Shown: positions 1 to 64,000 of the stretch, in pieces
How positions within the stretch are numbered: the stretch's first letter is position 1
Layout: every line of letters starts with the position of its first letter
DNA from: an uncultured Oscillospiraceae bacterium
GTDB taxonomy: Bacteria > Bacillota > Clostridia > Oscillospirales > Acutalibacteraceae
NCBI GenBank assembly: GCA_900549755.1
Contig: URPQ01000001.1
Location: forward strand, 13,947 to 77,946
DNA: 64,000 bases
Direction: 5' to 3'
The notes under the pieces: model-generated
What the model saw: only the letters and a program-made list of their open reading frames with translations
What the model was told of the DNA's origin: nothing
Database searches by the model: none
Position numbers and translations under genes: made by a program

Positions 1-850
1 ACAGCGAGGCGTTAAGCGAGTTTGTGTGGTCGCTGAACGAGAAGTTGACTATTGTCATATCCGTATTTCGCTTTGTCTTAATATCGCGGGTCTCAAGCCC
101 GAAAACCTCGCCCCAGCAGGCAATTTCGGTATCGTCACCCGTAATGCTTATCATATCGCGGGTGTGGTTTGAAATGCCGCCCCTGCCGTAAAACTGCTGC
201 GGATTATCAAGGTAGACTATGCCGTTATCGGGTCTGCCCTCTCTCTTTTCAAATTTAATTTCCTTTTTCGGCGCAGCGGGGCGCGCGGGCGCGCTCTGCC
301 TAGGCTCGGCTGCCTGCCTTTCGGGTCTTCTGACAGGCTGTGCAGGCTCTGCGGGCGGCAGGTCAATTTCCACCTTTTCAAGCTGACCGTCAAACGAAAC
401 GGTAATATCCCGCCCGAAACGTTCCTTTATAATGCGCTTAAAGGCGTTTTCAAAGCCGCAGTCGGTTATGGTGTCATACCCGCCGTATTTAAGCGTAATA
501 TTAACGTTGTTATCATTAAGGTTAAATTCCGCGCCGTTGAAATAGCCGTTAAGCGCGGCGTTTTTAAGCTTTAATTCCGCCGTAATATCGGCGCAGGCGG
601 CGGGTATTAAGGCGTCCTCAGAAAAAACGCAGGAAATATGACATTCATTTAATTTGAGCGCGTTTTTAAGCTGATTTACAAGCTCGTTTCGGCTTTCGGC
701 TGTTATGTATTTTTCTGCCCTAAGCTCTGCGTTTAAGGCGCGTTCGTCGGTATCAAGCGAGCATTTTTCTATAACGGTGCTGCCGAATATTTCCGAAATA
801 TCGGCTGACAGCCCTCTGTCGAATATTTGAGAAAATAATGCCTTGCCCAC
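1..850 (-). CDS. Partial CDS running off the window start; N-terminus begins VGKALFSQIFDRGLSADISEIF. Possibly the N-terminal region of PolC-type DNA polymerase III, judged from synteny only.
   Basis: Open minus-strand frame from a GTG at about 850 with GGAG 9 nt upstream; no stop before position 1. Lies directly downstream of ispG, where polC sits in many Clostridia. No motif was verified. Confidence 0.3.
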   Translation of the reverse strand, partial: MGKALFSQIFDRGLSADISEIFGSTVIEKCSLDTDERALNAELRAEKYITAESRNELVNQLKNALKLNECHISCVFSEDALIPAACADITAELKLKNAALNGYFNGAEFNLNDNNVNITLKYGGYDTITDCGFENAFKRIIKERFGRDITVSFDGQLEKVEIDLPPAEPAQPVRRPERQAAEPRQSAPARPAAPKKEIKFEKREGRPDNGIVYLDNPQQFYGRGGISNHTRDMISITGDDTEIACWGEVFGLETRDIKTKRNTDMTIVNFSFSDHTNSLNASL

Positions 851-865
851 TTTTTTACACTCCGT

Positions 866-1915
866 TTATAATTTTTCTATTTCCGCCAAAAGCTCGTCAA
901 GCAGTGCGCTTTCGGGCACCTTTTTAATTATCTCGCCGTTTTTAAAAAGCACGCCGCAGCCATCTCCCCCGGCAATGCCTATGTCGGCTTCTCTTGCCTC
1001 GCCCGGACCGTTTACAACGCAGCCCATTATGGCAACGGTTATATTTTTATCACAGTCTTTAAGGCGTTTTTCTGCCTCGTTCGCAATTTTTATAAGGTCT
1101 ATTTTCGTTCTGCCGCAGGTGGGGCAGGAAACGAATTTAACACCGCCTGTGCGCAGCCCCAGCGCCTTTAAAAGCCGCTTGCCCGTTTCAACCTCGCGCA
1201 CGGGGTCATCCGTTAATGAAACGCGAATTGTATCGCCTATTCCGCGCAAAAGCAGCCCGCCTATACCGGCGGCGGATTTTACCGTGCCGTTTGCCGCGGT
1301 GCCTGCCTCGGTTACGCCCAAATGCAGCGGATAGCGGCATTTTTCCGCCGCTAAAACATATGCGTTATACATTGTGGCAACGTTTGAGCTTTTAAGAGAA
1401 AGCACAATATCATCAAAATCAAATTTTTCAAGCAATGATATATGGTAAAGCCCGCTTTCCACCATAGCGCGGGGTGTGGGCGAGCCGTATTTTGCCAGAA
1501 TATTTTTTTCAAGCGAGCCTGAATTTACCCCTATTCTTATAGGCACGCCCGCCGCCTTGCAGGCGTTTGCAACGGCTTTTACCCTATCGTCCGCACCTAT
1601 ATTACCGGGGTTTATTCTTATTTTATCCGCTCCCGCCGCCACGCTTTCAAGCGCCAGCCTGTAATCAAAATGAATATCGGCTACAACGGGTATTGATATA
1701 TTGCTTTTAAGCGCCGCCAGCGTTTTAACGCTCTCTTTATCGGGCACGGAAATGCGTATAATATCGCACCCCGCCTTTTCAAGCGCTTTTGCCTGCTCTA
1801 CATTCCCCGCTATATCGTGCGCGGGTATATTAAGCATTGACTGCACCGTAACGGGCGCGCCGCCGCCGATTGCTACCCCGCCTGCAAATACCTTTTTTGT
1901 TTTATACTCCTGCAT
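866..1915 (-). CDS. ispG: 4-hydroxy-3-methylbut-2-enyl diphosphate synthase (IspG/GcpE)
   Basis: 349 aa with the CPTCGR Fe-S motif and overall IspG architecture; GGGTGA RBS; part of the conserved rseP-ispG cluster. Confidence 0.9.
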   Translation of the reverse strand: MQEYKTKKVFAGGVAIGGGAPVTVQSMLNIPAHDIAGNVEQAKALEKAGCDIIRISVPDKESVKTLAALKSNISIPVVADIHFDYRLALESVAAGADKIRINPGNIGADDRVKAVANACKAAGVPIRIGVNSGSLEKNILAKYGSPTPRAMVESGLYHISLLEKFDFDDIVLSLKSSNVATMYNAYVLAAEKCRYPLHLGVTEAGTAANGTVKSAAGIGGLLLRGIGDTIRVSLTDDPVREVETGKRLLKALGLRTGGVKFVSCPTCGRTKIDLIKIANEAEKRLKDCDKNITVAIMGCVVNGPGEAREADIGIAGGDGCGVLFKNGEIIKKVPESALLDELLAEIEKL

Positions 1916-1921
1916 TTTATG

Positions 1922-2983
1922 TCACCCTGCAATCAGCGTCCAAATATCCTTTGCGGTTATAAGCAGCATAAAGCCTATCAGCAGCGCAAAGCCCACGGCG
2001 TGAACTATCGCCTCGTACTTTTGCGGCACGGGCTTTCTGAAAATCATTTCTATTAAAATAAACAGCAGTCTGCCGCCGTCAAGCGCGGGTATGGGCAGCA
2101 AATTGAAAATACCCAGATTTATTGTTATAAGCGCCATAATAGGCAGCAAATTTTCAAGGCTTTGCTTTGCCGCCGAGCCTATCGCCGCGGTAACGCCCAC
2201 AGGGCCCGAAACCGCGCTTATGCCGTATTTCCCGCTTATCAGGTCTATAAGCGACCGCCACACAACAGCGCAGTATGACGCGGCTGTGGCAAAGGTTTGC
2301 TTAATATATGAGCCGAGGGTTTTTCTTATGCCGTAAACGTAAAAATCCACGTTTAAATAGCTTATTCCGTTTTCTTCGGAAGAATCGAACTTAACGTCTC
2401 TAAGCTCAACCTTTTCGCCGTCGCGCTTTACAACCATATCTATTTTGCCGCCCTTAACATTTGTAAAGGCGTAGCTTAAATCATAGGTGGAGAAAATTTT
2501 TCTGCCCTCCACCTCAATTATTTTATCGTCTACCTTAAGCCCCGATTGCTCGCTTACCGCGTTTTCCTTAAACTCCGCCACAACGGTTGAGTTAAACGCT
2601 TTTTGCGGCGCTAAGGTTACAGCCACAATAATAAGCCCCAAAATCAGGTTAAAGGTGGCGCCCATTGCCACTATTATAAAGCGCCGCCACGGCTTTTTAT
2701 TGCAAAAAGCGCGCTCGTCGCCGCTTTCCTCATCCTCGCCCTCCATAGCGCAGTAGCCGCCAAGGGGCACAAGATTTACCGAATACTTTGTTTCCTTGCC
2801 CTGCTTTGAGAAAAGCTTGGGACCGAAGCCCACTGCAAACTCATTTACGCGAACGCCCAAAAGCTTTGCGGCAATAAAATGCCCGAATTCGTGTATTACA
2901 ATTAAAATCAAAAACAGCGCAATAGCCACAAGATACGGCCACACATTGCTCCAAACGTTAAGTAAAGCTGAAATAATAACCAC
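1922..2983 (-). CDS. rseP: RIP site-2 metalloprotease RseP (M50 with PDZ)
   Basis: HEFGHF zinc motif, PDZ-like middle region, C-terminal LDGG motif; conserved dxr-rseP order. Confidence 0.85.
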   Translation of the reverse strand: MVIISALLNVWSNVWPYLVAIALFLILIVIHEFGHFIAAKLLGVRVNEFAVGFGPKLFSKQGKETKYSVNLVPLGGYCAMEGEDEESGDERAFCNKKPWRRFIIVAMGATFNLILGLIIVAVTLAPQKAFNSTVVAEFKENAVSEQSGLKVDDKIIEVEGRKIFSTYDLSYAFTNVKGGKIDMVVKRDGEKVELRDVKFDSSEENGISYLNVDFYVYGIRKTLGSYIKQTFATAASYCAVVWRSLIDLISGKYGISAVSGPVGVTAAIGSAAKQSLENLLPIMALITINLGIFNLLPIPALDGGRLLFILIEMIFRKPVPQKYEAIVHAVGFALLIGFMLLITAKDIWTLIAG

Positions 2984-2989
2984 CCGATT

Positions 2990-4129
2990 CTAAAAAATAC
3001 TGTCTCTTACAAGTTTTCTTGCCGCTTTATCAGTCTCAAAAATATCCTCTAATGTGAAATCCCTTTTGTTTTTAATCTCTGCAAGCGCTTTTTCAACCAA
3101 ATCGGCTATCTGCAAAAACTTGATTTTGTCCTGCAAAAACAGCGCGACCGCTTCTTCATTAGCGCCGTTTACCGCAGTTGGTGCCAGCCCGCCCTCGTTT
3201 ATCGCTTTAATGCAAAGCGGCAGGCACTTAAAGGTTTCGGTATCGGGCTTTTCAAAGGTGAGGGTGCCTATATCGGTAAGGCTGAGCCGCCGGAACGCAT
3301 TGTCGGCGCGGTCAGGGTAGGTCAGCGCATACTGTATGGGCAGGCGCATATCGGGCGTGCCGAGCTGCGCTATAACCGCGCCGTCGCAAAGCTCCACTGC
3401 CGAGTGCAGAATGCTCTGCCTGTGCACCAAAACCTCAATTTCATCCGCCGTAACGCCGAATAAATGCACCGCCTCTATAACCTCAAGCCCCTTATTCATG
3501 AGGCTTGCGGAGTCAACGGTTATTTTAGCGCCCATCGACCAGTTGGGGTGATTAAGCGCGTCCTTAACCGTTACGTTTTCAAGGTCTTTTCGTTTTCTGC
3601 CGTAAAACGGCCCGCCCGAGGCTGTAAGCAATATTTTTTTAAGAGAATTTTCGGGCGCGCCCTGCAAGGACTGAAAAATCGCGGAGTGCTCGCTGTCCAC
3701 CGGCAAAAGCCTTACACCCGTTTCTTTAAGGCGGCGGTTTACAATTTCCCCACCCGTTACAAGTGTTTCCTTATTTGCAAGGGCAACGGTAGTGCCATTG
3801 TTTATCGCCGCCAGCGTGGGTCTCAGTCCCGCAATACCCACAACCGAATTAAGCACGGTATCGCAATCGCTCTCCGCCGCGGCAATAACGCCCTCTTCGC
3901 CCGAATATACCTTAATATCTGTATCGGCAAGCTTTACTTTAAGCTCGGCTGCGGCGTCTTTATCAAACATTGCGACAAATTGCGGCTTAAATTTTCTCGC
4001 CTGCGTTTCGGCAAGCTCTACGTTTCTGCCCGCCGCCAGCGCAGTTATTTCCCAGCCGTTTTTTTCGCAGGTTTCAAGCGCCTGCGTACCTATTGAGCCG
4101 GTAGAGCCCAGAATTGAAAGCCTTTTCAT
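2990..4129 (-). CDS. dxr: 1-deoxy-D-xylulose 5-phosphate reductoisomerase
   Basis: N-terminal MKRLSILGSTGSIGTQALE NADPH-binding signature; 379 aa. Confidence 0.9.
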   Translation of the reverse strand: MKRLSILGSTGSIGTQALETCEKNGWEITALAAGRNVELAETQARKFKPQFVAMFDKDAAAELKVKLADTDIKVYSGEEGVIAAAESDCDTVLNSVVGIAGLRPTLAAINNGTTVALANKETLVTGGEIVNRRLKETGVRLLPVDSEHSAIFQSLQGAPENSLKKILLTASGGPFYGRKRKDLENVTVKDALNHPNWSMGAKITVDSASLMNKGLEVIEAVHLFGVTADEIEVLVHRQSILHSAVELCDGAVIAQLGTPDMRLPIQYALTYPDRADNAFRRLSLTDIGTLTFEKPDTETFKCLPLCIKAINEGGLAPTAVNGANEEAVALFLQDKIKFLQIADLVEKALAEIKNKRDFTLEDIFETDKAARKLVRDSIF

Positions 4130-4980
4130 TATATTACCCCTAAAGCTATAAACAAATACAAAAGCGGCGCGGTCATAATTATGCTGTCAAATCTATCAAG
4201 TATACCACCGTGACCAGGTATTAAATTCCCGTAATCCTTAATTCCCGCCGCACGCTTTATGGCAGAGGCGAAGAGGTCGCCTATCATACCCAAAATGCAG
4301 AACGGCACGGTTAAAAGCGCCGCGTTTGTAAGATTTTTTTCAAATGAGAAAGAAAAGCCCAGAATATATGTCACAATAACGCTTGATACTATTCCGCCCA
4401 CAGCGCCCTCAATCGTTTTGTGCGGGCTTATATTCGGGCAAAGCTTATGCTTACCCAACGTGCTGCCCACAAAATACGCGCCTGCGTCGCACACGCTTGA
4501 AAAGTTGAGCAGCATAAAAAGGTAATAAAGCCCGTGCTCATGGTTTATTACCACGCCGAGCGAGCTGAACGCAAACGCCACGGGTATGGGCATACCGCAA
4601 AGAAAGGCGATATGCGAAAGCTCAAAAGTCTTGTGGTTTTTAAGCGTTACCGCAGCCGAATATATAAAGTAAATAACGCTCAGCGCCAAAGTAAAGGTTA
4701 ATTTTATATATGCCTTGTGCGTGCCGTCAAACACCTGCTGCAGCCGAGCTCCCGTGCTGCCGTCTATTGCAAACACCATAAGCACCACATAGGCGCAGGC
4801 GCCTATTATTGCCGCTTTAGACTCAATTTTCGCGGCATTGTGCAAAAGCTCGTAAATTCCCACAGCAGCTAAAAACGCAATGCAGGCGGTTATAAAAAGC
4901 GGGTTTACCGTCATACCTAAGGTTATCACCGCCGCCGCTATAATTATCATAACCGCGCCTGAAATAATTCGGGTTTTCAT
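4129..4980 (-). CDS. cdsA: phosphatidate cytidylyltransferase
   Basis: Multi-TM protein with C-terminal GHGGILDRFDS signature. Confidence 0.85.
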   Translation of the reverse strand: MKTRIISGAVMIIIAAAVITLGMTVNPLFITACIAFLAAVGIYELLHNAAKIESKAAIIGACAYVVLMVFAIDGSTGARLQQVFDGTHKAYIKLTFTLALSVIYFIYSAAVTLKNHKTFELSHIAFLCGMPIPVAFAFSSLGVVINHEHGLYYLFMLLNFSSVCDAGAYFVGSTLGKHKLCPNISPHKTIEGAVGGIVSSVIVTYILGFSFSFEKNLTNAALLTVPFCILGMIGDLFASAIKRAAGIKDYGNLIPGHGGILDRFDSIIMTAPLLYLFIALGVI

Positions 4981-4997
4981 AAATTTCTACGCTCCCT

Positions 4998-5741
4998 TTA
5001 CACGCCGCCGAATCGGCGGTTACGGTGATTAAAGTCCTCTATTGCTTTATCAAGCTGCTTCGGGGTAAAATCGGGCCACAGAATATCCGAAAACCAGTAT
5101 TCCGCATAAGCCGATTGCCACAAAAGGTAGTTTGAGGTTCTGTATTCTCCGCTCGGTCTTATAATAAAATCGGGGTCGGGCATACCCGCGGTGTATAAAT
5201 TATCCGATATAAGCTGTTCGGTTATATCGGTTTCGGGTATTCCCGCGGCAATAATTTTTTTAACCGCGTGTACTATTTCATCCCGTCCGCCGTAATTTAT
5301 GGCAATATTAAGGTTTAAGCCCGTGGCGTCCTTTGAGCCGTCCTCGTTTTTAAGCATAAGCGCCTTAATATCGTCTGCAAGGGGTGTTCGGTCGCCCAAA
5401 AAGCGCACCTTTATGTTCTCGTCCTTAAAATTTTCCGCGTCCTTCAAATAGTCGCGCAAAAGGTTCATTATGCCGTCTACTTCTTCTTTCGGGCGTTTCC
5501 AGTTCTCGGTTGAGAAAGCGTAAACGGTTAAGTATTCAAGCCCTATTTTATTGCAGTAGCGCGCTATTGTCTTAAAGGTTTTAGCGCCCGATACATGCCC
5601 TGCCGAGCGCGGCAGCCCGCGCTTTTTTGCCCACCTGCCGTTGCCGTCCATAACAATTGCAATATGGCGCGGCAGCGTGCGCGCAGTATTTTCTTTTTTG
5701 CCGAACAGACCCAATTTTTCACCTGCTTTAAATGCGGGCAT
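4998..5741 (-). CDS. uppS: undecaprenyl diphosphate synthase (cis-prenyltransferase)
   Basis: HIAIVMDGNGRWAKKRG motif; 247 aa. Confidence 0.9.
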   Translation of the reverse strand: MPAFKAGEKLGLFGKKENTARTLPRHIAIVMDGNGRWAKKRGLPRSAGHVSGAKTFKTIARYCNKIGLEYLTVYAFSTENWKRPKEEVDGIMNLLRDYLKDAENFKDENIKVRFLGDRTPLADDIKALMLKNEDGSKDATGLNLNIAINYGGRDEIVHAVKKIIAAGIPETDITEQLISDNLYTAGMPDPDFIIRPSGEYRTSNYLLWQSAYAEYWFSDILWPDFTPKQLDKAIEDFNHRNRRFGGV

Positions 5742-5762
5742 TAAAATATGCCCGCAAAAGTA

Positions 5763-6323
5763 TTATATTTCCATTATTTCCTTTTCTTTAAGAGACGCCA
5801 GATCGTCAATTTCCTTGCAGAATTTATCGGTTAAATTCTGAATTTTCTTTTCGCCGTCGGCAACGTCGTCCTCGGTTATTGTGTTCGCCTTTTTAAGCGC
5901 TTTCAGCTTTTCAATCGCGTCGCGGCGGGTGTTGCGTATTGCCACCTTGTTTTCCTCGGCTGCTTTGCGCACCTCCTTAACAATATCCTTGCGGCGTTCC
6001 TCTGTAAGCGGGGGGAAGGAAAGGCGTATAACCCTGCCGTCGTTCTGCGGGTTTATACCTATGTCGGAGGTTAAAATTGCCTTTTCAATATCCTTTAGGG
6101 TGGTGGCGTCCCACGGCTGAATCATTAAAATGCGCGGCTCGGGAACAGATACCGCCGCCATTTGCTGTATCGGCGTCGGGCAGCCGTAATAATCCACCGT
6201 AACGCGGTCAAGCACCGAGACGTTCGCTCTGCCCGCTCTTATCGACTTATAGTCCCTTTCAAGCACGGCAACGGTTTTATTCATTTTTTCCTCGGTATTT
6301 TTAAGTAACTCTTTCATAAACAA
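5763..6323 (-). CDS. frr: ribosome recycling factor
   Basis: 186 aa of typical RRF length and sequence; pyrH-frr synteny. Confidence 0.9.
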   Translation of the reverse strand: MFMKELLKNTEEKMNKTVAVLERDYKSIRAGRANVSVLDRVTVDYYGCPTPIQQMAAVSVPEPRILMIQPWDATTLKDIEKAILTSDIGINPQNDGRVIRLSFPPLTEERRKDIVKEVRKAAEENKVAIRNTRRDAIEKLKALKKANTITEDDVADGEKKIQNLTDKFCKEIDDLASLKEKEIMEI

Positions 6324-6341
6324 AATCTCCTTACTACTATA

Positions 6342-7046
6342 TTATTTAACAATTGTTCCGATATGCTCGCCTGTTATCGCTTTAACTATATTATGCGGGT
6401 CGTTAAGGTTGAAAACGAGTATTTCAATACTGTTGTCCATACAAAGCGAGGCGGCGGTGCTGTCCATAACGTGCAATCCGTCCTTCAATACGTCTATATG
6501 CGAGAGTGTGTCATATTTCTTAGCCTCGGGGTTGAGCTTGGGGTCGCTGTCGTAAACGCCGTCAACATTGGTTGCCTTAAATATTACGTCCGCCCCTATT
6601 TCGGCAGCGCGCAAAGCCGCGGCGGTATCGGTCGAGAAGAACGGGTTGCCCGTGCCGCAGCCGAAAATTACCACTCTGCCCTTTTCAAGGTGCCTTACCG
6701 CCTTATTGCGAATATAAGGCTCGGCTATCTGCCGCATTTCAATGGCAGTCTGAACGCGCGCAGTGACGCCCAACTGCTCAAGTGCGTCGGCAAGCGCCAG
6801 CGCATTTATAGAGGTTGCAAGCATACCCATATGGTCGGCTCTGGTCCTGTCCATTTTGCCGCTGGAGCGCCCGCGCCAGAAGTTTCCGCCGCCCACAACA
6901 ATGGCAACCTCAACCCCCATATCCACACATTCCTTAACGCTTGCGCACACCTCAAGCACCTTGTCAAAATCAATTCCCACGCCCTTTTCGCCGGCAAGCA
7001 CCTCACCGCTGAGCTTTAAAAGTATACGTTTATAAACAGGTTTCAT
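6342..7046 (-). CDS. pyrH: UMP kinase
   Basis: N-terminal [10 protein letters not shown] motif and amino-acid kinase fold pattern; 234 aa. Confidence 0.9.
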
Positions 7047-7161
7047 ATTGTATTATCTCCGTTCCGCCGTACAGCAATATATTATCAAATTTATTTTACA
7101 ATAACCGCCCCGTAAAGTCAATTGCCAATATGTAAATTTTAAGAAGTTGCGCGCTTTGATT

Positions 7162-7440
7162 TTACATATCGCAATTAAACTCTATTTCTTCTTCCTCTGC
7201 CGCCTCTTTAAAGGTTTCGATTATTTTCAAAACATTTTCCTTTAAATTTTCTGCCGCCTTGGTTTCAGGCTTAAATATCACAGTTATACTGACAGGCGTT
7301 TCTATAAAACCTGTCAGCATATCCCATAAAGCGCTTAAATTGTTGCCGTACCATTCGGGCAGTTTCAACTTTTCTTTCATTTCATTATGTAAATCCATAG
7401 GATATTTGCATAATGAAAAATCCACAACAATATTTTTCAT
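7162..7440 (-). CDS. barstar-family ribonuclease inhibitor (orphan; no adjacent barnase)
   Basis: LPEWYGNNLSALWDMLTGFIETP closely parallels the barstar core [23 protein letters not shown]; 92 aa, acidic C-terminus. Confidence 0.8.
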   Translation of the reverse strand: MKNIVVDFSLCKYPMDLHNEMKEKLKLPEWYGNNLSALWDMLTGFIETPVSITVIFKPETKAAENLKENVLKIIETFKEAAEEEEIEFNCDM

Positions 7441-7577
7441 ACTCTTCTCCTTGGCAATATAATTATACCTTATATTCCGCCCAATGACAATTAAATATTT
7501 CTGTGTTGAATTTTAAAGAATAGTATACAAGCAGGCATACATATTCTTTATTAGAAAACAAAAGGGAGACCGTTAAA

Positions 7578-8336
7578 ATGAGATTTCTTATAATAACCAA
7601 AAAACAGCTTATGCTCGGCATATGCGCGCTTATTGCGGTAATCGCCGTTGTAATAGGCTCTGCAACCGCATTTGCCGGAAACGACCGAAAGCTGCCTATC
7701 TACTGCGTTGAAACCGAGAAAAAGCAAATTGCGATTTCATTTGACGCAGCTTGGGGCAACGACGACACTCAAACGCTTATAGATATTTTAAAGGAGTACA
7801 ACGTACCCGCGACGTTTTTCGTTGTCGGCTCGTGGGTGGATAAATACCCCGAATCTGTCAAGGCGCTTTCCGACGCGGGACATCAGGTGCAAAATCATTC
7901 CAACACCCACCCGCATATGCCGCAATTATCAAAGCAGCAAATGCGTGATGAACTTGAAAGCTGCAACAGCAAAATAAAGACGATTACGGGCGTTTGCCCC
8001 ACGCTTTTGCGCCCGCCCTACGGCGATTACGACAACGCGCTTATAGAAACGGTAGACAGCATTAATATGAAAACTATACAGTGGTCGGTTGACAGTCTTG
8101 ACTGGAAAGACAGCGCCACCCCCGACAGTATTTTTAAAAGAGTCACAAGCAATGTAACAAACGGCAGTATAGTCCTTTTTCACAACGACGCCGACCACAC
8201 CCCCGAGGCGCTGCCCGGTATACTTAAATGCCTAAAGGAGCAGGGCTATGAATTTGTGTTTATAAGTGACCTTATTTTAAAGGATAACTACACAATAGAC
8301 CATACCGGCAAGCAGTGCCCCGCCGCAGCCGAATAA
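7578..8336 (+). CDS. polysaccharide deacetylase (NodB-homology CE4 domain, PdaA/PdaB-like), N-terminal TM/signal anchor
   Basis: SFDAAWGND and HSNTHPHM NodB-type motifs; good RBS AAAGGGAG; 252 aa. Confidence 0.8.
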   Translation: MRFLIITKKQLMLGICALIAVIAVVIGSATAFAGNDRKLPIYCVETEKKQIAISFDAAWGNDDTQTLIDILKEYNVPATFFVVGSWVDKYPESVKALSDAGHQVQNHSNTHPHMPQLSKQQMRDELESCNSKIKTITGVCPTLLRPPYGDYDNALIETVDSINMKTIQWSVDSLDWKDSATPDSIFKRVTSNVTNGSIVLFHNDADHTPEALPGILKCLKEQGYEFVFISDLILKDNYTIDHTGKQCPAAAE

Positions 8337-8639
8337 TTAAAAAACACCCTTTCGGGTGCTTGACAAATTTGAAAACTATAATATAGGTGAAATGAAAAAT
8401 CGCCTCCATTGTCCTAAATGGAGCCGGATCATACTCCGGTTCACGCTGCGCCTGCCTAATATAAAAGAGAAACACAGCCGGAATATAAACTGTGTTCCTC
8501 TTTTTTTAAAAGGCGTCCTGAACCTTTAATTCTATTATAATACAAAATTTCAATTTGTTAAGTAGAATTATAAGATTTTTTGGAATATTTTGGAGTTATT
8601 TCTGCATTATGCTATATGAGCATAAAATCAGGTGAATTT

Positions 8640-8860
8640 TAAACCCAAACAAACCCTATTATTACCCGGTGCTTGCCGTGATACTATTGCCCTGCCGCCC
8701 TTTGGTGAAGGCTGCTCCCCACAGTATGGAAAGATAACTATTTTGTCTCCCTCTGAAGAGGGTGCATGTGTCCGGTGGACACCTTTGCCAAAGCAGAAGC
8801 ACCGACCGAGGCGGCAGCCGAGACGGTAGATTTGCCATAGGCAAAGACGAAGGGGTTGTT
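8640..8860. other. GC-rich, highly structured non-coding element of unknown class and strand (candidate ncRNA)
   Basis: GC-rich patch inside an AT-rich intergenic region. Several perfect local hairpins (ccctc-tgaa-gaggg, gtgtcc-ggt-ggacac, ttgcc-ata-ggcaa) and a long-range ggtgctt/aagcacc pairing enclose about 150 nt. Overlapping ORFs have no RBS. Confidence 0.25.
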
Positions 8861-8865
8861 AGAAA

Positions 8866-8894
8866 CCATACGGTACTTTGAAACAAAAATTGGG
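8866..8894 (-). terminator. intrinsic terminator after the rSAM-SPASM gene
   Basis: Minus-strand hairpin ggata-N9-tatcc followed by CAATTTTTGTTT immediately after the stop at 8913. Confidence 0.4.
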
Positions 8895-8912
8895 ATATTT
8901 CCACCCTATCCG

Positions 8913-10241
8913 CTACTTTAAATTTTCAATCTCGAATAATATTTTCTCACGGACATTTTGTATTTTTTGCATTTTACGCTCCTCAGTGCAACTATAGCCA
9001 TCATAATCAGGACATCTTTCAAGATGAATACATTCAGGGTATAGCGGGCATGTTTGACAAATTTCATCACGTGCGCTTAAAGCCTTCCATACAGTAATAT
9101 TTTCTTTTTTAATATTAGAATCATAAATATTTCCCCAGTAGCCACTATCCAAACAATGGTCGCATTTACCAAGGTTGCCATCGGGTAATATTGTAGTACT
9201 TGAATTCGCATCAGCCAGACAGGAATAATATTTAAATGTTCTTCTTAATTTCTTTTTAGAGTTTAAGCCGTAATTCCTAATTTTATCTTCCAACTCAGTA
9301 AGTTTATTCGTGAGTTCCTCTATTTCTGATTCATTTCTTTTTTTTGCTTTTCGAGAATCATATAAAAGAAATACATAAACACTTAAAAGAGATTTATTAT
9401 CTGCAAATTCGGTATTGAGGTAATCTATCAGTTCGGATAAATCATTCTTATTATGTTCATCAAGATTTAAGCGTATAGAGACCTTGATTCCTGCTGATAA
9501 TAACAATTTTATGTTTCTAATCACACGTTCAAACGGATTGGGATCCTCATGTATATAATTCTTAATTCGATTATATACCCTTTCCGTACCGTCCAGTGTG
9601 ATTTGTACCTTATACAAATTCCAATTATTTCTCGCTTTATCTATTAAATCTTGATCAAATAAATACCCGTTTGAAATCATCCATGACTTATATACAGCAT
9701 TATTTGCTTTTAAAAAATTAAATATTGTATCAATAGCAGCTATGTTACACAGTGGCTCACCACCGAATAATTGAATTGTGATATCGTGACCCTTTGATTT
9801 ATCTATCATAAAACGGGCAACATCAACTGCTGTGTCATTGGACATTATTTTCTTTTGAGCTTGCCTTTCAAAGCAATAAAAACATCTGGCATTACAATCT
9901 GTTGTCGGAAAGACAATAAAATTGTTTATATAATTTTGTCGCATAATCAATGAATACAAATTATAAATTTGCTCATAAAACTTTATATCATTAAATTTTT
10001 CCGGTACAAGAATCCAATTTTTAATTAAAAAGTCATATGTTTCTCTGTGTTTAGTTAAATTATTGTATTCATCTTTATCAAGTAAAACCATTTGACGTGT
10101 TAAGCTATTAAAAAGAACAATACTATCCCCTACCTCAGAAACAATTATAAATTGTATAAGTCGAAATTTTTCTTCATTCAAAATTCTTTGTTCTGATAAT
10201 AAGGCGTATATTTCCGGTGGAATTTTACAAATCTCTTTCAC
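8913..10241 (-). CDS. radical SAM / SPASM-domain peptide-modifying enzyme (RiPP maturase-like; sactisynthase/ranthipeptide/QhpD-like class) with about 100-aa N-terminal extension
   Basis: CNARCFYC (CxxxCxxC) rSAM cluster motif. Cys-rich C-terminus (CDHC...CQTCPLYPECIHLERCPDYDGYSC) typical of SPASM twin auxiliary clusters. GTG start with GGAG RBS. Very AT-rich compared with neighbours. Confidence 0.85.
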   Translation of the reverse strand: MKEICKIPPEIYALLSEQRILNEEKFRLIQFIIVSEVGDSIVLFNSLTRQMVLLDKDEYNNLTKHRETYDFLIKNWILVPEKFNDIKFYEQIYNLYSLIMRQNYINNFIVFPTTDCNARCFYCFERQAQKKIMSNDTAVDVARFMIDKSKGHDITIQLFGGEPLCNIAAIDTIFNFLKANNAVYKSWMISNGYLFDQDLIDKARNNWNLYKVQITLDGTERVYNRIKNYIHEDPNPFERVIRNIKLLLSAGIKVSIRLNLDEHNKNDLSELIDYLNTEFADNKSLLSVYVFLLYDSRKAKKRNESEIEELTNKLTELEDKIRNYGLNSKKKLRRTFKYYSCLADANSSTTILPDGNLGKCDHCLDSGYWGNIYDSNIKKENITVWKALSARDEICQTCPLYPECIHLERCPDYDGYSCTEERKMQKIQNVREKILFEIENLK

Positions 10242-10261
10242 TTACATAAACTCCATTATTG

Positions 10262-10297
10262 TTAATTAAAAGCGGTCACTCTTAAGTGACCGCTTTT
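10262..10297 (-). terminator. intrinsic terminator/attenuator between precursor peptide ORF and maturase
   Basis: Minus strand reads AAAAGCGGTCACT-TAAGA-GTGACCGCTTTT then AATTAAC; 13-bp perfect stem plus U-run. Confidence 0.6.
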
Positions 10298-10310
10298 AAA
10301 TTGAACTTTA

Positions 10311-10409
10311 GTCTAAATCGCCTTCAACTTCGCATGTGTACGATGTAGCAACCACATCATTGCAATTCAAATCAACGATATCAACATATGCCTTTTCAAA
10401 TTTCATTAT
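10311..10409 (-). CDS. unannotated 32-aa putative RiPP precursor peptide MKFEKAYVDIVDLNCNDVVATSYTCEVEGDLD
   Basis: Small ORF below the track threshold with a strong RBS (AGGTGGTGA, 6 nt spacer, ATG). It sits 70 nt upstream of the rSAM-SPASM start and is separated from it by an attenuator. Two Cys in an Asp/Glu-rich sequence. Confidence 0.55.
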
Positions 10410-10439
10410 TCTCACCACCTATATTATAATGAAAACATA

Positions 10440-10796
10440 TTAAGAAAAGCGAACAACAGCAGCATCACCATACGCAATCATTGCTGTATAGAAATCAGTA
10501 TATTTTGTTTCAGTAGGATGCTTGGCAATTTGTCCAGCAGCATACGATTCTATAGAATAGGTTCTTGTTACTGAAATTTGTTCATCACCATTATAAAGTG
10601 CAATTGTAAGGGCAGATGAAAGTTCTGTAGACTTTAAATCTCTGCAATACGCATAATAATAACCATTTGCCTTTAACTCAAAGTTAGAGCCGTTATATAC
10701 CAATTCTTTTGAACCATACGAAATAACAAATTTTAAATTGTTAATATCATAGCTAGCAACATCCGCTGATTTAACCGCGCAAACCAATTCTATCAT
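10440..10796 (-). pseudogene. C-terminal segment (118 aa from a putative Met) apparently split by a frameshift from the upstream cohesin-like gene
   Basis: No RBS before the putative ATG. Its frame stays open upstream through the last about 30 codons of the 10820..11968 gene, which suggests one gene split by a 1-nt indel near 10800-10880. Confidence 0.4.
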
Positions 10797-10819
10797 GTCG
10801 GTGCAATTAACAGTATTGC

Positions 10820-11968
10820 TTATAGAAATCCCGGTGCCAGCCTTGTTATCAATTGAAACTGGTGTTCTGGGGTTGCAGTAGCATACTCAGCAATATAAGC
10901 AGCTACACTTTCATATTCATTAACTAAAGCATCCAGTCTGTAGCCACTTCCAAAGAACTTCTGAGCCTCTGCGCCATAATTCAAGACACGAGCAAGGAGA
11001 GTTTTTTGAGCTACAGATGCACTTGTCTTAGTAAACTGACTTGCACAATAATTCAGCACACAAGTAGTGTATGCATTTGAAGACACGTAAATCTCATTAT
11101 TATCAGCATCTACACCGTGGACCTTAAACTCAATTTTATCGCCATACTGACGTGCGTCAAAGCCTTTGAATACAAATCTGTATCTTTTTGCTCCACCTAA
11201 TGTTACCGGAGTCATAGATTCAACATTAACTTTGTCTTCTACATATTTTAAAGTACCGTTGGAATAATCCTCTTTCTTTGCAGAAAGGTACAAATTAGAG
11301 CAGGATGCCCACTGTTCATTATAAAGAACATAAACATTTATGCTAAGTGTGCTTTCAAATGATACAGATTGGTTAAATTTTGCTTCTAATTCAACCGGCG
11401 CAACTGTATTCTTAACAACTACATTAGAATTTCTAAAATCAATGGTGTTTACCCAAGCCTCGCCCTGATCAGCAGCAGTAGCAGTAACATTAACCGCATA
11501 ATTACCATCGGCAGTACCATCAGCTATTTTAACGCTGAAAGTAAGCGTGAGCGAAGGAGTATGCTCATCATATGTATTATCGGATTTAACAAAGTTAAGA
11601 ATATTAACATCTGCAACAGTAGTTACACCTGTGTTTGTGTCAATGCTCTTTTTGAACTGGAAGTTTTCGCCTTCGGCAACATCAGTATCAAATTTGACCG
11701 GCTTACCACGTGTAACATCATACATAGATACAACCGTAAGTTCCTTAGCAAATGTGAACTTAACATGGTGTGCACAAATGCCTTCAATGTTTTGCAGCTT
11801 AGCGGTTACGGTTACGGTTTCGCCCGCTTTGCCTTCTGCTCCTACCATTTCATAAATGGGGGTGGTTGTCTCGTCTGCGGCTGATACGGTCAGGCAACCT
11901 ACGAGTGCGGTTAAGCAAAGGGCTGCCGAAAGTACAAGCGCAAGAGACTTTTTGAAAATCTTTTCCAT
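10820..11968 (-). CDS. secreted/lipoprotein with cohesin-like domain (cell-surface scaffold-like protein); likely continues into 10440..10796 after frameshift
   Basis: Signal peptide with LVGC lipobox or SAA-DE signal-peptidase I site. AGETVTVTAKLQNIEGICAHHVKFTF...YDV...ADGNYAVNVTATAAD resembles type-I cohesin beta-sandwich signatures. The true start is the ATG at 11968 (AGGAGAAAAG RBS), not the upstream-extended track start. Confidence 0.5.
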   Translation of the reverse strand: MEKIFKKSLALVLSAALCLTALVGCLTVSAADETTTPIYEMVGAEGKAGETVTVTAKLQNIEGICAHHVKFTFAKELTVVSMYDVTRGKPVKFDTDVAEGENFQFKKSIDTNTGVTTVADVNILNFVKSDNTYDEHTPSLTLTFSVKIADGTADGNYAVNVTATAADQGEAWVNTIDFRNSNVVVKNTVAPVELEAKFNQSVSFESTLSINVYVLYNEQWASCSNLYLSAKKEDYSNGTLKYVEDKVNVESMTPVTLGGAKRYRFVFKGFDARQYGDKIEFKVHGVDADNNEIYVSSNAYTTCVLNYCASQFTKTSASVAQKTLLARVLNYGAEAQKFFGSGYRLDALVNEYESVAAYIAEYATATPEHQFQLITRLAPGFL

Positions 11969-12357
11969 ATCTTTTCTCCTAACCGGCTTTCGCCATAAAT
12001 ATTTATACGCCGCCTTTCGGCGCCGCTTACCGCAAGCGGCAATGCCACGTTCAGCCACTAACGGTTTTCTTCATTTTATCATTAAAATAAATCTTTGTCA
12101 AGTCTTTAGGAGGTTAATAACCGGTCTGCGGCGGCTAAATATTCCGCCTTGTTTTTGTGCAAATAGACAAATGGCACTACCGGTTGTTTAATATGTTTTA
12201 TAATATGTATAAGGAGCACAAAATATCGTAGGCTGACGAGAACTGAAAAGCCCGAAACGAATATTCTTGTCTCTTTGTATACAATTATATATTTGCTACA
12301 ATAAAAAGCCAAGCATTTTTCATCGTCATTTTTCACCAACATTTGGCAATTCAGACG

Positions 12358-12385
12358 TTAGATATTAGATATTAGATCTTAGACG
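12358..12385. repeat. four tandem heptamers TTAGATA/TTAGATA/TTAGATC/TTAGACG in the divergent intergenic region
   Basis: Direct inspection. Confidence 0.4.
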
Positions 12386-12472
12386 ACGGATTTCGCCGCA
12401 TTTTCCGCATTACTCCCGCTGTGCTTTGCTTTTTTCATAAAAAAGAGTTATAATATGTATAGGTGATAAAAA

Positions 12473-13011
12473 TGGATTATAAAAAACAGGCGTATAACGC
12501 CGCAAAAGAAATAATAGAAATTGCAAATTTAAAAGCGGGGCAAATACTGGTTGTGGGCTGCTCCACAAGCGAAATTTCAGGCGAGAAAATCGGCACCGAT
12601 TCCTCCCCCGATACCGCAAAGGAGGTATTTGCGGGCATTTATGCCGCCGCCGAGGAAAAGGGAGTATTTATAGCCGCGCAGTGCTGCGAGCATTTAAACC
12701 GCGCAATAATCTGCGAGCGAAAAGCCGCGCCCTATGCCGAGCCTGTAAACGTTGTGCCGTTCCCGAAAGCCGGCGGCTCATTTGCAACAGCGGCATACGC
12801 CGCGTTTTCAGATCCGGTGGCACTTGAGGAAATAAAAGCCGACGCCGGGCTTGATATAGGCTTTACGCTTATAGGTATGCACCTTAAAAGGGTTGCCGTG
12901 CCTGTAAGGCTTGAAAATGATTATATAGGCAAGGCGCGTGTGCTTGCGGCAAGAGTGCGCCCGAAATTTATCGGCGGGGAAAGAGCCCACTACAATAAGG
13001 ATTTGCTTTAA
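12473..13011 (+). CDS. UPF0340/DUF436 (YwlG-like, TIGR01440 family) protein
   Basis: ILVVGCSTSEISGEKIGT motif typical of UPF0340; TATAAT -10 and AGGTGA RBS; start taken at the ATG at 12473. Confidence 0.55.
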
Positions 13012-13068
13012 TAGCTTTTATGAAATATGTATGAGCGTGCCGAAAAAGCGGCACGCTCATATGCATTT

Positions 13069-14352
<1,284 letters not shown>

Positions 14353-14471
14353 TTATATTATTTCTCCGCAATTTTCTTTTATTTAAAAAGAATTTGAAAA
14401 AATTAAAAATAACACTTGATTTTATTATCATAATGTGATATTATACTATGGCAGTCTAAAAACAGGTACAC

Positions 14472-14548
14472 GCGCTGATAGCTCAGCTGGATAGAGCGTC
14501 TGGCTACGGACCAGAAGGTCGGGAGTTCGAATCTTCTTCAGCGCGCCA
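14472..14548 (+). tRNA. tRNA-Arg (anticodon ACG)
   Basis: Cloverleaf: acceptor GCGCUGA/UCAGCGC, D-arm GCUC-AGCUGGAUA-GAGC, anticodon stem UCUGG/CCAGA with loop CUACGGA, T-loop UUCGAAU, encoded CCA. The T-stem has two G-U wobbles. Confidence 0.85.
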
Positions 14549-14550
14549 AA

Positions 14551-14588
14551 AATCGGCAAACACCTAAAGGCATTTGCCGATTTTTATT
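14551..14588 (+). terminator. intrinsic terminator after tRNA-Arg
   Basis: aatcggcaaa-N12-tttgccgatt followed by TTTTT. Confidence 0.6.
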
Positions 14589-14711
14589 ATTTTAATGTAT
14601 ATTATGTCTGCCGGTATCTATCTTTATACATTTATATTTCGGCTCAAAAGCGGATACATTGCAGTTTTTCAATGTGTCCGCTTTTTTATTATGAAAAACG
14701 GAGGAACAGAA

Positions 14712-17051
14712 ATGAACTTTTCCAGCAAATTTATTCGGGCAAACGGCGATATGTGTGATTTTGACAGGCATATTCCTTCGCCTTATTTCAGAAAGGAATT
14801 TGAGCTTGATTTCACAGCTGAAAAGGCAGAAATTTTAATATGCGGTCTCGGTTTTTACCGCCTTTGGATAAACGGAACCGAAATAACCAAGGGTGCGCTG
14901 GCGCCCTACATCAGCAATACGGGCGATATATGCTATTATGATTTATATAATATTGCCGCCCTGCTTAAAAACGGCAAAAACGTTATAGGCGTGCAGCTGG
15001 GCAACGGCTTCCGCAATCCGTTCGGCGGGTTTGTTTGGGACTTTGAAAAAATGGAAAGCAGGGGTCCTGTTTGCCTGGCTCTTACCTTTAAAGCAGAGGG
15101 CGGCGGCAAGGAGCTTTGCTTTGAGGCTGACGAAAGCTTTAAGACGCACGCGTCGCCTGTTATATTTGACGAGCTGCGCATGGGCTGCCGCTATGACGCA
15201 CGGCTTGAAATTCCCGGGTGGAGCCTGCCCGATTTTGACGACAGCGGCTGGAGCTTTGCCGAAAAAAGCGAAACACCAAAGGGCAAGGCGCGCCTTTGCA
15301 CCGTGCCGCCTATTGTTACGCTGCGCGAAATAAAGCCCGTTTCGGTGGAGCATTTTGACAGCCTGCCGTTTGATTACGAAACAACCGCCGACGCCTCAAA
15401 GCCCGAGCCTGATACAGTGCGCAGCAACGTGTATGTTTTTGATTTCGGGGTTAATACCGCCGGCATTTCACGGCTACACATAAACGGTGTTGCGGGGCAG
15501 AAAATTACCGTTCGCCACGCGGAAAGAAAGCTTGACGGCGGCATAACCGTGGGAACAACCCTTTTCAAGCGCGCTGACGGGATATATGAGAAATATCTTG
15601 AATACGGTCAGGTTGACGAGTACATATGCCGCGGCGGTGATGAAAGCTTTACCCCCGTATTTAAGTATGACGGCTTTAGATACGCCTACGTTGAGGGGCT
15701 TAATGCCGACCAAATAACAGACGACACTCTTGTGCTTATAGAGCAGTCATCGGAAATGGAGACGCGCAGCGGGTTTAACTGCTCTGACGATACGCTTAAT
15801 AAGCTGTTTGAGTACAGCCGCCGCAGCGACCGCGCGAATTTCTTCTATTTCCCGACGGATTGCCCGCACCGCGAGAAAAACGGTTGGACGGGCGACGCCA
15901 GCGTTTCATCAGAGCATTTTCTGCTCGGCTTCCGTATGACGGCGCTTTTAAAGGAATGGCTGCTTAACATACGCTGCGCTCAGAGTAAAGACGGCAACCT
16001 GCCGGGAATAGTTCCCACGGGTGGCTGGGGCTTTGAATGGGGCAACGGCCCCGCATGGGACGCGGTTTGCGTAAATCTGCCCTACTTTATTTATAAATTT
16101 GACGGCGATACCGAGGTTATACGTGATAACGCCGATATGATTATAAAATACTTCAAATACACCCTTACCCGATTAAACGATAAGGGCCTGGCAGAATTCG
16201 GACTGGGAGACTGGTGCGACCCGTTCCCCGATAAGGACGGTATGCCGAGCACGCCCCTTGCGGTAACCTCAACCGCCGAGCTTTATGATATAGGTGCCAA
16301 GGCAGCATTTCTTTTTGAAAAAGCAGGGCTTGAAAAGGAGGCGGAGCTTGCACGGGAATACGCACAGAAGCTGCGCGCCGCTTTCCGCAGTAATTTAATT
16401 GATTTTAACACTATGACCGTGGCGGGCGACCACCAGACCTCACAGGCTGTGGCGCTTTGCAGGGGGCTTTTTGAAAAGGACGAGATTCCCGCGGCGCGTA
16501 AAAGGCTTGTTGAAATCGTGCACCGCGACGGCGATATAAACACCTGCGGAATGATAGGGCTGCGCTATATTTTCCATGCGCTTACCGCCGCGGGTGAAAC
16601 CGAACTTGCATATAAAATTATTACAGGCAAATCGGAAAGCTGCTACGGCTACTGGGTTGAGCACAACGCCACCTCGCTGTGGGAAAACTTTGTTCCCACC
16701 GATAAGGGCGGGGATTCGCAGAACCACCACTTTATGGGGGATATTTCAAGCTGGATGCTGCAAAATATAGCCGGAATAAAGGTAAACCCAACGCTTTCAA
16801 ATATTTCCTCCTTTGAAATTTCACCCGGATTTATTCCGCAAATTTCTTCTGCCGGCGCATATTATGATTTCAAAGAAGGCAGGCTTTCCTGCGGCTTTGA
16901 AAAAACCGGCAAAGAAATTATGCTTGAAATTACCGTGCCCGAGGGTGTTTCCGGCACACTGCGCCTGCCCTGCGGCTACGCACTGGCCGATAAGCAGACA
17001 CATATTGCGCTTTCAAACGGGCATTACTGCTTTACGGTTTGCAAAATGTAA
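14712..17051 (+). CDS. alpha-L-rhamnosidase (GH78 family) -like glycoside hydrolase
   Basis: N-terminal YFRKEFELD...ICGLGFYRLWINGTEI matches the rhamnosidase N-terminal domain; GDWCDP six-hairpin-type motif. Start taken at the ATG at 14712 with GGAGGA RBS (the track start upstream is unlikely). Confidence 0.7.
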   Translation: MNFSSKFIRANGDMCDFDRHIPSPYFRKEFELDFTAEKAEILICGLGFYRLWINGTEITKGALAPYISNTGDICYYDLYNIAALLKNGKNVIGVQLGNGFRNPFGGFVWDFEKMESRGPVCLALTFKAEGGGKELCFEADESFKTHASPVIFDELRMGCRYDARLEIPGWSLPDFDDSGWSFAEKSETPKGKARLCTVPPIVTLREIKPVSVEHFDSLPFDYETTADASKPEPDTVRSNVYVFDFGVNTAGISRLHINGVAGQKITVRHAERKLDGGITVGTTLFKRADGIYEKYLEYGQVDEYICRGGDESFTPVFKYDGFRYAYVEGLNADQITDDTLVLIEQSSEMETRSGFNCSDDTLNKLFEYSRRSDRANFFYFPTDCPHREKNGWTGDASVSSEHFLLGFRMTALLKEWLLNIRCAQSKDGNLPGIVPTGGWGFEWGNGPAWDAVCVNLPYFIYKFDGDTEVIRDNADMIIKYFKYTLTRLNDKGLAEFGLGDWCDPFPDKDGMPSTPLAVTSTAELYDIGAKAAFLFEKAGLEKEAELAREYAQKLRAAFRSNLIDFNTMTVAGDHQTSQAVALCRGLFEKDEIPAARKRLVEIVHRDGDINTCGMIGLRYIFHALTAAGETELAYKIITGKSESCYGYWVEHNATSLWENFVPTDKGGDSQNHHFMGDISSWMLQNIAGIKVNPTLSNISSFEISPGFIPQISSAGAYYDFKEGRLSCGFEKTGKEIMLEITVPEGVSGTLRLPCGYALADKQTHIALSNGHYCFTVCKM

Positions 17052-17066
17052 TTTTTCTATATTCAT

Positions 17067-17109
17067 AATACGCTTGTCCGCCGCTTTAAATACGGCGGAC
17101 AAGCGTATT
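17067..17109. terminator. bidirectional intrinsic terminator
   Basis: aatacgcttgtccgccg-N9-cggcggacaagcgtatt; 17-bp stem. Confidence 0.6.
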
Positions 17110-17183
17110 CTATGCTTTTAAATCAGCTTAATGGTATTATTTTTCACTCCCTAAGATATACATTAAATAAGGGAGTTGGAATT

Positions 17184-17402
17184 ATGGAAGAAAACGAAAA
17201 AATAAGCGCCTCGGGTATTGCCGGAATTATAATTGCCGAGGCGGCGGCGGTTTTAATATTTTTGCTGACCCTGACAGTGCTTAAATATTTTTTTAAGGAT
17301 TACTACGCCGAGGTTAAGAAGTGGTACGGCGCGTCCCTTTGCGCCGAGACCGACATAAAGGAAGTAATTGAAACGGCGGGCGGTGACATAGTTGAGGTTT
17401 AA
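17184..17402 (+). CDS. small single-pass membrane protein (72 aa), hypothetical
   Basis: GGGAG RBS; one hydrophobic helix; overlaps the start of the downstream M50 gene. Confidence 0.4.
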   Translation: MEENEKISASGIAGIIIAEAAAVLIFLLTLTVLKYFFKDYYAEVKKWYGASLCAETDIKEVIETAGGDIVEV

Positions 17403-17985
17403 GCTTTTGGGAACGGAATTTTACGTTTCTTTCTTGTTTTCCGCCGTTATTACCGCAATGCTCGCGTTTGACAGGACGGGCTATGCCCTGCCCCTTATCT
17501 TTGCGGTTGTAATGCACGAGGGCGGGCATTTGCTTGCCATGTGGATACTCGATTGCTCCCCTAAACGTGTGCGCCTTGTACCAGCGGCGGTGGAAATAAC
17601 CACCGCGTTCGGCTGCTCGCGCAAAAAGGAAATTGCCGTGGCGCTTGCGGGACCCGCGGTTAATTTAGTGTTGTTTTTTACGCTTTGGTTTAATTTTCTC
17701 GCCTACAAAAACGAGCCTGTGCTTGTGTGCGCGCTTATAAACCTTTTGGTTTTTGCTTTCAATATGCTGCCCGTAACGGGGCTTGACGGCGGAACGGTGC
17801 TTTTCTCACTGCTCACCTGTAAAAGAACGCCTGAAAAATCCGTGCTTATAATGCGTATAATAAATTTATCACTTGCTGCGGCGGTGCTTTTCGCCGCGGT
17901 TCACCTCTGCTTTCACGGTAAAGTGAATATTTCGCTTTTTATAACGGCGCTTTACCTTATTGTTATAAGCATTATTAAAATGTAG
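17392..17985 (+). CDS. M50-family (site-2 protease-like) membrane metallopeptidase, short form
   Basis: HEGGH (HExxH) in a TM helix and NMLPVTGLDGG motif; TTG start is uncertain. Confidence 0.6.
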   Translation: MRFKLLGTEFYVSFLFSAVITAMLAFDRTGYALPLIFAVVMHEGGHLLAMWILDCSPKRVRLVPAAVEITTAFGCSRKKEIAVALAGPAVNLVLFFTLWFNFLAYKNEPVLVCALINLLVFAFNMLPVTGLDGGTVLFSLLTCKRTPEKSVLIMRIINLSLAAAVLFAAVHLCFHGKVNISLFITALYLIVISIIKM

Positions 17986-18042
17986 TTGAAAGAACGGATG
18001 AAATATTGTAAAATAGATGTATCAAAAATACGGAGATAAAAA

Positions 18043-19887
18043 ATGGACGATAAAGAATTTGAAAGACTGCTGCTTTCGGTGCAAAAGCCAGGCAGATATT
18101 CGGGCGGCGAGATAAACAGCGTTGTAAAGGACAAAAACAAGGTGGACGTGCGGTTTGCCTTCTGCTTTCCCGATACATACGAAATAGGAATGTCGCATTT
18201 GGGAATAAAGATACTTTATTCCCAATTTAACGAACGCGACGATATTTGGTGCGAGCGCGTTTTTGCCCCGTGCGAGGATTTTGAGAAAATAATGCGCGAA
18301 AAAAACATTCCGCTTTTCGGGCTTGAAAGCCGCGACAGTATACGCGATTTTGATTTCATAGGCTTTACGCTGCAATACGAAATGTCCTACACCAATATTT
18401 TAAATATGCTCGACCTTGCGGGCGTGCCGCTGCGCGCCGCCGACCGCACAGAGCTTTCTCCCCTTGTGGTGGCGGGCGGGCCCTGCTGCAGCAACGCAGA
18501 GCCGATAGCCGACTTTTTCGACCTTTTCTTTTTGGGCGAAGGCGAGGAGGTTGACTTAGAGGTTATAGACCTTTACAAGGAGTATAAAAAGCAGGGCAGG
18601 AGCAAACGCGAATTTTTGCGCGCCGCCGCCCAAATTGAGGGGGTATACGTACCCTCGCTTTATGATGTAAGCTATAATGCCGACGGCACCGTGAAAGCGA
18701 TAACCCCGCTTGACGGCGCGCCCGCCAAAATACGCAAGAGAATTATAAACGACCTTGATACCTGCTATTTCCCCGCAAAGCCTGTTGTTCCATTTATTGA
18801 GGTTATACACGACCGCGCCGTGCAGGAAATTTTTCGCGGATGTATTCGCGGCTGCCGCTTTTGTCAGGCAGGCTTTATTTGCCGCCCCGTGCGCGAAAAA
18901 AGCGTGGATGTTATAAACGCGCAGGCAAAAGCTACCTGCAAAAATACGGGGTATGATGAAATTTCAATTTCATCGCTCAGCACCAGCGACTACACAAAAT
19001 TAGAGCCTATGCTCGAAAAAATGCTTGAATGGACGGAGCCTAAGCACATAAGCCTTTCGCTGCCGTCGCTGAGAATTGATAATTTTTCAAAGGAGCTTTT
19101 GCAAAAGACCAACCACATAAGAAAAAGCGGGCTTACCTTTGCGCCCGAGGCGGGCACGCAAAGGCTGCGCGACGTTATAAACAAAAATGTTACCGAGGGC
19201 GAAATCTTCCGCACCTGCCTTACCGCCTTTGAGGGCGGCTATACGGCGGTAAAGCTGTACTTTATGCTGGGGCTGCCCACAGAGACCGACGCGGATTTAG
19301 AGGGCATTGCGGAATTGGGACAGAAAATAGTAGACCTTTATTACCACCAGGAAAACAAACCCAAGGGCAAGCCTGTTTCGGTTTCAATAAGCGTTTCCAC
19401 CTTTGTACCCAAGCCCTTTACGCCCTTTCAGTTTGAACCGCAAATTTCCAAAGAGGAAACCGAGCGCCGCCAGTATTACCTGCGTGGCTGCAATAAAAAC
19501 CGCAAGGTAAACATAAGCTGGCACGATTCGGCAACAAGCTATATGGAGGGTGTTTTAGCAAGAGGGGACAGGCGGTTATCCGCAGTTATTGAGGCGGCGT
19601 TTAAAAAGGGCTGCAAGTTCGATAGCTGGTCGGAATATTTCAGCCTTGAAAAATGGCTTGAAACCTTTAAGGAGTGCGGCATTGACCCCGATTTTTATAC
19701 ATCCCGCCGACGCGCATATGATGAAATTATGCCGTGGGAGCACCTTGATTACGGCGTTTCAAAGAACTTTTTAATATCCGAAAACAAGGCGGCGCACGCG
19801 GGCATTACCACGCCCAACTGCCGCGAAAAATGCTCGGCGTGCGGCGCCGCGCGCTATGGGGAGGGCGTCTGCTTTGAAAAACGTTAG
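18043..19887 (+). CDS. B12-binding-domain radical SAM protein, TIGR03960 family
   Basis: CIRGCRFCQAGF radical SAM motif after an N-terminal B12-like domain; 614 aa; followed by its usual partner gene. Confidence 0.75.
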   Translation: MDDKEFERLLLSVQKPGRYSGGEINSVVKDKNKVDVRFAFCFPDTYEIGMSHLGIKILYSQFNERDDIWCERVFAPCEDFEKIMREKNIPLFGLESRDSIRDFDFIGFTLQYEMSYTNILNMLDLAGVPLRAADRTELSPLVVAGGPCCSNAEPIADFFDLFFLGEGEEVDLEVIDLYKEYKKQGRSKREFLRAAAQIEGVYVPSLYDVSYNADGTVKAITPLDGAPAKIRKRIINDLDTCYFPAKPVVPFIEVIHDRAVQEIFRGCIRGCRFCQAGFICRPVREKSVDVINAQAKATCKNTGYDEISISSLSTSDYTKLEPMLEKMLEWTEPKHISLSLPSLRIDNFSKELLQKTNHIRKSGLTFAPEAGTQRLRDVINKNVTEGEIFRTCLTAFEGGYTAVKLYFMLGLPTETDADLEGIAELGQKIVDLYYHQENKPKGKPVSVSISVSTFVPKPFTPFQFEPQISKEETERRQYYLRGCNKNRKVNISWHDSATSYMEGVLARGDRRLSAVIEAAFKKGCKFDSWSEYFSLEKWLETFKECGIDPDFYTSRRRAYDEIMPWEHLDYGVSKNFLISENKAAHAGITTPNCREKCSACGAARYGEGVCFEKR

Positions 19888-20512
19888 AATTTTTTACACC
19901 AAAACCGACCGAATGAAGTTCGTCTCTCACCTTGATATGAACCGCCTTATGAGCCGCATTATTATGCGGGCGGATATTCCCGTGTGGTACACCGAGGGCT
20001 TTAATCAGCGAATTTATATTAACTATGCCGTGCCGCTGTCATTAGGCTTTGAGGGGCTGTATGAGATAATTGACATACGCTTAACAGACGATAATTACCC
20101 GTTAGATACCTTGCCCCAAAGGCTTAACGGCGTGTCGGTTCCCGGTATTGAGTTTATTCGCGCAGCAGAGCCCTGTTTGCCCACAAAGGATATTTGCTTT
20201 GCGGGCTTCCGCCTGCAATTTGACAGTGCAGAAATTTTTCCCGAGCTTGAAAAATTTTTATCACAGAAAAGCGTTATTTGCCAAAAGCGGGATAAACGCG
20301 GCGGCACAAAGGATTTTGATATTATACCCAACATAAAATCCTTTGAGCTTACAGGCAGCACCGCGCAATTTATTCTGGCGGCGGGAAATAACGGCAGCCT
20401 TAACCCCTCGCTTATTATGAGCGCGTTTTTTGAGCAAACAAAAACGCCGCCCGCATATTTCACTGTTACGCGTTATATGCTGTACGACGGCGCTATGAAT
20501 GAATTTAACTGA
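19856..20512 (+). CDS. TIGR03936/DUF2344 radical-SAM-associated protein
   Basis: Conserved pairing with TIGR03960; RIFYTKTDRMKFVSHLD N-terminus typical of the family. Confidence 0.7.
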   Translation: MGRASALKNVRIFYTKTDRMKFVSHLDMNRLMSRIIMRADIPVWYTEGFNQRIYINYAVPLSLGFEGLYEIIDIRLTDDNYPLDTLPQRLNGVSVPGIEFIRAAEPCLPTKDICFAGFRLQFDSAEIFPELEKFLSQKSVICQKRDKRGGTKDFDIIPNIKSFELTGSTAQFILAAGNNGSLNPSLIMSAFFEQTKTPPAYFTVTRYMLYDGAMNEFN

Positions 20513-22631
20513 TTTCGGCAAAAACACCTTGCATTGCCTTATATGATTTTTTAAGCCGTGTTTTAACGGTTATATTCCCGAGGGGACGAAACGCGGCGGA
20601 AAACATTTTTATTTCACCGCCGCTGCCCGAGCCGACGTAAATATCCGAAAACGGAATAAAGCCTATTTCCTCTTTATTAAGCTCGCCTATACATATGCCG
20701 AGCCTTGCGTTTGCAACGTTTAAAAGATACCAGGCAATGCGCACCTCCAGCTTTCCGTTTTTAAAATAAAAATCCGCCTGCGAGTCGTAATTGCCGCTCT
20801 CGGGGTTTGCGTTGCCGTATTTTAAAAGTCCGCTTTCGTAATACTGCGGCGGAATTGTCTTTTTATCGTCGGGTAAATACATCTCGTTTGAAACAAGGGT
20901 GTTTATTTTAACATATTCCCCGCTGTTTTTAACCGCCGCTTTACCCTCAACAACCTTTTTCAAAACCGAATATCTGTAATTGAACAGGTCGTAATACGCG
21001 TCGCACAAAAGGCGCGTATTTTCTTTTCCGTTTATTTTAAGCAGAAAATCGCAGCTTTTATCAAACGTAAGCCCGTTACTGCGGCTCATAGCGCTGCCCG
21101 TGCCCAAAACCGAAATCGGAACGTAATAAACTTTCTTTTCAAAATCAAAGCCCGCGGGCAGGTCTATATAAATGTGCATATACTCGGCGTCATACTGCAC
21201 TTTAAGGCTCGTGCCGTTTACGGTGCTTACATTATCCCATTCGGTAAAATCGCCGTCGGGGTAAGCAACCGAGGTTTCAAAGCTTAACATGCCGTAGCCC
21301 TGCTCGGCAGAGGAAAGGTTACGCGTTCTGTCGGTCGGGTTATCGGGGTAATACATAACCGTGTTCCAGGTGCGCTTGAACCATTCGTCCTGCCAGGAGA
21401 AAAGCAAGCCGCCGCAGTAGCCCTCAAGCGCTATGCTGCGGGTCATATCGGCGCAGTATTTTCCCTGCTCTTCCTCTGTCAGTCCGCCCTGATTATAGCC
21501 CATAACCGATTTATGCGCCACCCCGCGCGAGGTGGAAAGCCCGTATTCCGCAATAAGCACAGGCACGGTATACTGCGTTTTAAGCGCCTTTAAATACGCG
21601 CGGTAGGTGTTTTGCCGTCCGTTCTCATCGCGGTAGTCAAGGTATTCCTTTTGGTAGTTCATAAATTCGGGGTAATATGGGTAAACGTCAACCGCGGCGA
21701 AAAGCCCGGGAGCGTATTTTTCGGTTTTCAGTATATTTTCGGTATTGACCAATTGAGAATCCTCTTCCTCAAACGGCTCGTTAGAGTGGGTGAGCGTATC
21801 AAGCGTTTGCCAGTTTAAAAACGCAACGGGGGTCTGGTGCGAATAGCTTTCGGTTTCAAAGCTTATAAGGCTTTCCCCCACCTCGCACAAAAACGCCTCA
21901 AAGGGCGACGCGTTTTTCGCGGTGTAAAGGTATTTTCCCGAAAAGCTGTTTTGCTTAGGGTGCGAGGCATTTGTCTCCGCCACAAAATCGGCGGGGTATT
22001 CAAGCCCCAGTATATATCCCACCACATACTTTGAAATATCCTTATCGTATACCGCGGGGGAAATTTTGCCGTAAACGGTGTAATCGCTGTTGCCGTGAAC
22101 AATATCCACCGTTTCTTTAGCCGAGCGCTTAAAGGCGTTTATAATAATTTCGTCGCTTTCAAGCGCGTCGGTCAGCTCGTACATTAAATCCTCGGAAAAC
22201 CATATGCCCTGAATAAGATAGAGCGGCGACTCTGCATTACGGCTGTTAAAATCGTAAAGCGCCCTGTAAAAATCGGGGTTCATAACCGTAAACACCCGCA
22301 CGGTGTTCGCGTTCATCTGCTTTATTTTTTCAAACCAATCGGTATAGGTGGAGTAAGAAACATTCGGGTTATTAAGGTCGGTAAGGGCGCTTGTAAGCCC
22401 CATATTAACGCCCTTAATATAAAAAAGCTCCGGTTTCTCCCCCATATTGCTGTAAAAATAGCCGTTTTCATTTGTAAAAAAGGCAAAATCATTATCGCCC
22501 TGCGGTGGTTTTACGCTATCGGTCGGAAACGAAAATTCACTTTGGCTTTTTTTGTTTATTACCGGGCTTTTACAGCCCGATAATGAGAATATAAGCGTGA
22601 AAATAAGCAGCAGCGAGGTTATTTTTTTCAT
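20505..22631 (-). CDS. lipoprotein, clan GH-A (GH5-like TIM-barrel) glycoside-hydrolase-like protein, paralog A
   Basis: Lipobox LSGC. Putative acid/base SNEPF and nucleophile IAEYGLSTSRG motifs. C-terminal domain FYFKNGKLEVRIAWYLLNV shared with the two paralogs. Confidence 0.6.
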   Translation of the reverse strand: MKKITSLLLIFTLIFSLSGCKSPVINKKSQSEFSFPTDSVKPPQGDNDFAFFTNENGYFYSNMGEKPELFYIKGVNMGLTSALTDLNNPNVSYSTYTDWFEKIKQMNANTVRVFTVMNPDFYRALYDFNSRNAESPLYLIQGIWFSEDLMYELTDALESDEIIINAFKRSAKETVDIVHGNSDYTVYGKISPAVYDKDISKYVVGYILGLEYPADFVAETNASHPKQNSFSGKYLYTAKNASPFEAFLCEVGESLISFETESYSHQTPVAFLNWQTLDTLTHSNEPFEEEDSQLVNTENILKTEKYAPGLFAAVDVYPYYPEFMNYQKEYLDYRDENGRQNTYRAYLKALKTQYTVPVLIAEYGLSTSRGVAHKSVMGYNQGGLTEEEQGKYCADMTRSIALEGYCGGLLFSWQDEWFKRTWNTVMYYPDNPTDRTRNLSSAEQGYGMLSFETSVAYPDGDFTEWDNVSTVNGTSLKVQYDAEYMHIYIDLPAGFDFEKKVYYVPISVLGTGSAMSRSNGLTFDKSCDFLLKINGKENTRLLCDAYYDLFNYRYSVLKKVVEGKAAVKNSGEYVKINTLVSNEMYLPDDKKTIPPQYYESGLLKYGNANPESGNYDSQADFYFKNGKLEVRIAWYLLNVANARLGICIGELNKEEIGFIPFSDIYVGSGSGGEIKMFSAAFRPLGNITVKTRLKKSYKAMQGVFAEIS

Positions 22632-24838
22632 TTTTTCTCCGTGAATTTCTTAAAATAATTTTGCAGCTCGTAATATGCGGGTTTCAGCCTTTCGTGCCAT
22701 GTGGGGGTATTCCAGCCGTTATATTCATAGCTGCCGCCGAGAGTGATTTTAAGGCTTTCGGTGCCCGTGCGGTAAGCAAAGCCGAAATCAAAGCTTTGGT
22801 ACGCCTGCGGCGATATTACCTGCGTTTTACGAAAATCCGATATTTGCTGCTTGCCCGAGGGGTCCATTACATTGAGCAGCTGCCACGGTATTCTTATTTC
22901 AAGCTTGCCGTTTTTAAAGTAAAAATCCGAAAGCGATTTATATTCCTGCGCTTTGGGATTGCCGTTTCCGTAGCGCAGCTTTCCGGTTTCATAAGCCTTA
23001 TCGGGCACAACCTGATTTGTCCCCTTAACGGTCAAATTATAGCCGTAGCACAGCCGCATTATATCAAACATACCGCTGTTTTTAACTCCCGCGTTTTCCT
23101 CCGCCTTAATATCGCTTAATTTCTTTGACTCAAGGAAGTAGTAATTGAACGCATCATAATAACGGTCTACATAAATATGCGAATTATCCTTACCGTTTAT
23201 ATAAATCAGAAAATCGGCGGCGGTATCAAACTCGGCGTTGTACTGCGCGGCTTTTAGGTTGCCCTGGTCGGCAATGGTGTTTATCGGAATAAGCAGCGTA
23301 TCCTTTTCAAAATCATAGTTCCCCGCGTCCAGCATTATATACAGGTATCTTTCATCACTCTTTATATAAAGCTTGCCCTGCCCGGTGGTAACGGTGGGCT
23401 GTGTGTTTTTCCATTCGGATACGTCCCCGTCAACATATGCCGCCATACTCTCTTTACCTGGGTCAAACGCCAGCAACCCGAAGCACTGCTCGGTCGTTTG
23501 AATGTTCGACCAGTAAGGGCGGCGATCGGCTATATCAAACATAACGTTATTCCAGGTGCGCTTGAACCACTCATCCTGCCAGGTGAACACAATTCCGCCG
23601 GCATATTTCGCGTTTTCAATACTGCCGAGCATATCTATAAGCATAGCGCCCTGCGCGGTTTCGTCCACCATACCCTGGTTATAGCCCATAACGCTCTCGT
23701 GCCCCATACCGCGTGAGGTGGGAATACCGAACTCCGCCACGATTATAGGCACGGTGTGCGCCAGCTTTAAATCCTCTAAATACGCCTCGTAGGTGTTCAC
23801 CTTTCCGCTGTCGTCGGTGTATTCAAGGTAATCCTCTTGGTAATTCAGACTGTCGGGATAATAGGGATAAATATGGTAAGAAGCGAACATTCCCGGTCCG
23901 AAATTGCGGCACTTTACGTTTTCGGTGTTTACGGTAGCCTTATCCTCATCAAAGTGCGGCTCGTTCGGGTGGGTGAGCGGGTCGGTGGTTATCCAGTTGC
24001 TGAAAGCAAGCGGAACCTGAAATTTGTAGGTTTCCGCCTCGTGCTTTATAAGCGCGTCTCCCACGCGGCACAAAAACGCCTCGAAGGGCGAAGCGGTCTG
24101 CGTATACAAATACTCGCCGTCGTAATCCTTTTTATCGGGGTGCTGGTTGTTGGTATTTATAACAAAATTCGGGTCCCATTCAATGCCTATAATCCACCCT
24201 ACAAGCCATGGCGACACATCGGTGTTGTACGTTCCGTATGCCTCACCCGCGGTTTCGGCAATTTTTGCCTTGCCGTGAATTACGTTTACAAGGTTTACCG
24301 CGTCAGTCATGAAATCGTTCAGTATCTTTTCATTTTCGGCGTAGGTATCGGATAAACGCTCTATATCCTCCTCGTTTACCCATATGCCCTGGTAAAGATA
24401 CAGCTTGTTTTTCGCCTTTTTATTGAAGTCCCCAAGCGCCTGGTAAAACTGCGGCGGCATAAGGGTATAAATTCGTATGCAGTTGCAGTTCATTTCGCTT
24501 ATATAGCCGAACCAGCGGTAATAGGTATCGTAGGATATCGTCAGGTCTCCCGGGAAAAGCCCCGGCTCGGTTGCGCCTATATTAACGCCGCGCATGAACA
24601 TCTGTTTCCAGTCGCCGCTTTCGTAAATGTAGAAATAATCGCCTTCCGCTTTAAAGCGGAAGCTTATGCCGGTTTGATTATCGGTGTAGCTTTCGGCGCC
24701 GCCGGCAGACGAGTCCTTTTCTTTCTTTTTTGTGTAAAAGGAAATTCCGTGTATTCCGAATATTTCAAGAAGTCCGGTTTGAGCAAGGCAGACAAGCACC
24801 AAAAGCGTTGCCACGACCGAAATAACGACCTTTTTCAT
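22628..24838 (-). CDS. secreted clan GH-A-like glycoside-hydrolase-like protein, paralog B
   Basis: PNEPH and VAEFGIPTSRG motifs; aligns along its length with 20505..22631; shares the C-terminal FYFKNGKLEIRIPWQLLNV domain. Confidence 0.6.
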   Translation of the reverse strand: MKKVVISVVATLLVLVCLAQTGLLEIFGIHGISFYTKKKEKDSSAGGAESYTDNQTGISFRFKAEGDYFYIYESGDWKQMFMRGVNIGATEPGLFPGDLTISYDTYYRWFGYISEMNCNCIRIYTLMPPQFYQALGDFNKKAKNKLYLYQGIWVNEEDIERLSDTYAENEKILNDFMTDAVNLVNVIHGKAKIAETAGEAYGTYNTDVSPWLVGWIIGIEWDPNFVINTNNQHPDKKDYDGEYLYTQTASPFEAFLCRVGDALIKHEAETYKFQVPLAFSNWITTDPLTHPNEPHFDEDKATVNTENVKCRNFGPGMFASYHIYPYYPDSLNYQEDYLEYTDDSGKVNTYEAYLEDLKLAHTVPIIVAEFGIPTSRGMGHESVMGYNQGMVDETAQGAMLIDMLGSIENAKYAGGIVFTWQDEWFKRTWNNVMFDIADRRPYWSNIQTTEQCFGLLAFDPGKESMAAYVDGDVSEWKNTQPTVTTGQGKLYIKSDERYLYIMLDAGNYDFEKDTLLIPINTIADQGNLKAAQYNAEFDTAADFLIYINGKDNSHIYVDRYYDAFNYYFLESKKLSDIKAEENAGVKNSGMFDIMRLCYGYNLTVKGTNQVVPDKAYETGKLRYGNGNPKAQEYKSLSDFYFKNGKLEIRIPWQLLNVMDPSGKQQISDFRKTQVISPQAYQSFDFGFAYRTGTESLKITLGGSYEYNGWNTPTWHERLKPAYYELQNYFKKFTEKK

Positions 24839-26247
24839 TGCTCAACATCCTTTCTTTTAATTTTGCCCCAGGTTTTTCTGAGCTTTCGGTATTTTAAAAT
24901 GCCCTCCAGGCGGAAAAGGGTTATCATTTGCCGATAACCGAAGTTTTCAAGAACGGCGTAAAGCGATAATGACAGGCACTGTTTTGCGCTCATAACCGAT
25001 CTTCGTGTGTATTGCTCCAAAATAAGGCTGCCCATTGAAAGTATAACGCCGAGCAGCACGGCAAGCAGAAAATAAATTGTGAAGAAGAACATATTAAGCT
25101 CGCCCATTAAAAGCGAAAACGGAATTATGAAATAGCCGAGCGCCTCAACCACCGCTCCGAAAAGCTCAAACACCCAGTTATAGGGTATTGCCGCAAGCCC
25201 CACGCTGCCGTAGCGCGGGTTGAAGAAAAGCCCCTTGTGCGCAAGCAGCGTATCAAGCAAGCCTATCTGCCAGCGCCTGCGCTGACTGCGTATATCGTTT
25301 ACCGACATGGGTCCCTGCGTCCAGCACACCGCGTCCTCGCAGAATATTATTTTATATTTGCGCCTGTTTGCGCGCATATATTTGTGAAGGCGCACTACAA
25401 TTTCCATATCCTCGCCTATTGTGTTGGTCTTGTAACCGCCCACCTCAATTACCGCCTGTTTTTTAAAAACGCCGAACGCGCCCGACACTATAAGCATTGA
25501 GTTTGTGGCGCCCCAGCTTACCCTGCCCGAGAGGAAAGAACGGTAATATTCCACAATCTGAAAGCGCTCTATCATTTTCTGCGGCATTGAAAAGCCGCTT
25601 ACCCGCCCGTCACGTATTTTAAAGCCGTTTGCAATGCGCACAAGTCCGCCCGCCACAACCGTATCGGTATTTTTAAGAAACTCAACCGAAAGTCTTAAAA
25701 GCGCGTCCGGCTCAATGCGGGAATCCGCGTCAAGGCAGGCAAAAAGCGGGTAGGAGGATATATTTATCCCTGCGTTCAGCGCGTCGGATTTACCGCCGTT
25801 TTCCTTATCAACATAAATAAGGTTTGGGTACTCTATGTTATAGTATACCCCGCGGACTTCCTTTGTGGGTATTGAGGTTTTTACGGCGGATTCGATTTTA
25901 TAAAGCCCGAAGGTCTCCACAATTTTTTCGTGAGTTTTATCGGTCGAGCCGTCGTTCACAACCACAATTTCAAACTGCGGGTAATCTATTTTCATAAGCG
26001 ATTTTATGTTTGAAACAATATTTTCCTGCTCGTTATACGCCGGTATAAGCAAAGAAATGGGTAAAAGATTTTCGCTTGAAACATATCTTCCGTAGTCGTT
26101 TGACTGCCTTGCCTTATCGTTTTTGCGCACCCGCACAAACGAAATTATGAGCTGAATTATGTATATCAGGCTCAGAATAATGGTAAATGCCATGCAAAAC
26201 CAGTTAAAAAAGGATATAAAGTAGCGTACATAGGTTATGAAATTCAA
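24835..26247 (-). CDS. processive family-2 glycosyltransferase (PgaC/IcaA/cellulose-synthase-like polysaccharide synthase)
   Basis: GT-A motifs (VVNDGSTD, DAD, GED) plus QRRRW (QxxRW) processivity motif; N- and C-terminal TM helices. Confidence 0.8.
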   Translation of the reverse strand: MNFITYVRYFISFFNWFCMAFTIILSLIYIIQLIISFVRVRKNDKARQSNDYGRYVSSENLLPISLLIPAYNEQENIVSNIKSLMKIDYPQFEIVVVNDGSTDKTHEKIVETFGLYKIESAVKTSIPTKEVRGVYYNIEYPNLIYVDKENGGKSDALNAGINISSYPLFACLDADSRIEPDALLRLSVEFLKNTDTVVAGGLVRIANGFKIRDGRVSGFSMPQKMIERFQIVEYYRSFLSGRVSWGATNSMLIVSGAFGVFKKQAVIEVGGYKTNTIGEDMEIVVRLHKYMRANRRKYKIIFCEDAVCWTQGPMSVNDIRSQRRRWQIGLLDTLLAHKGLFFNPRYGSVGLAAIPYNWVFELFGAVVEALGYFIIPFSLLMGELNMFFFTIYFLLAVLLGVILSMGSLILEQYTRRSVMSAKQCLSLSLYAVLENFGYRQMITLFRLEGILKYRKLRKTWGKIKRKDVEQ

Positions 26248-26249
26248 AC

Positions 26250-27347
26250 TTAATCCTCCTTTAAATTAACCGAACGGTAAAGCGCGTATTTAACCGCGTC
26301 CGACGCATACTTATCGTACCCGCCGAGCACATCCTCAACTTCCGAAATATTTACGTTCATATCAATAAGCGAATACGCCGCCGCCTGGCGTACCCACCAT
26401 TCCTTATCCTTTGTGGCTTCCTTTACGCCCTGTATTGCCGCGGGGGTGCCCAGCTTCTGAAGCCCCTTAACGGCGGCGGAGCGCACTACCCACTCCCTGT
26501 CCTTTGCGGCGGTGAGCAGCGTGTGCTCATCTGCCGGGTCGGCAAGAAAACCGAGCGCCCGCACGCAGGCTATGCGCATATCGGTATTCCGCGAAGCGGT
26601 ACCCTCGGAATAAAGGCGGTGAAAGCGCTTAAAACCGTATGGTGCAATAGCCTTTATTATAACCGCTTTCATATACTCATCGCATTTTTCAATTACCGCG
26701 ACCGCCAGAGCCTCTCTGTCCGCGCTGAAATTTGCAAAAAGCTCGTATATAATGCGGAATGAGAACTTTTTATCATTTTGGATTTTTAAAATATATTCCG
26801 CCACGCCCTCTGTATATCCCAAACGTGCAAGCGCCATTGCGGCGTTGTAGGCAATGCTGCGGTTTTTACCCTTTGAAAGCTCGTAAATATCGTTTAAATA
26901 ATCATAAGCGTCTAAATCGGCAAGTCGGCGGCAGGCATAGCCCACCCTGTATTTATCGCCCGATTTTAAAATATCCGAAAAAAGCTTTACGGGGTCAAGC
27001 GCCGCATACACACCGTCAATAACCATATCCTTTCTGCCGATGGTTTCGCTGTCGCCGTATTCCTCCCAAAAAAGGAGCTGCGCGCTTATCATTTCAAAAA
27101 GCCTTGTATCGTTTCCCATAAGCTCCTTTAAAAGCTCGGTTTCATTTTTGCGGCTGTTTTCGGTAGGGCTGTAAATAATGCCCTCTACCATACTCTGAAT
27201 TTTCTGCGATGCCGCCGTGTATTTATTTTTGCTGTCCTCCTGCCGTTTAGCCAGAATTGCCAGCCACAAATACTCACCGCCTAAAACCAGCAGGCAGAAA
27301 ATAATGCTTAACACCGCAAACAGTTCATAATGCAAAGCCCTTAGCAC
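26250..27347 (-). CDS. HEAT (PBS-lyase-type) repeat membrane-anchored protein
   Basis: N-terminal TM helix; repeated DxxWxVRxxAxxxL units near the C-terminus. Confidence 0.6.
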   Translation of the reverse strand: MLRALHYELFAVLSIIFCLLVLGGEYLWLAILAKRQEDSKNKYTAASQKIQSMVEGIIYSPTENSRKNETELLKELMGNDTRLFEMISAQLLFWEEYGDSETIGRKDMVIDGVYAALDPVKLFSDILKSGDKYRVGYACRRLADLDAYDYLNDIYELSKGKNRSIAYNAAMALARLGYTEGVAEYILKIQNDKKFSFRIIYELFANFSADREALAVAVIEKCDEYMKAVIIKAIAPYGFKRFHRLYSEGTASRNTDMRIACVRALGFLADPADEHTLLTAAKDREWVVRSAAVKGLQKLGTPAAIQGVKEATKDKEWWVRQAAAYSLIDMNVNISEVEDVLGGYDKYASDAVKYALYRSVNLKED

Positions 27348-27353
27348 CTCCCT

Positions 27354-30353
27354 TTATTTTGATGCAAAATATTTCTTTATCTGCGCAAAGCTTTCCTTTT
27401 CGCGCATGGTGTAGTTCACCTTTTCCCAGGTTGCCCATTTAAAGGTTTTGTAAGCCGGGTCTTCCTTTTTCTCGGGGAACAGGTAAAGCTGGTCGCCCGT
27501 TTGCTTATCGGCTATAAGCACCGAAACAATAGCGCCGTTTGTGCTTACCGTCTTTGCCTGACCCGATAAAGCGCCCTCGTTATTTATAACAATTCGCTGT
27601 GACGGGTCTGTAACGTTAAGCCATGACCAGGGTATTCTTATATAAATTGTAGAGCCGGTCTGGTAAAACTGGTTATCGCCCGAGGTAAAGCCGCCGTATT
27701 TAAGGCGGGAAACAAGGTTATAATCCCCAGAGTAGCTTTCCTTTGTAGCATACGCGCCGCGGCTGCGGTCATATGATTTTATAACGTACAGCCCCGCTTC
27801 CTGCTTGCCGTCAAACCGTAAAACAAACTCCATACCCGAAAGGGAGGTTGGGGTGCAGTCCTTTGAATAGTAGTATTCGCCGTCATTCCGCTGGTAGGTA
27901 TCTATGCCTATAAAGAACTGCTCGGTTGAAAAATCAATCTCGGTCAGCAGCTGTGCGGATATATAGAAATATCCCGCTCCCGAGGATAGCGAAAGCATCT
28001 GAACGCGGTCGTCGTCCGATAGGTTTATTCCCGTCTCCTTGGGTGCTTCGGAGTCAAGCGCCACAAGCCCCGTGGTTTGCGCGGGGTCGGCTACATTCTG
28101 CCACAGGCTGTTGTTTTCAAGCGGCACCGTGAACGGGTAAAGCTCATCGGATACAGCTGACCAATCATCGTTAAGGTCTGCCGCCACCGCTGCCGCAGCG
28201 CCCGCCTTGTCCGCCGCCGAAAGCAGAGCCACAGTTTGCTGACCCTGTGTTTTTTCGGTAACGGCGGCTCTGTCGCCCTGACCGTTTGCAGAGTTTGCGC
28301 CCAGCCCCGAAATCAGCAGTCGGTTACCCGTCGCGCTGTTAAGGCTTTCAAATTCCTCTTCCTTAACATCTCCGTAAGAAACGGCAAAGAATGCGTAATT
28401 TTCGCGGCAGGCTTTGTCGCTTATTATATCGCCAAGCGAATACGCACCATCGCCCGCCGTTTCGCTGCCCTTTATAAGCGATTTATCGCAATAAACGCCT
28501 ATCGGCACGGTGCTGCCGTACTGCCCTGCTGCGCGCTCCTGCACCGTATCGTACATAAGCGCGGCAATTCCCGCGTTTCCGCCGGAGGCGGCATATTTGC
28601 CCGAATATGAAATATTTGCGGGCGCGTTTTCGGCGTTTAACGTAACCGCAAGCAGATAAGCTGATACATCAATAAAGTATGATGAGGTTTCTTCGCTGCC
28701 GCTCGGTTTAAATGTGCCCTTGCCGTGAAGAACGTCAACCGCCGACTGTAAGCGGGTTTTAATATTATCCTCGTTTTCATCCCCGTTTACGGCAATATTC
28801 TGTATTATATAAACCGTATCCGCTCCCGATTTTGTATTGTTGGAATAAACCGCGCGGTAAAACTCAGGCGGCAGAATATCCTTTGCGTAAATACAGTTCG
28901 CGCCCAGCTTCAGCGCCTTGTCAATTAAATTCTGATAAAAGGTATAATTCCGCGAAAAGCCCTTTTGCCCCGGCTCCGAGCCGTTAATGCTTACGGCGTT
29001 AATTCGCATATCCTCCCAATTATCCCCCGAAAGCAGCTGAAAACCGCTGTCGGTAATGCGGAAACGCTCCGCCTTGTTATTACCCGTTTCCGCTTTTGCC
29101 TTGGGCTCAATTTCTTTAAGAATTTTTTTCATTAAGGGGTTGTAAAAATTCCAGTAAAAATTGCTTATATCGCCCTGGCGGTCGTAGGATATCCACCGGT
29201 AAACGCTTTCGGCAAACAAAAAGCGATTGTAATTTTCGTGGCTTACATAATCGTTAAAATCGCCCGCGAAATAATAAACCGGCGCCTTTCCCTCTACCCT
29301 TTTGCACATTGCCGCCGAAAAAACGGGACTTTTTAAAACGCCCTTGAGCTTTTCCATACCCGTAGCGTTTACGTCAAATTCAAAGCTTGCAATAACATCC
29401 GTACCGCTGTTCGGCTCAACAATTTCAAACCAGTTGTAAAAGTTCACCTTATTGCAGCTGCCGAACTGCTTTTTAAAATCCTTGTTTATGCGCACGGTAA
29501 GCAGGTTTTTAGATTCAAAGTCGGTTTTCTGCTCAAGAATTATAATTCTGTCTGAGGAAACGAGCAGTATTCCGGGTCCCGAAAATTGCCACTCAACGCC
29601 CTCCTGCTTTTCATACATCGGCGGCGCCCAGTCGGGCACGTCGGTGAAATCCTGCAAATCGTAAATATATCGTCCCACCCAGCCCGTCGGTCTTATGCCG
29701 CAAAGCGAGGATAACTGCGAATAAACCGAGGAATCAAGCCCCGAATTAAAAAGTTCCATTTCCGCAACAACGGTTGCGCCGTTTTCGTAGGCATATGAAA
29801 TAACCGACATATCGTCTACGGTTATTCCGGCGCCCCTAGCCGTGGAATTATCGTAATAGCCGTAGGTATCGTCCACCGCGCCGTAAACGTCCGCAATATA
29901 CATAAGGTCGGGCGTGTAATCGAGGGTGGATAAATCACGTCGAGACTTTATTTTGCCTGTTTCATCAAGCAGCGGTCCGAAATAATCGGTTTTGTAATTA
30001 TAAAATTTTTTATTCTGAAAAACATACTTCTGCTGCTCCAAAAGCCAGAAAAAGCCCTGATGCTTGCGGTAGGCAGAGCGTATGTCAATATCGTTGCCGT
30101 CCTCTACGGTTAAAACCGTTTTATCAAGCAGGCAAACGTTAAGCAGGGTTTTAGGCTTTATCCGCCACCCTATAAACACAAAAGCAAACAGTGCCAGAAA
30201 CACAAGGGGTATAATAAAATACCACTTTGCTTTTTTCGGCTTTTTAACCTTTTCAACCTCAGCCTCAGTCTGCTTTTCGCGGTCTTTTTCCGGGTCAAAG
30301 CGTATTTCTCCGTCCTCGGCGGTAAATTCGTTTTCGTTCGGGTTTTCGTTCAT
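27354..30353 (-). CDS. large type-II membrane-anchored extracellular protein, divergent paralog C of the GH-A-like family (catalytic motifs not evident)
   Basis: Charged cytoplasmic N-terminus plus one TM. Central barrel region aligns with the paralogs (CIYAKDILPPEFYRAVY...VYIIQNIAV) but lacks NEP and EYG motifs. Shares the C-terminal IYIRIPWSWLNV domain. Confidence 0.55.
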   Translation of the reverse strand: MNENPNENEFTAEDGEIRFDPEKDREKQTEAEVEKVKKPKKAKWYFIIPLVFLALFAFVFIGWRIKPKTLLNVCLLDKTVLTVEDGNDIDIRSAYRKHQGFFWLLEQQKYVFQNKKFYNYKTDYFGPLLDETGKIKSRRDLSTLDYTPDLMYIADVYGAVDDTYGYYDNSTARGAGITVDDMSVISYAYENGATVVAEMELFNSGLDSSVYSQLSSLCGIRPTGWVGRYIYDLQDFTDVPDWAPPMYEKQEGVEWQFSGPGILLVSSDRIIILEQKTDFESKNLLTVRINKDFKKQFGSCNKVNFYNWFEIVEPNSGTDVIASFEFDVNATGMEKLKGVLKSPVFSAAMCKRVEGKAPVYYFAGDFNDYVSHENYNRFLFAESVYRWISYDRQGDISNFYWNFYNPLMKKILKEIEPKAKAETGNNKAERFRITDSGFQLLSGDNWEDMRINAVSINGSEPGQKGFSRNYTFYQNLIDKALKLGANCIYAKDILPPEFYRAVYSNNTKSGADTVYIIQNIAVNGDENEDNIKTRLQSAVDVLHGKGTFKPSGSEETSSYFIDVSAYLLAVTLNAENAPANISYSGKYAASGGNAGIAALMYDTVQERAAGQYGSTVPIGVYCDKSLIKGSETAGDGAYSLGDIISDKACRENYAFFAVSYGDVKEEEFESLNSATGNRLLISGLGANSANGQGDRAAVTEKTQGQQTVALLSAADKAGAAAAVAADLNDDWSAVSDELYPFTVPLENNSLWQNVADPAQTTGLVALDSEAPKETGINLSDDDRVQMLSLSSGAGYFYISAQLLTEIDFSTEQFFIGIDTYQRNDGEYYYSKDCTPTSLSGMEFVLRFDGKQEAGLYVIKSYDRSRGAYATKESYSGDYNLVSRLKYGGFTSGDNQFYQTGSTIYIRIPWSWLNVTDPSQRIVINNEGALSGQAKTVSTNGAIVSVLIADKQTGDQLYLFPEKKEDPAYKTFKWATWEKVNYTMREKESFAQIKKYFASK

Positions 30354-32581
30354 TTGTTTTTCTCCGCTACCTTTGCTTTTATTTCATCTATACACCCGTG
30401 CATTGCCTCAACCACCGCCGGGTCATACATTGTTCCGGAGTTTGAGTTTATATAATCCACAACATTATCAACCTGCCATGCGTCCTTATATGAGCGCTTG
30501 GTGGTAAGCGCATCTATTGTGTCGGCAACCGTTACTATGCGCGCGTATTCGTTTATATTTTCCCCCGCAATTCCGTTGTAGCCCTTGCCGTCCCACCGCT
30601 CGTGGTGCTCGGCGGCTATTTCGGCGGCGCAACGCATAAACTCACCGTCAAAAACAGATAACAGCCGCCTGCCGTATTCGGTGTGCTCCTTAATAGTTTC
30701 GCGTTCGCTTTCCGAAAGCAGACCCGTTTTGTTTGTAATTTCGGTAGGTATTGCCGTTTTGCCTATATCGTGCAGCATTGCCGCGGCAGCTACCGTATTG
30801 CATATTTCTTGGGGATAGCCCATTTTTCGCATAAGCAAATCGGTATAATACGCCACGCACTCAATGTGGTCGGGGTTGTTTCCGGCGGCTGTCTCGGTAT
30901 CGGCTGCAAGCTGTGTGAATGCTTCTATTTTCGTCTTTTCCGTATCCTCATACTGTGAAAAGCGCGATAAAGCAACCTCGGTGCAGGTGTAAACCGTATC
31001 CATAATGCTTGTGAAAAAGTGTGAAAGCCCGTTGCTTAAATTTTCAAAATGGAAAAAAACGGCGGGATTACCGTTTTCGGTAAATACAAAATCAAAATAA
31101 GCGTCGGCAAAAACGCAAAGCCTGCCGCTTTCGGCGCACCGTTTTTCTATTATTTCATAGTTTACACCGCCCGGCAGGGAATTATAAATCTGCCTGTAGC
31201 TGCCGTTTTCCTTTACCGAAACCTCAAAGGCAATATTTTGCGCGGCGTTTTCGGTAAATATTTCGCTGCAAAGCTTAATAACGCCGTCCGCCGCCGCTTT
31301 ACAGACAGAAAGCTTATCGCGGCGGGAAATTATATCTGCCATAATATCCGCCGTTTCCCCCACGCATTTATCATAAGTTTCGGTTTTAAGCCTTGCTGTA
31401 TCGGCACTGTCCCTTGCAAACGCCTTTGCCGATAAAATAAAGCTGATAAAGCCCAAAAACACCAGCTCGCCTATAATTCGGCAATAGGTAAAGTTGTTTC
31501 TGAACCTGAGCGAAAACTGCATAGCGCCGCAAAGTGCATCCAGCAGCGACAGGTAGGTAAGCATTATAAAAAAGCCCGCGGCAAACTGTATTCTGTGTTT
31601 TAAAGGGCGGGCGCACCCGTAAGCGCAAGCAGCCGTGCAAATTGCCGAAAGCAGCGCCGATAAAAGCATAACCGGCCTTGCAATAACTACATTCGGTATA
31701 AAAAACGTTGCAGCGGCGGCAGCTACACTGAGCGCGGAAAAAAGAAATATTTTTTTTCCCTTAATTTCAAGCGCGGATTTTGCCGTTAACGTGAAAATTA
31801 AAATAATAAATATCTCTGTGGCGACAGCTGTATTGTAAAGCTGCGGAAAATTTATAAAATAGGTTGCACCGGTTATCGCCTGCAAAGCCGCGGCTGTGCC
31901 GTAAAGTAAAATAAGCCCCGCCGTTTTAAAGCCCGGCGCCCTGTTTTTTTTGTAAAAAGGCAGGAAAGCTGCCAAAAACAGTGCCGCTATGCCGAGCACC
32001 ACCATTATTGCGGCAAAAACCAATGCGCCGTTTACTATAAATCCGGGATTTTCGGATTTCTCGGTAATTTCGGTTGTAATTTCGGCTGAAAATGGAAGGC
32101 ACAAAGACATTTCAACCTTGGTTTCGCCGTCAGTCGCCGGCAATACCACCGCGTTATAGCGGTTGCCCACATATTCGCTTTCGCCGTAGTGATTATTATA
32201 AACCGCCTCGCCGTTAATAGCTATTTGCATAGGCGCGTAGTCAGCCCTTATAATAAGCTTACGTTCTATTGCAGCGCCGTCAAGGCTGAAACGAATGTGC
32301 ATATATTTCCCGCTTTTTTCCCTTGACATGGGCGTAAACGCATTAGCCGCGCTCCACTCAGCCCTGTTATCGGTCGGTGGCTGCTTGCTGTTTGTGTAAA
32401 TATACTCCCACGCCGGCACCGATTTACCTGATATAACCGAAGCCTCCACATGATTAAAAACATAGGTTACTGCCACTGTTACAACAAGCAAAACCGCCGC
32501 AAACTCGGCTAAAAGCCAAAAGTTTGCCCCGCCTGCGGCTGTTTTTTTAATTTTTTGCAAAAAGTAGGTTACTTTACGCAT
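30350..32581 (-). CDS. 7TM-receptor with extracellular domain and C-terminal HD-GYP c-di-GMP phosphodiesterase domain
   Basis: HD motif MLHDIGK and HHERWDGKGYNG (HD-GYP signature); N-terminal TM, periplasmic domain, multi-TM block. Confidence 0.75.
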   Translation of the reverse strand: MRKVTYFLQKIKKTAAGGANFWLLAEFAAVLLVVTVAVTYVFNHVEASVISGKSVPAWEYIYTNSKQPPTDNRAEWSAANAFTPMSREKSGKYMHIRFSLDGAAIERKLIIRADYAPMQIAINGEAVYNNHYGESEYVGNRYNAVVLPATDGETKVEMSLCLPFSAEITTEITEKSENPGFIVNGALVFAAIMVVLGIAALFLAAFLPFYKKNRAPGFKTAGLILLYGTAAALQAITGATYFINFPQLYNTAVATEIFIILIFTLTAKSALEIKGKKIFLFSALSVAAAAATFFIPNVVIARPVMLLSALLSAICTAACAYGCARPLKHRIQFAAGFFIMLTYLSLLDALCGAMQFSLRFRNNFTYCRIIGELVFLGFISFILSAKAFARDSADTARLKTETYDKCVGETADIMADIISRRDKLSVCKAAADGVIKLCSEIFTENAAQNIAFEVSVKENGSYRQIYNSLPGGVNYEIIEKRCAESGRLCVFADAYFDFVFTENGNPAVFFHFENLSNGLSHFFTSIMDTVYTCTEVALSRFSQYEDTEKTKIEAFTQLAADTETAAGNNPDHIECVAYYTDLLMRKMGYPQEICNTVAAAAMLHDIGKTAIPTEITNKTGLLSESERETIKEHTEYGRRLLSVFDGEFMRCAAEIAAEHHERWDGKGYNGIAGENINEYARIVTVADTIDALTTKRSYKDAWQVDNVVDYINSNSGTMYDPAVVEAMHGCIDEIKAKVAEKNK

Positions 32582-32590
32582 TTTTCACCC

Positions 32591-32788
32591 CTACAAACGC
32601 GAATATTTTTCCAAAAGCTTTTTAACCTCAGGCGGGCTTTGCGCGGTGGCGGCGCTGCTGCCCGAAATATCGGGGCAGGCTTTTATAGCCTCGCCCAAAG
32701 CCTCATACGCCCGCGTCACCCGCTCAAGCGCCGCTCTCAGCTCTTTATTTTCCCTTTCAAGCTCTTCAAGCGTTTTTTCTCTGCTCAA
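32591..32788 (-). CDS. small coiled-coil protein (65 aa), hypothetical
   Basis: Heptad-like EELERENKELRAALERV; sits between the lipoprotein and HD-GYP genes; weak support. Confidence 0.3.
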   Translation of the reverse strand: MSREKTLEELERENKELRAALERVTRAYEALGEAIKACPDISGSSAATAQSPPEVKKLLEKYSRL

Positions 32789-32801
32789 TCCTTTACGCCC
32801 C

Positions 32802-33482
32802 TTATTTTGAAGAAGTCATTTTTTTAATAATCGCACGCCCCGAACTATCCTCAACCGTTAAAACGGTTTTGCCCGTTTTTTCGGTCTTAGCCGAATCGGA
32901 GTAAAACACCGTGGTAACCTTATAGGTATCGGTTCCGGCGCGTTTTATTTCGGTATCGTAGTAAATTTCGGTGCCGTAGTGCGGCTCCCACATTTCAAAC
33001 TGCTTTTTGCCACTGTTATAAAGGTCTGCCTTTGTAATATCCACCGAAACCGAGCCGAAATATTTTAAAATCTGCAATTTAATATCATCGGCAGAGGCGG
33101 TTCTCAGTCTGTTTCCGGAGCTCGGCATATCGGTAAGATTTTCATAGTAAATATGGCAAAAGGCAAACTGCACCAGCGCGTTCACCGAAATATCATCCGC
33201 CGACGAAAATTTTTCCTGCGCCAGCAAATACCGCAATTCATAGCTGCGGTGCGCAAGCGCGTCGGCGTTTATATATTCAGGAACAGGCTTATTGCTTGTT
33301 TCCCCGCCCTGCTCTTCCGAAGTAATTTCGGAAGAATTCTTTTTTATTCCGGGGTTTGTGTTGTTGCAACCCGCAAAAGTAAATATTATAAGCAGCGCCA
33401 AAAGGCACGCAAACCTTTTCATTATCATGTCTCCCAAATCTATAAAAAATCGCCGCCGCACAACCTTGCGCAGCAGCGACAA
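32802..33482 (-). CDS. lipoprotein, hypothetical
   Basis: Signal peptide with FAGC lipobox; 226 aa. Confidence 0.5.
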   Translation of the reverse strand: MSLLRKVVRRRFFIDLGDMIMKRFACLLALLIIFTFAGCNNTNPGIKKNSSEITSEEQGGETSNKPVPEYINADALAHRSYELRYLLAQEKFSSADDISVNALVQFAFCHIYYENLTDMPSSGNRLRTASADDIKLQILKYFGSVSVDITKADLYNSGKKQFEMWEPHYGTEIYYDTEIKRAGTDTYKVTTVFYSDSAKTEKTGKTVLTVEDSSGRAIIKKMTSSK

Positions 33483-33515
33483 AACCTTAAAATTTATAAC
33501 GGCTGACAGTACGGT

Positions 33516-34745
33516 TTAATAATTCCACATATAATCGGTATATGAAATTGTCAAATCATCGTTGTTCTCAATAAACACATCAGCCGAGCCGACATACTTA
33601 TGAGCAATGTATGCGTCGGACTTAATTGTTGAGCCTAACGGCAGATTTACCGAAAGACTTTCAAGCGGAGTGTTTACAACCTGCTTTATTCCGGTCTGCT
33701 TATTGTAGTCGGTCTTAAAGTGGTATCTGTAGGCCATAAAGCACTTGTTTACATCGGTTCTGAGCACCGGGTCACCCTTCGGCAAAACAAAGGTCTTGGT
33801 TTCGGGGTCAAAGCTTCTCTCATCATAGCGGTTGGATACCTTAACTGTGTAAACCACGGTACCGCAAATACCGTCGCCGTCATCCGAATATCTGTCATTA
33901 TCCCAGTTGTTAGAGCACATCTGAAATTTATATTCTTTTCCGATTTCAAGAATTATGCTTTCGCCGCCGTAGTAAACGGTGCCATCTTCAAAACGAACCG
34001 ACATTCTTTTCGGGCACACAATGCTGCCCTTAACCTCATTTTTTCCGGGTTCTCTGTCAGCGTCGGGCTTATCGGTTGCGGGCTGCTTTTTCCAGCATGC
34101 GTAAAGGGTTACGGTATTCATATTTGCCGAAAAAATAAGTTTGTCCGACGTTATAACGTCGCCCGCCTTGTATGCGGTGCCCGAACCGTCGGCAGCGGTG
34201 TTCCAACCTATAAAATCATAGCCCTCGCGGGTAAAGCCGTTTTCCTTTACGGTAGCCGAGTCGCCTTTATAATAATGAGTTCCGTCGGTTACGGCACCTG
34301 CCGCGTTATCGCAGTTAGCATCATAAAGCACGCTGCAGAAAGGAGTTACAACGCCGTCAACATGCCAGCCGTCGTCTTCCCACTTCACAACATACCAAAT
34401 GATTGACTGCCCGTCTTTAAGAGTTATACTCGGCGCGCTTACAATAATTTTTTCGATGCTTGCGCCGGTTTCATCATAAATTCCGTCCAAATTACTGTTG
34501 GTAATTGTTATTTTACCCCAGCCTGCTGCCATATAATTTTTTGACGGCTGCGACGCTGTTCCTACCGGAACCTCAAGACCTTCGTTAAGTAAATAGAACC
34601 TTGCGTCAACGGTTCTTGACCAATTGCTGCCGTGACCGGGATAGTAATCCCAATCCTCCCAGCTGTATGCCTCTGCCGATGCGGTTACGCCGAAAATGCC
34701 CAAAAGCATTGCAGCGGCAACTAATAAGGAAAATAACTTTTTCAT
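33516..34745 (-). CDS. secreted protein with Listeria-Bacteroides (InlB B-repeat/Flg_new) repeat domain
   Basis: Signal peptide MKKLFSLLVAAAMLLGIFGVTASA. REGYDFIGWNTAADGSGTAYKAGDVI...TLYACW repeat signature. Start moved to the ATG at 34745 because the track GTG start lies in the leader-terminator stem. Confidence 0.6.
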   Translation of the reverse strand: MKKLFSLLVAAAMLLGIFGVTASAEAYSWEDWDYYPGHGSNWSRTVDARFYLLNEGLEVPVGTASQPSKNYMAAGWGKITITNSNLDGIYDETGASIEKIIVSAPSITLKDGQSIIWYVVKWEDDGWHVDGVVTPFCSVLYDANCDNAAGAVTDGTHYYKGDSATVKENGFTREGYDFIGWNTAADGSGTAYKAGDVITSDKLIFSANMNTVTLYACWKKQPATDKPDADREPGKNEVKGSIVCPKRMSVRFEDGTVYYGGESIILEIGKEYKFQMCSNNWDNDRYSDDGDGICGTVVYTVKVSNRYDERSFDPETKTFVLPKGDPVLRTDVNKCFMAYRYHFKTDYNKQTGIKQVVNTPLESLSVNLPLGSTIKSDAYIAHKYVGSADVFIENNDDLTISYTDYMWNY

Positions 34746-34764
34746 AAACATCCGTCCTTTTAAG

Positions 34765-34821
34765 AGAAAATAAAAAAGCTGCACCTATAACGGAATTTAA
34801 AAATTCCATATAAGTGCAGCC
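34765..34821 (-). terminator. intrinsic terminator inside the 5' leader (riboswitch expression platform)
   Basis: Minus strand: GGCTGCAC-N30 (with internal ggaatttttaaattcc palindrome)-GTGCAGC then TTTTTTATTTT, just upstream of the RBS/ATG. Confidence 0.55.
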
Positions 34822-34896
34822 TGACAATCATAGCATAAAAGCCTTAGATTCATAGCTTTGCGTCACACGCTTTCGCGTGTTTTGCCTTTTAACTGT
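34822..34896 (-). promoter_or_regulatory. candidate c-di-GMP-I (GEMM) riboswitch aptamer
   Basis: Minus-strand RNA reads AAAAGGCAAAAC-ACGC-GAAA-GCGU-GU-GACGCAAAGC. This parallels the Vc2 element GGGCAAACC-AUUC-GAAA-GAGU-GG-GACGCAAAGCC element for element: GCAAA bulge, GNRA-capped 4-bp stem, GACGCAAAGC. It is followed by CUAAG/UAUG receptor-like elements and then the terminator. Confidence 0.55.
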
Positions 34897-34902
34897 AAGG
34901 TG

Positions 34903-34931
34903 ATTATATCACATCGTTTTGTAAATTGCAA
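34903..34931 (-). promoter_or_regulatory. sigma-A promoter TTGCAA-17-TATAAT driving the riboswitch leader/operon
   Basis: Minus strand: TTGCAA (34926-34931), 17-nt spacer, TATAAT (34903-34908). Confidence 0.6.
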
Positions 34932-35026
34932 GTGTTTTTTTAAATTTTTTTATTTAAAAAATCATTCTTGAAAAATAGGGTAAACGGGGGTATAATATTA
35001 ACAGTGAAATTTTAGGGGGCGATACC

Positions 35027-35578
35027 TTGGAAAAAGACGCGCTTGAAGCGGGCGTTTCCCGTATAGGCGGGCTTTTCAGCACCGCAGATATACGAATACT
35101 TATTTGCTATATTATTTCTACCATAAACGAGCCGGTTCCCGGCAGGCTTTTGGCGGATGTTTTACACTATGAGGGTATAGCCAACTGCTTTGAGGTAAAC
35201 GATTCCATAGCCGCGCTGCTGCAAAGCGGGCATTTATCGCTTGTGGATGAAAAGGAGGACACCTACACCGCAACACCGAGCGGGCGGGATATTGCCGAAA
35301 CGCTTAAAACCTCTATTCCCTTCAGTGTTAAGGACAGAGCCTACGCTGCCGCGCTTAAAATGGTTTCCCGCTTTAAAAACGCAAAGGAAAGCGATATTAA
35401 AATAACCAAGGAAGACGGAAAAACCTTTATAACCTGCTCGGCGATTGATAACGGCAAGCCCTTTATGAGCGTAAAGCTGCTTGTGGGGGATGAGGAACAG
35501 GCACTGTATATTAAAAACCGATTTTTAAACGATAACGCCATATACTCCGAAATAATTGAGCTGCTGACAAAGGAATAA
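35027..35578 (+). CDS. hypothetical cytoplasmic protein (183 aa)
   Basis: TTG start with GGGGG RBS; terminator follows; no recognisable motif. Confidence 0.45.
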   Translation: MEKDALEAGVSRIGGLFSTADIRILICYIISTINEPVPGRLLADVLHYEGIANCFEVNDSIAALLQSGHLSLVDEKEDTYTATPSGRDIAETLKTSIPFSVKDRAYAAALKMVSRFKNAKESDIKITKEDGKTFITCSAIDNGKPFMSVKLLVGDEEQALYIKNRFLNDNAIYSEIIELLTKE

Positions 35579-35586
35579 TAAAGAAC

Positions 35587-35624
35587 GCACCCATTCATTT
35601 GAATCCGAATGGGTGCATTTTTTG
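35587..35624 (+). terminator. intrinsic terminator
   Basis: gcacccattc-N11-gaatgggtgc then TTTTTTG. Confidence 0.7.
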
Positions 35625-36512
35625 TTAAAACATTTTTATCATTATCATTGAGCCGATTCCTATAATAACGCCCCAAATGCTGTAAACCGAAAGCTTTTCC
35701 TTATACATAACAGCCGCCACAAGGGTTGATATTATTGTGCCGCCGCCGTTAATAAAAGTAAACAGGAATACAGGCGGCAAAAGCGCCGTAAGCGTTGTTG
35801 CAAACTGGTTTATAACAAACACCGCAGCCGCAAGTGCTATGCCGCAAATATAAAGCGTTTTTCCAAGCTTTATATTCTCGCCCTTGTATTTTTCCGTTTT
35901 GCCCATAACAAGCGCTGTGGGCAGTCCCGCCGCGGCAACTATACCGAAGGATAAAAACGAAAACAGACTTATACTGCCGTTCGGCACATAGTGGGTATAC
36001 ATTTGCTGCGCCAGCATTGTTGTGCCGTTTGCAAGCATTGAGCCTATAAGCAAAAGAAATGTTTTAAAGTTGAAGCGGCTGTATGTATTTTTGGAATTTT
36101 TAATAAGCAGCCAGGCAGAAACAAAAAATATTGCCGTGCCTATGCCCTGCATAAGGCTTACGGGCTGGTCAAATAAAAACACACCCGCAATTATGGGAAC
36201 CAGCAGCCCCGCCGTGCCGAACATGGAAACCAAGCTTACCGTGCCGCTTTTCATTCCGTATATACTGAAAAACGTGCTGAAAAAGAGCGATACGCCCGAT
36301 AAAGCCGCTATTGAAACAGTAGGCAGGTCAAACCTGATATCTGAAATATCGGTAAGCAGAAGAATAAGCCCGAATCCAGCCGACACCGCACACTTATAAG
36401 CCGTGTATTTTACCGTGAGGGCAATATTATCCACCTCATTGCTTGAACGCTTGCTGAATATAGCCTGAACCACGCGGGCTATAAGAATTGAAAAAAGATA
36501 AACATAAATCAT
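35625..36512 (-). CDS. DMT/EamA-like 10-TM permease
   Basis: 295 aa, two 5-TM halves, hydrophobic throughout. Confidence 0.5.
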   Translation of the reverse strand: MIYVYLFSILIARVVQAIFSKRSSNEVDNIALTVKYTAYKCAVSAGFGLILLLTDISDIRFDLPTVSIAALSGVSLFFSTFFSIYGMKSGTVSLVSMFGTAGLLVPIIAGVFLFDQPVSLMQGIGTAIFFVSAWLLIKNSKNTYSRFNFKTFLLLIGSMLANGTTMLAQQMYTHYVPNGSISLFSFLSFGIVAAAGLPTALVMGKTEKYKGENIKLGKTLYICGIALAAAVFVINQFATTLTALLPPVFLFTFINGGGTIISTLVAAVMYKEKLSVYSIWGVIIGIGSMIMIKMF

Positions 36513-36614
36513 ATTGACAGACCCCCGAAAAATTTGATATTATAATATCATGGCGCGTACTGAGTTTCAACAGCTTGCGCACCGAAAAATTTTCGGTTTT
36601 CGGAGTGGTGTAAA

Positions 36615-37571
36615 ATGACCCTTTCAAAGCTGGCACGGCTTGCAAACGTTGCCGTTTCAACCGCGTCAAAGGCTTTTTCTATGAGCGACGATATAAACGA
36701 GCAAACCCGTGAAGAAATTTTCAGGGTTGCAAGGGAAAACGGCTGCTTTAAAAAATTCTTTAACGCAAAATATCCTAAATTTGTTATAGCGCTCATCTGC
36801 CCCGAGGTTGACAGCCGACATTACTCCGAGCTTTGCAGATATTTGCAGCAGCGCCTTCAAACCCGCGGGTGCGAAATATGCATTTCCTCCACGGAATTTT
36901 CAGCCGCCGCCACCGCAGATATGATAGAGTATTACGAAAAATACTCCTCTGTCGATGCTATAATTCTTATAGACCCGCCCGCCACGGTCCTGCCCCCGCA
37001 CGAAACACCTATAATATCGTTAGGCAGCAGGGCGCATAACGCCGATGTTACACTGTGCCTTGATTATATGACAGCCCTTAAAAGCGCCTTAACCGATTTT
37101 AAAGCCGCAGGTATTTCGCACATAGGCTTTATAGGCGAGCCTCACACCGTCACTAAGCTTTCGGCTTTTAAAAGCGCCGTATCGGAAATTTACGGCTTTA
37201 CAGAGGAAAAATATATATCCGTAAGTGATTTGCGTTTTGAAAAGGGCGGCTGCGCGGCAGCCCGCGCGCTTTATTCACGCGGCGCACTGCCAGAGGCGAT
37301 TATCTGCGCGTATGACGATATGGCACTCGGTGCAATGCGCTTTTTTCACGATAACGGCATTTCGGTGCCGGACGATATAAAAGTAATAGGAATGGATAAC
37401 ATTTTGCACTCGGAATATTTTGTTCCGAGCCTTTCCACCATTGACTATATGAATGAGGAAATAGCCAAAACCGCAACCGAAAGCGTTTTTGAACTGCTGG
37501 ACGGAAAAACGTCCGCTGAAATTCATAATTTTTCGGCAAGGCTTATTACCCGTGAATCCTCGCAAATTTAA
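36615..37571 (+). CDS. LacI-family transcriptional regulator
   Basis: N-terminal HTH (LARLANVAVSTASKAF) plus periplasmic-binding-protein-like sugar-binding fold. Confidence 0.8.
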   Translation: MTLSKLARLANVAVSTASKAFSMSDDINEQTREEIFRVARENGCFKKFFNAKYPKFVIALICPEVDSRHYSELCRYLQQRLQTRGCEICISSTEFSAAATADMIEYYEKYSSVDAIILIDPPATVLPPHETPIISLGSRAHNADVTLCLDYMTALKSALTDFKAAGISHIGFIGEPHTVTKLSAFKSAVSEIYGFTEEKYISVSDLRFEKGGCAAARALYSRGALPEAIICAYDDMALGAMRFFHDNGISVPDDIKVIGMDNILHSEYFVPSLSTIDYMNEEIAKTATESVFELLDGKTSAEIHNFSARLITRESSQI

Positions 37572-37574
37572 TGC

Positions 37575-37630
37575 TTGACATTTTTACTCTAATATGTTAG
37601 ACTAAAATTACACTCTAACGAATTAGAGTA
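37575..37630 (+). promoter_or_regulatory. promoter (TTGACA-17-TAGACT) with two BlaI-type palindromic operator sites
   Basis: TACTCTAA-TATG-TTAGAC overlapping the -10 region, and a perfect ACTCTAA-CGAA-TTAGAGT inverted repeat at 37613-37630 just upstream of the RBS. Confidence 0.5.
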
Positions 37631-37647
37631 AGAAAGGAGCATTTATT

Positions 37648-38022
37648 ATGAGCACACCCAAGATTTTTGAAAGCGAATACCGTTTTTGTCTTATTTTGTG
37701 GGAATATGAGCCGATAAAAAGCAGCGAGCTTGTAAAGCTTTGCAAAGATAAGCTCGGCTGGAAGCCCACCACAACCTACACCGTTATAAAGCGCTTATCC
37801 GAGCGTGGCGTTGTGAAAAACGAAAACACGGTGGTTTCGTCCCTCGTAAGCCGCGAGGAGGCACAGGCGGCGGAAATAGACGAAATGGTGGAAAAAACCT
37901 TCGGCGGCTCTTTACCTGCGTTTATAGCGGCGTTTACAAAGCACCGCAGGCTCTCAGAGCGGGAAATTGACGAAGTTCAGCAGATGATAGACCGTTTCAG
38001 GGAGGGCGAAAACAATGGGTGA
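37648..38022 (+). CDS. BlaI/MecI/CopY-family transcriptional repressor
   Basis: 124-aa winged-helix protein with characteristic N-terminus. Confidence 0.8.
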   Translation: MSTPKIFESEYRFCLILWEYEPIKSSELVKLCKDKLGWKPTTTYTVIKRLSERGVVKNENTVVSSLVSREEAQAAEIDEMVEKTFGGSLPAFIAAFTKHRRLSEREIDEVQQMIDRFREGENNG

Positions 38023-39808
38023 TTTGTTTTTAGCCGTTCTTAATATGAGCATATCCGCCGCGTGGGTATTGCTTGCGGTGCTGCTGCTCCGTTTGATTTT
38101 TAAAAAAGCGCCAAAGCGCATAACCGTGCTGCTTTGGTGCATTGTGGGGCTGCGGCTTGTAATGCCCTTTTCGGTTGAAAGCATTTTCAGCCTTATACCG
38201 AGCAGCGAGACAGTGAGTAAGGCGTGGGACTCACCAAGACCCAGCCTTGAGTCGGGTATTACCGCGATTGATAACGGGGTAAACAATTATTTGGAGGGTC
38301 ATTATTTTGAGGGCGTTACAAGACCCGCCGGGCATTTTACCGATATTACAACAATAGCCGCCGCAATTTGGCTTATCGGCACAGCGGCGCTGCTTATATA
38401 CACCGCAGTAAGCTTTTTCAGGCTTAAAAAAGGGTTGCGCACGGCGGTGCTTTTGCACGATAACATTTTTCAAAGCGAAAAAACTCCCTCGCCCTTTGTT
38501 TTCGGAATTATAAAGCCTAAAATTTATCTGCCCTTCGGCATAACGGAGCGCGACGCAGAAAGCGTAATTCTGCACGAGCAGGCGCATATTTCCCGCAGAG
38601 ATTATTTATGGAAGCCGCTGGGTTTCCTGCTTTTAAGCGTTCATTGGTTCAACCCGCTTATGTGGCTTGCGTATATACTGTTTTGCAGAGATATAGAGTT
38701 CGCCTGTGACGAAAGAGCAATTAGCCTGTTGAACGCCGATAAACGGGCGGATTATTCCGAGGCACTGCTCAATTGCAGCGCGGGGAGGCATATGCTTTTC
38801 GCCTATCCCCCGTCATTCGGCGAGGTGGGCGTTAAAAGTCGGGTAAAAAGCGTGCTTAATTACAAAAAGCCCGCCTTTTGGTTAGCCGCCGCGGCGGTTA
38901 TTGCGGGCATAGCTGCGTCCGTTTGCCTGCTTACAAGCCCCAAAACCGGCTCGCGCAGGTCAGACAGTCTTGTGGTGCGGGATTGCATTGTAGAAGACGG
39001 GTGCGAGGGCATTGGCTATAAGCTTGTTTCAAGCACATACGAAAAAAATAATATATCTATCCGCGTTAAGTGGACTAATAAACGAAAAGAAGATCTTTAT
39101 TTCGGTGAAGAATTTAAGCTTTTTAAAACCGACGGCGACGCCGCCTGCACGCAGAAAAAAGCTACCGGCTTTGCCGCCGTGGGGAATATAATAAGCCCCG
39201 GCGGCAGCAAGACCGAAATTTATAATTTATCGGCTTATTACGATATTGAGCCCGGGGTACAATACAGGCTTGAAAAAACCTTTTATTTAAAGAGCGCGAA
39301 TGACAAAAAATACAAAGCCTATATTGTTTTCAAAGCGGGCGATGCTTTGGCTGAATATATGCCCGAAAAGGCAGCATATACTGAGCCTTCGTCCGACTAT
39401 ACGAATAATAATATTCCGCAATTCAAAGTGGATAATTTCAGTTTTTCATTGCTTAAAAAAGAGCCTGCCTCGTCCGAATGGGAAAAAATCGACGGACTTC
39501 AATCAGTAAGGCTTAAAAAATCAGAATTTGATAAATCGTTTTCAGGCGGAGTGTGGACCGGTGATTTATCGGCGAAGAAGCTCCGTCGGGATAATTTACA
39601 CGCTTTTACGGCGTTTAATACAGACGGCAGCTTTTATTATCTGCTTGAGCAGAAAAACGGTGACGTTTATATTGCAAAGGGCAGCCAGCTGTCAGAGGAT
39701 CTTCCCGTCAACTGGCTGTTCAAAATGAAACATACAGATGAAAAAAGTAATATAGATCTCGGCAAGCTGCGTAACGCGGTATACCCCGGCGGATACAGCG
39801 AGCAATAA
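38015..39808 (+). CDS. BlaR1/MecR1-like M56 peptidase signal transducer with non-PBP extracellular sensor domain
   Basis: Four N-terminal TMs and HEQAHISRRD (HExxH) M56 motif. The C-terminal ~300 aa have no SxxK/KTG penicillin-binding motifs. Confidence 0.75.
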   Translation: MGDLFLAVLNMSISAAWVLLAVLLLRLIFKKAPKRITVLLWCIVGLRLVMPFSVESIFSLIPSSETVSKAWDSPRPSLESGITAIDNGVNNYLEGHYFEGVTRPAGHFTDITTIAAAIWLIGTAALLIYTAVSFFRLKKGLRTAVLLHDNIFQSEKTPSPFVFGIIKPKIYLPFGITERDAESVILHEQAHISRRDYLWKPLGFLLLSVHWFNPLMWLAYILFCRDIEFACDERAISLLNADKRADYSEALLNCSAGRHMLFAYPPSFGEVGVKSRVKSVLNYKKPAFWLAAAAVIAGIAASVCLLTSPKTGSRRSDSLVVRDCIVEDGCEGIGYKLVSSTYEKNNISIRVKWTNKRKEDLYFGEEFKLFKTDGDAACTQKKATGFAAVGNIISPGGSKTEIYNLSAYYDIEPGVQYRLEKTFYLKSANDKKYKAYIVFKAGDALAEYMPEKAAYTEPSSDYTNNNIPQFKVDNFSFSLLKKEPASSEWEKIDGLQSVRLKKSEFDKSFSGGVWTGDLSAKKLRRDNLHAFTAFNTDGSFYYLLEQKNGDVYIAKGSQLSEDLPVNWLFKMKHTDEKSNIDLGKLRNAVYPGGYSEQ

Positions 39809-39979
39809 AAAATGCAGACATATCCCCAAAAAGGAATACCGGCGCGCCGAAAAAATAAAACCCGGGTTGATTTTTAAAACTGATATACTTCTCTCCGCTA
39901 TTTATTAACAATTTTCACTTGTTTTAGTATATAAAATATGGTATTATATAATTTACTAAACAGAGAAGGAGGCGTTACC

Positions 39980-40357
39980 ATGCATCTTCAGGAATCGGGA
40001 GAAATGTATCTCGAAACAATACTTATTCTAAGCCGCAAAAGTCAGTTTGTGCGCTCAATTGATATAAGCGAGTATATGAATTTTTCAAAACCCAGTGTCA
40101 GCCGCGCAATAGGGCTTTTAAAAGAGGGCGGCTACATAACGGTTGACGGGAGCGGCTATATATCACTGACAGACGCAGGCGAAGAAATTGCCGGAAAAAT
40201 TTACGAACGGCACAATGTGCTTACCGAATTTTTAAAGGAAATAGGCGTGGGTGATGAAACTGCCGCGGCAGACGCCTGCAAAATTGAGCATAATATATGC
40301 GACGAAACCTTTGAAGCGCTCAAAAAGCATATGAAAGCTTTGAAGGCGCAGCAATGA
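39980..40357 (+). CDS. DtxR/MntR-family metal-dependent transcriptional regulator
   Basis: HTH SKPSVSRAIGLLKEGGYI plus metal-binding/dimerisation region; AAGGAGG RBS; start taken at the ATG at 39980. Confidence 0.75.
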   Translation: MHLQESGEMYLETILILSRKSQFVRSIDISEYMNFSKPSVSRAIGLLKEGGYITVDGSGYISLTDAGEEIAGKIYERHNVLTEFLKEIGVGDETAAADACKIEHNICDETFEALKKHMKALKAQQ

Positions 40358-41037
40358 ACTTTTCGCTTAATTTTACCGAAAAGGGCTACGGCGCGCCGCT
40401 TATACTGCTGCACGGCAACGGAGAAAGCAGCGGCTATTTTGTCAATCAGATTGACCGCTTTGCAAATGAGTACCGTGTAATTGCGGTTGATACGCGCGGG
40501 CACGGGGCGTCGCCGCGCGGAAATAAGCCCTTTACGCTTGAAACCTTTGCAGACGACCTTAAAAATCTGCTTGACAGCCTGAATATAGAAAAAGCAAATA
40601 TTTTAGGCTTTTCGGACGGCGGCAATATTGCCGTTATTTTCGCATTAAAATACCCCGAAAGGGTAGCCAGCCTGGTGCTTAACGGCGCCAACCTTTTCCC
40701 CTCGGGGCTTAAAAGTTCATTTTTAATTCCGGTTAAGGTGCTTTTTGCCGTTTTCAGCCTTTTATCACACTTCAGCCGCCGCGCAAAGCGCCGCAGCGAG
40801 CTGCTTTATTTAATGGCAAAGCAGCCGAATATTCAGCCTGAAAGACTTTCGAGCATTAAGTGCCCCGTGCTCGTAATTGCGGGAACGCAGGACGTTATAA
40901 AAGAAAAGCATACAAAGCTTATTGCGGCGTCGCTGCCTGATTCAAGCCTTTGCTTTTTAAAGGGCGGTCACTCCATAGCCAAAACAAACAGCGTGGAATT
41001 TAACAGTGCAGTTGAAAAATTTCTAAATTCCCTATAG
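40354..41037 (+). CDS. alpha/beta-fold hydrolase
   Basis: LLHGNGESSGYF and GFSDGG (GxSxG nucleophile elbow). Confidence 0.7.
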   Translation: MNFSLNFTEKGYGAPLILLHGNGESSGYFVNQIDRFANEYRVIAVDTRGHGASPRGNKPFTLETFADDLKNLLDSLNIEKANILGFSDGGNIAVIFALKYPERVASLVLNGANLFPSGLKSSFLIPVKVLFAVFSLLSHFSRRAKRRSELLYLMAKQPNIQPERLSSIKCPVLVIAGTQDVIKEKHTKLIAASLPDSSLCFLKGGHSIAKTNSVEFNSAVEKFLNSL

Positions 41038-41042
41038 CTTTT

Positions 41043-41076
41043 GAGCGTGTCGAAAAAATCGACACGCTCAATTTTT
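41043..41076 (+). terminator. intrinsic terminator
   Basis: gagcgtgtcg-aaaaaa-cgacacgctc then AATTTTTTAT. Confidence 0.6.
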
Positions 41077-41078
41077 TA

Positions 41079-41615
41079 TCAGCCTATGTGCATTTTTAAA
41101 AGCAGCCGTTTAATGTAAACCGCCGGCAGAAAAGCCAGCGCCACCGATATTGCGTCCTTTAAAAGGTACGGGGCGGAAACCAGCAAAAAAGCCGGAACAA
41201 ATGACATTTTGTAAATAAGCGCATACTGCACCGTGCCTAAAAGGTGGCAAACGGCAAGCCCCGCAAAGCCCGGCAGAATTTTAAGGTATTTATTTTTAAT
41301 TATTTCGGCAGCACCGCAAAACGCCGCCAAAAACAAAAAGCCGAAAATAAACCCGCCGGTAGCGCCGAAAAGCACCTGAGCGCCGCCCTTAAAGCCCGAA
41401 AAAACAGGCACGCCGAACACGCCCAGAAGAATATACGTAATAATTGAGGCAAGTCCCCATTTAATGCCCAAAACATAGCCGCACAGCGCTACGGCAAAGG
41501 TCTGCAAAGTGAGCGGCACCCCAAACGGCGTTGGAATTGCCGCCTGCGAAAGCGCGGCGGTAATTGCCGTGAACAGCGCCGCAAATGTTATATTCAGTAT
41601 TCTTTTCTTCATCAT
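41079..41615 (-). CDS. bioY: biotin ECF-transporter S component BioY
   Basis: PFGVPLTLQTF...GVPVFSG..GG...LFGATGGFIFGF BioY signature; start at the ATGATG at 41615 with GGGAGA RBS. Confidence 0.8.
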   Translation of the reverse strand: MMKKRILNITFAALFTAITAALSQAAIPTPFGVPLTLQTFAVALCGYVLGIKWGLASIITYILLGVFGVPVFSGFKGGAQVLFGATGGFIFGFLFLAAFCGAAEIIKNKYLKILPGFAGLAVCHLLGTVQYALIYKMSFVPAFLLVSAPYLLKDAISVALAFLPAVYIKRLLLKMHIG

Positions 41616-41722
41616 TACATCATCTCCCGACAGAAATATATTGTAAAGCATAAAAGCGGAATTGTCAACCTTAAAATAAATTTAGGTTGACAATTCCGCT
41701 TGGTACTATACTGTCGGCTAAA

Positions 41723-42031
41723 TTACAAAATCATTTTCAAAACCGCGCGCTTAGGCATAGAGCCAACGGCGGAATTAACAGCTATTCCGTTTTTGAAAGC
41801 AATAAGTGTAGGAATAGACTCAACCGAAAATCTCGCTGCCAGCTGTGGCTGTTCGTCTACATTTACCTTGCACACCTTAATTTCGGGGTGCTCCTCGGCT
41901 ATTTCGTCCACCACTGAGGACATAACGCGGCACGGCGCGCACCAGTTTGCAAAAAAGTCCACAAGCACGTTTTTTTCGCTCAGTATTACTTCGCTTTCAA
42001 AGTTTTCCGAAGTTAAATTTATAACAGACAT
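41723..42031 (-). CDS. thioredoxin
   Basis: WCAPC active site in a thioredoxin fold; AGGGAGG RBS; 102 aa. Confidence 0.8.
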   Translation of the reverse strand: MSVINLTSENFESEVILSEKNVLVDFFANWCAPCRVMSSVVDEIAEEHPEIKVCKVNVDEQPQLAARFSVESIPTLIAFKNGIAVNSAVGSMPKRAVLKMIL

Positions 42032-42091
42032 ATTAAAATTTCCTCCCTTTTAATATTGTATGATTATTTTCCCCTACATTTATGTAAAATA

Positions 42092-42886
42092 CTATTCTAA
42101 GTTAAGCTTTTTTGAAAGAAAGTGGCGTGTTATGCAAAAATATACGGCGGCTAAACTAAGACTGTAAACCGCAATTAAACCTAAGAAAGCCTGAAATGTG
42201 CCGACTGATATTGTCAGATCTACTTCTATGCTTCCGAACACAGCTATGCCTATTATCATAATAAACGTGTTTATTACCTGCACCGCGGCATAAAGGCATA
42301 TATAAGCCACGACCGCGCCGCCTACCCTGCTTTTAAACTGCTGACCTATCGCGATAGCGGCGTAGAACATTAAAAGCGACTGGAACATACCTATAATAAT
42401 CGCTATTATAAATTCTGCGGTCAGGCTTACAATTTGAGCGGCGGTAAGATTTTGCCCCGCAAATTTAAAGCCGGCTTTCAGCACCTCAAAAACTTCAGCG
42501 AGCACTTCTGTTCCCGCGCCCATTATAAGCAGTGACGCGATAACCGCGATAAAATCGATTACAATAACCAAAACGCCGCAGAGCAGTTTGCAAACAATAT
42601 GTTGAGTGGCGGTAAATGGCAAGGTAAAGGTTAAATAGCCCTCGCCAGATAAAAGGTTTTTGTAAAACCGCATTACCACAACTACCATACCCACAACAAA
42701 AACCGCTATTATCGAAAAAGCATAAACCGTTGTGCTTATACCCGCGGGAATTTGCAAAAGCGGGTTATCGGTTTTAATAAGCAAGGTTAATCTGCTTAAA
42801 AGCGCAAAGCCCAACACCGCCGCATATATGGGTAAAAGATTTCTGAAAAGTGAATACAGCTCGTATTTATATAGCTTTTTTAACAT
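42092..42886 (-). CDS. ABC-2 type transporter permease
   Basis: 6-TM protein; overlaps the ATPase gene upstream. Confidence 0.6.
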   Translation of the reverse strand: MLKKLYKYELYSLFRNLLPIYAAVLGFALLSRLTLLIKTDNPLLQIPAGISTTVYAFSIIAVFVVGMVVVVMRFYKNLLSGEGYLTFTLPFTATQHIVCKLLCGVLVIVIDFIAVIASLLIMGAGTEVLAEVFEVLKAGFKFAGQNLTAAQIVSLTAEFIIAIIIGMFQSLLMFYAAIAIGQQFKSRVGGAVVAYICLYAAVQVINTFIMIIGIAVFGSIEVDLTISVGTFQAFLGLIAVYSLSLAAVYFCITRHFLSKKLNLE

Positions 42887-43578
42887 CTGAATACCTCCCT
42901 GAACAGCTCGTCAACACTCTTACCCTCGCGCATACGTATGTTATCCACCGTGTCGCACAGCACCACGTCGCCGCGGTTTATAAATATAACGTCGCTTAAT
43001 ATCTGCTCAACATCTGCAATTAAGTGGGTGGATATTATAACCGTTGCGTTTTCGTTGTAGTTGCTTATTATGGTGCGCAGAATATAATCCCTTGTAGCGG
43101 GGTCAACGCCCGCTATCGGCTCGTCGAGCATATAAAGCTCCGCCTCTCTGCTCATTACCAGAATAAGCGCTACCTTCTCCTGTGTGCCCTTTGAAAGGGT
43201 CTTTATTTTGCGCTTTCGGTCTATTCCTAAATTTTCAAGCATTGCGTCCGCCCGCTCGCGCTTAAAATCCGAGTAAAAATCGGCGAAGTAATTTATCATG
43301 CCGTCAACCGTCATCCATTGCGCCAAAAAATTTCTGTCCGGTAAATATGATACTATTTTTTTGGTTTCCACGCCCACAGGCTTACCGTCTATCAGTATTT
43401 CGCCGGCGGTGGGGGTAAGTAATCCGTTCGCTATTTTTATAAGCGTTGTTTTACCGCTGCCGTTCGGTCCCAGTAATCCTACAATTCTGCCCTTCGCGAT
43501 TTGCAGATTAACCGCAGATAATGCCACGGCGTTTTTATAAATTTTTGAAAGGCTTTTACATTCAAGAATGTTCTCCAT
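42880..43578 (-). CDS. ABC transporter ATP-binding protein
   Basis: Walker A GPNGSGKTT, signature LSKGTQEKV, Walker B. Confidence 0.8.
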   Translation of the reverse strand: MENILECKSLSKIYKNAVALSAVNLQIAKGRIVGLLGPNGSGKTTLIKIANGLLTPTAGEILIDGKPVGVETKKIVSYLPDRNFLAQWMTVDGMINYFADFYSDFKRERADAMLENLGIDRKRKIKTLSKGTQEKVALILVMSREAELYMLDEPIAGVDPATRDYILRTIISNYNENATVIISTHLIADVEQILSDVIFINRGDVVLCDTVDNIRMREGKSVDELFREVFRC

Positions 43579-43951
43579 TGTCAGTTCCTCCCTTATTCAG
43601 TACACTTTTTAAAGCCGAAGAAATTTCGCCTTTTTCAAGCCCCAAGGCTTTCAGCCGCTCGGTAAATTCCCGCGTTTGCTTTAAAACATATTCGTTTTTG
43701 AGCGCCGCTATTCTTTCCGTATCCTCAGTGACATAGCGACCCTCTCCACGCCTTACATAAATAATTCCGCTTTCCTCGGCAAAGGAGAGCGCACGCTGCA
43801 TAGTGTTGGGGTTTACCCCGGCAATAAGCGCTAAATCCCGCACTGTCTCAAGCCTGTAGCCCGGTGGGTACTCGCCGCTTATTATTTTCAAAATAATAAT
43901 ATCGGCAATTTGCTGAAAAATAGGTTTATCATTTGAAAAGCTCCAAGACAC
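43562..43951 (-). CDS. GntR-family (YtrA-subfamily) transcriptional regulator
   Basis: winged HTH VRDLALIAGVNPNTMQRAL; the GntR-ATPase-permease triad is the classic YtrA-type operon. Confidence 0.8.
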   Translation of the reverse strand: MSWSFSNDKPIFQQIADIIILKIISGEYPPGYRLETVRDLALIAGVNPNTMQRALSFAEESGIIYVRRGEGRYVTEDTERIAALKNEYVLKQTREFTERLKALGLEKGEISSALKSVLNKGGTDNGEHS

Positions 43952-44094
43952 CTTATCACCTCACTGTATTATTACGCTAATACAATAATACATCGGTGAT
44001 GCAAAATTGTCAAGTATTTTTTGCTGTAATATGTACCAACACATAACGGATATTATTGATTTTGAATTTAAAGGTTCAGCTCTCAATAGCGTTT

Positions 44095-44886
44095 TCACTT
44101 TGCATAAATAGCGCCAACTATGCGATTGATAAGCCGCAGCGGCAAAATTTTTTTTAAAATTCCCACGGCCTTATATTGTGCGCCTATAATTAAAACCGGT
44201 TTTCCTGATTGCTTTGAAGCGATTTTGGCAATGTATTTTCCGGCAGTCTCAGGCAGCATACCGGTTTGTTCGTCCTTTTCCATTTTTTCTACCGAACGTG
44301 AAATTCTTCCGTTATAAATATCGTCCCCTTGGGTATTTTTATTTCTTGCCGCAGTAAAACCGGTGCGAATGTCGCCGGGCTCAATACAAACTGCGGTTAT
44401 ATTAAATTCGCGCACCTCATTTATAAGCGCCAGCGTGTAAGAGCACAGCGCCGCTTTAGCGGCAGAATAAAAGCTTTGAAAGGGAATAGCTATATCACCG
44501 GCAACCGAGCCGATATTTACAATGCGCCCAAAGCCCTGCTTTCGCATAATCGGCAGCACAGCCCTGCACATTCTGACCGCACCGAAAAAATTAACGTTAA
44601 ACTGACATTCGGCGTCCTCGGTCCTTGTAAATTCAACAGCCCCCGAAATGCCAAAGCCCGCGTTGTTAATTAACACATCAATACGTCCGCTTTCCGCCAT
44701 AACCGTATCAACGGCTTTAATAATCTCCTGCTCGTCGGTTACATCGGCACACAGGCTTACCACATTATCAATGTCGCCGCCGCGGCGGGAAATACCGTAT
44801 ACCTTGTATCCGCGTTTTAACATATTTTCGGCGGCAGCCCTGCCTATTCCCGAGCTTGCGCCGGTTATTATACATACCTTCATCAT
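44095..44886 (-). CDS. SDR-family short-chain dehydrogenase/reductase
   Basis: TGASSGIG cofactor motif and YxxxK (YSAAK) catalytic motif. Confidence 0.85.
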   Translation of the reverse strand: MMKVCIITGASSGIGRAAAENMLKRGYKVYGISRRGGDIDNVVSLCADVTDEQEIIKAVDTVMAESGRIDVLINNAGFGISGAVEFTRTEDAECQFNVNFFGAVRMCRAVLPIMRKQGFGRIVNIGSVAGDIAIPFQSFYSAAKAALCSYTLALINEVREFNITAVCIEPGDIRTGFTAARNKNTQGDDIYNGRISRSVEKMEKDEQTGMLPETAGKYIAKIASKQSGKPVLIIGAQYKAVGILKKILPLRLINRIVGAIYAK

Positions 44887-45022
44887 TTTAAATCACCATT
44901 ATGTATAATAGCATAGCTTTTTCAAAAAAGCAATGCTGCCAAAGGATATATGCACTTCAAAAGAGTACAAAATTCGTACATTAAAAATTAAAACCCGCCT
45001 GAATAGCGGGTTTTAAAACTTA

Positions 45023-45369
45023 TGGTGGAGACGATGGGAATCGAACCCATGTCCAAAAATCAATCCATACCGGCATCTCCGAGCGCAGACGTTTATTTAC
45101 ATTCCCTTACGCAGACGTCAGACGTCAGACTTCCGCGCTTGGTAGCTCCAAAGCCGTGACAGGGGCAGGAGCGCGCCCCTGTTCACGTTCACCGCTAAAA
45201 TGACACCCTTGCCGGGTCGCGGTGTTCCCGGGTCGGATGAGCAGCCTAAATTAGGCTGCTAAAGCAACTTTATTGTTGTCAGTTAATTTTGTTTGCGGAT
45301 TTTATAGCGGTTCCGCACCGCTGCTCGCTTCCGATACTTCAAAATCCCTGTCGAAACCTTTACGCCCCC
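45023..45369 (-). ncRNA. ssrA: tmRNA (ssrA)
   Basis: 5' GGGGGCGUAAAGGUUUCGACAGGGAUU tRNA-like start and 3' end GGGUUCGAUUCCCAUCGUCUCCACCA. Internal tag frame GAC AAC AAU AAA GUU GCU UUA GCA GCC UAA gives (A)DNNKVALAA. Terminator hairpin downstream; -10 box directly upstream. Confidence 0.85.
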
Positions 45370-45396
45370 GTATATATAATACGCTGAATAGCGATA

Positions 45397-45849
45397 TTAT
45401 CTGTTTTGCTCTTTCATTGCTCTGTCAATTGCTCTTGCGGCGTCGCGCTTTGCCGCCGTTTCGCGCTTATCGTGCAGCTTTTTGCCCTTGCAAAGCCCCA
45501 ACTGCACCTTAACAAGCGAGCCCTTAAAATAGAGAGAAAGCGGAATAAGCGCCAGACCCTCCTGCTTTACCGCGCCTAAAAGCCGCATTATTTCACGTTT
45601 ATGAAGCAGCAGCCGCCTGTTTCTTGAAGGGTCCTTGTTAAAAATGTTGCCATGCTCATAAGGGCTTATATGCAGCTGCTTTATTATCATTTCGCCGCCG
45701 TCCACGCTGCACCAGGCGTCCTTTAAATTTGCACCGCCCTGACGAATCGACTTTATTTCCGTTCCCGAAAGCTCAATACCGCATTCAAAGCTTTCAAGCA
45801 CAAAATACTCGTGAAAAGCTTTTTTATTGGTAGTTATGGTTTTTGTGTT
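45397..45849 (-). CDS. smpB: SsrA-binding protein SmpB
   Basis: Typical SmpB sequence (GIELSGTEIKS...) and C-terminal basic tail. Start taken at MENTKT; the upstream extension in the track is unlikely. Confidence 0.85.
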   Translation of the reverse strand, partial: NTKTITTNKKAFHEYFVLESFECGIELSGTEIKSIRQGGANLKDAWCSVDGGEMIIKQLHISPYEHGNIFNKDPSRNRRLLLHKREIMRLLGAVKQEGLALIPLSLYFKGSLVKVQLGLCKGKKLHDKRETAAKRDAARAIDRAMKEQNR

Positions 45850-46023
45850 TTCCATTTGCGCCCTCCGAGGAATAGTGCCGCAGCACTTAAAAATCCGAAA
45901 ATGCTTTGCTACTATGATAACACAGTACGGCGTATAAATCAAGTGCTTACAGGAAAATATACACAAATATTATACCCCGAAATTCGCCTGAAAATCGGGG
46001 TATAATACACATTTAAAGGATTT

Positions 46024-46634
46024 TCAATCAAAAAGCACCTTTTCCGCCTTAGCACAAAGATAATGGTACACGGGCAAATGCAGCTCCTGCACCTTAAATG
46101 TCTCGGTTTCGGGAACGCAAATGCAAATATCCGCTTTTTCCTTAAGCAGCCCGCCCTTTGAGCCTGTCAGCGCAATAACGGTTAGTCCGAGCGCCTTGCC
46201 TACCTCGGCGGCGGCAACGCAGTTTGCCGAATTACCCGAGGTGCTTATGCAAAGCAGCATATCCCCTGTTTTACCTAACCCCATAAGCTCCTGCGCATAT
46301 ACAAGCTGCGGGTCAACGTCGTTACAAAAAGCGGAGTTAAGCCCCGTAAGCGACGGCAGCGGTATTGCGGGAACGGCAAGCTGCAATTTTGAGAGTACCT
46401 CCTCGCTGAGCGTGGGGTTGAGCCGCAGGATATTCCTATTTTTTCGGGTTTTTCGCCGTCTAAAATATTTTCAGCCGACTTTATCAGGCTTTCTATCATT
46501 TCCTCAGGCGAAATATCAAAGCGGGTGGCGCATTTTTCCTTTTTTAAAAACTCTATATTTTCGCCCTGTACCTCTGCCGTCATGACGGCGCACTTTGTTC
46601 CGCCTATATCAAAACCGAGTATCAAATCTTCCAC
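46024..46634 (-). pseudogene. frameshifted SIS-domain sugar-phosphate isomerase gene (GmhA-like) with atypical N-terminal segment
   Basis: Downstream frame matches the GmhA C-terminal half (DMLLCISTSGNSAN...ALTGSKGG). Upstream frame (MEDLILGFDIGGTK...KIGISCG) ends in nonsense after a frame change at homopolymer runs near 46430-46445. The two frames together are about 203 codons, near GmhA length. Confidence 0.5.
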
Positions 46635-46647
46635 CGTCTTTCGTCAG

Positions 46648-46941
46648 TTATTGCTTTTCCTCACCGTCGACAAGGAATTTTCTGTAGCCCTCGCCGTACT
46701 GAACACAGCGGGAAACGCGGCTTAATGTAGCCGACGATATATCGGTTTCCTCTATAACCTGATTATAGGTTTTGCCCTCAATTAAAAGCCTCGCAGCGTA
46801 AATGCGCTGCGCCATTTGCTCAATTTCCTTATTTGTGCACATATCGCTGAAAAGCGCTCGGCAGTCTTCTCTGCTTTTGAGCGACGCTATAAGGTCGTAT
46901 AAATCGTCTATCATCTTATTGTCGGTGCCTTTAATATTCAT
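46648..46941 (-). CDS. TrpR-like YerC/YecD-family protein
   Basis: 97 aa with ISSATLSRVSRCVQYG HTH region typical of YerC/YecD. Confidence 0.65.
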   Translation of the reverse strand: MNIKGTDNKMIDDLYDLIASLKSREDCRALFSDMCTNKEIEQMAQRIYAARLLIEGKTYNQVIEETDISSATLSRVSRCVQYGEGYRKFLVDGEEKQ

Positions 46942-46944
46942 ACA

Positions 46945-47703
<759 letters not shown>

Positions 47704-47712
47704 TGTTACACC

Positions 47713-48372
47713 TCAGGCGCTAAAGTAGCTAAGCTTCTTTTCTATGTAGCCGAAAAGCAGGGTAAGTATTCCGCTGAAAGCAAGATAAAATATACCCGTC
47801 ATAAACAGCGGCCAGATAATCGCCGCGCCCTTTATAAAGGTCTGCCCCGCCCAGATAAGCTCATAAACCGCGATTATGCGGGCAAGTGAGGTATCCTTAA
47901 CAAGCGTTATTATCTCATTGCTCATAGGCGGCACAATGCGCTTTATAACCTGCAGAAGCACTATTTTGAAAAATATCTGGCTGCGGGTCATACCCAAAAC
48001 CTGACCCGCCTCAATCTGCCCTTTGGATATGCTCTCAATTCCGCCGCGGTAAATTTCGGAAAAATAGCAGGCATAGTTTATTATAAACGCTGCGAGTGCC
48101 GCTGTCAATCTTCCGTTTGCACCGCCGCCCCAAATATTATTGTCAAACAAAATTCCGGGGCCGTAGTATATTATTAAAAGCTGGAGCATAAGCGGCGTGC
48201 CGCGCACTATCCATACAATCGTTCTTATAAGGGCTTTTAGCGGAATAAAGCGGCTCATTGAGCCGAACGCGATTATAAGCCCCAAGGGCAAAGCGCCGAG
48301 GAGCGTAACAGCAAATATTTCAAGCGTTTTTAAAAAGCCGCCGCAAAGCGTGGTTATTACCGTTTGTAACAT
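47713..48372 (-). CDS. polar amino-acid ABC transporter permease
   Basis: HisM/GlnP-type 5-TM permease with EAA-like loop. Confidence 0.8.
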   Translation of the reverse strand: MLQTVITTLCGGFLKTLEIFAVTLLGALPLGLIIAFGSMSRFIPLKALIRTIVWIVRGTPLMLQLLIIYYGPGILFDNNIWGGGANGRLTAALAAFIINYACYFSEIYRGGIESISKGQIEAGQVLGMTRSQIFFKIVLLQVIKRIVPPMSNEIITLVKDTSLARIIAVYELIWAGQTFIKGAAIIWPLFMTGIFYLAFSGILTLLFGYIEKKLSYFSA

Positions 48373-48443
48373 AAATATATAATTCCTTTTTTACAGTACA
48401 AGGCAGGCAGAGAAAACTCCCCCCTGCCTGTCAAATTAAATTT

Positions 48444-49238
48444 TTACTTCTGCTCGATTACAGCTTCCTGAACGCCGTATGTAGTTGCGGTTTCTTTCAT
48501 AGAGCCGTTAGAATACGCTTTCTTGAAGAAATCGTTGAGCTTTTCAGCCAAATCAGAGCCCTTGCGGAAGCCTACGCCGAAATCTTCTTCATCAGCTACG
48601 CCTACGGTGTAAGCTAAGTTTTCATAGCTTGTGCCCTCGCCTATCATAGCGCCCGCCATAAGCAGGTCTATAACCGCCGCGTCGCTTGTGCCCGCGTTAA
48701 CCTCCATAAGCGCGTCGGACTGTGCGCCGACAGCCGTTACACTGTAGCCAAGGTCTTTGAGCGCCTTTTCTCCGGCAGAGCCTGCCTCAGCTGCAAATTT
48801 AAGGTCCTTAACGCTTTCGATTGTCTTATACTTATCGGCTACATCCTTTTTAACCACTACAACCTGCGTGTTCTTGCAGTAAGCGTTTGAAACCTCCATG
48901 CCGTTCTTAACCTCGTCGGTTATCGTCATACCGTTCCATACGCAGTCAATGCTTTTGCCTTTAAGCTCCATTAATTTGTTATCCCACTCGATAACAACAA
49001 ATTCCGCCTCAACGCCCAGCTCCTTTGCAAACGCCTTTGCCATATCTGCGTCAAAGCCTATCCACTCGCCGCTGCCCTCGGTCTTTTTATAATCCATAGG
49101 AGCGTAATCGGTTATACCTATAACAAGCTTGCCCTTTTCCTTTACATACTCGCTGTCGGTTTGATCCTTACCTTTTCCGCAGGCGGTGAACATAACCGCG
49201 AGACACACACACATTACCATTGCCAATAATTTTTTCAT
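48444..49238 (-). CDS. amino-acid ABC transporter substrate-binding lipoprotein (family 3 SBP)
   Basis: Lipobox FTACG; SBP_bac_3-like sequence. Confidence 0.8.
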   Translation of the reverse strand: MKKLLAMVMCVCLAVMFTACGKGKDQTDSEYVKEKGKLVIGITDYAPMDYKKTEGSGEWIGFDADMAKAFAKELGVEAEFVVIEWDNKLMELKGKSIDCVWNGMTITDEVKNGMEVSNAYCKNTQVVVVKKDVADKYKTIESVKDLKFAAEAGSAGEKALKDLGYSVTAVGAQSDALMEVNAGTSDAAVIDLLMAGAMIGEGTSYENLAYTVGVADEEDFGVGFRKGSDLAEKLNDFFKKAYSNGSMKETATTYGVQEAVIEQK

Positions 49239-49408
49239 TTTTCTGCACCTCTGTTTAAGTAGTTGTCCTTATTATACTTCATTACGATAAAGTTGTAAAG
49301 TGTTTTTTTAAATTTTTTTAAAGTTTTAAGGTTTGGAATAAATGTTATAAATATTTCGACATAATTTTGGTATATATTCAACAATGTAGCATTTGTTTAA
49401 GAAGAAAT

Positions 49409-49437
49409 TTGACAAACGGGGCGGATTATGGTATATT
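49409..49437 (+). promoter_or_regulatory. sigma-A promoter TTGACA-17-TATATT
   Basis: Direct inspection upstream of the kinase gene. Confidence 0.5.
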
Positions 49438-49470
49438 TATTTTTATAACACAATTTAGGTGGAGATATTT

Positions 49471-50574
49471 ATGTCAATATCTGTTTCCGAACAGAAAACC
49501 GCAAAGGAAATTGCGGAGAAATTTAATCTTCCCGGCAAAATTACGGGCTGCGAGTGCTTCGGCAGCGGCCATATAAACAGCACCTTTCTTCTTGAAATGG
49601 CAGAGGGCGGCAAAAAGAAAAAATACATACTTCAGGCAATAAACACCAATGTTTTCAAAAACATTTGTGCGGTTATGGAAAACATTGACCGCGTGACCGC
49701 GCATATTAAAGAAAGCGCGGCGGACGGAGAAAAGATAATTAACTTTTTAAGGTCGGAGGACGGACATACATATTATATAGACGAAAATAAAACCTTTTGG
49801 CGGATTTATGAGTTTATAGATAATTCTGTAAGCATTGATCTGCCCGAAAGCGACGAGGATTTTTACCAGTGCGCCTTAGCCTTCGGTAAATTTCAGAAGG
49901 CGCTCAATGACTTTCCCGCAGAAAGCCTGCATGAAATAATTCCGGATTTTCACAATACCCCGAAAAGGTACAAGGATTTTCTGCAATCGGTAAGTGAAGA
50001 CCGCTCGGGCAGAGCGCACCTTGTAAAGCCGGAAATTGATTTTATTAAGGCGCGCGCCGACTTTTACCCCGTGCTTTTTGAAAACCACAGCGCGGGCAAG
50101 CTGCCGCTGCGAGTCAGCCATAACGATACCAAGTGCAACAACGTTTTGCTTGATAACACCACGCGCAAGGCGCTTTGCGTTATAGACCTTGATACAATTA
50201 TGCCCGGCTTTTCGGTAACCGATTTCGGCGACGCAATACGTTTCGGTGCAAGCACCGCGGCAGAGGATGAAAAGGACCTTTCAAAGGTTAAGCTTGATAT
50301 GGAGAAATTCCGCGTATACACAAAGGGCTTTTTAGACGGCTGCGGCGGGCTTTTATCAGATGCCGAAATTATGCTGCTGCCCGAGGGCGCTAAAATGATG
50401 ACTATTGAATGCGGAATGCGATTTTTAGCAGATTTCATTGACGGCGACAAGTATTTTAAAATTGCCTATCCCGAGCATAATCTTGACCGCTGCCGCACCC
50501 AGTTAAAGCTTGTAAGCGAAATGGAAGACCACTGGGACGAAATGAAAAAATGCGTTTCGGAATATGTAAAATAA
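49471..50574 (+). CDS. APH-fold sugar kinase, N-acetylhexosamine 1-kinase (NahK)-like
   Basis: Brenner motif RVSHNDTKCNNVLLD, IDLDTIMPGF, DFGDAIRFGAS, ECGMRFLADF, YPEHNL resemble NahK-family kinases as I recall them; AGGTGGAG RBS; start at the ATG at 49471. Confidence 0.6.
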   Translation: MSISVSEQKTAKEIAEKFNLPGKITGCECFGSGHINSTFLLEMAEGGKKKKYILQAINTNVFKNICAVMENIDRVTAHIKESAADGEKIINFLRSEDGHTYYIDENKTFWRIYEFIDNSVSIDLPESDEDFYQCALAFGKFQKALNDFPAESLHEIIPDFHNTPKRYKDFLQSVSEDRSGRAHLVKPEIDFIKARADFYPVLFENHSAGKLPLRVSHNDTKCNNVLLDNTTRKALCVIDLDTIMPGFSVTDFGDAIRFGASTAAEDEKDLSKVKLDMEKFRVYTKGFLDGCGGLLSDAEIMLLPEGAKMMTIECGMRFLADFIDGDKYFKIAYPEHNLDRCRTQLKLVSEMEDHWDEMKKCVSEYVK

Positions 50575-50918
50575 AAAACGCGGTTGCCGAACTATACACC
50601 GCGATTGAAAGCACTGTGAATACGCCCGATGACGAGCATTACGCCGCCGCCCTTAATACTGCTGTAAGCACACAGCAAATTTGCTGCAACGCATACGGCG
50701 AAATAAGCGATTCGGCGGCAATCTAGTGTGACAGGACTCTAACCTGTCGCGGTTTCGCTCGCCGCCTTTTAGAGAAAATTTTATTGCTTTATAACGCTCC
50801 ACTCTCATCTGTCAGCACAACAAGCGAAAAGGTAAAGGAAATTGAAGGCTTTTATAAATCGCTGTCGCTGCTTAATGACGATATGATGAATTTAACCGAA
50901 TATTTATCTGATATATAA

Positions 50919-50964
50919 AGTAAGAGGAGCTGCCTTAACACGGCAGCCCCTCTTACTGTTTTAT
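50919..50964. terminator. bidirectional intrinsic terminator
   Basis: gtaagaggagctgcc-ttaacac-ggcagcccctcttac; 15-bp stem flanked by A/T runs on both sides. Confidence 0.7.
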
Positions 50965-50966
50965 AA

Positions 50967-52352
50967 TTATTTTTGCATAATATATTCGTCAATCGCTTTG
51001 GCGGCGGTTTTACCCGCGCCCATAGCAAGAATAACGGTTGCAGCGCCGGTAACGGCGTCGCCGCCGGCGTAAACTCCGTCGCGGCTGGTTTTGCCGGTTT
51101 CCTCGTTTACAATTATTCCGCCGCGCTTATTTACTTCAAGTCCGCTTGTGGTGGACTTTATAAGCGGGTTGGGGGATGTGCCGATAGACATTATAACACA
51201 ATCAGCCTCAACCTCGTATTCGCTGCCCTCAACGGGAACGGGACGCGCGCGCCCCGATTCATCGGGCTCTGACAGCTTCATTTCCTGGCAGAGAATACTC
51301 TTTACCCAGCCGTCTTCACCCTCAATTTTAATCGGGTTGGTAAGGAATTTAAACTCAATTCCTTCCTCCATTGCGTGTTCAACCTCTTCTCTGCGGGCGG
51401 GCAGCTCGTTTTCGGTGCGGCGGTAAACCACGGTAACGTCCGCTCCCAGGCGCTTTGCGGTACGCGCCGCGTCCATAGCAACGTTGCCGCCGCCTACTAT
51501 AACCGCCTTTTTTGCGTGCATAACGGGGGTAGCGCTGCCGTCCTTGTAGGCTTTCATAAGGTTATTGCGGGTTAAAAACTCATTGGCGGAATAAACGCCG
51601 CAGAGCGCCTCGCCCTCAATTCCCATAAAGCGGGGCAGTCCCGCGCCCGAGCCGATAAACACCGCCTCGTAGCCCATATCGAAAAGCTCGTCAACCGTAA
51701 CGGTTTTGCCTATTATCACGTTGGTATCAATTTCAACGCCTAATTGCTTTAAGGTATCAACCTCTTTTTTAACTATTGCCTTCGGCAGGCGGAACTCGGG
51801 TATTCCGTAAACCAAAACGCCGCCCGCGGTGTGCAGAGCCTCAAAAACCGCAACCTTATAGCCCTTTTTGGCAAGGTCGCCCGCACAGGTAAGTCCCGAG
51901 GGACCCGAGCCTACCACCGCCACCTTATGACCGTTAGGCTCCGGGCGGGTAATATTGCCCTTGGCGTGCTCGTTGTGCCAGTCGGCAACAAAGCGCTCCA
52001 GCCTGCCTATGCCCACAGGCTCGCCCTTTATGCCGCGCACGCACTTTGCCTCGCACTGCTTCTCCTGCGGACATACTCTGCCGCAAACGGCGGGCAGGCT
52101 TGAGGACTGCGCTATTACCCTGTAAGCACCCTCAAAGTCGCCCTCTTTTACCTTTTCTATAAACGCCGGTATATGAATATTAACGGGGCAGCCCGAAACA
52201 CAGGGCATATGCTTGCAGTTAAGGCAGCGTGTAGCCTCTTCAAGCGCGGTTTCCTCGCTGTAACCGAGGGCAACCTCGGAAAAATTGTGATTGCGCACAT
52301 CGGGTGCCTGAACCGGCATTTCGTGCTTTTTGGGATCCATATTAACAGCCAT
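50967..52352 (-). CDS. nfnB: NADH-dependent reduced ferredoxin:NADP+ oxidoreductase subunit B (GltD-like)
   Basis: GltD-family FAD/NAD(P) domains; N-terminal 2x[4Fe-4S] Cys pattern (CLNCKHMPCVSGCP, CGRVCPQEKQCEAKC); paired with the PyrK-like subunit. Confidence 0.75.
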   Translation of the reverse strand: MAVNMDPKKHEMPVQAPDVRNHNFSEVALGYSEETALEEATRCLNCKHMPCVSGCPVNIHIPAFIEKVKEGDFEGAYRVIAQSSSLPAVCGRVCPQEKQCEAKCVRGIKGEPVGIGRLERFVADWHNEHAKGNITRPEPNGHKVAVVGSGPSGLTCAGDLAKKGYKVAVFEALHTAGGVLVYGIPEFRLPKAIVKKEVDTLKQLGVEIDTNVIIGKTVTVDELFDMGYEAVFIGSGAGLPRFMGIEGEALCGVYSANEFLTRNNLMKAYKDGSATPVMHAKKAVIVGGGNVAMDAARTAKRLGADVTVVYRRTENELPARREEVEHAMEEGIEFKFLTNPIKIEGEDGWVKSILCQEMKLSEPDESGRARPVPVEGSEYEVEADCVIMSIGTSPNPLIKSTTSGLEVNKRGGIIVNEETGKTSRDGVYAGGDAVTGAATVILAMGAGKTAAKAIDEYIMQK

Positions 52353-52354
52353 TA

Positions 52355-53197
52355 TTACCGCGCCTCCTTTTTAAATAAATTGCAGGTTTCTTCGTATGCG
52401 TGTCTCTCGAAATCGCGGTACATAGCGCCGCGCTTCATAGCCTCGTCAAAATCGACCTCGAAGCCGTCAAAATCGGGCCCGTCAACGCAAGCAAACCTTG
52501 TTTGCCCGCCCACGGTAAGGCGGCAGCCGCCGCACATACCCGTGCCGTCAATCATAATCGGGTTCATTGAAACAACCGTTTTAACGCCCGCAGGCTTGGT
52601 GGTTGCAACAACAAACTTCATCATAATAAGCGGACCTATTGTTATAACCTCGTCGTAATTTTCGCCCGCGTCGATAGCCTCCTTAAGCGGAGCGGTAACA
52701 ACGCCCTTTGTGCCGTAAGAGCCGTCGTCGGTCATTATCGTAAGCTTATCGGAGCAGGCGGAGAACTCCTCCTCCAAAATGACTAAATCCTTATTACGGA
52801 ATCCAACTATGGTGTGCACCTCGCAGCCCTCGGCGTGCAGCTTTTCGGCTATAGGCAGCGCTATTGCGCAGCCTACGCCGCCGCCCACAACGCAGACCTT
52901 GCGCAGTCCCTCAGTCTCGGTAGGCTTACCGAGAGGACCCGCAAAATCGGCAAGGCAGTCTCCCACGTTTTTATGATTCAGCTTTTCGGTGGTAGCGCCC
53001 ACAATCTGAAATATAATTTTAACCGTGCCTTTCTCGCGGTCAAAGCCCGCAACGGTAAGCGGAATACGCTCGCCGTCTTCATCGGTGCGGAGGATAATGA
53101 ACTGACCCGCCTCGGCTTTTTTAGCCACAAGCGGCGCTTCAATATCCATCATGGTAACGGTTGGGTTCAGGTTTCGTTTGCTTACGATTTTAAACAT
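52355..53197 (-). CDS. nfnA: NfnA / sulfide-dehydrogenase-like FAD-[2Fe-2S] subunit (PyrK family)
   Basis: Ferredoxin-reductase-type FAD/NAD domains with C-terminal CGGCRLTVGGQTRFACVDGP 2Fe-2S motif; the stop is separated from the nfnB start by 2 nt. Confidence 0.75.
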   Translation of the reverse strand: MFKIVSKRNLNPTVTMMDIEAPLVAKKAEAGQFIILRTDEDGERIPLTVAGFDREKGTVKIIFQIVGATTEKLNHKNVGDCLADFAGPLGKPTETEGLRKVCVVGGGVGCAIALPIAEKLHAEGCEVHTIVGFRNKDLVILEEEFSACSDKLTIMTDDGSYGTKGVVTAPLKEAIDAGENYDEVITIGPLIMMKFVVATTKPAGVKTVVSMNPIMIDGTGMCGGCRLTVGGQTRFACVDGPDFDGFEVDFDEAMKRGAMYRDFERHAYEETCNLFKKEAR

Positions 53198-53223
53198 TTT
53201 ACGGTATCATTCCTTAAATAGAT

Positions 53224-54420
53224 TTAAAAATCCACCTCTGTGCCGTAGTAGGTGCATTTAAATAGCTTAGCCATAGTGGCAGGGTCAATTGCGCGGGGGT
53301 TAGAGCCTGTGCAGGCGTCGCCCACGGCGTTTGCGGCAATTTCATCAACCTTGGCGTTAAATTCAGCCTCATCAACGCCGAAGTCCTTTAAGGTGTGCGG
53401 TATATCGAAAATGCCGTTCATACTGCCTATAAGCGTGCAAAGGCTCTCAATAAGCGCCTTATCGCTGCTGCCGGGCAGACCTAACATTCTTGCAATATCG
53501 GCATATCTTTCAGCGGCTCTTTCGTCATGCGCGTTGTATTTTATAACATATGGCAGGTAAATTGCGTTTGCGCAACCGTGCGGCAGGTGTCTGCCCTTCA
53601 TGCTGCCCTCGCAAAAAGCGGCGCCGGTTTTGTGTGCCATTGAGTGAACAATGCCGAGCAGTGCGTTTGAAAACGCCATTCCCGCAAGGCACTGTGCGTT
53701 GTGCATAGCGGCGCGGGACTCGCGATTGCCCTTGTAGGATGAGGGCAGGTACGAGGTTACCATTTCAATTGCCTTCATAGCAAGCGCGTCGGTATAATCA
53801 TTAGCGGCGGTGGAAACATACGCTTCAATTGCGTGGGTCAGCGCGTCCATACCGGTGTGCGCTATAAGCTTTTGCGGCATTGTCTGTGCAAGCTCGGGGT
53901 CAACTATTGCAACATCCGGTGTTATATTAAAGTCCGCCAGCGGGTACTTAATGCCCTTTGAGTAATCGGTAATTACCGAGAAAGCGGTAACCTCCGTAGC
54001 AGTTCCCGAGGTTGAGGAAATAGCGCAGAATTTAGCCTTCTGGCGAAGCTCGGGGAAATTAAAGGGAACGCAGAGCGACTCAAAGGTAACATCGGGGTAT
54101 TCATAAAACGCCCACATAGCCTTTGCCGCGTCTATCGGGGAGCCGCCGCCTATTGCAACTATCCAGTCAGGCTGGAATTTACGCATAGCCTCGGCGCCGC
54201 GCATAACGGTTTCAACAGAGGGGTCTGGCTCAACACCCTCAAACAGCTCTACCTCCATTCCCGCCTCTTTAAGGTAATTTACTGCCTTATCAAGAAAGCC
54301 GAAACGCTTCATAGAGCCGCCGCCCACAACTACTATCGCCTTTTTGCCTTTGAGGTTTTTCAGGTTTTCCATTGCGTTTTCGCCGAAATAAATATCTCTG
54401 GGTAAAGTGAATCTTGACAT
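53224..54420 (-). CDS. iron-containing alcohol dehydrogenase
   Basis: GGGSPIDAAK motif and His-rich metal site; 398 aa. Confidence 0.85.
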   Translation of the reverse strand: MSRFTLPRDIYFGENAMENLKNLKGKKAIVVVGGGSMKRFGFLDKAVNYLKEAGMEVELFEGVEPDPSVETVMRGAEAMRKFQPDWIVAIGGGSPIDAAKAMWAFYEYPDVTFESLCVPFNFPELRQKAKFCAISSTSGTATEVTAFSVITDYSKGIKYPLADFNITPDVAIVDPELAQTMPQKLIAHTGMDALTHAIEAYVSTAANDYTDALAMKAIEMVTSYLPSSYKGNRESRAAMHNAQCLAGMAFSNALLGIVHSMAHKTGAAFCEGSMKGRHLPHGCANAIYLPYVIKYNAHDERAAERYADIARMLGLPGSSDKALIESLCTLIGSMNGIFDIPHTLKDFGVDEAEFNAKVDEIAANAVGDACTGSNPRAIDPATMAKLFKCTYYGTEVDF

Positions 54421-54550
54421 ATGCCATTCCTCCGTTTTTTATTTGGTAAGTTTATTATACACAATTTTAAAATAAAACGGAAATATGATAAATATATATC
54501 AGGTATATGTTACAGTATATGTCATTTTTCTACACAAAAAGTTAAATATT

Positions 54551-55225
54551 TTAAGCTTTGCTTTCGGCGGACAGTAATTTTATTACCCCTTTTTCCGCTT
54601 TGAAATGTATTTCAAGGCTTTTAAATGTAAAGCCGTACACTCTCTCAGGGTCGGTTTGGTAATGCGGGCGCGGGTCTTCCTCTAAAATTTTCTTTAATTG
54701 CAAAAGCGTTTCCGCGTCCAGTGTATCTGCAATGCTTTCGGGAATTTCCACCGTCGCCTTTTCACCGAATTTTTCAGCGGCAAAGCCGCAAACCGCGTGG
54801 GGGTAAGAGTCTGAAAAGCTTAAATACGGCTTTATATCGTAAATCAGCGTGCCGTCCATCATATCAATTCCCGAAACCTCTAGCACCGCGCCCAGCTTTT
54901 TATCAAGGCTTATTTTTTCAAGCCTTACGGCAGAAAGCCCTATGGGGTTAGGGCGGTTGGGCGAGCGGGTTGCAAAAACTCCTACACGCTTATTTCCGCC
55001 CAGCCTCGGCGGGCGCACCGTGGGCGACCAATCGCCGCCCTTAAAGCCCGAAAATTCCCACAAAAGCCATATATGCGAGTATTCTTCAAGCCCTCGCACG
55101 GCGGAAATATCGCGGTATTCAGGCTCAAACACTATTTTCCCGCGTAAATTTTCTACTAATCCGCTTTGCCGCGGCAGCCCGAATTTTTCGGGAAAATCGG
55201 TATAAATTTTCGCTATCGGACGCAT
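54551..55225 (-). CDS. trmO: tRNA (t6A37-N6)-methyltransferase TrmO (TsaA/YaeB family)
   Basis: VFATRSPNRPNPIGLS family signature. Confidence 0.75.
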   Translation of the reverse strand: MRPIAKIYTDFPEKFGLPRQSGLVENLRGKIVFEPEYRDISAVRGLEEYSHIWLLWEFSGFKGGDWSPTVRPPRLGGNKRVGVFATRSPNRPNPIGLSAVRLEKISLDKKLGAVLEVSGIDMMDGTLIYDIKPYLSFSDSYPHAVCGFAAEKFGEKATVEIPESIADTLDAETLLQLKKILEEDPRPHYQTDPERVYGFTFKSLEIHFKAEKGVIKLLSAESKA

Positions 55226-57504
55226 TATCCGTCGCCCCCGGCAGGTGTATCGGATGACGGCGGAGTGGGCTCGGTAGACGAGCTTTCCGATGAGGATGAC
55301 GGTGTATCGGGCTGTGAGGTAGAGGTGTCGGACGATGTGTCGGACGGCGTTGATGATGAAGATGTGTTTTCCGACGAGGTTACTGTGGACGACGACCCGG
55401 AAGAAGACGGTGCAGAGCTGCTTGAAGACGATGCCGACGAAGAAGACGCGGCAGATGAAGAATTATAATAGATAGGCGTTTCAACCTTTGCACCCTTTTT
55501 ATAGTAGCCTATGCCCTTTTTAACAACGTCCTCGCTGTCCTCAAATTCCTTTACATCAAGGTTTCTGTGCACCTCGGTCATAACGTCGCGCCATATTTTA
55601 GCCGCCGCGCCGCCGTTATATATATTGTGCGATAAGTCAAAGCCGTACCAAACGGAGCCTATATAATAAGGAGAGCCGGCAACCATCCAAAGGTCGTAGG
55701 ATTCGCTTGAAGTACCTGTTTTGGCATATGCCTTGAGCTTGTAGTTAAAGCCCCTTATTCCGCCGCCGGTGCCCTCGCTGCCGTAAACAACCTCTTGCAA
55801 AAGGTGGTTCATTATGGTGGCGGAGGCAGGGCTTATTACCTGCTCGCCGGTATCGTCATATTTAATTATGGTATCGCCGTTTGCGTGCTTTATTTCGTAA
55901 TATGTCGTCGGCTTGTGGTAAACGCCCTTATTGCCGAAAATCGCGTAAGCCGCGGCGGATTCGGTGGTGGTAATGCCGTAGTGCGTGCCGCCGAGAGCCA
56001 GCGCCGCAAGGTTTTTGTCAGCCTCAACCAAATGCCTGCAGTGCAGCTTTTGGGTTAAGAAATTATACGAATCGGTAACCCCTACCTCTTGCAGAAGCCG
56101 CACGGGAATAGTATTCATTGATTTGCGTATTGCGTAGTTAAGGGAAACCGTGCCCTTATAGTAGCCGTACCATTCCTTCGGCCCGCTCTTGCCGTCGGCA
56201 TAGTATTTTTCTATCGGCTTATCGAGCACGCGGGAGGTGTAATCCACAATGTTCTTATCTATTGCCAGCGCGTAAACGCCTATCGGCTTCATGGTAGAGC
56301 CGGGCTGACGCGGCGAATCGGTAGCGCGGTTAAGCCCGCGGTTTGTGGTTTTTTCACCCGCTCCCCCCACTATTCCGACTATATGCCCCTTATAGTCCAT
56401 AACCGTCATAGCAGATTGCGCATGCGCGGTTACGCCGTTATCATAGGTCGCCTTTTGGGGGAAATAGGTGTCAATATTTGTGTAAACCTTTTCCATTTGC
56501 GCCTGTATATCGGGCTTTAGGGTGGAGTATATTTTAAAGCCGCCGTTATAGAAAAGGGTTGAAGCCATTTGAGTATTCAGGTTGTATTTTTCCGCAAGGT
56601 CGTCTATTACCTGGTCTATCAGCGCGTCAACAAAATAGCTGTTTATTTCGCCCTCGTATTCGTCCTTTTGCGAATCGTCTATCTTAAGCTCGGTGTTATA
56701 CGCCTTATCGTACTCATCATAGCTTATCATTTTAAGCTCCAGCATTTTATCAAGCACCGTTTGCCGCCGCTTTTTGTTTTCCACCGCACCCTTTTCGGTT
56801 ACGGGGTTAAATCTTGAGGGGTTTTTGGTTATTGCCGCAAGGGCGGCGCATTCGGTTAAATTAAGCTCGCTTACATCCTTATTAAAATAGTAGTTCGCCG
56901 CCACCTGAACGCCGCAAATGCCGTTGCCGAGGGATATTGTATTAAGGTATGCTTCAAGTATCTCTTTTTTTGTGAGCTTGCGGGTTATAAGTGTTGCGCG
57001 CACAATTTCGCGTAATTTGCGCATGGCGTCGCGGTCCTTATCGTTCGTAACGTTTTTTATAAGCTGCTGCGTTATGGTGGAGCCGCCAAATTCGGTGGAA
57101 TTAAATTTTAAAAGCTTATTACCCACAGCCGCAAAGGTTCTTTTCCAGTCAACCCCGCGGTTTTCGTAAAATCGCTCGTCCTCAATGGCAATAAAGGCGT
57201 TGCCCAATTGCGCGGGCATTTTATCAATTCCCGCCCACAGGCGGTTTTCGCTGCCGTGCAGGCGGCGGTATTCCTCCCACTGCCCCTTAGCGTTCTGAAC
57301 GTATATGACCGTAGTCATATTCATTTCCATATTTTTAATATTGCTCACGATTTTATTGGACGAGAAAAAGTCTATCTTCCTATCCGATTTTATATAAGTG
57401 GGAATAACAAAGATTAAAAAAACAGTTGTTACAATAAGCAGCCCCGATAAAAACACGGTAAGCTTTTTAAAAATCTTTTCCATAGTTCCCTGCCTTTCCT
57501 GCAT
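55225..57504 (-). CDS. class A penicillin-binding protein (PBP1A: transglycosylase + transpeptidase) with Ser/Thr/Asp-rich C-terminal tail
   Basis: GT51 motifs (TITQQLIKN, RKxxE), SxxK STMKP, KTG motif; N-terminal TM; about 80-aa low-complexity tail. Confidence 0.9.
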   Translation of the reverse strand: MQERQGTMEKIFKKLTVFLSGLLIVTTVFLIFVIPTYIKSDRKIDFFSSNKIVSNIKNMEMNMTTVIYVQNAKGQWEEYRRLHGSENRLWAGIDKMPAQLGNAFIAIEDERFYENRGVDWKRTFAAVGNKLLKFNSTEFGGSTITQQLIKNVTNDKDRDAMRKLREIVRATLITRKLTKKEILEAYLNTISLGNGICGVQVAANYYFNKDVSELNLTECAALAAITKNPSRFNPVTEKGAVENKKRRQTVLDKMLELKMISYDEYDKAYNTELKIDDSQKDEYEGEINSYFVDALIDQVIDDLAEKYNLNTQMASTLFYNGGFKIYSTLKPDIQAQMEKVYTNIDTYFPQKATYDNGVTAHAQSAMTVMDYKGHIVGIVGGAGEKTTNRGLNRATDSPRQPGSTMKPIGVYALAIDKNIVDYTSRVLDKPIEKYYADGKSGPKEWYGYYKGTVSLNYAIRKSMNTIPVRLLQEVGVTDSYNFLTQKLHCRHLVEADKNLAALALGGTHYGITTTESAAAYAIFGNKGVYHKPTTYYEIKHANGDTIIKYDDTGEQVISPASATIMNHLLQEVVYGSEGTGGGIRGFNYKLKAYAKTGTSSESYDLWMVAGSPYYIGSVWYGFDLSHNIYNGGAAAKIWRDVMTEVHRNLDVKEFEDSEDVVKKGIGYYKKGAKVETPIYYNSSSAASSSSASSSSSSAPSSSGSSSTVTSSENTSSSSTPSDTSSDTSTSQPDTPSSSSESSSTEPTPPSSDTPAGGDG

Positions 57505-57610
57505 ACTGATTTGATTATAACACTAACTTGCTTATTTATCAAATATTTTTTAAACATTCATAATGTATTTAAAAATTGGGAATATAATGCATAGGTCTGG
57601 AGGAATATGG

Positions 57611-60223
57611 ATGCTTAAATTAGAAAATATTAAAAAGGACTATATTACCGGGGACACCACGGTGCACGCGCTTAAAGGCGTGAGCGTTGAATTTCGCAAA
57701 AGCGAATTTGTATCAATACTCGGTCAGTCGGGCTGCGGCAAGACTACATTGCTTAATATTATAGGCGGACTTGACAGGTACACAAGCGGCGAGCTTTATA
57801 TAGGCGGCAGGGCTACAAGCGACTTTCGCGACAGGGACTGGGATAACTACCGCAACCACTCGGTAGGCTTTATTTTTCAAAGCTACAACCTTATTCCGCA
57901 CCAATCCGTGCTTTCAAATGTAGAGCTTGCATTGACGCTTACGGGCGTTCCGCGCGCCGAGCGCCGCCGCAGAGCGGCAGAGGCGCTTGAAAAGGTAGGG
58001 CTCGCCGACCAGCTTAATAAAAAGCCGAACGAAATGTCGGGCGGGCAAATGCAGCGCGTAGCCATTGCCCGCGCGCTTGTAAACGACCCCGAAATACTGC
58101 TTGCCGACGAGCCTACCGGCGCGCTGGACAGCGAGACTTCTGTTCAGATAATGGAGCTTTTAAAGGAAATTTCCAAGGATAGACTTGTAATAATGGTTAC
58201 CCACAACCCCGAGCTTGCCAAGCGGTACTCCACGCGTATTATAAGGCTGCTTGACGGCAATATTACGGACGATACCATGCCCTACTCGGGCGGCGAGGGG
58301 GAAAAAACGGCGGCGAAAAGCGGTAAGCGCCCCTCAATGTCGTTTTTAACGGCGCTTTCCTTATCCCTTAACAACCTTATGACCAAAAAAGCAAGAACCT
58401 TTTTAACCGCCTTTGCGGGGTCTATCGGCATTATAGGCATAGCGCTTATTTTATCCCTTTCAAACGGCGTAAACGCGTATATCGCGCGTGTTGAGGAGGA
58501 AACGCTTTCAAGCTACCCCATAACGATTGAGCAGGCGGGAATGGACGTAAGCCAATTGGTAAGCGACCTTATGGGGAAAAACGAGCCGAGCGGCGACCGC
58601 GAGGACGGCAAAATTTACAGCAACAACGTTATGACCGAAATGATGTCTACCATGGTGAACGGAATTTCGGCGAATAATCTTTCGGAATTAAAAAAGCATA
58701 TTGAAAAAACCTCCGCCTTTTCGGATAATACAAGCGAGATTGAGTATAAATATTCAACGGTTATGAATATATACGATGAAAAGGGCAACCGCGTAAACCC
58801 GAATACCGTGTTTTCCACCGTGTTCCCCGAAAGTCAGAGCAGTGGCAGCGGGAATATGCAAATGTCCTCCTCTTTTTCCAATACCGAGGTATGGACGCGC
58901 CTTTTTGAAAACAAGGAATTTTTGAAAAAGCAGTATGACGTTATTGCTGGGCGTATGCCTGAGAAATACAACGAAATTGTGCTTGCGGTGGATAAAAACA
59001 ACCAGATAAGCGACTACGCGCTGTATTCTTTGGGACTAAAGGATTCGGCAGAGCTTGAAGAAATGATGAAAAAGGCGCAGGCGGGTGAAAAAATAGAGCC
59101 TACCGCAGAAGTAAGCTACACATACGACGATATTTTGGGGCTTAAATTCAAGCTGCTTTGCAATACCGATTATTTTGAAAAGAACGCCGACGGCACCTGG
59201 AGCGATAAAACAGAGGATTCGCTTTACGTTTCTTCAAAGCTTAACACAGCGGCAGAGGATATAACCGTGGTGGGAATAATAAGACCCGCCGATTCGTCGG
59301 TTGCAAATCAAACAAGCGGCTTTGTGGGCTACCCCGAATCGCTTATGGAGCACCTTATAAACAGGGTGAACGACAGCGAAATAGTAAAGGCGCAAAAGGC
59401 TGAGCCCGAAAAGAACGTTTTCACGGGCAGACCCTTTGAGACCGACGCGGATAATATGACCTATGAGCAATTAACGGCATATATAGCCACCCTGCCCGAA
59501 AAGGAGCAGGCAGAGTATAACGCGTATATAAGCCAAATGACCGCCGCAGGGCAGACCAAGGAGCAAATAACCGAGCAGTTTAAAGCGGCAATAAAGGAAA
59601 AAAGCAACAACGCCACATATGACGGCAATTTGAAACTTATGGGCGTATCAAGCCTTGATGAGCCTTCGGTTATAAATATCTACCCCAAGGATTTTGAGGC
59701 GAAAGAAAAAATTTCCGACCTTATAACCGAATACAACAAGGGCGTGGGCGACGCCGAGAAAATAACCTACACCGATTATATAGGGCTTATGCTCTCATCG
59801 GTTACTACGATTATAAACGCAATAAGCTATATTTTAATTGCGTTTGTAAGCATTTCGCTTATAGTTTCATCTATTATGATAGGCATTATAACCTATATTT
59901 CGGTGCTGGAGCGCACTAAAGAGATAGGCGTGCTGCGCGCTATGGGCGCCTCGAAAAAGGACGTTTCACGCGTGTTCAACGCCGAAACGCTTATAGTGGG
60001 CTTTGCCGCGGGGGCAATAGGCATTGCGGTGACCTTGCTGCTGCTTATTCCCATAAACGCGATAATCGCCGCCATAACCGATATTTCAGGGCTTGCCGTG
60101 CTGCCGATAGCGGGCGGTGTTGCGCTTGTTGTTATAAGTATGCTCTTGACCCTTATAGCGGGCTTGTTCCCCTCAAAGGTAGCAGCTAAGAAAGACCCCG
60201 TAACCGCACTTCGCAGCGAGTGA
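57611..60223 (+). CDS. fused ABC transporter ATP-binding / FtsX-like permease protein (MacB-type)
   Basis: N-terminal Walker A GQSGCGKTT, LSGGQMQRVAIARAL; large extracytoplasmic region; C-terminal 4-TM FtsX-like block. Start at the ATG at 57611 with GGAGGA RBS. Confidence 0.8.
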   Translation: MLKLENIKKDYITGDTTVHALKGVSVEFRKSEFVSILGQSGCGKTTLLNIIGGLDRYTSGELYIGGRATSDFRDRDWDNYRNHSVGFIFQSYNLIPHQSVLSNVELALTLTGVPRAERRRRAAEALEKVGLADQLNKKPNEMSGGQMQRVAIARALVNDPEILLADEPTGALDSETSVQIMELLKEISKDRLVIMVTHNPELAKRYSTRIIRLLDGNITDDTMPYSGGEGEKTAAKSGKRPSMSFLTALSLSLNNLMTKKARTFLTAFAGSIGIIGIALILSLSNGVNAYIARVEEETLSSYPITIEQAGMDVSQLVSDLMGKNEPSGDREDGKIYSNNVMTEMMSTMVNGISANNLSELKKHIEKTSAFSDNTSEIEYKYSTVMNIYDEKGNRVNPNTVFSTVFPESQSSGSGNMQMSSSFSNTEVWTRLFENKEFLKKQYDVIAGRMPEKYNEIVLAVDKNNQISDYALYSLGLKDSAELEEMMKKAQAGEKIEPTAEVSYTYDDILGLKFKLLCNTDYFEKNADGTWSDKTEDSLYVSSKLNTAAEDITVVGIIRPADSSVANQTSGFVGYPESLMEHLINRVNDSEIVKAQKAEPEKNVFTGRPFETDADNMTYEQLTAYIATLPEKEQAEYNAYISQMTAAGQTKEQITEQFKAAIKEKSNNATYDGNLKLMGVSSLDEPSVINIYPKDFEAKEKISDLITEYNKGVGDAEKITYTDYIGLMLSSVTTIINAISYILIAFVSISLIVSSIMIGIITYISVLERTKEIGVLRAMGASKKDVSRVFNAETLIVGFAAGAIGIAVTLLLLIPINAIIAAITDISGLAVLPIAGGVALVVISMLLTLIAGLFPSKVAAKKDPVTALRSE

Positions 60224-60352
60224 AAACAAAATGGTTACAAAATAAAAATTGCTATTGAAATTTTCCGGTAAAAGGCTTATACTTGTAAAGTATCATTTTA
60301 AGCACTTGGCAGGGGCTACCCTGTCAAGTGTAATTTTCACGGAGGAATTTTA

Positions 60353-61384
60353 ATGCTGAAAAGAATATTACCGCTGGCGCTGGCATTGTGTATGCTCACT
60401 ATGGCAGGCTGTAAAAAGGAACAGGACAGATTAAGTGTAGATAAGGGTTCGGAGCCCTCGGTAGTCTCCGAAACAAAGCCCGTAACATATAAAAACCCGC
60501 TTACAGGCGTTTCGGGTATATCTGAGGAAAAAACCAAAAACCGTCCGGTTGCAATTATGATAAACAATATTTCAACCGCCCAGCCGGTGCAAACAGGGCT
60601 TAGCAAGGCAGATATTATTTACGAAACCGAGGTTGAGGGCGGAATAACCCGTCTTATGGCAGTTTTTCAGGATATAACCACTGCTGAAAAGATAGGCGCA
60701 ATACGCTCGGCACGCTACCCCTATGTTGACCTTGCAATGGGTCACAATGCAATTTATATTCACTGCGGGCAGGATAATAAATACTGCGCCCCGCACTTAA
60801 AGGATACTGATGACGTTGACCTTATGGTAAAGAATTACGGTGTGCGCATTAAAAACGGATTAGCCTCTGAGCACACATTGTATGCTTACGGCGAAAAGCT
60901 CTGGGGCTCGCTTGTAAAGGACGGGCACAAAACAACCTCAACAGACGTTACCCCGTGGGCAAGCTTTGCCGAGGAGGACGCGCCCGTAACGCTTGAAAGT
61001 CAGGCAAAAACCATAAACATTCCGGCGTCTGCCAGCTACCGCACGGTATTCAAGTATGATGAGGCAAAGGGCAAATACACAAGATATTACGGCAACACCA
61101 TTCGCAAGGATTATTTCACCGGCGAAACGGCGGATATGAAAAACGTATTTATTCTTTTCACTACCATTCGCAATTATCCCGATAATTACCACCGCCAGGT
61201 AATGCTTGGGAGCGGCGACGGCTACTATTGCGTAAACGGTACCTCCACCCCGATTAAGTGGAGCAAGGGCAATGCCAAAAACAGCTTTAAATTTACAAAG
61301 ACCGACGGCAGCGAGCTCACCGTAAACCCGGGCAACAGCTGGGTAAGCATAGTAAACATAGGCAACAACCCCACATTCGGATGA
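60353..61384 (+). CDS. lipoprotein, hypothetical (343 aa)
   Basis: Lipobox MAGC; GGAGGA RBS; no confident domain call. Confidence 0.5.
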   Translation: MLKRILPLALALCMLTMAGCKKEQDRLSVDKGSEPSVVSETKPVTYKNPLTGVSGISEEKTKNRPVAIMINNISTAQPVQTGLSKADIIYETEVEGGITRLMAVFQDITTAEKIGAIRSARYPYVDLAMGHNAIYIHCGQDNKYCAPHLKDTDDVDLMVKNYGVRIKNGLASEHTLYAYGEKLWGSLVKDGHKTTSTDVTPWASFAEEDAPVTLESQAKTINIPASASYRTVFKYDEAKGKYTRYYGNTIRKDYFTGETADMKNVFILFTTIRNYPDNYHRQVMLGSGDGYYCVNGTSTPIKWSKGNAKNSFKFTKTDGSELTVNPGNSWVSIVNIGNNPTFG

Positions 61385-61416
61385 TTTTTAATGCGGAATT
61401 CGGAATAACAAATTTA

Positions 61417-61461
61417 CAGCCCTGCTGCTATTTTCAGTAATAACAGCAGGGCTGTGCTTTA
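61417..61461 (+). terminator. intrinsic terminator
   Basis: cagccctgctg-N17-cagcagggctg then TGCTTT. Confidence 0.55.
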
Positions 61462-61520
61462 TAATGGATAAATGTCTGCGCAATGCGGTTTCGGCTCCCT
61501 GCAGTGTGGCGGAATATCTT

Positions 61521-61652
61521 CGGCTCCCTCTGACGTGGGTGCCGGCGCCGATAGGCGACTGAGGGAGAGAAAAGGTAAAGCTTTTATGTATCTAAACTCT
61601 TTCTCTCCTTCCGTCTCGTTTCACTCGACACCTCCCTCGTCAGAGGGAGGCA
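61521..61652. repeat. long imperfect palindrome (about 130 bp, nested inverted repeats) between convergent genes
   Basis: Outer arms GGCTCCCTCTGACG / CGTCAGAGGGAGGC; inner arms GACTGAGGGAGAGAAAAGG / CTTTCTCTCCTTCCGTC; terminal perfect hairpin cctccctc-gtca-gagggagg. Confidence 0.4.
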
Positions 61653-61653
61653 A

Positions 61654-61983
61654 TCAGTTCCACATTTCGCTTTTTCGGGGTTTGTTAAGCTCCTGCCCAC
61701 GCTTTTCAAGCTCTCTCATAAAATTTACTGCCGCAATAAATCCAAGCTGAAAGTATGTATCTCTTATTACGGCATCGCGGCTAGCAATTTCCTTATAAAA
61801 TTTATCGCGTTCATCTTCATTTTTAAAATAAGAATCGATAAGTTTTTCGGTGCGGCACTCCATATTTCTTATTGTAGTTTCATAGTCAAGGTCTTCCTTT
61901 TCAATAAGACTTTGCCCCAAGCCTAAAAAATAATCGCTTAATTCCGATAGCTTACATCTTTTTAACATATTTGAAAATTCCAT
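61654..61983 (-). CDS. hypothetical protein (109 aa), divergent from XRE regulator
   Basis: ORF with plausible codon usage; no recognisable motif. Confidence 0.4.
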   Translation of the reverse strand: MEFSNMLKRCKLSELSDYFLGLGQSLIEKEDLDYETTIRNMECRTEKLIDSYFKNEDERDKFYKEIASRDAVIRDTYFQLGFIAAVNFMRELEKRGQELNKPRKSEMWN

Positions 61984-62014
61984 ATTATTTCACCCCATTG
62001 TATATTGCATCCAT

Positions 62015-62059
62015 ACAATAACACATTATTGTGTTATTGTCAACACTTTTTTGTGTTTT
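62015..62059 (+). promoter_or_regulatory. perfect 11-4-11 inverted-repeat operator overlapping an extended -10 promoter (TGgTAGAAT)
   Basis: ACAATAACACA-TTAT-TGTGTTATTGT followed by TTTTTTGGTAGAATG upstream of the XRE gene. Confidence 0.45.
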
Positions 62060-62090
62060 TTGGTAGAATGATTTTGGGGTGAAGTATAAG

Positions 62091-62324
62091 GTGAAATACA
62101 AATATCAAAGAATACGCGATTTAAGAGAGGATAACGATAAAACCCAAGCGCAAATCGCAGAATTACTCAATGAACACACAACACAGTATCAGCGGTGGGA
62201 ACGCGGGGAAAGCGAAATACCCGCGCATGTAATAAAGGCATTATGTATTTATTACAATGTATCGGCAGATTATATTTTAGGTCTGCCCGAAAATTTACCT
62301 TTCCCGAAAGGGTCTAAAGGTTAA
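62091..62324 (+). CDS. XRE-family (Cro/CI-type HTH) transcriptional regulator
   Basis: QAQIAELLNEHTTQYQRWERGESEIPAHVIKALCIYYNVSADYILGL is a canonical HTH_3; GTG start at 62091 with GGGGTGA RBS. Confidence 0.75.
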   Translation: MKYKYQRIRDLREDNDKTQAQIAELLNEHTTQYQRWERGESEIPAHVIKALCIYYNVSADYILGLPENLPFPKGSKG

Positions 62325-62335
62325 ATACCAATCAA

Positions 62336-62388
62336 AAAAAAGCACGGCAGGCGGATAAACCTATCCGTCTGCCGTGAATGCTTTTATC
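62336..62388. terminator. bidirectional intrinsic terminator
   Basis: A8-gcacggcaggcggata-aacc-tatccgtctgccgtg-AATGCTTTT. Confidence 0.7.
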
Positions 62389-62511
62389 AGTAATCCTGGT
62401 TTTCGTTCTTCTTGTTCTGATTATTCTGATTATTCTTATTCTGTTCCTTGTTCTGGTTGTTCTTATTCTGGTTGTTGTTCTGGTTATTCTTGTTCTGATT
62501 GTTTTCCACAA
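62389..62511 (-). CDS. hypothetical 40-aa Asn/Gln/Lys-only micro-ORF encoded by a 9-bp-periodic repeat (MENNQNKNNQNNNQNKNNQNKEQNKNNQNNQNKKNENQDY); may instead be non-coding repeat DNA
   Basis: GTG start 5 nt after GGGGTGA; ends just before the bidirectional terminator; lies between the tatD terminator hairpin and that terminator. Low-complexity. Confidence 0.25.
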
Positions 62512-62563
62512 AAATCACCCCGCTTTCAGCCTTTATTATTTGCCGGCGGGGTGAAAATTATAC

Positions 62564-63346
62564 TTATATTCCGAATATTTTTTCGGCGTTATTCCGAGAC
62601 TCTTTCAAAATGCTTTCGCAATCGGTGTTCCGCAGCTCCGCTAATTTTTCGGCAACAAGTAAAATCAGCGCTGAATTATTTATTTTTGAGCGGTACGGCA
62701 CGGGCGCTAAATAGGGTGCGTCGGTTTCAAGCAGAAATCTGTCGCTCGGTAGAGCGGCTGCAATTTCGGGCAGCTTTTTTGCGTTTTTAAAGGTTAAAAC
62801 GCCGCCAATACCTATATACATACCCAAATTCAAAATTTCCTTTGCCATTTCCGCGCTGCCCGAAAAGCTGTGCACCACACCCTTGGGGCGGTGCTTTTTT
62901 AAAAGCTCCAGCGTATCGGCGTGGGCTTCACGGTCATGCACTATTACGGGCAGGTTTAACCTGTTCGCCAAAACAAGCTGTTCTTCAAAAAGCGCCCTTT
63001 GCTGCTCCTTGTTATCGTCCACCCAGTAATAATCGAGCCCTATTTCGCCTATTGCCACGCATTTTTTGCGGCGTGCAAGGTCTTCGATTTCCGCTACCTC
63101 TCCGCCGCCTATATTCTCGGGGTGTATACCCACCGCGGCGTAAAAATAGGGATACTTTTCGGCAAGCGCCAGCGCCGCTTTTGAAGACGCGGTATCACAC
63201 CCGCAGTTTACAACGCCGCAAACGCCGTGAACGGGCAACTCTGCTAAAAGCTCTGCGCGAATTTCGTCGAACTTCGCGTCGTCATAGTGCGCGTGGCTGT
63301 CAAATATCAGCGGTTCTGTATATGGATAATTCGGGAAATCCGTCAT
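62564..63346 (-). CDS. tatD: TatD-family metal-dependent hydrolase/DNase
   Basis: N-terminal FDSHAHYDD and downstream His/Glu/Asp metal ligands; conserved metG-tatD order. Confidence 0.85.
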   Translation of the reverse strand: MTDFPNYPYTEPLIFDSHAHYDDAKFDEIRAELLAELPVHGVCGVVNCGCDTASSKAALALAEKYPYFYAAVGIHPENIGGGEVAEIEDLARRKKCVAIGEIGLDYYWVDDNKEQQRALFEEQLVLANRLNLPVIVHDREAHADTLELLKKHRPKGVVHSFSGSAEMAKEILNLGMYIGIGGVLTFKNAKKLPEIAAALPSDRFLLETDAPYLAPVPYRSKINNSALILLVAEKLAELRNTDCESILKESRNNAEKIFGI

Positions 63347-64000
63347 CTTATTTTGCTGCCTGCGGGTACGTTATCAATAAACAGTACCTTTACGTCATTA
63401 TCGGCGCAATCCGCCGCTAAAATCATTCCATTTGACTCTACGCCGCAAAGCTTTGCGGGTTTCAGGTTTGCCACCACAATTACCGTGTGTCCTATAAGCT
63501 CCTCGGGCTTATAATACATAGCGATTCCCGAGGCTACTGTGCGCGATAAGCCGCTGCCGTCGTCAAGGGTCAGCTTTAAAAGCTTTTTAGCCTTGGGAAT
63601 AGGCTCGCAAGCCGTAATTTTTGCCGCGCGCAGCTCTACCTTTGCAAAGTCCTCAATTCCTATTTGCTCCATAGTCACAACATTTTCGGCTTTTTTCTGC
63701 TCCGCTGCCTTTTCCGCCGCTATTTCGGCTAAAACCTTTTCCGCATCTAAGCGGGCGAAAAGCGGAGTGGGCGCGCCTACGGAATACTCGGTAACAGCGC
63801 CGAAAGCAAGCTCTGTGCTGCCGTTATTTAACTGCTCCGCAATTGATTTTGAGCTATCGGGAATAATGGGCGAGAGCATAAGCCCCAAAAGACGAATACA
63901 TTCAAGCAGATTGTAAAGCACGTTTTCAAGGTATGCCTTTTTGCTCTCGTCCTTTGCAAGCGCCCAGGGGGCGGTCTCGTCAATATATTTATTGCAGCGC
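63343..64000 (-). CDS. metG: methionyl-tRNA synthetase, C-terminal part (gene continues beyond window end)
   Basis: C-terminal EMAP/Trbp111-like tRNA-binding domain (VELRAAKI...KLLKLTLDDGSG...IVVANLKPAKLCGVESNGMILAA) preceded by the anticodon-binding region; open to the window edge. Confidence 0.85.
   Translation of the reverse strand, partial: RCNKYIDETAPWALAKDESKKAYLENVLYNLLECIRLLGLMLSPIIPDSSKSIAEQLNNGSTELAFGAVTEYSVGAPTPLFARLDAEKVLAEIAAEKAAEQKKAENVVTMEQIGIEDFAKVELRAAKITACEPIPKAKKLLKLTLDDGSGLSRTVASGIAMYYKPEELIGHTVIVVANLKPAKLCGVESNGMILAADCADNDVKVLFIDNVPAGSKIR

Follow-up and report, generated by a model that had tools for sequence, protein, structure and literature searches.

The locus raises three questions: whether the leader RNA in front of a nine-gene cluster on the minus strand is a c-di-GMP riboswitch, in which direction such a switch would act, and how far into the cluster its control would reach. 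Below, the window denotes the whole 64 kb stretch of DNA that was analysed; its features are collected in Table 1. A first-pass annotation, made from the sequence letters, had proposed a c-di-GMP-I aptamer with a terminator platform on the basis of a minus-strand RNA (AAAAGGCAAAACACGCGAAAGCGUGUGACGCAAAGC...), and this RNA is present exactly as described there.

Table 1 Features of the riboswitch leader and of the downstream gene cluster in the window
Feature	Position	Strand	Description
sigma-70-type promoter	34903..34931	-	10/12 consensus matches, TG before -10; -35 TTGCAA 34931-34926, spacer 17 nt, TG 34911-34910, -10 TATAAT 34908-34903
c-di-GMP-I (GEMM-I, type 1) aptamer	34812..34896	-	RF01051 74.8 bits, pair mapping, covariation in 15 related leaders
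aptamer P2 hairpin	34885-34860	-	GAAA tetraloop at 34874-34871
aptamer P3 hairpin	34857-34818	-	tetraloop receptor UCUAAG 34848-34843 / UAUGA 34832-34828
Vc2 G20 equivalent	34886	-	G, model position 11 (Infernal alignment)
Vc2 A47 equivalent	34859	-	A, model position 38 (Infernal alignment)
Vc2 C92 equivalent	34816	-	C, model position 83 (Infernal alignment)
intrinsic terminator, expression platform	34767..34822	-	hairpin 34822-34776, U-tract UUUUUUAUUUU 34777-34767
RBS AAAGGA of gene 1	34760-34755	-	outside terminator hairpin
ATG start codon of gene 1	34745-34743	-	9 nt from RBS
gene 1 (P1)	33516..34745	-	409 aa, secreted; signal peptide, Listeria-Bacteroides repeat, conserved C-terminal all-beta domain
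internal intrinsic terminator between genes 1 and 2	33444..33480	-	14-bp GC-rich hairpin 33480-33449, then UUUUU
RBS GGGAG of gene 2	33435-33431	-	directly after internal terminator
gene 2 (P2)	32802..33422	-	lipoprotein, ~206 aa, lipobox FAGC
small ORF	32591..32788	-	65 aa, TTG start, RBS AAGGGG
gene P3	30350..32581	-	743 aa, polytopic membrane protein, C-terminal HD-GYP-type domain; Pfam HD_5 2.7e-31
gene P4	27354..30353	-	999 aa, membrane-anchored, without Pfam family
gene P5	26250..27347	-	365 aa, N-terminal TM segment, HEAT repeats
gene P6	24835..26247	-	470 aa, predicted membrane GT2 processive synthase (PgaC/IcaA-like), QRRRW motif
gene P7	22628-24838	-	736 aa, clan GH-A TIM-barrel fold
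gene P8	20505-22631	-	708 aa, lipoprotein, clan GH-A TIM-barrel fold

The whole window was subjected to cmscan (64 kb, both strands, 4227 families), which matched RF01051 (c-di-GMP-I) at 34896..34812 (-) with 74.8 bits, more than twice the gathering score of 35, and an E-value of 7.6e-13 at that search scope; a local rescan returned E 3.6e-15. The alignment covers the model in full length (positions 1-87 of 87), and both hairpins fold, with 18/18 mapped aptamer pairs canonical or G-U. The match is far above chance and the leader is a genuine class I c-di-GMP riboswitch, a member of the known family. The first-pass candidate was thus confirmed, including its GAAA tetraloop and receptor elements, the latter (UCUAAG / UAUGA) of the 11-nt type; its 3' boundary at 34822 had to be moved to 34812, as it cut off the last 10 nt of the aptamer. 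The control search with RF01786 (c-di-GMP-II) was negative, with no match in the window at gathering score and none at E ≤ 10 within 34700-35000. Helix P1 is drawable with 3 bp at most (AGU/ACU). Read by eye in related leaders, it has 4 bp in L008 and 6 bp in L012b and is not obvious in several others, which makes it too short and variable for covariation to be counted.

Ligand-contact roles have been described for G20, A47 and C92 in Vc2 numbering (PMC5888326, PMC6140456); these numbers were carried over to RF01051 model positions by a mapping that we inferred, and the window RNA has G, A and C, respectively, at the three equivalent positions. This bears on the question of whether the aptamer may instead recognise another cyclic dinucleotide (3'3'-cGAMP, GEMM-Ib-like) or some further ligand, given that GEMM-I variants with altered specificity are known (PMC6140456) and that the orthologous leader of L007/L011 has an A at the G20 position. 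An A at this position is the mark of cGAMP-type (GEMM-Ib) aptamers; the window RNA keeps the G, together with the A47 and C92 equivalents, and its best match within the clan is RF01051 itself. Aptamers with the wild-type G20 strongly disfavour cGAMP, with 10 μM vs picomolar for Vc2 (PMC6140456). A ligand other than c-di-GMP is therefore considered highly improbable, and c-di-GMP is the expected ligand.

Orthologous riboswitches were located by Rfam scans, as a strict regular expression for the aptamer core misses most of them. RF01051 precedes the orthologous cluster in 9/9 lineages with enough upstream flank, among which the identity of the P4 protein ranges from 99% down to 37%, and P1-family genes located elsewhere have an RF01051 riboswitch of their own. 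An alignment of 15 related leaders has pairing in 96.5% of the aptamer cells, and in 15 of 21 pairs both sides have changed in a compensatory manner. Covariation of the aptamer helices is strong: its score is 0.729, vs 0.29 for shuffled and ≤0.12 for slid partners, none of 500 shuffles reached the observed values, and slid partners were paired at 25-39% only. The aptamer is thus conserved, with compensatory changes, across lineages whose flanking proteins are just 37-73% identical, which shows purifying selection and makes a relic, decayed or without function, an extremely improbable reading of the match. Nothing specific to this locus favours a relic, the general point being that some predicted C. 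difficile class I riboswitches showed no function (PMC6200980); here, the score is high, contact nucleotides, tetraloop and receptor are intact, and promoter and terminator stand in register.

The annotated promoter TTGCAA-17-TATAAT was found at 34931..34903 (-), with an additional TG that makes it a near-consensus extended -10 promoter, strong and constitutive-looking, from which transcription would start at about 34896. The layout TTGCAA-17-TGnTAT(A/C)NT recurs in the orthologous leaders L008 and L007. An intrinsic terminator exists just before the RBS, as annotated; contrary to that annotation, it does not follow the aptamer but overlaps its 3' end. The hairpin (~20 bp, dG -26.4 kcal/mol) uses as its 5' arm (GGCUGCACU...) the last aptamer P3 nucleotides, the C92 equivalent and the presumptive P1 3' strand, its 5' base sitting 4 nt within the P3 3' strand. 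Since the terminator 5' arm is made from the aptamer 3' end, aptamer and terminator are mutually exclusive. The overlap was present in 15/15 related leaders (L014b read by eye), in all of which the terminator 5' arm begins -11 to +5 nt from the last P3 pair, and where P1-like genes stand separately, the Shine-Dalgarno sequence AGGAG in their leaders doubles as the terminator 3' arm. A GTG-started ORF of 422 aa (34784) was rejected as the true start of gene 1, because the GTG lies within the terminator hairpin whereas the ATG at 34745 has a proper RBS.

Polarity cannot be deduced from the class, because class I riboswitches in C. difficile are almost uniformly OFF (PMC6200980); it was read from the architecture. 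The layout is of ON type: the terminator 5' arm overlaps the aptamer 3' strand that the ligand stabilises, and no separate antiterminator is present. In simulated transcription, an aptamer-like fold had the lowest energy up to the point at which the terminator 3' arm emerged. For the full leader, the terminator fold had -45.6 kcal/mol, vs -24.8 kcal/mol with aptamer and P1 helix enforced, and under this constraint only a truncated hairpin was left, set apart from the U-tract. As nearest-neighbour energies favour the terminator by ~20 kcal/mol, an ON model needs kinetic control together with energy from ligand and tertiary contacts, which lies outside the folding program's model. Termination would be the default state, and c-di-GMP should yield read-through.

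On these grounds, the leader 34896..34767 (-) is judged, with good confidence, to be a class I c-di-GMP riboswitch acting as a transcription-elongation ON switch by the following mechanism. Transcripts would start near 34896 and the aptamer would fold first, the P2 GAAA tetraloop docking on the P3 receptor. Without ligand, the emerging 3' arm of the ~20-bp hairpin would capture GGCUGCACU... at the aptamer 3' end, RNA polymerase would terminate at the U-tract, and a leader RNA of ~125-130 nt would be released. Bound c-di-GMP would contact G 34886, A 34859 and C 34816 and lock the lower P3 stem, the C92 equivalent and the short P1 helix, so that the terminator base could not form; the leftover hairpin would then lie ~8 nt from the U-tract, and the polymerase would continue into gene 1. 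The eight other cluster genes would be expressed from those transcripts that read through the internal terminator (33480..33449) as well, and the HD-GYP protein encoded by gene P3, induced by its own substrate, would provide negative feedback.

The same aptamer could in principle be an OFF switch in which c-di-GMP binding promotes termination, as the behaviour of the C. difficile class I riboswitches (PMC6200980) and the thermodynamic dominance of the terminator in the full leader would suggest. Such a switch requires an additional antiterminator element for the bound aptamer to disrupt, but only two competing elements are present here; with the terminator 5' arm being the aptamer 3' strand, a stabilised aptamer only weakens the terminator. 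This overlap is kept in every one of the 15 leaders, in P1-type gene leaders the same arm sequesters the SD sequence too, and a module for exopolysaccharide and secreted proteins that is repressed by c-di-GMP would be biologically odd. An OFF switch is hence regarded as improbable, and the ON switch is retained in what follows.

The downstream cluster comprises nine genes at 34745..20505 (-), spanning 14.2 kb. The product of gene P1 ends in an all-beta domain of ~190 aa that matches no known family; residues 230-409 are modelled with pLDDT above 90 (AF2 model), and comparison of this domain with PDB folds gave no significant match (best E 0.025, generic beta-sandwich or CBM-like folds). Gene P2 lies directly upstream of the remaining cluster in all loci. 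The 65-aa ORF, with a coiled-coil N-terminus and the C-terminal motif VKKLLEKYSRL, was found between genes P2 and P3 in every lineage by tblastn and gap translations. Gene P3 encodes a putative c-di-GMP phosphodiesterase: it shows similarity to a NosR-family c-di-GMP PDE (NCBIfam), and in 10 orthologues H572, H604, D605, H633, H659, H660, E661 and D687 are invariant, as are the HD, HHE and DG.GY motifs and the distal D; the Pro of GYP varies, the window having GYN. The small ninth gene, the embedded putative HD-GYP phosphodiesterase and the ON polarity read from the architecture are observations beyond the first-pass annotation.

Gene P6 has Pfam matches to Glycos_transf_2, Glyco_trans_2_3 and Chitin_synth_2 and carries LDADS, GEDME and QRRRW, the D, DxD, (T)ED and QxxRW set of processive synthases; its match to PgaC_IcaA (1.3e-38) is below the NCBIfam cut-off, as is that to CelA. 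Genes P7 and P8 are paralogues (42% identical) with invariant candidate catalytic residues E220 and E369. The P7 model was built with P8 and the distant P4 family, as the P7 homologues among the matches listed were all at least 99% identical; it has a mean pLDDT of 59.8, so that the barrel (residues 60-420) alone is reliable. The C-terminal 580 aa of gene P4 are a divergent paralogue of P7/P8, and since the nucleophile Glu is absent, P4 is probably a pseudo-hydrolase. PDB sequence searches, run with P4, P7 and a profile of P7/P8, returned nothing, and Pfam gave only weak hints to GH113. A PilZ or I-site receptor domain is typical of c-di-GMP-activated synthases; among the eight large cluster proteins, Pfam and NCBIfam found neither a PilZ nor a GGDEF domain, and an HD-GYP-type domain in P3 only. 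No GGDEF genes were found in the 64-kb window either, and such genes flank the cluster in L012, L014 and L029. Taken together, the downstream genes look like a synthase-dependent surface/exopolysaccharide machine, and the annotated surface/EPS functions held up in the GT2 with QRRRW, the secreted GH-A-fold proteins and the signal-peptide protein with its Listeria-Bacteroides repeat.

The description of the cluster as a 14-kb operon was correct in its extent and not in its continuity, since the strong intrinsic terminator between genes 1 and 2 (33480..33449) means that the cluster is no simple uninterrupted operon. For the same reason, the riboswitch would act on the eight distal genes indirectly, in dependence on the fraction of read-through. 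Equivalent hairpins lie between genes P1 and P2 in L008, L007, L016, L012 and L024, and this conserved terminator could be taken to mean that the riboswitch controls gene 1 alone, with the polysaccharide genes transcribed as a unit of their own. Further in favour of such a division, the P2-P8 core in L014, L029 and L038 has its own riboswitch, apart from that of the P1-like gene. However, only ~10-25 nt separate the internal terminator from the gene-2 RBS, and no promoter was found between that terminator and gene 2 in a search that cannot exclude a weak one; the short gap and the lack of a promoter-like site there imply that core transcription has to originate upstream. Moreover, a core that is separated from gene P1 retains a c-di-GMP-I riboswitch, which makes control by c-di-GMP the conserved condition of the core. 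Control of gene 1 alone is thus held to be unlikely. Most likely, the riboswitch switches on the secreted protein and, by read-through, the polysaccharide-synthesis cluster when c-di-GMP rises.

Class I c-di-GMP riboswitches are well characterised, and the RNA itself therefore adds little. Its value lies in the genes that it marks, a well-known element standing before poorly known genes, for which matches to Pfam families are limited to GT2, HEAT and HD domains. The host is an abundant uncultured Ruminococcaceae of the human gut, in which the riboswitch points to c-di-GMP-induced matrix or surface functions for a family of secreted proteins and a conserved cluster. To our knowledge, c-di-GMP biology is essentially unstudied in this group of gut anaerobes, and the locus offers a testable handle on their biofilm or aggregate formation. 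More broadly, and with somewhat less than an even chance that all of the following parts hold jointly, the riboswitch may be the entry to a c-di-GMP module, as yet undescribed, in Oscillospirales of the gut (Ruminococcaceae/Acutalibacteraceae-like). This module would consist of a nine-gene synthase-dependent exopolysaccharide system, with one of three GH-A-fold paralogues catalytically dead and with HD-GYP feedback, and of a secreted protein family sharing the novel 190-aa beta domain; it would be switched on solely via class I riboswitches, placed singly, in series or divergently, and retuned by a G20A change in one lineage.

Among known systems, the downstream genes resemble those of the PgaC/IcaA PNAG synthases and of Bcs/Ccs with the GH5 CcsZ in the membrane-embedded processive GT2 with its QxxRW motif, in the secreted partners of clan GH-A hydrolase fold and, presumptively here, in control by c-di-GMP. 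They differ in that PilZ, PgaD, BcsB and a deacetylase are absent, that the partners P2, sORF, P4, P5, P7 and P8 have no Pfam family (except for HEAT repeats in P5), that c-di-GMP would act at the RNA level, and that an HD-GYP domain lies inside the cluster. The aptamer shares with Vc2 of Vibrio cholerae, and with RF01051 in general, the two hairpins, the GAAA tetraloop on an 11-nt-type receptor, the GGCAAA...GACGCAAAGC core and the G20, A47 and C92 equivalents. Unlike Vc2, it belongs to a Gram-positive gut Ruminococcaceae, has a very short P1 helix (3 bp) and a distal P3 helix of just 2 bp with a 6-nt loop, and is fused at its 3' end to a transcription terminator as expression platform.

The closest parallel in arrangement is the Bc2 RNA of Bacillus thuringiensis BMB171, which lies upstream of the collagen adhesion protein gene cap, is experimentally ON, and consists of a class I aptamer and an intrinsic terminator adjoining the ORF, with a terminated product of ~121 nt (PMC4933901). 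The terminator in the window likewise stands right before the ORF of a secreted/surface protein, with a predicted terminated RNA of ~125-130 nt, and by analogy the architecture predicts the same ON logic. The two RNAs differ in the genes that they regulate; here, an eight-gene cluster of polysaccharide type comes behind a second terminator, which is unconditional. The ON logic, experimental for Bc2, is read from sequence in the present case. Clostridial c-di-GMP riboswitches stand ahead of surface-protein, adhesin, pilus and flagellar genes, with a regulon formed by several copies in a genome, and in Clostridioides difficile all but one of the class I riboswitches (Cdi-1-x) are OFF, with ON control of adhesins exerted via class II (Cdi-2-x) (PMC6200980). 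The class I aptamer described here is likewise used once or twice per locus, but appears to do the ON job itself, without a class II match. The locus would thereby represent a clean natural case of class I ON logic, in which aptamer and terminator share nucleotides, in contrast to the class I OFF switches of C. difficile.

On the minus strand of 34931..34740, the RNA sequence given in the first-pass annotation was found exactly as quoted. The whole 64-kb window was scanned with cmscan against Rfam 15, yielding three matches above the gathering score, among them RF01051 at 34896..34812 (-), with 74.8 bits against a gathering score of 35, an E-value of 7.6e-13 and complete coverage of the model (positions 1-87 of 87). 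The proposed identity as a c-di-GMP-I (GEMM) riboswitch was borne out by this check, and the aptamer at this place is genuine, far beyond chance. The control for c-di-GMP-II was negative: in a permissive local scan of 34700-35000, this class was absent and no other notable match was found.

The Infernal alignment was mapped onto the sequence, using crystal-structure nomenclature for the helices (RNA stems P1-P3, distinct from the genes of the same names). With a GAAA-capped P2 helix and a tetraloop receptor in the P3 helix, the aptamer is assigned to type 1 GEMM-I. All in silico membership tests of RF01051 with a clear outcome placed the window RNA in the family; for the P1 helix, a pairing of 3 bp (ACU/AGU) can be drawn. 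In the Vc2 aptamer of Vibrio cholerae, three nucleotides contact the ligand: G20, by a Hoogsteen pair with G-alpha; A47; and C92, by Watson-Crick pairing with G-beta (PMC5888326, PMC6140456). At the equivalent model positions 11, 38 and 83, the window RNA carries G34886, A34859 and C34816, respectively. GEMM-Ib RNAs, selective for cGAMP, carry A at the G20 position (PMC6140456); since the window RNA has G there, c-di-GMP is the expected ligand. In the leader of L007, a related metagenomic locus (5315-5400; P4 identity 73%), as well as in L011 and L028, A instead of G was observed at the G20 equivalent (model position 11), and at model position 34 the L007 leader has G in place of A. GEMM-I RNAs acquire cGAMP binding or bispecificity through a G20A change (PMC6140456).

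The promoter TTGCAA-17-TATAAT named in the first-pass annotation was located by a consensus scan, with an additional TG extension, and transcription of the leader would start as read off its position. The terminator described as following the aptamer is present just upstream of the RBS of the first gene, but its hairpin overlaps the aptamer 3' end. The 5' arm (GGCUGCACUUAUA...) starts 4 nt inside the 3' strand of the P3 helix and takes in the C92 equivalent, together with the sole nucleotides able to form a P1 helix (ACU with AGU at 34894-34892). Growing transcripts were folded stepwise to minimum-energy structures, with energies as computed by the tools. An aptamer-like fold was the minimum until the terminator 3' arm was transcribed; in the complete leader, the terminator was favoured (-45.6 vs -24.8 kcal/mol with aptamer and P1 helix enforced). 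Under enforcement, a shortened hairpin alone remained, approximately 8 nt from the U-tract, which should not terminate. The leader has no third, antiterminator segment. Since aptamer and terminator share strands and no antiterminator is present, the leader is rather likely to be an ON switch, terminating by default and reading through upon ligand binding, with the polarity predicted from the architecture. Very slow ligand release is a trait of class I aptamers, for which kinetic control is expected, and ON switching would be under kinetic control here.

Features of the riboswitch leader, the downstream gene cluster and related leaders (window positions unless a locus is named)
Feature	Position	Strand	Basis
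Promoter TTGCAA-17-TATAAT, TG extension	34931..34903	-	consensus scan
P2 helix (first hairpin), inner stem 6 bp	34885-34860	-	Infernal alignment mapping
GAAA tetraloop on P2 helix	34874-34871	-	Infernal alignment mapping
P3 helix (second hairpin)	34857-34818	-	Infernal alignment mapping
11-nt-type tetraloop receptor in P3 helix	UCUAAG 34848-34843 paired with UAUGA 34832-34828	-	Infernal alignment mapping
Terminator hairpin, ~20 bp, -26.4 kcal/mol	34822..34776	-	folding
U-tract UUUUUUAUUUU after hairpin	34777..34767	-	sequence
RBS AAAGGA of gene P1	34760-34755	-	sequence
ATG start of gene P1	34745	-	sequence
P1, secreted protein, Listeria-Bacteroides repeat	33516-34745	-	domain searches
P1-P2 strong intrinsic terminator, 14-bp GC-rich hairpin (33480..33449) and U-run	33444-33480	-	folding/sequence
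P2, lipoprotein	32802-33422	-	sequence
sORF, 65 aa, coiled-coil N-terminus, C-terminal VKKLLEKYSRL, unannotated-looking	32591-32788	-	sequence
P3, polytopic membrane protein, HD-GYP-type domain	30350-32581	-	domain searches
P4, 999 aa, no Pfam family	27354-30353	-	domain searches
P5, TM segment and HEAT repeats	26250-27347	-	domain searches
P6, GT2 synthase, QRRRW, PgaC/IcaA-like but under family cut-offs	24835-26247	-	domain searches
P7, paralogue of P8	22628-24838	-	sequence comparison
P8, paralogue of P7	20505-22631	-	sequence comparison
Leaders with SD-sequestering terminator	L029 21059-21210; L038 14753-14905; L045, L047, L049, L050 (~2850-3005)		

The closest genome was UMGS974, an uncultured Ruminococcaceae MAG from human gut (P3 protein 96% identical), and the window species occurs very frequently in gut metagenomes. 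With a P4 profile, 43 metagenomic loci were recovered. RF01051 precedes the cluster in every lineage with enough upstream sequence (9 lineages, 62-77 bits), their P4 proteins being 37-99% identical to that of the window. In an alignment of 15 related leaders, Rfam pairs were formed in 96.5% of cells, with both-sided changes in 15 of 21 aptamer pairs; none of 500 shuffles reached the observed values, and pairing fell to 25-39% when partners were slid. Hairpin and U-tract follow the aptamer in all 15 leaders, the 5' arm starting -11 to +5 nt of the last P3-helix pair, and the terminator 3' arm covaries with the aptamer tail (window, GGCUGCAC/GUGCAGC; L014, GACCGCAAGA/UCUUGCGGUC; L029, GGCUGCAGC/GUUGCAGC). 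This overlap and covariation argue that the predicted ON architecture is conserved and no accident of the window sequence.

The gene order P2-sORF-P3-P4-P5-P6-P7-P8 is kept in all related loci. In the window, the sORF fills a 220-nt "gap" separating P2 from P3, and its position is conserved in every related locus. P7 and P8 share 42% identity, and the C-terminal 580 aa of P4 are a P7/P8 paralogue at 22% identity, probably a pseudo-enzyme domain because Gly replaces the putative nucleophile Glu. The P4 family comprises approximately 220 homologues from Ruminococcus and Clostridia MAGs. The AlphaFold model of P7, confident for the barrel (residues 60-420) only, matched clan GH-A TIM-barrel glycosidases at E 1e-8 to 1e-6 (GH157, GH2, GH5 mannanases, GH72, and CcsZ from the C. 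difficile cellulose locus); weak Pfam GH113 matches were obtained for 7/16 family members. In P3, the HD-GYP metal ligands are invariant in 10/10 orthologues, but the GYP motif lacks a conserved Pro. Domain searches of the cluster proteins returned no protein-level c-di-GMP receptor domain. The earlier reading of the downstream genes as a surface/EPS (exopolysaccharide) locus is supported by gene content (GT2 synthase, GH-A-fold paralogues, secreted protein). Apart from the GT2, HEAT and HD domains, the cluster is made of proteins without families, and no description of it was found in the searchable literature.

The P1-P2 terminator directly precedes the P2 RBS, with no promoter-like site found between them, and equivalent hairpins are present in L008, L007, L016, L012 and L024. 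Its presence implies that part of the transcripts end here, with a stoichiometry step within the "operon". The riboswitch is predicted to gate gene P1 directly; the P2-P8 core would be gated solely via read-through of the internal terminator, which would also keep P1 high relative to the products of the core genes. A conserved short motif, ACUGUCAGC, was observed right after the P1 stop in the window (33485-33512, -), L008 and L007, and can pair with a downstream GCUGAC in L007 and L008.

In L014, a second c-di-GMP-I riboswitch takes the place of the P1-P2 terminator, the two lying in series (5265-5351 before P1, 6578-6663 before P2). Its close relative L016 has an unconditional P1-P2 terminator (~6680-6725) with a 3' arm, UCUUGCGGUCUUUU, nearly that of the L014 second-riboswitch terminator (6650-6690), which points to the loss or gain of an aptamer at this junction. 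L012 carries divergent riboswitches before two P1 paralogues (4792-4875, +; 4529-4443, -), while L029 (6634, 21059) and L038 (150, 14753) have separate ones for the P2-P8 core and a locus-end P1-like gene. RF01051 was also found directly upstream of P1-family genes from unrelated contigs (4/5 checked). Judging by these separate copies, the P1 family and the core would be two modules of one c-di-GMP regulon. Stand-alone P1-like genes have leaders in which the Shine-Dalgarno sequence (AGGAG) itself forms the terminator 3' arm, with U7 and then immediately AUG after it, so that one hairpin would block transcription and translation, giving dual ON control.

GGDEF-motif ORFs (373-578 aa) adjoin the cluster in three relatives (L012 ~21098, L014 ~2185, L029 ~6274), and an extra HD-GYP-like gene (808-813 aa) lies just upstream of the riboswitch in L014 and L016; none of these was found in the 64-kb window. 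Divergent from the riboswitch is a DUF4364 gene (35027-35578, +) with its own near-consensus promoter TTGAAA-17-TATAAT (34968-34996), which shares an A/T-rich 65-bp spacer, in back-to-back arrangement, with the promoter of the riboswitch. The window further holds a tmRNA gene (RF00023, 158.8 bits; 45023-45369, -) and a tRNA gene (62.7 bits; 14472-14545, +).

Among known riboswitches, Bc2 of Bacillus thuringiensis, whose class I aptamer is followed by a terminator adjoining a secreted-adhesin ORF, was shown to be ON (PMC4933901); the window riboswitch would follow the same working logic, with ON being predicted here. The class I riboswitches of C. difficile are nearly all OFF (PMC6200980), opposite to the polarity predicted for the window. 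As class I thus includes both, the predicted polarity rests on architecture, not on class.
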